NCBI GenBank assembly: GCA_031275345.1 | Contig: JAISOW010000002.1 | Span: 64,517-128,516 of the forward strand | Reading direction: 5' to 3' | Length of the DNA stretch: 64,000 nucleotides | DNA from: Puniceicoccales bacterium | GTDB taxonomy: Bacteria; Verrucomicrobiota; Verrucomicrobiia; Opitutales; JAIRLM01 | Shown: one piece after another, positions 1 to 64,000 of the stretch | Numbering within the stretch: position 1 is the first letter of the stretch | Layout: every line of letters begins with the position of its first letter | The notes under the pieces: model-generated | What the model was told of the DNA's origin: nothing | The model's input: only the letters and a program-made list of their open reading frames with translations | The model's database searches: none | Made by a program: the position numbers and the translations under genes

Positions 1-19020: not shown

Positions 19021-20325
19021 ATTGCCCTGCGCACCGTGTCAGCCGATCCGGCGGCCGACAATGAATTTGCCCATGCGGAAAATTTTTTGACAGCCGCACT
19101 GGCATCGCTCGGCTTTTCAGTGCAAACCTTTCCCACGGCGGAGCACCATCCCATCCTGCTGGGCACAAGGGGTTCGGCAAATGCACCAACCGCCCTGCTG
19201 ATCTATGGCCACTACGATGTGCAGCCGGCCAACTGCGACGGCCAGTGGAGCTCCGATCCATTTTTTTTGGTGGAACGGGATGGCAAATTGTACGGCAGAG
19301 GGGTGGCCGACGACAAGGGCCCAATCGCCGCCATCCTGTCAGCGCTGCGCAGCGCCGGAGATCTGCCAAATTTGCGGATCACATTTGTGCTGGAAGGAAG
19401 TGAGGAGATCGGCAGCCCCAGCTTTTTGGATTTTCTCAAAACCAACCATGGCAACATGCGGGCCGATGCGGCCATCGTGCTCGACACCGGCTGCCCCGAA
19501 GAACTTAGGCCGGCCATCACCACGTCCCTGCGCGGCATCCTGCCATTTGAAGTTTGCCTGACAACCGGAGAACGGGATTTGCATTCCGGCTTCGGCGGCT
19601 GCGTTCCCAATGCAATTCAAGAACTTTTGCGCCTTTGCAGCCGGTTGCACGGACCCGATGGACGGGTGGCTGTGCCCGGCTTCTACGATGGCATTTCCCT
19701 GGCAGGCTGCGATTGTGTGTCCGTCGCAACGGGTGAAGATGAACAATTTGCCAAGGAAATGGGCGTGCGAAATTTGCAATGCCTATTTCCCCAACTACCG
19801 CGCCATGCCGTGCACGGCGTTTTGCCTTCGCTGGATTTTAATGGAATCTGGAGCGGCTACCAGGGGCTGGGCTCTAAGACAATTATTCCGGCCGTTGCGT
19901 CGGCCAAGTTTACCGTGCGCACCGTTGCTGGCCAGGACCAGTCGGCCATGGGCCACGCCGTGGAACAATTTCTCAAAAGCCATGCACCGGCCCATTGCCA
20001 GCTTTCCGTAAAAATGTCCACCGCAGCGCCGGCCTACGGCCTGGATTGGAAACGACTGGATGGAAAATTTATCCAACTATTTTCTTCGCTAGAATCGGCC
20101 GTGGAAGCGGCATTTGGCACAAAGCCCGTGCATCGAAGGGAAGGAGGTAGCATTGGTGTGGTCAGCGCGTTTTGGGACGTGCTGGGTCTGGACAGCATGC
20201 TGCTTGGGGTGGTGCCACCGGAGTCCAGGATCCACGCATCCGATGAAAATTGGAGCATGGAAAGTTTTTGGCGTACGCAACTGGCCCTGGAGTATTTTTT
20301 TAAAAATATTGACCAGGAACATTGA
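18985..20325 (+). CDS. M20 family metallopeptidase (dipeptidase/ArgE/DapE-like)
   Basis: LLIYGHYDVQPA, GRGVADDKGPI, LEGSEEIGSPSF. The first 229 codons of track ORF 18298..20325 are antisense to pheT. ATG 18985 is taken as the start; ATG 18910 in the duplicated copy is an in-frame alternative. Confidence 0.85.
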   Translation: MDGEMWKLLQRFIALRTVSADPAADNEFAHAENFLTAALASLGFSVQTFPTAEHHPILLGTRGSANAPTALLIYGHYDVQPANCDGQWSSDPFFLVERDGKLYGRGVADDKGPIAAILSALRSAGDLPNLRITFVLEGSEEIGSPSFLDFLKTNHGNMRADAAIVLDTGCPEELRPAITTSLRGILPFEVCLTTGERDLHSGFGGCVPNAIQELLRLCSRLHGPDGRVAVPGFYDGISLAGCDCVSVATGEDEQFAKEMGVRNLQCLFPQLPRHAVHGVLPSLDFNGIWSGYQGLGSKTIIPAVASAKFTVRTVAGQDQSAMGHAVEQFLKSHAPAHCQLSVKMSTAAPAYGLDWKRLDGKFIQLFSSLESAVEAAFGTKPVHRREGGSIGVVSAFWDVLGLDSMLLGVVPPESRIHASDENWSMESFWRTQLALEYFFKNIDQEH

Positions 20326-20544
20326 CCAAAAGCGTTGTGCAAATGCGGATCGCAAAATACCTTACCAAGCTCTAGCTTTCCAAATTGTCGGCCAAATTTT
20401 TGACGCAAACGGCTAAAAATTCTGTCTGTTGCAAACAAAAACAGATGGTAAATTTCCGCCAAAGTGCACCGGTTCAAAAGATTCAAAAAATAGCAGAAAA
20501 AACGGCAATTACCATGTCCTTCTGCCCGGAAAAATTGGGTCCCA

Positions 20545-21657
20545 CTAGGATGCTTCGTAGAGGTCAAGGTCGCTCCGTTCCATGTCCACTTCAATGCAGA
20601 TTTCTCCCGACTCTTTTAGGTCGTGCACCCAGCGCAGAACTTCAGCAACCGGTTCCAATAGCGCCGTTGGGATAAATGCCATGATTTCGGCCGCGTCCAT
20701 CAGGGCATGGGCTAGCGGCACGTTGCGCATAATGGGAATGCCGGATAGGCGGGCAATGTCGATCATTTCTGCGGCCATGGCTCCTTCGCCCTTGGCTAGA
20801 ACAACCGGCAACGGGGCAATGGCATCGTTGTAAAAAATGGCGATTGCCAGATGGGTTGGGTTGGTGATGAGTGCGTTGGACCGCTTGGTGCGCTGGGCCG
20901 GCGACTCGTTCATAATTTCCTGGTGCAGTTGGCGGCGGCGGCCCTTGATTTCTGGCGAACCCTCCATTTCCTTGTACTCCCGTTTGATTTCGCTCTTGGA
21001 CATCATCAATTTTTTTGTGAAGTCACGGCGCTGGAAGAAAATATCAATTATTGCCACCACGGAATAGGCAAAAATTACGATGTAGGCAAAGTGCTTCATC
21101 GTTGGGCCGAGCACGGCCATCAATCCGGCAATGCCGGCGTAGGGCAGGAGGATGAGCGTGCCAAGTTCACTCTTGATCAGGCGGTAGATGAGAATGCCAA
21201 GAAAGATCACCTTCAACAGGGATTTGAGAAATTCAAAAAAATTTTTTTTGGAAAAAATCTGCTTAAATTTTGCGATTGGATTCAATTTTTTTAGATCTGG
21301 TTTGATGGGTTCTCCGGAAAATACGGCCCCCACCTGGATAAAGCCGGAAGCAACGGCAAAGGCGGCGACAATTCCCAGCAGGGGAAGGAGGAGTAAAATA
21401 ACCTCCCAAAAGCATCCATCCAATACTTCTCCCAATCCGTGCTGAAAGGACGATGGGAAAAATTGTGCTGGAAATACCAGCAATTCTGCCAATTCCCGCA
21501 CCAATGGCCGCCACTTCAGGCCGATGTAGGCAAAAATCCCAATCAATAGCACGGTGGACGTAAAATCTTTGCTATAGGCAACCTGTCCCTTTTTTTTTGC
21601 ATCCCGCAGCCGCTTGGGCGTAGGCATTTCCGTCTTTTCTTCACTGCTGTCGGCCAT
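20545..21657 (-). CDS. sctU: type III secretion export-apparatus switch protein SctU (YscU/CdsU family)
   Basis: MADSSEEKTEMPTPKRLRDAKKKGQVAYSKDF N-terminus, four TM segments, and the NPTH autocleavage motif (LITNPTHLAIAIFY). Confidence 0.9.
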   Translation of the reverse strand: MADSSEEKTEMPTPKRLRDAKKKGQVAYSKDFTSTVLLIGIFAYIGLKWRPLVRELAELLVFPAQFFPSSFQHGLGEVLDGCFWEVILLLLPLLGIVAAFAVASGFIQVGAVFSGEPIKPDLKKLNPIAKFKQIFSKKNFFEFLKSLLKVIFLGILIYRLIKSELGTLILLPYAGIAGLMAVLGPTMKHFAYIVIFAYSVVAIIDIFFQRRDFTKKLMMSKSEIKREYKEMEGSPEIKGRRRQLHQEIMNESPAQRTKRSNALITNPTHLAIAIFYNDAIAPLPVVLAKGEGAMAAEMIDIARLSGIPIMRNVPLAHALMDAAEIMAFIPTALLEPVAEVLRWVHDLKESGEICIEVDMERSDLDLYEAS

Positions 21658-21660
21658 GGC

Positions 21661-22449
21661 TTAGTTCCAAAAGTTGGCAAAAAATTCCAACACCTTACTT
21701 TTTTCAAAAAAGAAGCGGAGAAAGAAATTGAGCAGATGGTAGAAATATAGGATGAGAAAAAGGGCGGATAGGCCACTTTTGATGCCCATTGATAGAAAAA
21801 ATACGTTCATCTGCGGCGCAAATCGATTTACCATTCCCAGGCCAAACTCGGCCAAAAATAGGGTGAATAGGATGGGGCCAACCAGGGCAAATACGATGGA
21901 CGCGTACTCGCCCATGAAGTTTACAAAATAGTAGGCCAATTCTCCGTTGAGCCTGGGAATGAAGGAAAAGATTGGCCAGTACACGTAGCTTTGATAAATT
22001 ATGTCGAGAAAGAAGAGAAATCCTCCGGATAGAAAAAATAGCAGCAGCACAAGCTGCACAAAAAAATCGGCAAATACCGTCGTCTGACTTTCGTTAAAAG
22101 CGCTGAATAGGGAGGCGGACGATGCTCCCCGCTGCACATCGATCAGGTTGCCAACCCCCTCCACCACGAAAAAGATAAAACTTCCCAAAAAGCCAAGAAC
22201 GCTGCCGACGATGATTTCCTTGGTTGCGAGCAATAGTGTCGCGCCCAGAGAAATGTCCACATTGCCGCAGGTTTGGGAAAAGATTGGATAGGTGAAAAGG
22301 GTCAGGCCAAGGACCCACGAATTGCGGCCCATGCCCATCACATTTTTTTTCCCAAAAAATGGCAGCATGGAAAAAATCGCCGTCATGCGGATGACGCCGA
22401 CGATGATGGCGAAGTAGAAGCTGCGAAGATCTTGGAAAAATGCAAACAT
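21661..22449 (-). CDS. sctT: type III secretion export-gate protein SctT (YscT/FliR family)
   Basis: 262-aa polytopic protein lying 3 nt upstream of sctU and 4 nt downstream of sctS. Size, hydrophobicity and position are typical of the family. Confidence 0.8.
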   Translation of the reverse strand: MFAFFQDLRSFYFAIIVGVIRMTAIFSMLPFFGKKNVMGMGRNSWVLGLTLFTYPIFSQTCGNVDISLGATLLLATKEIIVGSVLGFLGSFIFFVVEGVGNLIDVQRGASSASLFSAFNESQTTVFADFFVQLVLLLFFLSGGFLFFLDIIYQSYVYWPIFSFIPRLNGELAYYFVNFMGEYASIVFALVGPILFTLFLAEFGLGMVNRFAPQMNVFFLSMGIKSGLSALFLILYFYHLLNFFLRFFFEKSKVLEFFANFWN

Positions 22450-22453
22450 GGCC

Positions 22454-22723
22454 CTAGGTGATCATTGTCGGAAAGTAGGAAAAGACGTGGCGGGTAAAGC
22501 CCATGATTTCCGACCCCATCCAGCGGGCCGTGACCAGCAGAACAATGACAACGGATATTAGCTTTACCGTAAAACCCAGCGTCTGTTCCTGAATTTGTGT
22601 CAATGCCTGCAAAAGGCTGACCAACAGGCCTACCACCGTTGCCACAAGGATGGATGGCAGGGATAGGATTAGGATCATGACCATGGCCTTCACGCTGAAA
22701 TCCAGAACAATGCTATTCTCCAT
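22454..22723 (-). CDS. sctS: type III secretion export-gate protein SctS (YscS/FliQ family)
   Basis: 89-aa two-TM hairpin protein (LVSLLQALTQIQEQTLGFTVKL) immediately upstream of sctT. Confidence 0.85.
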   Translation of the reverse strand: MENSIVLDFSVKAMVMILILSLPSILVATVVGLLVSLLQALTQIQEQTLGFTVKLISVVIVLLVTARWMGSEIMGFTRHVFSYFPTMIT

Positions 22724-22779
22724 GGCGCCGGCGCATTGTGCCGTGCACCTGTGTCCGTGGCAATGCCTTTTATGGGATT

Positions 22780-23313
22780 TTAGCGAAGTGGCACAATCGG
22801 CACGGCTGCCAAGCTGCAGAGATGGGCAACCAGTGGATCGTTGTCGTAGTCATTGCGGTAGTAGATGCGGCCAATGCCGGCCGCCAGGAGAATTTTGGCA
22901 CAGTGGATGCAGGGATGGTGGGTCACGTAGGCATGGGCACCGGCCACCGCCACCCCGCGCTTGGCCGCATCTGCGATTGCATTCTGCTCAGCGTGGACCG
23001 TGGCAAGTTCGTGGCCATCCCGGATGCAGGCTTCGTGGGGCAGGCCGGATAGAAAGCCGTTGTAGCCGGATGCAACGATGCGATTGCCATTGGCGCCGGC
23101 GGCCACAAGGATGCAACCCACGTGGAGCCGGTCACTGGGAGAACGGGTGGCAATGAGCAGGGCAACCGCCATAAAATATTCTTCCCAGGACGGTCGTTTC
23201 TTCAGCGGCGTGGCAAGAAATTCTATGGCATCGCAAAGGCTACGATTCACATTCTTCCCCCTCCAATAGGCGGTGCAGTGCCGCCGACGGGTCAGCAACC
23301 AATTTTCGATCAA
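22780..23313 (-). CDS. deoxycytidylate (dCMP) deaminase, ComEB-like
   Basis: Zinc-deaminase motifs HAEQNAI and PCIHCAKIL, plus WEEYFMAVALLIATRS. The start is uncertain: GTG 23250 would shrink the overlap with the upstream gene from 74 nt to 11 nt. Confidence 0.85.
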   Translation of the reverse strand: MIENWLLTRRRHCTAYWRGKNVNRSLCDAIEFLATPLKKRPSWEEYFMAVALLIATRSPSDRLHVGCILVAAGANGNRIVASGYNGFLSGLPHEACIRDGHELATVHAEQNAIADAAKRGVAVAGAHAYVTHHPCIHCAKILLAAGIGRIYYRNDYDNDPLVAHLCSLAAVPIVPLR

Positions 23314-24610
23314 CGGCCAGGGTCCGTACGGAGGTGGACGGCAAAAAGAATTTAAAATCTCGAAAAAGCCGTTCGAGGACCGTCATCAGACCGCGTGCTC
23401 CGGTTTTTTCCTGCTCCGCCGTGGTGGCAATGGCATCGATGGCACCTTCATCAACGGTCAATGCGATGCCGTAGGCTTCAAAATCTTTTTCGTACTGCCG
23501 CAGGATGGAACCCTCCGATGCCGTCAAAATTTGTGCAAGATCCCTGCGATCGAGGGCCTCACACGCAACCCGCACGGGTAGGCGGCCCACAAATTCCGGC
23601 TCCAGGCCAAAACGGATAAAATCTTCCGTGGCGGCAAGGGAAAGAAATTCTTCTCCCCCCATCGCCAGCTTCCGGTTGGCAAAGCCGATCGTGCCAGCGT
23701 CCAGTCGGCGGCGCACGATATCACCCAGGCGGTCGAATGCGCCGCTTACTATGAACAAAATGTGCCGTGTGCCGATGGTTTGCCGCCGCTGCCGGCGGGA
23801 ACCAAAGTGCAGCATGGACCCCATCTGGGCGGCAATGTCATTGGGAGCGACAAGGTTGACCTCTGTGTCCTCCATCAATTTTAGCAGATTCACCTGCACG
23901 CCACGGCCGGAAACATCGCGGCCGCTGTCGCCGGCCGAGGCAATTTTGTCAATTTCATCGATGAAAATGATGCCGTACTGGGCCAGTTCGACGTCGCCGT
24001 TGGCCACCCGCACCAGATCTCGCACCAAATCTTCCACGTCGTTTCCCACGTAGCCGGTTTCGGAAAATTTTGTGGCATCTGCCTTGACGAATGGGACGCC
24101 GAGCAGCTTGGCGATGTGGCGAATGAGATAGGTCTTGCCGACGCCGGTCGGTCCGAGGAGTAGAACGTTCGGCTTGCCATAGTCATTGGCCAGCTCATCC
24201 GGATTATCCAGGCAGCGGCGCACGTGGTTGTAGTGGTCGCAGATCGTTACGGCCAGTACCTTCTTCGCCTCATCCTGTTTGATGACATAGCGCTGCAGAT
24301 GGTCACGGATGTCGCGCGGTTTGAGAGAAAATGTGCGAATGTGTTCCGCACCTGAGGACCTGTCATCAGCTTCCCCGGCGCCATCGCCCGCCTCTCCCTC
24401 CTGGCGAGCCGCAAACTGGGCAACGGTCGGCACGCCGGATTGCTGCGGATTGCCACTGCCGAAGAAGATGCGAAAGAGATGGTCATGGAAATTTTCGAAT
24501 ATTTTACCATCACCACCATCCTCCCCACACCGCTCTCCATGGCACGCCGGCCCGACGGAAGGGTGTGCGTTGGAGGAAAATTTTCGCCCATCCGCTGCCT
24601 CTGTTTTCAT
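23240..24610 (-). CDS. ClpX/HslU-family AAA+ ATPase lacking an N-terminal zinc-binding domain
   Basis: Walker A LLLGPTGVGKTYL, DATKFSETGYVGNDVEDLVRDLV, Walker B GIIFIDEIDKIA, sensor region ILFIVSGAF. The N-terminal 100 aa have no C4 zinc finger. Confidence 0.75.
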   Translation of the reverse strand: MKTEAADGRKFSSNAHPSVGPACHGERCGEDGGDGKIFENFHDHLFRIFFGSGNPQQSGVPTVAQFAARQEGEAGDGAGEADDRSSGAEHIRTFSLKPRDIRDHLQRYVIKQDEAKKVLAVTICDHYNHVRRCLDNPDELANDYGKPNVLLLGPTGVGKTYLIRHIAKLLGVPFVKADATKFSETGYVGNDVEDLVRDLVRVANGDVELAQYGIIFIDEIDKIASAGDSGRDVSGRGVQVNLLKLMEDTEVNLVAPNDIAAQMGSMLHFGSRRQRRQTIGTRHILFIVSGAFDRLGDIVRRRLDAGTIGFANRKLAMGGEEFLSLAATEDFIRFGLEPEFVGRLPVRVACEALDRRDLAQILTASEGSILRQYEKDFEAYGIALTVDEGAIDAIATTAEQEKTGARGLMTVLERLFRDFKFFLPSTSVRTLAVDRKLVADPSAALHRLLEGEECES

Positions 24611-24692
24611 TTTTTTACTTGTCCTTTGGTGAAAATCATTTCAAACTTAGCCAGTCTCTTGCTGAATTCCTGGCGAGGGCAAATCTTTTCCT

Positions 24693-24992
24693 ATGAGCGC
24701 GCAAAAATTGACAAAGCGGGACATTGTCCAGCAGCTGAGCGACAGCGGGGAGTTGCTCCGCCGGGATGTGGCAGAGGTTGTACAGGGTGTTTTGGATAGC
24801 ATTTCAACGGCATTAAAGAAAGGAAAGAAGGTAGAATTGCGCAATTTTGGCGTTTTTGAAATCCAAATGCGCCGTGCCAGGGTTGGACGCAATCCCAACC
24901 ATCCGGAAAAGCCAATAAAAATTCCCGCCCAGGGTGTGGTGAAATTTCGGGCCGGCAAGGACTTGCGCCGCTACGTCAAGGCCCATTCCTGA
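24693..24992 (+). CDS. HU/IHF-family DNA-binding protein
   Basis: 99 aa. VELRNFGVFEIQMRRARVGRNPNHPEKPIKIPAQGVVKFRAGKDL is the beta-arm signature of HU/IHF. Confidence 0.9.
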   Translation: MSAQKLTKRDIVQQLSDSGELLRRDVAEVVQGVLDSISTALKKGKKVELRNFGVFEIQMRRARVGRNPNHPEKPIKIPAQGVVKFRAGKDLRRYVKAHS

Positions 24993-25127
24993 GCTTCGGT
25001 CGACAAATTTGGTCGGCAACGGTTGCAACCCGTCCAACCAGGCCTGTGGAGGCAACGGGGCGTTTTGCGCCGAAAAATTTCATGCTAAACTGGCTCTGAC
25101 GACCGTCCACGGCGGCCGTCGGAGAGG

Positions 25128-25538
25128 TTGGCAATGGCGGATCGGACGGCGGAAATTGGGCGGGGCAGCGGGGCGAAGAAAAGAGGAACGGCCCGGTCCT
25201 GTCGGCCATCTGACCGCACAAAATCTCGAAAATTTGCCGATTCGCAGACCGTGGGCGGTGCCGCAGGGACCACCACCCAGGCGGCCACATTTTTCTCAAC
25301 AGCTGCCCGCGCTGCCACCATCCTTGCATTTTTGCTCGGGCTCTGCCTCACCGTTGTCAGCCTGCGGGATTCCTTTTCCCGGGATTGCAGGGAGGTAACG
25401 GCGCGCCAGGAGCGGGCACTCGGCGAATTACGCCGGGAAGTTCTCGATCTCCACGAACGTCTTGCGCTGCTGGACGTGAAGGTGTCCACGGCCGACCGCT
25501 GGGAACGGCCCAATGGGCGGCGTGGAGGACGGCCGTGA
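25128..25538 (+). CDS. hypothetical membrane-anchored coiled-coil protein
   Basis: 136-aa ORF with a basic N-terminus, one hydrophobic segment (AATILAFLLGLCLTVVSL), then a heptad-like helix (ERALGELRREVLDLHERLALLDVKV). Confidence 0.45.
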   Translation: MAMADRTAEIGRGSGAKKRGTARSCRPSDRTKSRKFADSQTVGGAAGTTTQAATFFSTAARAATILAFLLGLCLTVVSLRDSFSRDCREVTARQERALGELRREVLDLHERLALLDVKVSTADRWERPNGRRGGRP

Positions 25539-25792
25539 GGTCAATTCCCTACGCCATTCTCTGCCGCTGCCACGCGCTATTTCCCCTGGCGTTGTCGGAA
25601 CGGCAGCTGGCAATTGCCCTATCACTGGAGGGCTATCGCATAGCTAAACCTTTGCTGCGAAAAATTTTGGCAAATTTGCGCAAAAGACGGCAGCTGGAAT
25701 TGATCGACGGCGATGGCCGTGGCCTGTGCTACCGGCTCCGGCCGGCCGGTGAAACGGAAGATTTTTTTGCGGAGGAGGTGCCCGGTGACTAG
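25535..25792 (+). CDS. hypothetical small protein, possible winged-helix DNA binder
   Basis: GTG 25535 overlaps the preceding stop (GTGA). 85 aa. LSERQLAIALSLEGYRIAKPLLRKILANLRKRRQLELI looks HTH-like. The call is weak. Confidence 0.4.
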   Translation: MRSIPYAILCRCHALFPLALSERQLAIALSLEGYRIAKPLLRKILANLRKRRQLELIDGDGRGLCYRLRPAGETEDFFAEEVPGD

Positions 25793-26108
25793 ATCCGGTT
25801 CCTCTTTTTCGCACAGCCGTGGCCTTGTACGGCGCATACTGGAACGGTCCTGCCCGGTCGGTGAGCTGGCCGAAGCGTCCCTTATCTGTGCCCTACACAG
25901 TCTGTTGGAGCAGGCGCTGCGGTGGCAGGATGGGGTTGACCTGGGCGAGCTCAATGCGGCCGCAGCAATTTTGCAAAAACTCATCGCCAGCTGGCAGCAA
26001 GTGGATGGCCAGCGGTTGGCACAGATGCCTCGGCAGGAAAAAAATGGCGGCTGTGGCATCGGGGAAGAGGACCTGCGGCACCTTGAGGAGCGGTTGCGAC
26101 TGCTATGA
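25785..26108 (+). CDS. hypothetical protein in the small-terminase position
   Basis: GTG 25785 follows GGAGGAGG. 107 aa. The stop overlaps the TerL ATG (ATGA). Assignment is by position only. Confidence 0.4.
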   Translation: MTRSGSSFSHSRGLVRRILERSCPVGELAEASLICALHSLLEQALRWQDGVDLGELNAAAAILQKLIASWQQVDGQRLAQMPRQEKNGGCGIGEEDLRHLEERLRLL

Positions 26109-27499
26109 GGACAATGGCCGGTTCCTTCTTCCTTCCCTACCAGTCCCGCTGGATTTGCGACACTTCGCGGCTTAAAATTTTGGAAAAGTCGCGGCAGATC
26201 GGCATGTCCTGGGCAACCGCCTATCGGCTGGTTCGCAGCCATGTCTGCTCCTGCCAGCGCCTGGATAGCTGGGTCTCTTCGCGGGATGAGCAGCAGGCCA
26301 GGCTATTTACAGCCGACTGCCAGCTTTTTGGCACATTTTTTGAAGCAGCGGCGCGGGCACAAAATATGCAGGTATTGGCCAAGGGAAGCCCTGCCACCGA
26401 CCTCCGCTTTGCCAATGGTACGGCCATCCACTCCCTGTCCTCCCACCCGGATGCGCAGGCCGGCAAGCGGGGAAATCGCATTTTGGACGAATTCGCCCTC
26501 CACCCCGATCCACGGCAGCTCTATTCCATCGCCGTTCCAGGAATTACCTGGGGCGGCCAGCTGGAAATTCTTTCCACCCACAGGGGCTCGCTCAATTTTT
26601 TTCATCAGCTGGTCCAGGAGGTGCGCTTTGGCGGCAATCCAAAAAAATTTTCCCTGCACCGCGTCACGCTGCAGGATGCTCTGGAGCAGGGATTTTTACG
26701 CAAATTGCGGACAAAACTTCCGGCGGATGACCCGCGCCATGCCCTGGACGAGGCCCGCTACTTCGACTTTGTCCGCACCTCATGCCCGGACGAGGCCACG
26801 TTCCAGCAGGAGTACATGTGCCAACCGCTGGATGACCGCGGCGCATTCCTTCCGGTCGACCTAATCGCGGCCTGCGAATTTTCTCCCACGGAATTTTGGG
26901 AAATTTCCCTGCCCTACCATCCGGGAACCGTGGCCATTGCCGGCCCCTGTACTCTCGGGGTGGACATCGGACGGGAGCATGACCTGACGGTCTTTTGGCT
27001 GCTGGAAATGGTGGGTGACGTGGCGGTCACCAGGCGGGTGGAATGCCTGGCGGAGTGTCCCTTCTCCGAACAGGAGCGCATTTTGTCACTTTTTCTCCGC
27101 ATTCCCCGGCTCACCGGAGTGTGCATCGACCAGAGCGGTCTCGGGCGGCAGTTCGTGGAGCAGGCGGTGGAAAAATTTGGCCGCCACAGGGTTAGGGGAG
27201 TAACCTTCACGCCGGCAGTCAAGGAAGCCATGGCCTATGCCGTTCGCCGCGCCTTCGAGGGGCGGGGCGTGCGCATTCCGGCATCCGACGCCATCAGGGC
27301 TGACCTGCATTCCGTCCGCCGCGAATTTACGGCAGCCGGCAACCTGCGATTTTTGGCAACCGCCGGGCGTGGCGGCCATGCCGATCGATTTTGGGCACTG
27401 GCCCTGGCCATCCATGCCGCCGCGTCCGGCGGCCACGGCATGCCGTCCCATGCCCCATTCCAGGTGCTGGAACGAAATTTTCGGGAGATTCTCATATGA
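26105..27499 (+). CDS. phage terminase large subunit
   Basis: 464 aa. The N-terminal LPYQSRWICDTSRLKILEKSRQIGMSWATAY pattern is typical of TerL ATPase domains. It sits immediately before the portal gene with an ATGA overlap. Confidence 0.8.
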   Translation: MRTMAGSFFLPYQSRWICDTSRLKILEKSRQIGMSWATAYRLVRSHVCSCQRLDSWVSSRDEQQARLFTADCQLFGTFFEAAARAQNMQVLAKGSPATDLRFANGTAIHSLSSHPDAQAGKRGNRILDEFALHPDPRQLYSIAVPGITWGGQLEILSTHRGSLNFFHQLVQEVRFGGNPKKFSLHRVTLQDALEQGFLRKLRTKLPADDPRHALDEARYFDFVRTSCPDEATFQQEYMCQPLDDRGAFLPVDLIAACEFSPTEFWEISLPYHPGTVAIAGPCTLGVDIGREHDLTVFWLLEMVGDVAVTRRVECLAECPFSEQERILSLFLRIPRLTGVCIDQSGLGRQFVEQAVEKFGRHRVRGVTFTPAVKEAMAYAVRRAFEGRGVRIPASDAIRADLHSVRREFTAAGNLRFLATAGRGGHADRFWALALAIHAAASGGHGMPSHAPFQVLERNFREILI

Positions 27500-28767
27500 C
27501 GACAGCTGTCCACAACCCCCATCAAACCATGAAAACCAGGTCGGAATTAGGCCAACTGTGCGGCGTTCCATCCTGGCGCAGAGGTTTTCATCCCATCCGC
27601 TTCCTAACGGCGGAAAGCCTTACCCGCCACCTGGATGCCTTTCATGGAGGAAATTTGCGGGGAGCGGCCATCCTATGGGATGCCATCGAACGGCGGGATG
27701 ACGTGTTGCAAGGTGTTGCGGCCAAGCGGAAAAAGGCCGTGGCACGGCTGCCATGGGACATCCTTGCCATCGACGGAAGCGGCGAGGCGCTGGTGCAGCA
27801 GGAAGCTCTGCGGTTTTTTTACAATTCACTCAGCTGTGTCCATGCGGCCGACGGCAATGAGCGGGGCGGATTCAGCCTGCTGGTCAAACAGATGATGGAC
27901 GCCGTTGGCAAGAAGTACGCGGTCCATGAAATTGTCTACCACGAGCACGGCGAATGCCAGCTGGAAGGTGCAAATGGTCCACTTCTATCGGCAGAATTTC
28001 GCTTCGTGCCACTGGAATTTTTTGAAAATCGGAGCGGACGGCTGCGCTTTGCACCGAATGACCTGGGCGATGACGGCATGGACCTCGCGCCGGGGGCATG
28101 GATGATTTCCGTGGGCGATGGCCTCATGGAGGCTTGTTCCATTGCCTACCTTTTCAAGCATTTGCCGCTGCGGGACTGGCTGGTGTACTGCGAACGCAAC
28201 GGCATGCCGGGCGTGAAGGGCGTGACGGATGCCATGCCTGGAACGCCGCACTGGGAAATGGCCAAGCGTGCGGTTGAGGCATTTGGTGCCGAGTTCAATG
28301 CCCTGCTATCCACGGGCAGTGACCTGCAGGCCATCGACCTAAGTTCGCGGGGGGAACTGCCCTATCCTGCCCTGGTGGAGCGCATGGACCGGGCAATGGC
28401 GGCCCTCTGGTGCGGAGCAGACCTGGGAACGCTTTCCCGGGCAAGCGGAGTTGGCGCATCGCTGCAAGCGGGGGAACGGCTGCTGCTGGAGGTCGACGAT
28501 GCGGCCAACGTTTCCGAAACCCTCAACGCACAGGTGGATTGCCACGTGCTGGGCCATCTCTTCCCCGGTGCTCCGGTGCGCGCCTACGTAAAGCTGCGCC
28601 CGTCCCAGCAGCGGGACATGCTACAGGAGCTGGAAATCTACGAACGGCTGGTACGGCTTGGCCTGCCAATTGCCCAAAAAGATCTGCGGGAACGGTTCGG
28701 CATCGGTTTGCCGATGGATGGTGAAGCAACCCTGTCCGCCACGCGGCAACAAATCACCCAAAACTAG
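27496..28767 (+). CDS. phage portal protein (Mu gp29/DUF935-like, from memory)
   Basis: 423 aa, directly after TerL. ATG 27496 overlaps the TerL stop. Size and position fit a portal; the family assignment is unverified. Confidence 0.7.
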   Translation: MTTAVHNPHQTMKTRSELGQLCGVPSWRRGFHPIRFLTAESLTRHLDAFHGGNLRGAAILWDAIERRDDVLQGVAAKRKKAVARLPWDILAIDGSGEALVQQEALRFFYNSLSCVHAADGNERGGFSLLVKQMMDAVGKKYAVHEIVYHEHGECQLEGANGPLLSAEFRFVPLEFFENRSGRLRFAPNDLGDDGMDLAPGAWMISVGDGLMEACSIAYLFKHLPLRDWLVYCERNGMPGVKGVTDAMPGTPHWEMAKRAVEAFGAEFNALLSTGSDLQAIDLSSRGELPYPALVERMDRAMAALWCGADLGTLSRASGVGASLQAGERLLLEVDDAANVSETLNAQVDCHVLGHLFPGAPVRAYVKLRPSQQRDMLQELEIYERLVRLGLPIAQKDLRERFGIGLPMDGEATLSATRQQITQN

Positions 28768-28781
28768 GGAAAAGGACGGCC

Positions 28782-29648
28782 ATGGCAAAGGATTCTACGG
28801 CGGCGGTGGCACCCGGCGAAGCTGCGGATGCCAATGAAGAATGCGGCGGTACCTGGAGCAAGCTGGTTTCCTATGGGGAATATCCCCACAGGCTTGGGCT
28901 GCAGGTGGTGACAAAGGAGGCGGCGCAGCGGATGGTGGACGAATTTTGTTCTCTTTCCCAGCGCCTTGCCAACCGTTTTCGCGGTGTTCCTGTCTACGTC
29001 GGCCATCCGGACGACGGCCAATTTTTAGGACTCGTTGGCCACGGCGATCCGCGGCCCTACGGCTGGGTTAGACAATTGGAGGCACGGGAAGATGGGCTAT
29101 GGGTTCGCATTTGCTGGTCCGTTGCCGGCCGGGAACTGCTGGACAAGGCTCGCTACAAATTTCTTTCCCCGCGCTGGGAAATGCATCCCATCGGCGGCGA
29201 ACGGTTTTTGCCAAAATTTTTGGTGTCCATTGGGCTGACCAACCACCCCAACATTGCCGGCGATGCGATTGTCCAAAAAATTGCTCCGATTGCCGCGCCG
29301 CTGCTGCATTGGCAACCGGTTGGCGGTGCACGGCCAGCGGAACGGCCGGCCTGGGGCTGTGCCCCGGGAATCCAGTTCCAGCCAATCGCCGCCAATGCCA
29401 GCGGCCTGGCATCTGCCGTCCTCCACCGCAATGCCCATTCCACGCAGCTGACCCGTGGTGCACGGCTTGGGACGGGAGGCAAAAAAGAGGCGGAACGGCG
29501 GCTATTGTCGCTCGTGAGCGAGCGCATGGTAAGTGCCAACGAAACTTTCACCGCCGCGTGGAAGAACGTGAAATTGGCACATCCAGCCCTGTTTTCCACC
29601 CAAACTTTCTCCAAAACAGCGGAGAATGGACCGTCGCCATGGCGGTGA
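28782..29648 (+). CDS. Mu gpI-like prohead protease/scaffold
   Basis: GEYPHRLG...VPVYVGHPDD...PYGWVRQLEAREDGLWVRICWSVAGRELLDKARYKFLSPRW matches my recollection of the Mu-like prophage I protein pattern (GW..L..r.DGL...W......YryLSP). Confidence 0.75.
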   Translation: MAKDSTAAVAPGEAADANEECGGTWSKLVSYGEYPHRLGLQVVTKEAAQRMVDEFCSLSQRLANRFRGVPVYVGHPDDGQFLGLVGHGDPRPYGWVRQLEAREDGLWVRICWSVAGRELLDKARYKFLSPRWEMHPIGGERFLPKFLVSIGLTNHPNIAGDAIVQKIAPIAAPLLHWQPVGGARPAERPAWGCAPGIQFQPIAANASGLASAVLHRNAHSTQLTRGARLGTGGKKEAERRLLSLVSERMVSANETFTAAWKNVKLAHPALFSTQTFSKTAENGPSPWR

Positions 29649-29714
29649 CGGCCCACCTCATCCGGGCAGATGTGCAATCGTCCGCCCAACAACCAAGGAA
29701 GGAATTCTTCTATT

Positions 29715-30134
29715 ATGATGCAAAATTTTATCTTTTCCAATTCGGCCGGCGGTACCCGCGAAAACAGCTGCACCATGCGGGCGGCTGATGCTTTGGAACG
29801 GCGCAATCTGCTGGTCATGTTCGCAGCAGATCCCGGATCGGTGCAGATGGCCGATGGCACCAACCTTCCCATCGGCACGGTCAACGACGAGGCGGCCGAG
29901 GGAGATCCGGTCGCCGTGCAATTGCTGGGCGGCGCGCGCACGCTTTCCATGGTGGCGGCGGACGGCATTGCCCAGGGAAATTTGCTGGTCTGCACCACGT
30001 CCGGCATGGTCACCACCCTGCCATCGGATGCCGGCAGCTATGTGCAAGTTGGCATGGCCATGGGCCCGGCGGCGGCGGACGAATCGGTGGAGGTATTCAC
30101 CTGCTTCCCTCGGCAGATCACCGTAACAAACTAG
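29715..30134 (+). CDS. head decoration-like protein (DUF2190-like)
   Basis: 139 aa, Gly/Ala/Val-rich beta protein (GDPVAVQLLGGARTLSMVAADGIAQGNLLV...) between protease and capsid. ATG 29715 is preceded by AAGGAAGGA. Confidence 0.55.
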   Translation: MMQNFIFSNSAGGTRENSCTMRAADALERRNLLVMFAADPGSVQMADGTNLPIGTVNDEAAEGDPVAVQLLGGARTLSMVAADGIAQGNLLVCTTSGMVTTLPSDAGSYVQVGMAMGPAAADESVEVFTCFPRQITVTN

Positions 30135-30151
30135 AGGTTTTAAGGATTATT

Positions 30152-31124
30152 ATGATGAATGCAGAAATTTTACCGGCGGATGGCGGAAATTTGGAAAAGG
30201 GTGTCGTACATGCGGCCAATGAAGCTAGATTCATGGCAGCCAACTACTCGGAGCCGTTGACCACATTCACCGTTGGGTGGCGGGATCCGGAAAACATCGA
30301 GGCACTGCTCAACTTTGTGGCTCCCGTGATTCACGTGGGCAAGCGCTTCGAATTTAAAAAGACGGACAGCGGCGAAGCATTTTTGTCGGAAAGCGACGAC
30401 GTGCGCGCCATCGGTTCGGCGTTTAAGCGGGTGGAATTCAGCGGCAGTTCCGTCATGGGCAAAACCTACAACAAGGGCCTGACCGTGAGAGTTGACCACG
30501 ACGATGTGGCCGGCGACGACTGGCAGGAACGGCACGTGCAATTGCTGCTGCGCCGCCTCTACCGCAATGAGCTGCGCCGTGCCATCGCCGCCATCGATGC
30601 GTCGACCGTTGCGGTTGCCAAGACCTGGGGCGGAGAAAATGGTCAACAAAACCCGGACGCCGACATTCGCCAGGCGCTCGCCGCAGCGACCGATGCGGCT
30701 GGCGTGCGGCCCAACCGCATCCTGTTCGGTGAGGGGGCCTGGGACATCCGTTCCAATGTCTACGACAACCAATCAACTGCGGCGGCGCAGAGGGCGGCAA
30801 CCTCTGTCGTTGGAAGATTTGGCGCGCAAGCTTTTCGTGGATGGTATTCGCATCCTGGGAGCCCGCTACCAAAGCACCGCAACGGCCAAGGTCAACATCG
30901 CTGGCAGCGAGGTCTACGCCTTCCACACCCGCAATGATCTCATCAAAGATGAGCCGGCCAACATCAAGCGCTTCGTCACGCCAATCGATGGCAGCAATTT
31001 CCGGGTCTACGTGGAAGAGCACAGCAAGTACACCGACATCACGGTGGAACACTACAGCAACATCGTCATCACGTCGGCACTTGGAATGCAGCGTATTACC
31101 GTTGCAGATGGCAGCGAGGAATAG
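30152..31124 (+). pseudogene. major capsid protein gene interrupted by a +1 frameshift near 30800
   Basis: Frame A (30152..) is protein-like up to ...STAAAQRAAT and then becomes nonsense until the stop at 30937. Frame B is nonsense before 30805 and then reads LSLEDLARKLFVDGIRILGARYQSTATAKVNIAGSEVYAFH...VADGSEE to 31124. No start codon opens the frame-B segment. Confidence 0.7.
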
Positions 31125-31171
31125 CCGAAAACGAAATGCAACAACGGCCAAGGCTGGCAGGAGAAAAATCT

Positions 31172-31627
31172 ATGGAAGACTGGGTATGTCTGGCGGCAAA
31201 GGACATGGAAATGGTGCTGTCGGCAACGCAGCTGGAACTGCTGCGATCGGCCGTGCTGGGTCCCGGAGAGGCAGATCCTCTGCCGGAGCTGCTGGATGGG
31301 GTGGTGCGGCAGGTTCGGTCGGCCGTGGCAGCAAGCGGAAAATTTCTCCTAAGTGCCGATGGCAAGAAAATTCCAAAAGAACTGCTGGCCGATGCCTGCA
31401 TCCTCGCGCTGGAACGGCTACAAACCCGCATCCCACCACTGCGGCTTTCGCCGGACCAGGTGCGATCGGCGGAAAATGCCAGAAAAACTTTGCTGCGCAT
31501 TTCCCGGGGCGAGGGGATGGTGGGACGGCCGGCTAGGCCAGATTTTCAAATGGCCGGCGGCCAGCGCTTTCTCTGCCTCCATCGGCGATTGCCAAAGATT
31601 GGAGCAAGGGAATTGGAGGGGCTGTGA
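31172..31627 (+). CDS. head-tail adaptor-like protein (Mu gp36/DUF1320 position)
   Basis: ATG 31172 follows AGGAG. 151 aa. It lies immediately after the capsid gene; the family call is by position and general pattern only. Confidence 0.5.
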   Translation: MEDWVCLAAKDMEMVLSATQLELLRSAVLGPGEADPLPELLDGVVRQVRSAVAASGKFLLSADGKKIPKELLADACILALERLQTRIPPLRLSPDQVRSAENARKTLLRISRGEGMVGRPARPDFQMAGGQRFLCLHRRLPKIGARELEGL

Positions 31628-32085
31628 TGGGAACCTTGGAACGGCTGCAGCTGGGGGTGTACGAGCGGCTGCGCAGCAGTGGGGATCTTGCCGGAATTGA
31701 GATACTAAACTATCGCCGCGGCGACCTGCGATCAACCGTGCGGGTGTGGCTGCGGGAGGCGTGTGGCCTGTGTGCCGTGGTATTTCCCCCCCTACCCCTT
31801 TCCTTCCGCCGCAATTGCCCAAGTCCCGTGGATGCCACGGTTGAGCTGCGGGTGCGGGTGGTGGAGGAAATGACGGTGCGGGGACCGGCGAAGCGGGCAT
31901 TGGCGGTGGCGGAATGCATCCACCGCATCCTGTCGGGGGCAAGGCTGCCGGAGAGCCAGCTTTCCGACATTCTACTGCCGCGCAGCCGCGATCCATGGCA
32001 AATTCGGGAAAACTTTCCCCAAAACACCCAGCTTGAGGTGGAATTGTTCTTTGAAACGCAACTTTTTCTAGAGGGAATGGAATGA
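31624..32085 (+). CDS. phage structural protein, unassigned
   Basis: 153-aa ORF. GTG 31624 overlaps the preceding stop, and its own stop overlaps the next ATG. Confidence 0.5.
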   Translation: MMGTLERLQLGVYERLRSSGDLAGIEILNYRRGDLRSTVRVWLREACGLCAVVFPPLPLSFRRNCPSPVDATVELRVRVVEEMTVRGPAKRALAVAECIHRILSGARLPESQLSDILLPRSRDPWQIRENFPQNTQLEVELFFETQLFLEGME

Positions 32086-32486
32086 AAATTTTTATGGGCA
32101 ACCGGGTGCTGGCCGCCGGCCGGGATGGGGAGCAGGAACCGTTCGACATGTCCCTGGCCGTGGAAGGCATGGTGCAGATTGTCACAGGCGTTCGTGCGGA
32201 CCACGCCAGGCCGTTGGATAGGGGAAATCGGAGCACATTGCTGCGCTTTTCCGTGCTGCGCCGCCACTGTTCTACCCTGGCCGCGGCAGAATTTCTCCTT
32301 GTCCACGGCATCGGCCTGGTCGGGCTGGATGGCACTGTGACAATCGCCGTGGCGGATGGCCAGACCTACGAGCTGTCATCGGCGGTTTTGAAAAAAGTGC
32401 AGGGGACCCAGGATGGTGGCAGCACCATCCATTGCTATGAAATCGTTGGCGGGTCCATTGCGGCGCCGACAAGCCAGGAGAACTAG
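32082..32486 (+). CDS. phage structural protein, unassigned
   Basis: 134-aa ORF coupled by ATGA to the previous gene. Confidence 0.5.
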   Translation: MKIFMGNRVLAAGRDGEQEPFDMSLAVEGMVQIVTGVRADHARPLDRGNRSTLLRFSVLRRHCSTLAAAEFLLVHGIGLVGLDGTVTIAVADGQTYELSSAVLKKVQGTQDGGSTIHCYEIVGGSIAAPTSQEN

Positions 32487-32489
32487 CCG

Positions 32490-34685
32490 ATGGCCCACCT
32501 ACAAACCTTGCGCATCGCCTGTGACGGTGCCAATTTTGACGCACCCAGCACACTGCCGGACGGACGTAAAATTAGTTTTTGGCGTGGCTGCGACCTGCGC
32601 CTGGAACTGGCGTTGTTTCAGCGCGGCCAGCTGGAAGATCTGACCAACCTGGCCACGCTGGTCGTCGAGGTGCGGGCCATGGGCCCAAACGATGCCCCGC
32701 CGAATGGGTCCGAACCGCCACTGATGCACCGCGAACTGGCGGTCGAGGAGCTGGATGTTGGGGCAACGCTGGAAGACTGGCGCCAGGGGACCGGGCAGCA
32801 GGCCGTTGTTCACTTTTCCCACGGCGAAGCGGCATTGCCGGCCGGCGATGCCTGGCTTGGAGTCTGGGCCAGGACGGTGGATGAACACATCATTCCCTTC
32901 GGTGCAGGGCGCATCACTGTCCGAGAATTAGCCCGCGGCGGTGAGGAATTTTTTCCTCCCGAGGAAGTGCCGGGCGATGGGACGCAAAAATTTTTGCAGA
33001 AAAATGCCAACCTGGCGGACCTGGCATCGACGTCCACTGCACGGGAAAATCTTGGCCTTGGAGCGGCGGCCACCTGCGGCGTTTTGGACGAAGAAAATTT
33101 GGCAACAAATTCTTCGATGGATCTGCCAACCCAGCACAGCGTAAAATCCTATGCCGATGGCATTGGCACGGCCACCCTTTCCTCCGCCGAGACCTATGCG
33201 GATGGCATTGGCACAACCACCCTTGCTTCCGCAAAAACCTACGCCGATGGAGTCGGCACAGCTACCCTTTCCTCAGCCGAGACCTATGCGGACGGGGTCG
33301 GAGCCGCCGTCCAAAGCTATGCGGATGAGCTGCAGACGGCCGTCCAATCCTACGCCGACGGGGTTGGAGCCGCCGCTGAGACCTATGCGGATGGCATTGG
33401 CACAACCTCCCTTGCTTCCGCAAAAACCTACGCCGATGGAGTCGGCACAGCTACCCTTTCCTCAGCCGAGACCTATGCCGACGGGGTCGGTACGACAACC
33501 CTTGCATCGGCAAATGCCTACGCCGACGAGGTTGGTGCCGCCGCCGAGACCTATGCCGACGGGGTCGGTACGACAACCCTTGCATCGGCAAATGCCTACG
33601 CCGACGAGGTTGGTGCCACAGTCCAGGACTATGTGGATGAACAGATGGAGATTGTCCAGGGCGGTGCTGGTTCGTTTTCTCCCAATCTATGGCCTTCCAA
33701 CGGCGGATTTAGCTACAGTTCCTACGCACAGCAGCCCTATTTTGCCGGCAACGGCTATACCTGCGGCGTGGATGGATGGTACCTCCACCAGCAGCAATCG
33801 GGCGGTGATGCCACAAATTTGACCTACTTTTCTCCGGTCCGCATGTTTTCCGGCAATGTGTCTGCAAATGTCAATGACCTCTGCTTCAACCGTGCCAATG
33901 GAAGTGTTGCAACGGCGCAGTACACCATGTGCCGACCATTTACCATGCTGGAAACCGCCCCACTGCGTGGCAAAAGTGTAACCATCAGCTTTGGCCTAAA
34001 ATTTGGCCAAAATTTTCCCCAAAATGAGGAAGGCCACGGCATTGAAGTTCATCTATACGGTTCAACCTATGCCACCGAACAACAAAATGTTGCCTACAAC
34101 AATGGCAGGTATGGCCAGTCAAATACGGAACTGGCCGCGCCACCTCCCATACTTTCCTGCACAACGGATGCGTTTACCCGCGTTTCTTTTTCAGCAAATA
34201 TTCCCGAAAACATTGCGCAACTTTCTCTGGCATTCTGGCATACGCCGGTGCGGACCGGGACTGATGTGGGAGATGACTACAAATTTTACCTGCGACTGCC
34301 GGCCATTCGCGTTGGCGACGATGCATCGGAGCCGCGCATTCCGAATCCGGCCGTGGATCATTGGGCTGTCTGCAGCAGATTTCAGCGCGTTCCGGTGGCA
34401 TATTCTGGCGCAACAACGTCCGGCGCATCCATCGTCCAAAAAATTTTCTTTCCATTTCCCATGAACAAGATGACCTCCTCCGTTCTGCGCTGCATCCGTG
34501 CCTACGACATCGACACGCCCGTAAATTTTCCAGCCGCAGCAACGGGCGACATTTCGCAAATTAGTGAAAATGGTTTTACCGTCACGAGGACTGCGAATAA
34601 AACCGCATCCACATCGTCATTTTATGCATCGTACAACTTTGGCATCCCGCTTTGGACGTACAGCAACCCAATCGGTACTTTTTAG
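32490..34685 (+). CDS. phage tail fibre / receptor-binding protein
   Basis: NANLADLASTSTARENLGLGAAATCGV is the motif common in tail fibres. It is followed by more than 10 tandem YADG(I/V)G repeats and a beta-rich C-terminal domain. Confidence 0.8.
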   Translation: MAHLQTLRIACDGANFDAPSTLPDGRKISFWRGCDLRLELALFQRGQLEDLTNLATLVVEVRAMGPNDAPPNGSEPPLMHRELAVEELDVGATLEDWRQGTGQQAVVHFSHGEAALPAGDAWLGVWARTVDEHIIPFGAGRITVRELARGGEEFFPPEEVPGDGTQKFLQKNANLADLASTSTARENLGLGAAATCGVLDEENLATNSSMDLPTQHSVKSYADGIGTATLSSAETYADGIGTTTLASAKTYADGVGTATLSSAETYADGVGAAVQSYADELQTAVQSYADGVGAAAETYADGIGTTSLASAKTYADGVGTATLSSAETYADGVGTTTLASANAYADEVGAAAETYADGVGTTTLASANAYADEVGATVQDYVDEQMEIVQGGAGSFSPNLWPSNGGFSYSSYAQQPYFAGNGYTCGVDGWYLHQQQSGGDATNLTYFSPVRMFSGNVSANVNDLCFNRANGSVATAQYTMCRPFTMLETAPLRGKSVTISFGLKFGQNFPQNEEGHGIEVHLYGSTYATEQQNVAYNNGRYGQSNTELAAPPPILSCTTDAFTRVSFSANIPENIAQLSLAFWHTPVRTGTDVGDDYKFYLRLPAIRVGDDASEPRIPNPAVDHWAVCSRFQRVPVAYSGATTSGASIVQKIFFPFPMNKMTSSVLRCIRAYDIDTPVNFPAAATGDISQISENGFTVTRTANKTASTSSFYASYNFGIPLWTYSNPIGTF
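33148..33645 (+). repeat. coding tandem repeats (YADGxG units) inside the tail-fibre gene
   Basis: Units such as SAETYADGIGTTTLASAKTYADGVGTATLS recur. A block of about 108 nt (33193-33300) recurs near-perfectly at 33379-33490, and a block of about 72 nt (33468-33540) recurs at 33546-33617. Confidence 0.9.
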
Positions 34686-34694
34686 CAAAACGCC

Positions 34695-36443
34695 ATGGAA
34701 TGGACAATTTCCGCCCAGCAGGGCACGGCCTATCCACTGGCCCACTACGGCATCACCCATCTGCGCCGCGTGCGCAATGGCCAGGGCCGGGACACGGTCA
34801 CCTTTCGCCGCTCAGCCGCATGGAACGAACCATGCCCGTTTTCTCCACCTTGCCAAATTCGTATTTTACGGGACAACGTCCCGTGGTTCTGCGGCACACT
34901 GATCCATGCGCCGGTCGATGGAACAGCGGCCGCCCTGTCCAGCAGCTATCGCGTTGCCGGCCCATGGTGGCATCTAGAATCCATCGTCTACCAGCAGGGA
35001 TGGCGCACGGCGGCCAATCCCGACGAATCGGATAGTGAGCTGGTCACCGTACGCCGAAGCCATCTCATCCTTGGCCAGGGCATTGCCGGCCAACCCATTT
35101 CGCTGCGTTCCCAGTTGGTTGACATTTTCGACTATGCCATCGCTGCCGGAGCGCCGTTCACCTACCAAATGGATGCAAATGAACTCGGCCAGACATTTCC
35201 CTTCGACGAATGCAAGGACTTGAGCTGTGCCGAGGCGATTCGGCGGGTTTTGCAGTGGGTTCCCGATGCTCGGCTGTGGTTTGACCACGCGGCCGATCCG
35301 CCCATTCTCCACTGCACCAGACGCAGCTCCGCCGAGGCAAAAACATTTGCCCTGGCAGAACTAAAATCTTTTTCACTGTCCGCACGCCATGATTTGCAGC
35401 TGCAGGGCGTTGTGCTAAAATACGAACGGCTGCACCACGGCGACAATCTCATTTGGCGAACGGTTGAAGAGGATCGGTTTCCAGAAAATTGCGGCGAGAC
35501 CCAACCGCGGGTCCTCGTGCTGACCATTGAATTGGCCGGCGTGCGCAGCCACTATCTTACGCAAAAAATTCAAACCAGAACCATCGCGGTGGACAGCGCC
35601 ATCTGGTGGCAGCAGCATCTTCCGGCACTGGCAGCGATTCCAACGGCATCTTTGCAAATTTTAGGCCATTCCCGCAGCTCAGAACTCCCAAGGGAATTGG
35701 TGGAAGGATCCATTGCCGAATGGATGGAAGTTGAGACGGAATTGGACATGGCCCGCGCCACCATTGCCTATGCCACCGATGCGGCGGATATTCTATGCCA
35801 GGATGTGGCGGTTCCTCTGCGGGCAACGAATGCCGTAACCCGAACCTACGCAATGCTAGAATCTTTTACCGGCGAGGAGGCAACGCCGCAGGGATTGGCC
35901 CAGTTGCTCCATGAAAATTTTGCCACTGTCCCATACGCCGGCACAATCAGCTGGGAGGATGGAGATGTGCGGCAAATTTCACTCGGCTGGCAGATCAACC
36001 TATCCGGTGGCCGGCCGGAATGGGAAACCATGGCGGCGGATATTCAAGAATGCGTCGAGGACGTGGGAAGTGGCCAGGTAACGCTGCGCCTTGGGCCACC
36101 CGGTCAGCCGGGCCTGCGCAGACTCATCCAGCTGGCGCGGGTCAACCGCAACCGAGGAACTCCCAGAGAGAGCTACGTGCGGCCAAGTGGCCTGGCAAGC
36201 GGAGAAAGTTTGGACCTTCCGGAATTGGGACCCATGGGCCATGGCCAGCTCGGCGTTGCCGAATTTGGTAAAATTCTGCTCACCAATGGCACGGATCCGT
36301 CCATTGCCATCGCACTGGATGCCAATGCAATCCAGCGGGAAGGCCTTGTATTGCAGCCACGGGAGGAGGATGTTGTGGAAAATGGAGTTCTAAAAAAACG
36401 GCTCTCCATCGCATCCCAGCCATACCAATCGGGGGAATCGTGA
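34695..36443 (+). CDS. phage tail/baseplate-like structural protein, unassigned
   Basis: 582-aa ORF directly after the fibre gene, in the same operon-like packing. No motif recognised. Confidence 0.55.
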   Translation: MEWTISAQQGTAYPLAHYGITHLRRVRNGQGRDTVTFRRSAAWNEPCPFSPPCQIRILRDNVPWFCGTLIHAPVDGTAAALSSSYRVAGPWWHLESIVYQQGWRTAANPDESDSELVTVRRSHLILGQGIAGQPISLRSQLVDIFDYAIAAGAPFTYQMDANELGQTFPFDECKDLSCAEAIRRVLQWVPDARLWFDHAADPPILHCTRRSSAEAKTFALAELKSFSLSARHDLQLQGVVLKYERLHHGDNLIWRTVEEDRFPENCGETQPRVLVLTIELAGVRSHYLTQKIQTRTIAVDSAIWWQQHLPALAAIPTASLQILGHSRSSELPRELVEGSIAEWMEVETELDMARATIAYATDAADILCQDVAVPLRATNAVTRTYAMLESFTGEEATPQGLAQLLHENFATVPYAGTISWEDGDVRQISLGWQINLSGGRPEWETMAADIQECVEDVGSGQVTLRLGPPGQPGLRRLIQLARVNRNRGTPRESYVRPSGLASGESLDLPELGPMGHGQLGVAEFGKILLTNGTDPSIAIALDANAIQREGLVLQPREEDVVENGVLKKRLSIASQPYQSGES

Positions 36444-36991
36444 ACTTTATTCCATTCCTCGTCGCCACCGGTCCCTGCGGCCTGCCAAAGGCGGTTGCCC
36501 ATGCCACGGCAACGGGCGACGAAAATGTTGGTCCCCTCACCCCGTCCGCCATCGCCCAAGCCTACTGGCTACTTCACACATTGACGGTTTCCTACGACTA
36601 TGCCGTGGAAGATTGGGGCACGGTCGCGGAAAATTTTAGCTGCACGGTTGGCGGCGAACCGCGGCAGCGCCTGCTCGGTGGGCCGGTGTTTTCTCGCACG
36701 GCCACCGATCCTGCCACGGGCCGGATGGCATTTTTTTCCTTTCAGCCTGGCACTGTCCATGAAGATGGCGCCACCGGCCAATATTTTTACAAATTGCAAC
36801 TTTGGGACGGCAGCTATCCGGACCAGGAAGTTTTTTTGGCAACGGAACTTGCGGCGGACAATCGGCTGCTTGCCACGGCAACGGCCCAATTTTTGGGAAA
36901 ATCTACCGCGTTCTACCTGCAGGCCACGCCATTCAGCAATTTTTTAGGCGGCTCAATTGGTCAAATTACCCTGACCGCCATATTTCACTGA
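36440..36991 (+). CDS. phage-associated hypothetical protein
   Basis: 183-aa ORF. GTG 36440 overlaps the preceding stop. Last gene of the co-oriented block. Confidence 0.5.
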   Translation: MNFIPFLVATGPCGLPKAVAHATATGDENVGPLTPSAIAQAYWLLHTLTVSYDYAVEDWGTVAENFSCTVGGEPRQRLLGGPVFSRTATDPATGRMAFFSFQPGTVHEDGATGQYFYKLQLWDGSYPDQEVFLATELAADNRLLATATAQFLGKSTAFYLQATPFSNFLGGSIGQITLTAIFH

Positions 36992-37273
36992 GCCACATCC
37001 GCACGCATGCATTAAAAAAGTACATCCAAAAACCACGGAAAGGACGGCACAGACAATGGCAGCCACCGACGAAAACACCGGAACTGCGGCTCCTACGAAC
37101 ATGGCAGCCTCGCCCACCCCCACCAATGCCATGTACCAGGGCCATGCATGACAGGCAAGGAGCACAAAGAGGGGCGTTGCGACAAAAAAACCAGCGGCGA
37201 GAAGTGCCCACTTCCCTGCACGGTGCCACAAGCCCCTAGCCGATGGGGACAAACTGCCTAATCCACCGTCCAT
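36953..37273 (-). CDS. small polytopic membrane protein, paralog 1 (MDGGL family)
   Basis: MDGGLGSLSPSARGLWHRAGKWALLAAGFFVATPLFVLL..., two to three TM segments. Alternative upstream start at GTG 37300. Confidence 0.6.
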   Translation of the reverse strand: MDGGLGSLSPSARGLWHRAGKWALLAAGFFVATPLFVLLACHAWPWYMALVGVGEAAMFVGAAVPVFSSVAAIVCAVLSVVFGCTFLMHACGCGSVKYGGQGNLTN

Positions 37274-37304
37274 TTGTGCTAAAAAAGGGAAAAATTTCAC
37301 TTTG

Positions 37305-37616
37305 TCAAGTAACAACAAAAATCTCTATTTCATACTTTCTTGTGTACTCTGTTATACAAATAAAGCACCCCCAGAATACAACCCACAAAAGGCAAGCAAT
37401 GGCGACCATTGCCGCAGCTATCGCGGCATCTAACCATAGAAAGGCCAGTATGTTCTCCATCCCTGCAACAATAATACATTGGATCAACGCACGGTAGGTA
37501 AGCAGCACAGGGATGGGCGTTAGGACGAGACCAACAGCGGCGTACAGCACAAACTCTCCATTACGCGCCCACCAGCCTTCGTCCGATGGTTGCGCATTGT
37601 TCAATCCACCGTCCAT
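37305..37616 (-). CDS. small polytopic membrane protein, paralog 2 (MDGGL family)
   Basis: MDGGLNNAQPSDEGWWARNGEFVLYAAVGLVLTPIPVLL... The 5' part of track ORF 37305..37895 overlaps the permease gene. Alternative start at TTG 37646. Confidence 0.6.
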   Translation of the reverse strand: MDGGLNNAQPSDEGWWARNGEFVLYAAVGLVLTPIPVLLTYRALIQCIIVAGMENILAFLWLDAAIAAAMVAIACLLWVVFWGCFICITEYTRKYEIEIFVVT

Positions 37617-37683
37617 TTGCGATGGGAATCGCAGAAAAATTTTCAATATGTCAAATGCAATCCAACATTGCGCCCTCAGACTC

Positions 37684-39120
37684 TCAATTGGACGGCCGCC
37701 ATGCGGGGCGGCGCAGTGCGTAGAACAGGAATGGTGGTGCGCCAAGCAACAGGGTACCGGCCAGGACGGTGGCAAAAAAACGGTCAGATGACATGGTGCC
37801 AAAAAGTTCGGTCGGCAGAATAAAGGCGAGGACAATGGAAAATGATGCACTCGCCAGCCCGGCCAACGATGCGGCCGCCATGCCCCACCGGCCAAATGGG
37901 ATGCGGTAGCTGCGATGGGCGGTTGGCATTTTTACCCGCAGAATCGGACCGGCCAGAAACAAAAATAGGTACATTGCCAGCATTAGCACGGCGGAGACGG
38001 CGTTCAGGGCCCAAAAACCAAGACTAATCGTTGGGACACAAAGAAATAGCATGGCACAGACTGTGATCACGGCCGCCTGGCAAAGCAAAATAGCAACCGG
38101 CATGCCATGGCCATTGGTCCGCTGCAGCCACGGAGGCAGGACACCGCTGGTGCGGGTGGCCAGCAGGCCGCGAGAAGGTCCTGCCATCCAGGCAAATACA
38201 TAGGCAATGCCGCCAAATGCGATGCAAAAGCCCACAACCGGAGCAAGCCAACCCAGGTGAACTCGCCGCAGCCCGAGGGTCAATGCCTGGACAACGCCGA
38301 CCTCCAGGCGCAGTTCGGAGGCTGGGACAATGGTGGCAATGGCCAGCGAGCCGAGCACGGACAGCGTCAAAATGGACAGTGTGGAAAGGAAAATGGCACG
38401 CGGATAGGATCGGCCCGGATTGGCGACGTCCAGCACGTGGTAGGCGGACATTTCCAGTCCGGAAAATGCGAACAACACGCCGGATAGAAAGGATAAATTG
38501 GCCAGATTATTCAATTTTGGCAAAATGCTGGACGCCGGCATGCCACTTGGCTGCCCGGAAAAGAGCCAGATCAACCCAAGGACGGCGATGAGGCAGCCGG
38601 GGATGCAGGTACCAAAGACCGTGGCCAGTCCCGTGACGCGGGCAGAAAGTGCCATGCCTTTTAGCGAAATGGCGGTGGCGCCCCAGGTGAGCACCACAAT
38701 GGCCAGGCAGGAGAATGGACGGGATGCGGCGAGGGCAGGGCTAAGGCCGTAGGCCACGGCTCCTGCTATGAAGACAAGGGTCATGGTCAGCGCCGTGACG
38801 GTTGTAATGAGGCTGATCCAAACGCCGAAAAAGGCAATGCATTCTCCAAATGCTGCCCGTAGCCAGGCATATAGCCCACCTTCCTCCGGCATGAGGGAAG
38901 CAAGCTCCGCGGAAATCAGTGCCACGGGAATGAAAAAGCCTAGGGCGGCAATGGCGTAAAAAAAAATCATGCCCAGGCCGTAGGGGGCAAGCAGCGGCAG
39001 GTTGCGCAGGCTCAAAATGGCCGCGATGTTCATTAGAACGATGGAAAGGACGCCAAGTGGCCCACGCTGCACCACAATATGCGCCACCGTGGCAACTACT
39101 GGCCGGCCGTCAATCTCCAA
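37684..39120 (-). CDS. APC-family amino acid permease/antiporter
   Basis: About 12 TM segments. FIPVALISAELASLMPEEGGLYAWLRAAFG is the conserved APC N-terminal signature. Confidence 0.85.
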   Translation of the reverse strand: MEIDGRPVVATVAHIVVQRGPLGVLSIVLMNIAAILSLRNLPLLAPYGLGMIFFYAIAALGFFIPVALISAELASLMPEEGGLYAWLRAAFGECIAFFGVWISLITTVTALTMTLVFIAGAVAYGLSPALAASRPFSCLAIVVLTWGATAISLKGMALSARVTGLATVFGTCIPGCLIAVLGLIWLFSGQPSGMPASSILPKLNNLANLSFLSGVLFAFSGLEMSAYHVLDVANPGRSYPRAIFLSTLSILTLSVLGSLAIATIVPASELRLEVGVVQALTLGLRRVHLGWLAPVVGFCIAFGGIAYVFAWMAGPSRGLLATRTSGVLPPWLQRTNGHGMPVAILLCQAAVITVCAMLFLCVPTISLGFWALNAVSAVLMLAMYLFLFLAGPILRVKMPTAHRSYRIPFGRWGMAAASLAGLASASFSIVLAFILPTELFGTMSSDRFFATVLAGTLLLGAPPFLFYALRRPAWRPSN

Positions 39121-39193
39121 TGGTTAAAAAATCTTTGCCAACCGGCTAGTCCCCTGCGCCGTCCCCGTTCGATGGGCTGGCCAAATTTTTTTG

Positions 39194-39814
39194 CTAGTCC
39201 GACTCCGCCACGTAGTTGGCGTCATGCCCATGACTCTTCGATTCTGCTTCATCTGCAGCGGCATTTATGATCCGACTCCAATCGTCCTCCACAGCCGGCG
39301 CCAGCGTGGTCAGCACGTCGATGGAGTAGATGCCGTGGCCGCGGATGGCGAACTTACCGCTGGCTAGGCTGCCATCGTCCAGGTCCCGGTCAAATGCCTC
39401 CATTTCCTGGATGGAACGGGCAGGATGTTCCACGACAAAGCCGGTCACGGCCTGGCCATCCCCCAAAATTCTCCGTTCCAACTTCCAGTTGCCGCCGATA
39501 CTGCAGGAACGAACCATTTCCTTGAGCCGCTTGGATCGCACCGCCTGGAAAAGGTCGGCATCGCCACTGGCAAGTTCCACGTACTGGCGAAGCGCTTCTT
39601 GGATGACCAAAACATCGCGTAGAAATCGTGCATCCGCCTCCCGTCGCTGACTTTTGCGATAAAGGCAGAGGCCAAAAATTACGGTAATAAAAAAGATGCC
39701 AACGATGGCATAGTGCGCCGCCGAATGTTTTTTTGCCGGCCTTTGTGGCCTACCTTCCGCTCCCATGGCATGCCATTTTTCCGTCGACCGGTGGCAATTG
39801 CAACTTTTTTTCAA
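39194..39814 (-). CDS. hypothetical single-pass membrane protein
   Basis: 206-aa ORF with a basic N-terminus, one TM (YAIVGIFFITVIFGLCLY), a soluble domain and an acidic C-terminus. The start is uncertain. Confidence 0.5.
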   Translation of the reverse strand: MKKSCNCHRSTEKWHAMGAEGRPQRPAKKHSAAHYAIVGIFFITVIFGLCLYRKSQRREADARFLRDVLVIQEALRQYVELASGDADLFQAVRSKRLKEMVRSCSIGGNWKLERRILGDGQAVTGFVVEHPARSIQEMEAFDRDLDDGSLASGKFAIRGHGIYSIDVLTTLAPAVEDDWSRIINAAADEAESKSHGHDANYVAESD

Positions 39815-39902
39815 AAAAATGGCGATTTTGTGGCAAAAGTAGCGGCCAGGAGCGCATTTTGCGGTTGCGTGGCATGGAAAAAATTGCTATCCATGGAGTA
39901 AA

Positions 39903-41669
39903 ATGCGCAATTCATTGAAATGGAACTCGATGGCCTTTGACGATGCCAGGGCGCAACAGTTGCAGAGGCTACTGCGTCTTCCCCAGTTTTCTGCCCGACT
40001 GCTGGCGGCCCGCGGCTTTTCCGATCCGCATGAAACGCGCTGCTTCCTCGATGCCCACCTGTCCAAGTTGGAAGATCCCTTCCGCATCACCAACCTGCGG
40101 CCGGCCGTGGAACGGATGCAGCTGGCACTGGAACGGGGCGAATCCATCGCAGTTTTTGGCGACTATGACGTCGACGGCATCACGTCAACCGTGCTCATGG
40201 TCCACGCGCTGCGCTACTTTTCCGCAAAAGTTTGCTACCACATTCCCCGCCGCTTTGAGGAAGGCTATGGACTGTCCCAGGCGGTTGTGGAGCGGGCATT
40301 TGGCGAAAAAGCACCCCAGCTCGTGCTGGCACTGGACTGTGGCACAAATTCCACGGCCCAGATCGAATGGATGCAAAAACAGGGAGCTACCGTTGTGGTG
40401 GTGGATCACCACAGGGCAACCTGCCCACTGGCGGCCAACCTGATTTTGGTAAATCCAAATGCCAACGGCATTGAGGACCAGCAGGCCCACGGAATTTTTT
40501 GCACGGCCGGGCTGGTGTTCAAATGCATCCATGGCCTGTTGAAATTGCGCCGGGAACTGGGGGATCCTCTGGCAGCCGAGTTCAACCTGCGGGGCCAGCT
40601 GGACCTGGTGACACTGGCAACGGTGGCCGACGTCGTTCCATTGGTTAGGGAAAATCGAATTTTTGTAAAATACGGACTGAAGGAACTACAACGGCCATGG
40701 CGCATCGGGACAAAGGCCATCATGGACCAGGCAATTTTGGACAAGGATCGGCCACTCGTGGCATCCGATCTATCCTTTCGCATCTGTCCACGCATCAATG
40801 CCAGCGGCCGCATCGCCGATGCCACCCTACCGGTGGAAATGTTTCTCAGCAATGACAGGGCCAGGGCGGAGGAAATTGCCCAAAAGCTGGACGGCATGAA
40901 CCAGGAACGGCAGCGCATCGAATCGGAAATTACCGAAGAAGCTAGCCGCATGGTGGAGCGAGACTTTGCCGATCGCAATTCCATCGTACTGTTCAACGGC
41001 GAATGGCACACCGGCGTGATCGGCATCGTGGCAGGCAAGCTCATGCAGCGCTATCGCAAGCCGTGCGTCGTTCTCAGCCGCGAGGAAAATAACATGGCAA
41101 AGGGATCCGGCCGCTGCGTAAGTGGCCTAAATCTTGTGGATCTACTGGCCAAATGTTCCCATTTGCTCGGGTCCTGGGGTGGCCATCCACTCGCCGCAGG
41201 AATTGGCATGCCGGTTGCCAACGTGGAACGCTTCCGCGAAGCGTTTGAGGTCAAGGTGACCGAGGCATTGAAAATCATCGACGTGGGCCGGGATTTGGAG
41301 ATTGCGGCCTGGCTTGCGCCACAGGAATTCAACGCATCTCTCATGCGCCAGCTGCGCCAGTTGGAACCATTTGGCCAGGGCAATCCCCAGCCGGTGTTTG
41401 GGATCCGCAATGCGGCATTTGCCGGTGAACCAACAATTTTTGGCAACAATCGGCAGCATTTTAATTTTACCATCGTCGCCGATGGCCGTACGCTACGGGG
41501 GGTTGCCTGGCACCAGGCAGACCGATTGCCCAACCTGCCACCGCGCTTCGACATGGCCGTGCGGTTCGGCGCAACCCACTGGAAGGGAAATCGTGGCATG
41601 CAGTTGGAACTGGTGGATCTGCGACCGGTTCAGCCGGAGGATTGCCATGGAGAAGCTGCCGTGCAGTGA
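39903..41669 (+). CDS. recJ: single-stranded-DNA-specific exonuclease RecJ
   Basis: DHH-family motifs FGDYDVDGITS, LDCG, VVVDHH; the DHHA1 region includes RCVSGLNLVDLL...GGHPLAAG. Confidence 0.92.
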   Translation: MRNSLKWNSMAFDDARAQQLQRLLRLPQFSARLLAARGFSDPHETRCFLDAHLSKLEDPFRITNLRPAVERMQLALERGESIAVFGDYDVDGITSTVLMVHALRYFSAKVCYHIPRRFEEGYGLSQAVVERAFGEKAPQLVLALDCGTNSTAQIEWMQKQGATVVVVDHHRATCPLAANLILVNPNANGIEDQQAHGIFCTAGLVFKCIHGLLKLRRELGDPLAAEFNLRGQLDLVTLATVADVVPLVRENRIFVKYGLKELQRPWRIGTKAIMDQAILDKDRPLVASDLSFRICPRINASGRIADATLPVEMFLSNDRARAEEIAQKLDGMNQERQRIESEITEEASRMVERDFADRNSIVLFNGEWHTGVIGIVAGKLMQRYRKPCVVLSREENNMAKGSGRCVSGLNLVDLLAKCSHLLGSWGGHPLAAGIGMPVANVERFREAFEVKVTEALKIIDVGRDLEIAAWLAPQEFNASLMRQLRQLEPFGQGNPQPVFGIRNAAFAGEPTIFGNNRQHFNFTIVADGRTLRGVAWHQADRLPNLPPRFDMAVRFGATHWKGNRGMQLELVDLRPVQPEDCHGEAAVQ

Positions 41670-42189
41670 TAAACTTTTTCCCTTTTCCGCGGTTTGCGCC
41701 GAACGGAACGCCTGGCGCCGTGCCGGCAGGCGGGTGGTGCTAACCAATGGCTGCTTTGATCTGCTGCATCCCGGCCATCTGCTGCTGCTGGAACAGGCTA
41801 AGGCATTGGGAGACGTCCTTGTCGTCGCCCTCAACGCCGATTGCAGCGTGCGGGCGCTGAAGGGGCCAAGCCGACCAATTTTGGGGGAAGAACTGCGCGC
41901 CTATGCCCTCGGCTGCCTCAGGTCCGTTGACCGCATCTTTCTATTTGATGGCACACGGGTGGCCGAAGAAATCCATGCCCTGGCACCGGATATCTACGTC
42001 CGGGCAGAGGATAGGACCGTTGCCAACCTGAATTCTGCCGAATTGATGGCCCTGCGCGCGGTGGGGACGCGCATTGAATTTGTTCCATTTCTACCATCCC
42101 TCAGCACCACGGCGCTGGTGGAAAAGATTTGCTCAACCGCTGGCCTGGCCCGTGGGTCGGAACGGCTGGGCGAACAAAATGATAGATGA
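41647..42189 (+). CDS. D-beta-D-heptose 1-phosphate adenylyltransferase (RfaE domain II / HldE C-terminal type)
   Basis: VVLTNGCFDLLHPGHLLLLEQAKALGDVLVVALNADCSVRALKGPSRPI is the cytidylyltransferase-fold signature. ATG 41647 overlaps the recJ end by 23 nt. Confidence 0.85.
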   Translation: MEKLPCSDKLFPFSAVCAERNAWRRAGRRVVLTNGCFDLLHPGHLLLLEQAKALGDVLVVALNADCSVRALKGPSRPILGEELRAYALGCLRSVDRIFLFDGTRVAEEIHALAPDIYVRAEDRTVANLNSAELMALRAVGTRIEFVPFLPSLSTTALVEKICSTAGLARGSERLGEQNDR

Positions 42190-42210
42190 TGGGCGCCGCA
42201 CCACACAATC

Positions 42211-42849
42211 TCACGCCGCCACTGACCTGCGCAACAAGTAGATTGCATTGACGGCGCGCTCACTAAACCATTCACTGGGAACGACAAGCAGAGGAACGGC
42301 CGCGGCCACTGGAAGACATAAGAAGAGTGCCACACCGACTGCCACACTTGGCAGCAAGAGGAGCAAGTTAGTGACTATATGACGAACTTTTCCCTGTTTC
42401 GACAAAGCCTCGGCCTCGGCCTTGGATGGCTCATAAAAAATCACAGTAGCAACGGCACAGAATGTTTTGCAGCCAAGGCAGGCGATGGTAACGATGGCCA
42501 GCGGCAAGACCATTGATCCAGCTCCCAGCACGATGGCAATGGATGCGATTCCGCTGAAAAGCCAGGCAGAGCAGCCTAGCAACGTGTCAAGCGCAGCGAA
42601 TATGGGCACGGCGCAGGAGCCACCGCCGCCGTTTGTCGACCTGCTAGATAGAATTCTCCCGAGGCCGAAAATGATCGTAAAAAAAATGTGCAAGCACGGC
42701 ACGGTAAGAAGAAGCCGCATGGCGTATCCCGAAAATGTCGTGCAGATGAACACTGCGGTGGCCACTTTGGAAAGGATGGAAATGGCGGCAACGCCGGCGG
42801 TAACGACCTTTCCACACGTCTCCGATGCTATAAAAAGATGAACGTTCAT
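42211..42849 (-). CDS. orphan polytopic membrane protein
   Basis: 212 aa, at least 5 hydrophobic segments, Cys-rich. No recognisable family. Confidence 0.55.
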   Translation of the reverse strand: MNVHLFIASETCGKVVTAGVAAISILSKVATAVFICTTFSGYAMRLLLTVPCLHIFFTIIFGLGRILSSRSTNGGGGSCAVPIFAALDTLLGCSAWLFSGIASIAIVLGAGSMVLPLAIVTIACLGCKTFCAVATVIFYEPSKAEAEALSKQGKVRHIVTNLLLLLPSVAVGVALFLCLPVAAAVPLLVVPSEWFSERAVNAIYLLRRSVAA

Positions 42850-42893
42850 AGTTCGCCATGTTCAAATTTATTCAAAAAAAACAAGCCGTTTTT

Positions 42894-43613
42894 TTACTGG
42901 CTATCGGACCGGGAGTTGGCCGTTGCCGAAAGGCTTCTCCCTGCTGGCCCGGGAAGAGAAGAGCAGCAAAGGGTATGGCCAAGGCAGAATAGGGCGCGGA
43001 CAACAGTAGAAATGCCGTCGATGGGAATGAGCAGTAGAAAAATCTTCAAGTGCAGTGGCAGAGCCGCGGCAAGTGCTATCCCAAGCGTTGCGCAGGGCAC
43101 AATCATTGCCGTTGTGGCCCATGCGACCCTGCGCACGGCATGGTCCGATGGTTTGGCTGGACGGCAGAGGCTGGCGCCCACGCGGCAAATGGAATGGCCC
43201 ACGTGCCAAAGGATTGCGGCAGCTGCCAGGACCATTGCCACGCGCGGAGCACCCACCATGATGGCAACGGCTGCGGCGCAGGAACGTATCTCTGCCATAA
43301 AAAATAGATACTGGCCAAGGGCGGTAAATGTGCGCATTGGCGTGGACTGGCTTTGTTCTTGGACCGATATGGAAGCTGTCCCAAAAATTCTTTTCAGCAT
43401 TTGGCCATGGGAATAGGCTGCCATGGCCAGTGCGATAAAAATTCCCACGCCAATGGAAATGGGACAGTTCATGGCGACGATAACGGCCGTTGCGGCGTGG
43501 ACGAGCAGGGCAAGCGATGAGGAGCACAGTGCGAACGTGCGATCCGCGGCGTGGGGCGACCGTACGGAATACAGTTCGTAGAGACTGGGAAAGAGATCCA
43601 TGGTCCCGCCCAT
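42894..43613 (-). CDS. orphan polytopic membrane protein
   Basis: 239 aa, multiple Ala-rich hydrophobic segments. No recognisable family. Confidence 0.55.
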   Translation of the reverse strand: MGGTMDLFPSLYELYSVRSPHAADRTFALCSSSLALLVHAATAVIVAMNCPISIGVGIFIALAMAAYSHGQMLKRIFGTASISVQEQSQSTPMRTFTALGQYLFFMAEIRSCAAAVAIMVGAPRVAMVLAAAAILWHVGHSICRVGASLCRPAKPSDHAVRRVAWATTAMIVPCATLGIALAAALPLHLKIFLLLIPIDGISTVVRALFCLGHTLCCSSLPGPAGRSLSATANSRSDSQ

Positions 43614-43683
43614 CTATGGCGCCCAAAATTTTTGTCGAATCGATAATTTTAAAACGCATGGCTAGCAGCGCCGGCAAAAAAAT

Positions 43684-44610
43684 ATGGTATTGTTTCTCCG
43701 CCATTCACGGCTTGCAATGGTCGACGACGATGGCAATCCATGGCGACAATCTACCACGCTCCAGCTGGGAGGGCTGGCCGCAATGATGGGCCATTGGTGG
43801 CGGCATTGCCGCCGGGAGCGGCACCTGCTGGGAATTTTTTTTGCCCTGCTGCTGGGCTGGCTCCTCATACCCCCCATTTTTCGCCGCCAGCTGTGCTCCG
43901 TGCTGCAGGAATTGCAGGCTCCGATTTGGTACGCAACGGCCGTTGGCCAGGACATTTGTGCGCGGGAAGTTTTGCTGGCCCAGCCGAAGGAAACGCTGGC
44001 ACGACTTGTGGTGGAACTTTCTCGGCAAAATGCCCACCAACGGCTGCTGGCCCAGGTGCGAACCAACGGCGTCCAACACGATGAAAGTCAGCTTTCCGGC
44101 CGGATTGGCGATTTCACGGTCCAACCGCTGCGCGTATTACGCCGGGACGGCAAGGCCTGGTGGCAGGAGCTGCTGGTAGGTGGCGGCAGCGGTTTGCGTG
44201 AAAATATGCCACTTGTTTGCGGCGAATTTTTAGCGGGCAAGATTTTGCACGTCCACCGTGGCCATTGCGTGGCACTTTTGGCCAGCGATCCCCGCTTCCG
44301 CATCGTGGCCCACGTTGCCAGGGATCGGCGGCCCGTGATCTACGAAGGCGTGGCGCAGGGTGGCTTTGGCCAGCCCATCGGCCGCGTGACCAACCTGCCA
44401 AAGGATTTGGGCGATGGCAGCCCCCTCACAATTGTCACATCATCGCTGTCCGGCACCTACCCCGACGGCATCCCAATCGGAACGGTTGGCCAGCTGCGGC
44501 CAAGTTTGGATGGGCTATTTTTGGAGGGAACCGTCCTGCTGAGCCCTCTGCTGCTGCAGACGCGGGAACTCGGCGTGCTGGTCCCATGTTCGGCAACAAT
44601 GCCGCCGTAG
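43684..44610 (+). CDS. mreC: rod shape-determining protein MreC
   Basis: N-terminal TM (LLGIFFALLLGWLLI), a coiled stretch, then GKILHVHRGHCVALLASDPRFRIVAHV...TIVTSSLSGTYPDGIPIGTVG, typical of the MreC beta domains. The start may be the internal ATG near 43783. Confidence 0.75.
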   Translation: MVLFLRHSRLAMVDDDGNPWRQSTTLQLGGLAAMMGHWWRHCRRERHLLGIFFALLLGWLLIPPIFRRQLCSVLQELQAPIWYATAVGQDICAREVLLAQPKETLARLVVELSRQNAHQRLLAQVRTNGVQHDESQLSGRIGDFTVQPLRVLRRDGKAWWQELLVGGGSGLRENMPLVCGEFLAGKILHVHRGHCVALLASDPRFRIVAHVARDRRPVIYEGVAQGGFGQPIGRVTNLPKDLGDGSPLTIVTSSLSGTYPDGIPIGTVGQLRPSLDGLFLEGTVLLSPLLLQTRELGVLVPCSATMPP

Positions 44611-44692
44611 AAAATCAATCTTGACAACGGCGGCACATTTGCATTGCGAAGCTTGCATTGTGCTGAGCAACGTGGCGGACGGTGCCACACCA

Positions 44693-45547
44693 ATGTATCC
44701 ATTTCGTGAATCCAATGGCAAGCTGGCCGCCGCCACCGCGGTGCTGGGCTTTTTTCGCCAAATCATCGCCATCGCAGCACTGCCGGCCACGATTCTCGTC
44801 GGGCGGGTCCTAATTTTTTCGCCAAAATTTTTTCTTTTTACCTCCAGCTGCTTCGCCATTACCCTTATATTCGTTGCCATTGACTGTGTTCGCACGGCAA
44901 AGGATCTGCAAAAAACAGAGAAAATCCAACATGTATGTTCTACAAAAGATGCGCTGGTCAAAATTATCCGTGGCCGACCGGCGGCGCGCGTGCCCTGCTG
45001 CGTGGCGCAGATAATTGCCAGCTGCCTCACCCTGGCCATCGGAGTCAATGCAATTTTGAACTATGCGCTGTGGAGCGTGCTGGCCTATGCGGTCCCGATT
45101 TTATTCATCATTGCGCCCTGCATCCTGCTGATTGTGAGTTCCCTGGATCTAGTGCTTACACTTGGCCGTGCCGGCCGTGCCGAAAAAGATTTGGAACTGC
45201 AATTTTCCTCCAATTTACCCAGTTATCAAAAATCGTCGCCGTATGCAAAATCGCAGCAGGCTGGATGGGCGGACAACTACGACGCAGGGCGATTGGGAAC
45301 TGGAAATAGTTGGCAAACGCCGTATGGTCCATCCGGTTTTTCATCAAAAGAAAATCAAACGACCCCAGAGATGGACAACAACCATGCTACAACATATCAG
45401 GCGAATTATCAGAGCATTGATTGTGGACCGTCAATGCTTCCCCCACACTTCCACGTGACTGGCAACACTCCCAGAAGCAACAGTAAAATGACCCCGCAGC
45501 TCCCATCTCCATTTTATTTTTCTCAAACAAGCTCATCTTATAAGTAA
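44693..45547 (+). CDS. orphan membrane protein with two hydrophobic hairpins and a Q/N/S/Y/P-rich tail
   Basis: Four hydrophobic segments in two pairs. The C-terminal 110 aa or so are low-complexity (SSNLPSYQKSSPYAKSQQAGW...QANYQS...). ATG 44693 is preferred over TTG 44621. Confidence 0.55.
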   Translation: MYPFRESNGKLAAATAVLGFFRQIIAIAALPATILVGRVLIFSPKFFLFTSSCFAITLIFVAIDCVRTAKDLQKTEKIQHVCSTKDALVKIIRGRPAARVPCCVAQIIASCLTLAIGVNAILNYALWSVLAYAVPILFIIAPCILLIVSSLDLVLTLGRAGRAEKDLELQFSSNLPSYQKSSPYAKSQQAGWADNYDAGRLGTGNSWQTPYGPSGFSSKENQTTPEMDNNHATTYQANYQSIDCGPSMLPPHFHVTGNTPRSNSKMTPQLPSPFYFSQTSSSYK

Positions 45548-45600
45548 GATGGCGTCCGGTTTCCGGTTGACAATGACGGCCGCACCGGTGGGAATTTGCC

Positions 45601-47094
45601 GTGGCCGGTCCGACCATTGACGATGTGCTGTCGCTGTGCCGCCGGCGCGGCTTTTTCTTTCCATCGGCGGAAATCTACGGCTCCATCGCCGGTTTCTACG
45701 ACCATGGCCCTCTCGGCTGTGAGCTGCGGCGCAACATTCGGGATGCCTGGTGGCGGGACATGGTCCAAGGTCGACCGGATGTGGTTGGCATGGACTGCAG
45801 CATTGTTACCCATCCCCAGGTATGGCACGCATCGGGCCACGCAACCAATTTTTCCGACCCAATGGTGGACTGCCGTGAATCCAAAATGCGCTACCGGGCG
45901 GACCAGCTATTTTTTTGCCCTGTGCGGTCCCAGGGCCGCACCATTGCCATGGTTTCGGTGTTGGAAGGCCCTGCCATGGAAGAAGAAGCCAGGGACAAGG
46001 CGCGCGCCATTTGCGGCAGGATGGGACTGGTTGCGGATGGTGAGCCGCTGCGGCTGCGACCAATCTTAGATGCTACGGCCGAGGAATTGGAAAAAATTCC
46101 TTCACCGGCCACCGGCACTCCCGGTGCACTGACAGCACCACGAGACTTTCATCTCATGCTGGAGACGCGGGTTGGTGCGGTGGCGGACGCAGCATCGTTG
46201 ACCTATCTGCGGCCGGAAACTGCCCAGGGAATTTTTGTAAACTTTGGCCACGTGGTGGACACGGCGCGGCAGAAAATTCCATTTGGCATTGCCCAAATTG
46301 GCCGATCCTTTCGCAATGAAATTACGCCCCGCAATTCCCTATTCCGTTCCAGGGAATTTGAGCAGATGGAATTGGAATATTTCATCGCACCGGATGCGGA
46401 CTGGCGGGCCATCCACGGCCAATGGGTGCGGGACCGTCTGGCTTGGTACTCCTCCATCGGCGTGGGGCAAGAATGGCTTAGCTTGGAAGAGCATGCGCCG
46501 GAAAAACTGGCCCACTATGCCCTGGCCTGCACGGATATTGCATTTCGCTATCCATTCGGCATTCAGGAAATTGAGGGCATTGCCGTCCGGGGAAATTTTG
46601 ATCTCGCACAGCACCAAAATTTTAGCGGAAAAAGTTTGGAATATTTCGACGGCGAACGGCGCTATCTTCCATTGGCCATTGAGCCATCCGCCGGCCTGGA
46701 CCGCATTTTTTTGGCACTGCTCTGCTCCGCCTATGCCGAGGATGAGCTGGGCGGCGGGCGAAGGACGGTGCTACGGCTGCATCCACGCCTGGCGCCGATC
46801 AAAGCCGGCGTATTTCCACTCGTAAAAAATCAACCAAAGCTTGTCATGCTGGCGGAATCCATTGCAAAGCGGCTGAGCCGCCACTGGAACGTCGCACTGG
46901 ACAGTTCCGGAGCCATTGGTCGCCGCTACCGGCGCATGGACGAGGTGGGCACGCCATTTGCCATTACCGTCGATTTTCAATCCATCGACGACGGAACGGT
47001 CACACTCAGAGAACGGGACAGTGCTGAGCAGGTACGTATTGCGGTGGAAGAACTTGTGCCATGTTTGAGAGAAAGCATCAACGGCCCGGATTGA
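45601..47094 (+). CDS. glyQS: glycine--tRNA ligase (homodimeric GlyQS type)
   Basis: LCRRRGFFFPSAEIYGSIAGFYDHGPLGCELRRNIRDAWW, the class II motifs (FRNEITPRNSLFRSREFEQMELEYF; EPSAGLDRIFLALL), and a C-terminal anticodon-binding domain. Confidence 0.93.
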   Translation: MAGPTIDDVLSLCRRRGFFFPSAEIYGSIAGFYDHGPLGCELRRNIRDAWWRDMVQGRPDVVGMDCSIVTHPQVWHASGHATNFSDPMVDCRESKMRYRADQLFFCPVRSQGRTIAMVSVLEGPAMEEEARDKARAICGRMGLVADGEPLRLRPILDATAEELEKIPSPATGTPGALTAPRDFHLMLETRVGAVADAASLTYLRPETAQGIFVNFGHVVDTARQKIPFGIAQIGRSFRNEITPRNSLFRSREFEQMELEYFIAPDADWRAIHGQWVRDRLAWYSSIGVGQEWLSLEEHAPEKLAHYALACTDIAFRYPFGIQEIEGIAVRGNFDLAQHQNFSGKSLEYFDGERRYLPLAIEPSAGLDRIFLALLCSAYAEDELGGGRRTVLRLHPRLAPIKAGVFPLVKNQPKLVMLAESIAKRLSRHWNVALDSSGAIGRRYRRMDEVGTPFAITVDFQSIDDGTVTLRERDSAEQVRIAVEELVPCLRESINGPD

Positions 47095-47298
47095 ACAAAT
47101 TGCTCCAGCCATGAGCCATGGCGTGCGTTTGTTGTTCGACGTTTTTTCGCCGGTGTTTTTCCCCGTTGCTGCACCGCGGCAAAAATGTGCGGTCCGCATC
47201 CATCGCCGTGCAAAACTTCGAAATAGCAGTTTAAAATTCGACCTACATTACCTTTTTACTTGCCCTTTGCCGATGCTCGGCGTAGACGTCGTGGCAGT

Positions 47299-50200
47299 AT
47301 GCCAAGCCCCATAACAAACACCGCGCAACCCTTTTTGCTGCAGAACGCTGCACCCATTCGACAGAGCACTGACATCACGGAGCTTACGGCGGCTGCTTGC
47401 GCACGATGCGACCTGATTACGCACCTTCGCAGACTCGTGTTCTATAATTATTGCAGGAATTTTATCAGTGCATTTTTTTGCTATTTGTTTGCTTATTGGA
47501 CAGGCCTTGGCCGGACCGTGACATTTTATACGGGGCTCATAGAGCGACTAATTGCATGCAGCGCATCGTTAAATGCCAATGCCAACAACAGCAATTTACC
47601 TTCGACGGAAGCGTCTTCAAATCCAGCCGCCACCAGCGCAGAAGAGCAAAATACATTGAACGGTCAACAGGCGGCAGAGGGTCAGTCGATTGTCTCATGG
47701 ATTCCTGCAGGGCAGAACCACAACGTCGATACAGAGTTGGATAATTCAAAGGAAGATGATTTCGAGGAAGATGATTTCGAGGAAGTTAATTTTGAGGAAG
47801 AGCCGGCAAGCGGTGATCAACAGAATGGTGCAGAGACAAGTCAACCTCTTTCTCCACCCCCCCCCCTTTTGAGTGAAGTCGACGAAAACTTGATGCGGTG
47901 GAAGGCATTAAATCATTCCCTAGGCGATTTTGTGCGTATCTATTATGTCAAAATGACGCCCGCCGAAGTTGATAAAGATCTGTATAAAAAATACATGATC
48001 GAATCAATGGTGAAGCTAAGTCAAGACATAGAACTATCCCCATATACATTGCCCGATGTGCACCGCACGAATATAGAAAATTTTTTAAAAAAATGCATGG
48101 AGGCATTCAAATTGATGGAGTCTGGTTTGAAGAAGTTGGGGGCAAAACCCGATCCAAACTCGAAGGAAATCAAGCTGGTCAATGACCTACAGGCCGTCAT
48201 TGCCACCCTTTCCGAACATCTTACCACCTGCGAAGATGCGGCGGCGACGGGCCTGTGCAGGTGTGGCGCGCAGCTGAAAATATTGCTCCTCAGGATTCAA
48301 GGAAGCGACACGCCAATGAAAGCGCGAATTGCGGCGCTCTGCGAATGCATCATTCCGGATGCCGTGGGCCATGCAATTGCAAGAATCCTTCCCAAAAAAA
48401 AGGGCACGACAGCACCGGCGGAAATTTTAGAGTTGGAATCTCTCATTGGCAATGTGTTGGCGAATTTGCAACTTCCCTGGAAAACGGAGTTATCTCCCAT
48501 GCGCTATTGCGGGTGTGCCATTGGCGCCGCCAATTTGCTCACCTTGAGATGTCCATCCTTGTTGGAGTCGCAGCGGGGTGGAGAATTCACGGGAAAAGAT
48601 GGCGTTGGTGTCACATTCGAAATGCATCTGATGCAAATACTTACGGCATTGGGTGCCACAAACATAGCAGAGGATGCCATGTGCGCCATTCGTGCTATCA
48701 TCCGCCTGGTTTTGCAAGAGATTACGTCGACGAAACTTCCGGCGCTTTTGACCAGTTTTAGTGGCATCGAGGAAATTTTATGTGAAGATGGCAACGATGC
48801 ATGGGAAAATTTAAAATTTAGCAATGATCTATTGCACACCCTTGTGGGAGTTTTGGTAGCATACCCGGCAAGCGAAACTGGCAAAACCTATCCGTTGCCG
48901 GCAGGCACAGCGGCAGATTCTCTCATCAAGCAATTTCAGGGTCAAAGCCTTAGGCAAGTGCGCGACACCCTTGAGAAGCAAGACTCTAGTAATCCCATCA
49001 TGTATGCACTTTCATCACCGGAAGCCGTACGAATATTCAACCAATACTGCGTGCAAATTACACTGAATACGGCGCCGGAGTTCAAAGAGATCATCGAAAA
49101 TATTCCCGTGCCGTTTGAATGGCAAGATACTATTTTAAAACCCGAAGTAGTAGCTCCTGCGGCTACAACCCATCCATTTGGAAATCATTTCCATGATACA
49201 CTTACCATTCCCCATTTTAATGACCTTACCACCGGAACGGTGGAAGTTGTTGTAGATATTCTAAGCTCCAGCCCGCCGCCGCAATGGCTCAACTGGCAGA
49301 CAATTCAGCAGCAACGCCTGTTGAATAAAAAACAAGACTTTTTGGCCCTGCGCGATACCGCTGAGCGGCTTACCTGGCTGGAAGAAGAAAGCAAGTGTTC
49401 TTACATCAGTATTTCACTTTTAATACTGGCCGACACCGATGTTATCGAATCCTTTTCGGATGATTTCCGCGAGTTACGTACGCTCATAAAGTACTGCGTG
49501 GCTGGCTTGGGAAATGTGCTAGCGGATGATAAGAAATTAGTACAGGCGACCAGAGACTTGGTCGAAGCTTTTCAGGCTGTGACACAGTTTCGACTGAGAA
49601 TCCATTCCAATCGTGACATCTGTCCCAGGATACACATGCCAGTAGAGAGGACTGCTGAGACGAATGAGGATCTCGCCCGTGCCAGGAACCAGATAATTCT
49701 CAGAAATTCCTACAATAGGGAATTTTGCACCCTATGCTTAGAGTTTTACAAGCATCTTGTTAGAAATGAAAAAACAAATGTGGCCAATGCGCTATTCCGC
49801 ACCCCAAATGTGTCAGCAGCTTCTTATTTTCTCGAATGGGACACGTTTCCGAAAGATCCCTTTAGAGGGAAAATAATGAATGAGTCGTTATTCGGTCGTT
49901 GCATTCAAATTATCCCAAATGTATTTTGGAAAAAAGTTGTGAACAGTCTGCAAGACGACGAATTTTTGTCCTTTTTGGGGGATAGTGTCGCCTCCGACTG
50001 TTTTTCCCCCCTTAAAACGCCGTACCTAGCCTTTCTTTTATTCCATATTGCTTCCGCGGAAAGATTTCCCGCAGAGTATCACAGGCAGCTTTGCAACCCA
50101 TTCGGAAAATCGTCGTTTCAAATGGTTGGCAAGCCTCCTGCGCGTGACAAGTTGGCGGGCGCACAAGCGGAGGAACAGTTGTTTGAACGCCTAGAAAGAT

Positions 50201-50745
50201 TGGTGAACGGGAACAATGACGCAGTAGCACAATTGCTAAAGAAATTACTGTTCGTTCATCCTGTTACAGGAGAATCAGAGAATGAGGCATATCCAATGGG
50301 ATGTAACACTTGTTGGATTCAGCATGAAATTATCGCAGGAAATATTTTTGGTAACAGAGACAAGAATACGCTACTGCCGAAATTTTTCAGAAAAATACAT
50401 TTTTCCATTACGCCATACGCCTATGAACATCTACTTCCACTCATGATAAACTGCAATCTCCTTCGCTCAGACGGGAATGGCAACTACATTGATGGCACCA
50501 ATCGAGTATGGCGCTTCGTGGCCATACCCGCCATGGTGTCATTGTCTACTGGACAATACATTCACATTGACGCCGGTCCTGCCATTATGGGTAAGAAAAA
50601 TGCCACTCAATGCCGGATAGAGAGACGCATAGCACTCTGTCACACCGAACACGGATCCTTGCCGATTGACGAGCCCGTAACTTTTCTTGATGCAAATGGA
50701 AAAAAAATTTCTCTATCGCCACCGGCGCATGGGGCGCATGGATGA
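47299..50745 (+). CDS. large orphan protein, tandem paralog A (1148 aa from ATG 47299)
   Basis: Single long ORF with an N-terminal hydrophobic patch (FISAFFCYLFAYWTGLG), an acidic DDFEE repeat and PPPP. The remainder appears helix-rich by eye. No family recognised. The C-terminal 9 residues are read from a glyQS-derived fragment. Confidence 0.8.
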   Translation: MPSPITNTAQPFLLQNAAPIRQSTDITELTAAACARCDLITHLRRLVFYNYCRNFISAFFCYLFAYWTGLGRTVTFYTGLIERLIACSASLNANANNSNLPSTEASSNPAATSAEEQNTLNGQQAAEGQSIVSWIPAGQNHNVDTELDNSKEDDFEEDDFEEVNFEEEPASGDQQNGAETSQPLSPPPPLLSEVDENLMRWKALNHSLGDFVRIYYVKMTPAEVDKDLYKKYMIESMVKLSQDIELSPYTLPDVHRTNIENFLKKCMEAFKLMESGLKKLGAKPDPNSKEIKLVNDLQAVIATLSEHLTTCEDAAATGLCRCGAQLKILLLRIQGSDTPMKARIAALCECIIPDAVGHAIARILPKKKGTTAPAEILELESLIGNVLANLQLPWKTELSPMRYCGCAIGAANLLTLRCPSLLESQRGGEFTGKDGVGVTFEMHLMQILTALGATNIAEDAMCAIRAIIRLVLQEITSTKLPALLTSFSGIEEILCEDGNDAWENLKFSNDLLHTLVGVLVAYPASETGKTYPLPAGTAADSLIKQFQGQSLRQVRDTLEKQDSSNPIMYALSSPEAVRIFNQYCVQITLNTAPEFKEIIENIPVPFEWQDTILKPEVVAPAATTHPFGNHFHDTLTIPHFNDLTTGTVEVVVDILSSSPPPQWLNWQTIQQQRLLNKKQDFLALRDTAERLTWLEEESKCSYISISLLILADTDVIESFSDDFRELRTLIKYCVAGLGNVLADDKKLVQATRDLVEAFQAVTQFRLRIHSNRDICPRIHMPVERTAETNEDLARARNQIILRNSYNREFCTLCLEFYKHLVRNEKTNVANALFRTPNVSAASYFLEWDTFPKDPFRGKIMNESLFGRCIQIIPNVFWKKVVNSLQDDEFLSFLGDSVASDCFSPLKTPYLAFLLFHIASAERFPAEYHRQLCNPFGKSSFQMVGKPPARDKLAGAQAEEQLFERLERLVNGNNDAVAQLLKKLLFVHPVTGESENEAYPMGCNTCWIQHEIIAGNIFGNRDKNTLLPKFFRKIHFSITPYAYEHLLPLMINCNLLRSDGNGNYIDGTNRVWRFVAIPAMVSLSTGQYIHIDAGPAIMGKKNATQCRIERRIALCHTEHGSLPIDEPVTFLDANGKKISLSPPAHGAHG

Positions 50746-50836
50746 GGTGGGCACGCCATTTGCCATTACCGTCGATCGACCTACATTACTTTTTTACTTG
50801 CCCTTTGCCGATGCTCGGCGTAGACGTCGTGGCAGT
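50717..50836 (+). repeat. duplication scar: copy of glyQS 3' coding fragment plus the paralog-A upstream region
   Basis: 50717..50776 matches glyQS 46921..46975 (ggcgcatgga(c/t)gaggtgggcacgccatttgccattaccgtcgat, with an extra ggcgcatgg). 50777..50836 matches 47239..47298 (cgacctacatta...gccgatgctcggcgtagacgtcgtggcagt). Confidence 0.92.
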
Positions 50837-53800
50837 ATGTCAAGCTCCATAACAAACACCACGCAACCCTTTTTGCAGCAGAACGCTGCACCTATTCGTC
50901 AGAACACTGACATCACGGGGCTTACGGCGGCTGCTTGCGCACGATGCGACCTGATTACGCACCTTCGCAGACTCGTGTTCTATAATTATTGCAGAAATCT
51001 TATCAGTGCATTTGTTTACTATTTGTTTGCTTATTGGACAGGCCTTGGCCGGACCGAGACATTTTATACGGGGCTCGTGGCGCAGCTAAGTGCGCACAGC
51101 ACAGCGACAAATGCCAATACTAGCAACAGCGATTCACCTTCGACGGAAGCGCATTCAAGTCCAGCCGCATTGAACGGTCAACAGGCGGCAGAGGTTCAGT
51201 CGATTGTCGAGTGGATTCCTGCAGAGCAGGACGACAGTGAGTCAGGGGAAGGTCCGACAGGCGATGGTCAACCGAATAGAGCAGAGGTAGCCCCACTTCT
51301 TTTGCCACCCCCCCCTTTGAGTGAAGTCGACGAAAACCTGATTCGGTGGAAGGAATTAAATGACGATCTATGCAAGCTTATAAAACTCTATTATGTCGAT
51401 ATTACACCCGGCGGAGTTGATAAAGATCTGTATAAAAAATACATGTACGATTTAATGATAGATCTAACAAAAAACATAGAAGTATCCAAATTTGCATTGC
51501 CCAATGTGCACCGCAAGAATATAGAAAATTTTTTAAAAAAATGCATGGAGGCATTCAAATTGATGGTGCCTGGTTTGAAGAAGTTGGGAACAGAACCCGA
51601 TCCAGACTCGAAGGAAATCAAGCTGGTCAATGACCTACAGGCCATCATTGCCACCCTCTCCGCACATCTTACCTCCTGCGAAGATGCGGCGGCGACGGGC
51701 CTGCGCATGTGTGGCGCGCAGCTGAAAATATTTTTCCTCAGGATTCAAGGAAGCGACACGCCAATGAAAGCGCGAATTACGGCGCTCTGCGAATGCATCA
51801 TTCCGGATGCCGTGGGCCATGCAATTGCAAGAATCCTTTCCCAAAAAAAGGGCACGACAGCACCGGCGGAAATTTTAGAGTTGGAATCTCTCATTATCAA
51901 TGTGTTGGCGAATTTGCAACTTCCCTGGAAAACGGAGTTATCTCCCATGCGCTATTGCGGGTGTGCCATTGACGCCGCCAATTTGCTCACCTCCAGATGT
52001 CCATTCTTGTTGGAGTCGCAGCGGGGTGGAGAATTCACGGGAAAAGATGGCGTTGGTGTCACATTCGAAATGCATCTGATGCAAATACTTACGGCATTGG
52101 GTGCCACAAACATACCACAGGATGCCATGTGCGCCATTCGTGCTATCATCCGCCTGGTTTTGCAAGAGATTACGCCGACGAAACTTTCGGCGCTTTTGAC
52201 CAGTTTTAGTGGCATCGAGGAAATTTTATGTGAAGGTGGCAACGATGCATGGGAAAATTTAAAATTTAGCAATGATCTATTGCACACCCTTGTGGGAGTT
52301 TTGGTAGCATACCCGGCAAGCGAAACTGGCAAAACCTGGCCGTTGCCGGCAGGCACAACGGCAAATTCTCTCATCAATCAATTTCAGGGTCAAAGTCTTA
52401 GGCAAGTGCGCGACACTCTTGAGACGCAAGACTCTGGTAATCCCATCATGTATGCACTTGCATCACCGGAAGCCGTACGAATATTCAACCAATACTGCGT
52501 GCAAATAACACTGGATGCGGCGCCGGAGTTCAAAAAGATCATCGAAAATATTCCCGTGCCGTTTAAATGGCAAAATGCTATTTTAAAACCCGAAGTAGTA
52601 GCTCCTGCGGCTACAACCCATCAATTTGGAAATCATTTTCATTATGGACCTTCCATTCCCTATTTTAATGAGTTTACCACCGGAACGGTGGAAGTTGTTG
52701 TAGCGCTCCTAGCACACAACCATCCGGCGGAATCTAACCTGAGGGAAATTCGGGAGCAACGCCTTTTGATTAAAAAACAAGAATTTTTGAACCCGCCCAG
52801 AACTGAGGGACAGCCCAGTCTTGAGGCGCGGATTGCCTACCTGGAAAAAGAATCCAAGTGTTGTCTCATCGCCATTGGAGGTTTACTAATGTCCGACAGC
52901 GACATTTTGGAATCCTTTCCGAATGATTTCCGCGCGTCACATGTGATCATGCGGTACTGCACGGCTTGCTGGGGAAATGTGCTCAACAATGAGGCTAACA
53001 CGCCCGGGCCCCATACGCCCAGCAATGAGACCAAATTAGTACGGGCGACCAGAGACTTGTTCGATGCCTTTCAGACTATAGCACAATTTCAACTGGAAAT
53101 CCATTCCAATCGTGACATCTGTCCCGAGAGGAGCATCCGATGCCATTCGGAAGTGGAGACGGATGAGTCTCGCGCCCGTACCAGGACCCAGATAATCCTC
53201 AGACACAGAGCCAATGTGACATTTTGCACCCTATGCTTAGAGTTTTACAGTCATCTTGTTAGAAATGGAAAAACAAATGTGGCCAATGCGCTATTCCGCA
53301 CCCCAAATATACCAGCAATTTTTTATTCTCTCCCAATTCCCGAGTATTCATTCTTTTCGTCGGGACTTTTTCATCTTAAAGAAATGAAAATGGCGCTATT
53401 CGGTCGTTGCATTCAAATTATCCCAAATGTATTTTGGGAAAAAATTGTGGACAGTCTGAAAGACGACGAATTTTTGTCCCTTTTGGGGGATAGCGTCGAC
53501 TGCGACGATTTGTCCGTGAAAACGCCGTATCTAGCCTTTCTTTTATTCCATATTGCCTCCGAGGAAAAGTTTCCCATGGAGTATAAAGGGCTGCTTTGCT
53601 ACCCATTCGGAAAATCGTCGTTTCAAATGGCTGGCACGGCTCCTGCGCGTGACAAGTTGGCGGGTGCACAAGTGGAGGAACAGTTGTTTAAACGCCTAGA
53701 AAGATTGACGAACAAGAACAATAACGCAGTAGCACAATTGCTAAAGAAATTACTGTGCGTTGTTTCTGTTATTGGAGGACACATAAACGAAAGAGATCTA

Positions 53801-54220
53801 ATGGATTGTGACACTTGTTGGGTTGGACATACAATTGACAGTGAGCATATTCTCTTGCAGAATACGCATACGATATTTTCGAAATATTGCAGAGAAATAC
53901 ATTTTTCCATTACGCCATACGCCTACAAACACCTACTTCCACTCATGATAAAGTACAAACTCCTTCGCCCAGACGGGAATGGCAACTACATTGATGACAC
54001 CAATCGAGTATGGCGCTTCGTGGCCATACCCGCCATGGTGTCATTGTCTACCGGACATTACATTCACATTGAGGCCGGTCCTGCCATTATGGATGAGAAT
54101 GATGCCAGTCGCTGCTGGATAGAGAGACGCATAGCACTCTGTCACACCGAACACGGATCCTTGCCGACTGACGAGCCCGTAACTTTTCTTGATGCAAATG
54201 GAAGCAAAATTTCTCTCTAA
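50837..54220 (+). CDS. large orphan protein, tandem paralog B (1127 aa from ATG 50837)
   Basis: Collinear with paralog A from MSSSITNTTQPFLQQNAAPIRQ to ...PVTFLDANGSKISL. The first 50 codons of track ORF 50687 are duplication scar, not a real N-terminus. Confidence 0.8.
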   Translation: MSSSITNTTQPFLQQNAAPIRQNTDITGLTAAACARCDLITHLRRLVFYNYCRNLISAFVYYLFAYWTGLGRTETFYTGLVAQLSAHSTATNANTSNSDSPSTEAHSSPAALNGQQAAEVQSIVEWIPAEQDDSESGEGPTGDGQPNRAEVAPLLLPPPPLSEVDENLIRWKELNDDLCKLIKLYYVDITPGGVDKDLYKKYMYDLMIDLTKNIEVSKFALPNVHRKNIENFLKKCMEAFKLMVPGLKKLGTEPDPDSKEIKLVNDLQAIIATLSAHLTSCEDAAATGLRMCGAQLKIFFLRIQGSDTPMKARITALCECIIPDAVGHAIARILSQKKGTTAPAEILELESLIINVLANLQLPWKTELSPMRYCGCAIDAANLLTSRCPFLLESQRGGEFTGKDGVGVTFEMHLMQILTALGATNIPQDAMCAIRAIIRLVLQEITPTKLSALLTSFSGIEEILCEGGNDAWENLKFSNDLLHTLVGVLVAYPASETGKTWPLPAGTTANSLINQFQGQSLRQVRDTLETQDSGNPIMYALASPEAVRIFNQYCVQITLDAAPEFKKIIENIPVPFKWQNAILKPEVVAPAATTHQFGNHFHYGPSIPYFNEFTTGTVEVVVALLAHNHPAESNLREIREQRLLIKKQEFLNPPRTEGQPSLEARIAYLEKESKCCLIAIGGLLMSDSDILESFPNDFRASHVIMRYCTACWGNVLNNEANTPGPHTPSNETKLVRATRDLFDAFQTIAQFQLEIHSNRDICPERSIRCHSEVETDESRARTRTQIILRHRANVTFCTLCLEFYSHLVRNGKTNVANALFRTPNIPAIFYSLPIPEYSFFSSGLFHLKEMKMALFGRCIQIIPNVFWEKIVDSLKDDEFLSLLGDSVDCDDLSVKTPYLAFLLFHIASEEKFPMEYKGLLCYPFGKSSFQMAGTAPARDKLAGAQVEEQLFKRLERLTNKNNNAVAQLLKKLLCVVSVIGGHINERDLMDCDTCWVGHTIDSEHILLQNTHTIFSKYCREIHFSITPYAYKHLLPLMIKYKLLRPDGNGNYIDDTNRVWRFVAIPAMVSLSTGHYIHIEAGPAIMDENDASRCWIERRIALCHTEHGSLPTDEPVTFLDANGSKISL

Positions 54221-54568
54221 CCCTTCCATTAGCATCTTCTTTCCCAGCACAATTTGCACCACGCGGGTGGGGCCGTTGCCGATGTATTCGTTGGCCGCAG
54301 TTCCTTTCTGAGACGGCCAGCGGAGACATCGACCCTGTTTTTGAACAACGCAAAATTGGCGAAAACTTTGCCCTCTTTTTGGCATGGAAGGCTGCCTCAA
54401 CGGCCATTGCTGACCAAATGCCGGGCATTGGCGATGGGGCAGATTCTAGCCGTTGAAGACTGCGATTGTTTAGATTTCATCCGTGAATGGCGAGAAACGT
54501 CCCTCGCCGCCGACTTCTCGGTGGTCTACCGTTGCCATTTTCTACGTTTTTTTTAAACTGACCGGACA

Positions 54569-64000: not shown

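What the first reader, a model, noticed from the sequence alone, without database searches (positions are those of the whole stretch)
46921..50836. Tandem duplication junction fossilised: a glyQS 3' fragment and the upstream spacer are re-copied between the two giant paralogs
The sequence encoding RRMDEVGTPFAITVD in glyQS (46921-46975) reappears at 50717-50776. It is joined directly to a copy of 47239-47298, the region just upstream of paralog A including its ATG context. Homology between the 3' ends of the paralogs stops at …gcaaatgga(a/g)(a/c)aaaatttctct (50714 versus 54217). One duplication unit therefore ran from inside glyQS to three codons before the paralog stop. Three consequences can be read directly. 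(i) Paralog A acquired a new tail, SPPAHGAHG, read out of frame from the glyQS fragment. (ii) About 263 bp (46976-47238) were later deleted in the second copy, apparently between short tcga(t/c) homologies. (iii) The scar contains an extra ggcgcatgg slip. This is direct evidence for the mechanism and polarity of the gene amplification.
Basis: seen in the sequence. Interest (0 to 1): 0.7.

Follow-up and report, generated by a model that had tools for sequence, protein, structure and literature searches.

The report
Preserved tandem gene duplication scar
Two neighbouring 1,100-residue genes of unknown function in an uncultured Puniceicoccales bacterium arose by a head-to-tail duplication, and the join still carries a 55-base piece of the upstream glycyl-tRNA synthetase gene; this is a clean natural example of a well-known process, and the more unusual point is that the two copies are diverging under positive selection.

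Summary
Bases 46931-46974 inside glyQS recur at 50733-50776 with one mismatch. That copy abuts a copy of the spacer and 5' end of paralog A (47238-47630 = 50776-51168). Homology between the paralog 3' ends stops at 50714/54216. This is the single novel join of a 3.8-kb tandem duplication. The outer boundaries carry no flanking repeat and no mobile element, so the join was illegitimate.

Four details need correcting:
- The right breakpoint lies at the stop codon, not three codons before it.
- The segment missing from copy 2 is 264 bp, not 263.
- Both TCGA motifs survive, so this was not a classical microhomology deletion.
- It cannot be shown that the deletion came later than the duplication.

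New points:
- The only substitution in the 44-nt fragment (C>T at 50743) creates paralog A's stop codon.
- All three scar indels (-3, +9, -264) are multiples of three. The glyQS frame therefore runs into paralog B, and GenBank annotates it that way.
- The copies differ at 26% of residues but at few silent sites (dN/dS about 1.4-2.3).
- Silent divergence is mosaic, and the scar matches the young class.
- The family has only three other, distant members, and the genome encodes a type III secretion system.

The mechanism is ordinary. Interest is modest.

The parts
45601..47094 (+). Intact glyQS (dimeric-type glycine--tRNA ligase, 497 aa); the parent of the fragment
   Evidence: Pfam tRNA-synt_2b and HGTP_anticodon. 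It is 100% identical to the GenBank MAG protein MDR2030129.1. Relatives are 491-498 aa long.
46920..46974 (+). Source segment inside glyQS (codons RRYRRMDEVGTPFAITVD) that is re-copied in the scar; the left breakpoint of the duplicated unit is at about 46920
46975..47238 (+). 264 bp present only in copy 1: the last 120 nt of glyQS plus 144 nt of intergenic DNA
   Evidence: The offsets 3802 and 3538 differ by 264. No significant RNA fold and no terminator-like site.
47238..47298 (+). Spacer just upstream of paralog A (copy 1)
   Evidence: 61 nt with 1 mismatch to 50776-50836.
47299..50745 (+). Paralog A (1148 aa from the conserved ATG); its last 9 residues, SPPAHGAHG, are read from the scar out of the glyQS frame
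   Evidence: Translation. GenBank LBP65_01525 is annotated from GTG 47518. No Pfam, NCBIfam or PADLOC match.
50714..50716 (+). Novel join point: ...TCTCT-A-TCGCC...; the end of the ancestral gene (at its stop codon) is joined to glyQS position about 46920, with at most 1 nt of exact microhomology
   Evidence: No flanking repeat at the outer boundaries.
50716..50776 (+). glyQS-derived scar. It carries a 3-nt deletion after 50720, a 9-nt tandem duplication of GGCGCATGG (50724-50732 and 50733-50741), and C>T at 50743, which creates paralog A's TGA stop (50743-50745)
50776..50836 (+). Spacer copy 2, fused to the scar at GTCGA|TCGACC. A weak promoter-like match (TTGCCA N16 TACATT, 50760-50787) spans the fusion
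50837..54220 (+). Paralog B (1127 aa from the conserved ATG). It keeps the ancestral C-terminus and stop codon. GenBank annotates it from ATG 50696, so the deposited protein includes the GlyRS-derived peptide
   Evidence: Family homologues end at the same place as B.
54221..54568 (+). Ancestral 3' flank, present once, with two terminator-like hairpins (54358 and 54519)
   Evidence: It matches only itself. Terminator scan.

Best explanation
A 3.8-kb segment was duplicated head to tail by a non-homologous join. The left end of the segment lay in glyQS codon 441 (about 46920). The right end lay at the stop codon of a single ancestral gene of unknown function.

Shown by the sequence:
- glyQS stayed intact.
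- The left copy (A) lost its stop codon and reads into the glyQS fragment out of frame.
- The right copy (B) kept the ancestral stop and 3' flank, but is now preceded by a 55-nt glyQS relic fused to the 61-nt native spacer.
- There is no flanking repeat, and the join has at most 1 nt of exact overlap.

Inferred:
- The join arose by illegitimate recombination, most likely a replication template switch.
- The -3, +9 and -264 changes arose either in that same error-prone event or soon after it.
- A later C>T change trimmed A's junk tail from 35 to 9 residues.
- The duplication is fairly young, at about 2% neutral divergence. Since then the two proteins have been driven apart by positive selection. 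Some blocks show about 10% silent divergence, and the reason for that is unresolved.
For: - Two direct copies with one novel join.
- The right flank 54231-54568 and glyQS upstream of 46920 each occur once.
- Alignments of outer flanks against unit ends score no better than shuffled sequence: 18-19, against shuffle maxima of 23-25.
- No inverted repeats or mobile-element domains at the boundaries.
- The closest outgroup glyQS genes have GAC where the scar has GAT, so the C>T change arose in the scar.
- Only 6 of 132 possible substitutions in the 44-nt fragment would create a stop in A's frame.
- The copies differ at 458 of 3318 aligned nucleotides, so this is not a duplicated assembly.
- Family homologues end where B ends, so A's tail is the derived state.
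- Scar plus spacer show 2 differences in 105 nt (0.019). This equals the low class of silent divergence (about 0.017) and not the high class (about 0.107).
- dN/dS is 1.44 by NG86 (bootstrap interval 1.18-1.78) and 2.26 by YN00 and ML. Differences by codon position are 181/157/120.
- dN/dS stays at 2.0-3.2 in gap-free blocks.
- Small indels beside amplification junctions have a precedent in E. coli (PMC1428787).
Against: - No read-level or long-read check of the MAG contig was possible.
- No close relative exists to show the pre-duplication state. The best glyQS relative is 79% identical, and its contig ends 378 bp after the gene.
- The join lacks the 4-15 bp microhomology typical of the E. 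coli template-switch junctions.
- Silent divergence is heterogeneous (Fisher test 4e-5, with blocks chosen after inspection). An older duplication with later gene conversion therefore cannot be excluded.
- The scar could be conserved by selection rather than by youth.
Confidence: 0.85

Rival explanations
1. Two-step history. A simple duplication carried the full glyQS 3' end (175 nt) and the whole 204-nt spacer. A 264-bp deletion, a 3-bp deletion and a 9-bp slip followed as separate later events.
For: Each change is a common mutation type on its own. The copies have had time to accumulate many in-frame indels elsewhere. The deletion junction has a 1-nt overlap, which is typical of illegitimate deletion.
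Against: Three indels fall within 60 nt, next to only 2 substitutions in 105 nt and no indel in the adjacent 393 nt. Both TCGA motifs are retained, so the proposed microhomology did not mediate the loss. This history differs from the one-step version only in timing, and the present sequence cannot separate them.
Confidence: 0.4
2. The duplication is old (about 10% or more silent divergence). The low-divergence blocks, including the 5' region, were homogenised later by gene conversion between the copies, so the scar only looks young.
For: Silent divergence is bimodal: 4 of 344 against 32 of 447 identical-residue codons. Identical runs of 109 and 101 nt compare with a permuted mean of 44 and a maximum of 99.
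Against: The 55-nt scar has no homologous partner on its left and is separated from the spacer homology by a 264-nt gap. Conversion from glyQS should either not reach it or should erase its indels. The scar nevertheless has only 1 substitution.
Confidence: 0.25
3. The scar has been co-opted and is kept by selection. It might supply a -35 element for a hybrid promoter, or in-frame start codons (ATG 50729/50738, overlapping A's stop as ATGGATGA) for coupled translation, or an N-terminal extension of paralog B.
For: - All three indels are multiples of 3 (about 1 in 27 by chance), so the glyQS frame is continuous with B's ATG.
- GenBank and JGI gene calls start B upstream of the scar.
- A promoter-like site, TTGCCA N16 TACATT, spans the fusion and has no counterpart in copy 1.
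- The scar and spacer are less diverged than silent sites of the adjacent 60 codons (2 of 105, where 0.075 per site would be expected; p about 0.013).
Against: - The promoter match is only 9 of 12, and the scan found 26 such sites where shuffles gave about 11.
- The homologue P0003 has an N-terminus of the same length as A and B counted from the conserved ATG.
- Copy A functions without any such extension.
- Shine-Dalgarno motifs are weak throughout this genome, so start sites cannot be ranked.
Confidence: 0.12
4. Assembly artefact: a chimeric or duplicated join produced by the metagenome assembler.
For: The window comes from a MAG contig (218,902 bp). No independent assembly of this locus was found.
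Against: - The copies differ at 13.8% of aligned nucleotides, and the longest shared run is 109 nt.
- The scar differs from glyQS by a substitution and two indels, and its spacer differs from copy 1. It is therefore its own sequence in the reads and not a mis-join at a shared k-mer.
- The left side of the join shares no k-mer with either parent.
Confidence: 0.04

Closest known systems
RecA-independent tandem amplification junctions in E. coli (stress-induced lac amplification; Slack et al. 2006, PMC1428787)
   Same: Direct head-to-tail repeats of kilobase size with one novel junction and no long homology. Some junctions are accompanied by a 3-bp deletion or a 1-bp insertion next to the join.
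   Different: Those junctions carry 4-15 bp of G-rich microhomology, whereas this one has at most 1 nt of exact overlap (an imperfect T..CC). Those are laboratory events lost without selection. This one is fixed in a natural genome and has since diverged by about 14%.
Complex junctions with short templated insertions from replication-based mechanisms (serial template switching such as FoSTeS/MMBIR; own knowledge; yeast segmental duplications in PMC2518615, listed but not read)
   Same: A short stretch (55 nt) copied from 264 bp upstream of the final re-entry point sits between the two main breakpoints, with slippage errors inside it.
   Different: Here the same structure can equally be read as a simple duplication followed by a deletion. 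No experimental system or polymerase dependence is known for this organism.
Duplications that give the second copy a new upstream context (patAB duplication in S. pneumoniae; Baylay et al. 2015, PMC4432121)
   Same: The second copy sits behind foreign upstream sequence at the join, and read-through from it can drive expression. Here B lies 91 nt after A's stop with no terminator-like site between them.
   Different: Expression was measured there. Nothing is measured here.
Reference-genome classification of bacterial tandem duplications by flanking-repeat and microhomology signatures (Tandem tool, bioRxiv 10.64898/2026.05.22.727201)
   Same: The same logic was applied here. I tested the R-D-R-D-R model at the outer boundaries and measured the overlap at the inner junction.
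   Different: That survey reports mostly sub-kilobase duplications (mean 538 bp in SBW25). This unit is 3.8 kb and contains a whole gene plus part of its neighbour.

Membership tests
Tandem (head-to-tail) segmental duplication | Two adjacent copies in the same orientation | tested here: met
   47238-50714 and 50776-54216 are collinear, with 83-95% nucleotide identity by segment.
Tandem (head-to-tail) segmental duplication | One novel join that links the end of the unit to its start, with outer flanks present once | tested here: met
   The join is at 50714-50716. The 3' flank 54231-54568 and glyQS upstream of 46920 match only themselves.
Tandem (head-to-tail) segmental duplication | Copy number and join confirmed in reads or long reads | not testable with these tools
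   No read data were available. Exact-protein and DNA look-ups found no second assembly of the locus.
Homologous-recombination duplication (R-D-R-D-R) | A repeat of about 35 bp or more at 92% identity or better at the outer boundary and at the unit ends | tested here: not met
   Best local alignments are 12-19 columns with scores of 18-19, the same as shuffled controls.
Microhomology-mediated template-switch duplication (E. coli type) | 4-15 bp of microhomology at the novel junction | tested here: not met
   The exact overlap is at most 1 nt (T). An imperfect T..CC match covers 3 of 6 positions. This lowers the claim of membership in that class. It does not lower the claim of a non-homologous, replication-type origin.
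Microhomology-mediated deletion (for the 264-bp loss) | Only one copy of the short repeat remains at the deletion junction | tested here: not met
   The scar reads GTCGATCGACC, so both TCGA motifs are retained.
Mobile-element-mediated duplication | An IS element, transposase or terminal inverted repeats at the boundaries | tested here: not met
   No inverted repeats at the boundaries. No transposase domain in the flanking ORFs.
Assembly duplication artefact | Copies that are identical or nearly identical | tested here: not met
   458 differences in 3318 aligned nucleotides, and 74% amino-acid identity.
Paralogs under positive (diversifying) selection | dN/dS above 1 with both reading frames intact | tested here: met
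   NG86 gives 1.44 (bootstrap 1.18-1.78) and ML gives 2.26. Gap-free blocks show 72 amino-acid-changing against 8 purely synonymous codons. Both ORFs are uninterrupted. This is a pairwise test only.
Type III secretion effector | A T3SS in the genome, plus secretion of the protein | tested here: inconclusive
   SctU (TIGR01404, 404 bits against a cut-off of 358) and SctT (TIGR01401, 191 bits against 163) are encoded in the window. Secretion cannot be tested. No sequence or fold similarity to any known effector was found.

The most novel reading that the evidence does not exclude
The duplication scar has been put to use. The 55-nt glyQS relic, kept in frame by three indels that are all multiples of three, would now provide paralog B with either a hybrid promoter (-35 from glyQS coding sequence, -10 from the native spacer) or an overlapping stop-start site (ATGGATGA) and a GlyRS-derived N-terminal extension. 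A piece of a housekeeping gene would thus have become regulatory or coding sequence of a fast-evolving gene of unknown function that may interact with a host.
Probability: 0.12. Interest if true: 0.5.

Novelty: new member of a known kind. Interest (0 to 1): 0.33.

Why it matters
Tandem duplications in bacteria are usually seen in the laboratory and are lost quickly, so their joins are rarely preserved in natural genomes. This join has survived and can be read base by base. It shows a non-homologous origin, a breakpoint exactly at a stop codon, a new C-terminal tail later trimmed by a nonsense mutation, and a neighbouring-gene relic that current gene callers mistake for coding sequence. It also dates the birth of a gene pair that is diverging under positive selection in an uncultured Puniceicoccales lineage carrying a type III secretion system. 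That is a useful small case study of how lineage-specific, possibly host-facing gene families expand. It does not reveal a new mechanism.

Tried and rejected
- **Source contig.** Exact-protein look-ups for A, B, glyQS and the GenBank and JGI versions all failed to return the source contig or an independent assembly.
- **Scans for the paralog.** A genome-collection scan and a metagenome scan with the A/B alignment found nothing. An exact 23-nt spacer pattern in metagenomes also found nothing.
- **Relatives via glyQS.** A glyQS scan of species representatives gave only 41-53% relatives. The protein search reached 79% and 64-67% relatives, but their glyQS neighbourhoods are not syntenic and hold no family member.
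- **Third tandem copy.** The downstream 843-aa ORF and the rest of the window show no similarity to A or B.
- **Structure.** AlphaFold gave pLDDT 30.7 with 2 sequences and 47.7 with 5. Foldseek against the PDB gave only generic helical proteins at E above 0.29. The fold is therefore unknown.
- **Family libraries.** Pfam, NCBIfam, PADLOC and a PDB sequence search were all empty.
- **RNA elements.** RNA folding of both spacers gave z-scores of -0.33 and +0.22. Rfam found only a tRNA elsewhere in the window, so an RNA element in the scar is rejected.
- **Global alignment.** MAFFT misplaced the fragment across the 264-nt gap, so I relied on the local alignments.
- **Start codon of B.** Shine-Dalgarno inspection could not settle it.
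Full report
**Observation.** The window has glyQS at 45601-47094. Two long ORFs follow on the same strand. Paralog A runs from ATG 47299 to the stop at 50745 (1148 aa). Paralog B runs from ATG 50837 to the stop at 54220 (1127 aa).

Local alignment shows six collinear segments between 46.5-50.9 kb and 50.6-54.7 kb. These include 46931-46974 = 50733-50776 (44 nt, 1 mismatch, E 1e-16) and 47238-47630 = 50776-51168. The repeat finder gives the same pairs. The match is far beyond chance.

**Anatomy of the join.**
- Paralog A reads ...AAA ATT TCT CTA TCG CCA CCG GCG CAT GGG GCG CAT GGA TGA.
- Paralog B reads ...AAA ATT TCT CTC TAA.
- Homology between the 3' ends therefore ends at TCTCT (50714/54216), and B's stop codon follows at once. 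The right breakpoint is at the stop codon, possibly after its first T. It is not three codons upstream.
- From 50716 the sequence is glyQS: TCGCC, then a 3-nt gap (GCT, 46925-46927), then ACCGGCGCATGG, then a second tandem GGCGCATGG (50733-50741), then 35 more nucleotides to GTCGAT (50776).
- The spacer follows: CGACCTACATTAC...
- The segment present only in copy 1 is 264 nt (46975-47238).
- The TCGA motif survives twice (TCGATCGA), so the overlap at that junction is a single T.

**Type of event.**
- Flanks outside the two copies occur once.
- I tested the homologous-recombination model, in which a repeat sits at the outer boundary and at the unit ends. I aligned 300 nt on each side. The best local scores (18-19) equal those of shuffled sequence.
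- There are no inverted repeats or transposase domains at the boundaries.
- The join was therefore illegitimate.
- In E. coli, amplification junctions of this type carry 4-15 bp of microhomology and are attributed to template switching. Two of those isolates also had a 3-bp deletion or a 1-bp insertion beside the junction (PMC1428787).
- Here the microhomology is at most 1 nt, so I do not file this under that class. A replication-type, non-homologous origin remains the best mechanistic guess.
- The sequence does not say whether the 55-nt glyQS piece is what remains of a larger duplicated flank after a 264-bp deletion, or a short templated insertion made in the same event. The clustering of the join, -3, +9 and -264 within about 60 nt argues mildly for a single event. 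That stretch carries only 2 substitutions in 105 nt, and the next 393 nt carry no indel.

**Consequences for the genes.**
- Paralog A gained the tail SPPAHGAHG.
- The only substitution in the 44-nt fragment, C>T at 50743, turns CGA into the TGA that ends A. Without it the tail would run 26 residues further, to a TAG.
- The nearest outgroup glyQS genes (79% and 66% protein identity) have GAC at this codon, as the window's glyQS does. The change therefore happened in the scar.
- Only 6 of 132 possible substitutions in the fragment would make a stop. This suggests selection to trim the tail, but it is not proof.
- The three indels are all multiples of three. The glyQS reading frame of the scar is therefore continuous with B's ATG, with in-frame ATGs at 50696, 50729 and 50738.
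- The GenBank protein for B (LBP65_01530, 1174 aa) starts at 50696 and contains ...RRMGRMDEVGTPFAITVD..., whereas A (LBP65_01525) is annotated from GTG 47518.
- The remote homologue P0003 has an N-terminus of the same length as A and B counted from the conserved ATG. I therefore regard 47299 and 50837 as the likely starts and the extension as an annotation artefact. This is not proven.

**Age and selection.**
- A and B share 74% amino-acid identity.
- Pairwise dN/dS is 1.44 by NG86 (bootstrap 1.18-1.78) and 2.26 by YN00 and ML. Third codon positions are the least changed (181/157/120).
- Among 791 codon pairs that encode the same degenerate residue, only 36 differ.
- In gap-free, well-aligned blocks there are 72 amino-acid-changing codons against 8 purely synonymous ones.
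- Both frames are uninterrupted over 3.4 kb.
- This pattern indicates positive, diversifying selection on functional genes and not decay.
- Silent divergence is mosaic: about 0.017 per site in the central and C-terminal blocks and about 0.107 elsewhere (Fisher 4e-5, blocks chosen after inspection). Identical runs of 109 and 101 nt compare with a permuted mean of 44.
- Scar plus spacer (2 of 105 = 0.019) match the low class.
- The scar is a poor substrate for gene conversion. I therefore favour a young duplication with unexplained extra divergence in some blocks. An older duplication with later conversion remains possible.

**What the genes are.**
- No Pfam, NCBIfam, PADLOC or PDB sequence match was found.
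- A search of 5.8 billion proteins found only the two paralogs.
- An exhaustive profile search of 1.84 billion representatives added three distant relatives (E 1e-29 to 1e-32). One is a third copy on another contig of the same MAG. One is a partial gene in another Puniceicoccales MAG. One is a fragment from a JGI metagenome. All sit at unrelated loci.
- Structure prediction failed, with pLDDT 30.7 and 47.7. The models were mostly helical and the fold search was uninformative.
- The proteins have an N-terminal hydrophobic stretch and then a variable acidic, Ser/Pro-rich linker.
- The paralogs have 46-48% GC against 55-60% for housekeeping genes.
- The window encodes injectisome-type SctU and SctT, and a relative carries a T3SS cluster next to its glyQS.
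- A host-facing or secreted role is a reasonable guess, but it is untested.

**Artefact check.**
- The copies differ at 13.8% of aligned sites.
- The scar differs from glyQS by one substitution and two indels.
- The left side of the join shares no k-mer with either parent.
- An assembler-made duplication or mis-join is therefore unlikely.
- No read-level confirmation was possible, and no independent assembly of the locus was found.

**Verdict.**
- The tandem-duplication reading is right in outline and needs corrections in detail.
- The phenomenon is a new example of a known kind.
- The features worth remembering are the breakpoint at the stop codon, the tail-trimming nonsense mutation, the in-frame relic that misleads gene callers, and the strong positive selection on a lineage-restricted gene pair.

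Noticed in passing
window 57229-63999 (+), runs off the window end: A giant open frame of at least 2257 codons with no Pfam or PADLOC match. The ORF listing hides it because it runs off the end. Together with A, B and the 843-aa ORF (54569-57100), it forms a run of four large genes of unknown function on one strand, with lower GC (46-53%) than the housekeeping genes (55-60%).
   Followed up: partly
window 20545-22723 (-): Non-flagellar type III secretion export-apparatus genes: SctU (TIGR01404, above cut-off), SctT (TIGR01401, above cut-off) and an 89-aa SctS-like membrane ORF at 22454-22723. This points to a host-associated lifestyle.
   Followed up: partly
window 26105-29648 (+): Mu-like phage genes: large terminase, Mu-type portal and Mu-like prophage protease. 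Pfam-less ORFs of 731 and 582 aa lie further downstream (32490-36443). This is probably a prophage or its remnant.
   Followed up: no
window 4991-6964 (-) and 9564-10718 (+): Two Rho transcription-termination-factor paralogs lie within 5 kb of each other. The mechanical ORF of the first overlaps tRNA-Thr(CGT) at 6860-6934, so its real start must be further in.
   Followed up: no
window 47750-47801: A 15-nt tandem repeat (3.5 copies, encoding EDDFE-like acidic units) is present only in paralog A's linker. It accounts for part of the largest in-frame length difference between A and B.
   Followed up: no
window 54865-54947 and 55072-55154: Two 83-nt copies at 99% identity, 207 nt apart, plus a third degenerate copy at 55147-55229. 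They lie inside the proline-rich N-terminal part of the 843-aa ORF downstream of paralog B.
   Followed up: no
window 47518 and 50696 (GenBank LBP65_01525 / LBP65_01530): The deposited start codons of the two paralogs are inconsistent. A is cut short by 73 residues. B is extended by 47 residues, across A's 3' end and the glyQS relic, so the database protein carries a GlyRS peptide.
   Followed up: yes
L082 6286-9681; L081 10001-11847; L083 3-1523: The only other family members sit at unrelated loci. One is a third, 24%-identical copy in the same MAG, between an ABC permease gene and rpoD. One is a partial copy after rpoN in another Puniceicoccales MAG. One is a C-terminal fragment before a HIT-family gene in a JGI metagenome.
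   Followed up: partly
L087 1211-6532 and 18594-21479: A related Puniceicoccales contig has a T3SS cluster (SctN ATPase, YscO, SepQ-like and FliP/SctR-like genes) about 3.5-9 kb upstream of its glyQS (10001-11479), on the opposite strand. It also has a 3264-aa gene with no domain match about 7 kb downstream.
   Followed up: no
window 48558-48666 and 48789-48889 (paralog A) against the matching parts of B: Identical runs of 109 and 101 nt lie within a central block that has almost no silent differences but still carries amino-acid changes. This could be a recent gene-conversion tract or a block younger than the rest of the gene.
   Followed up: partly
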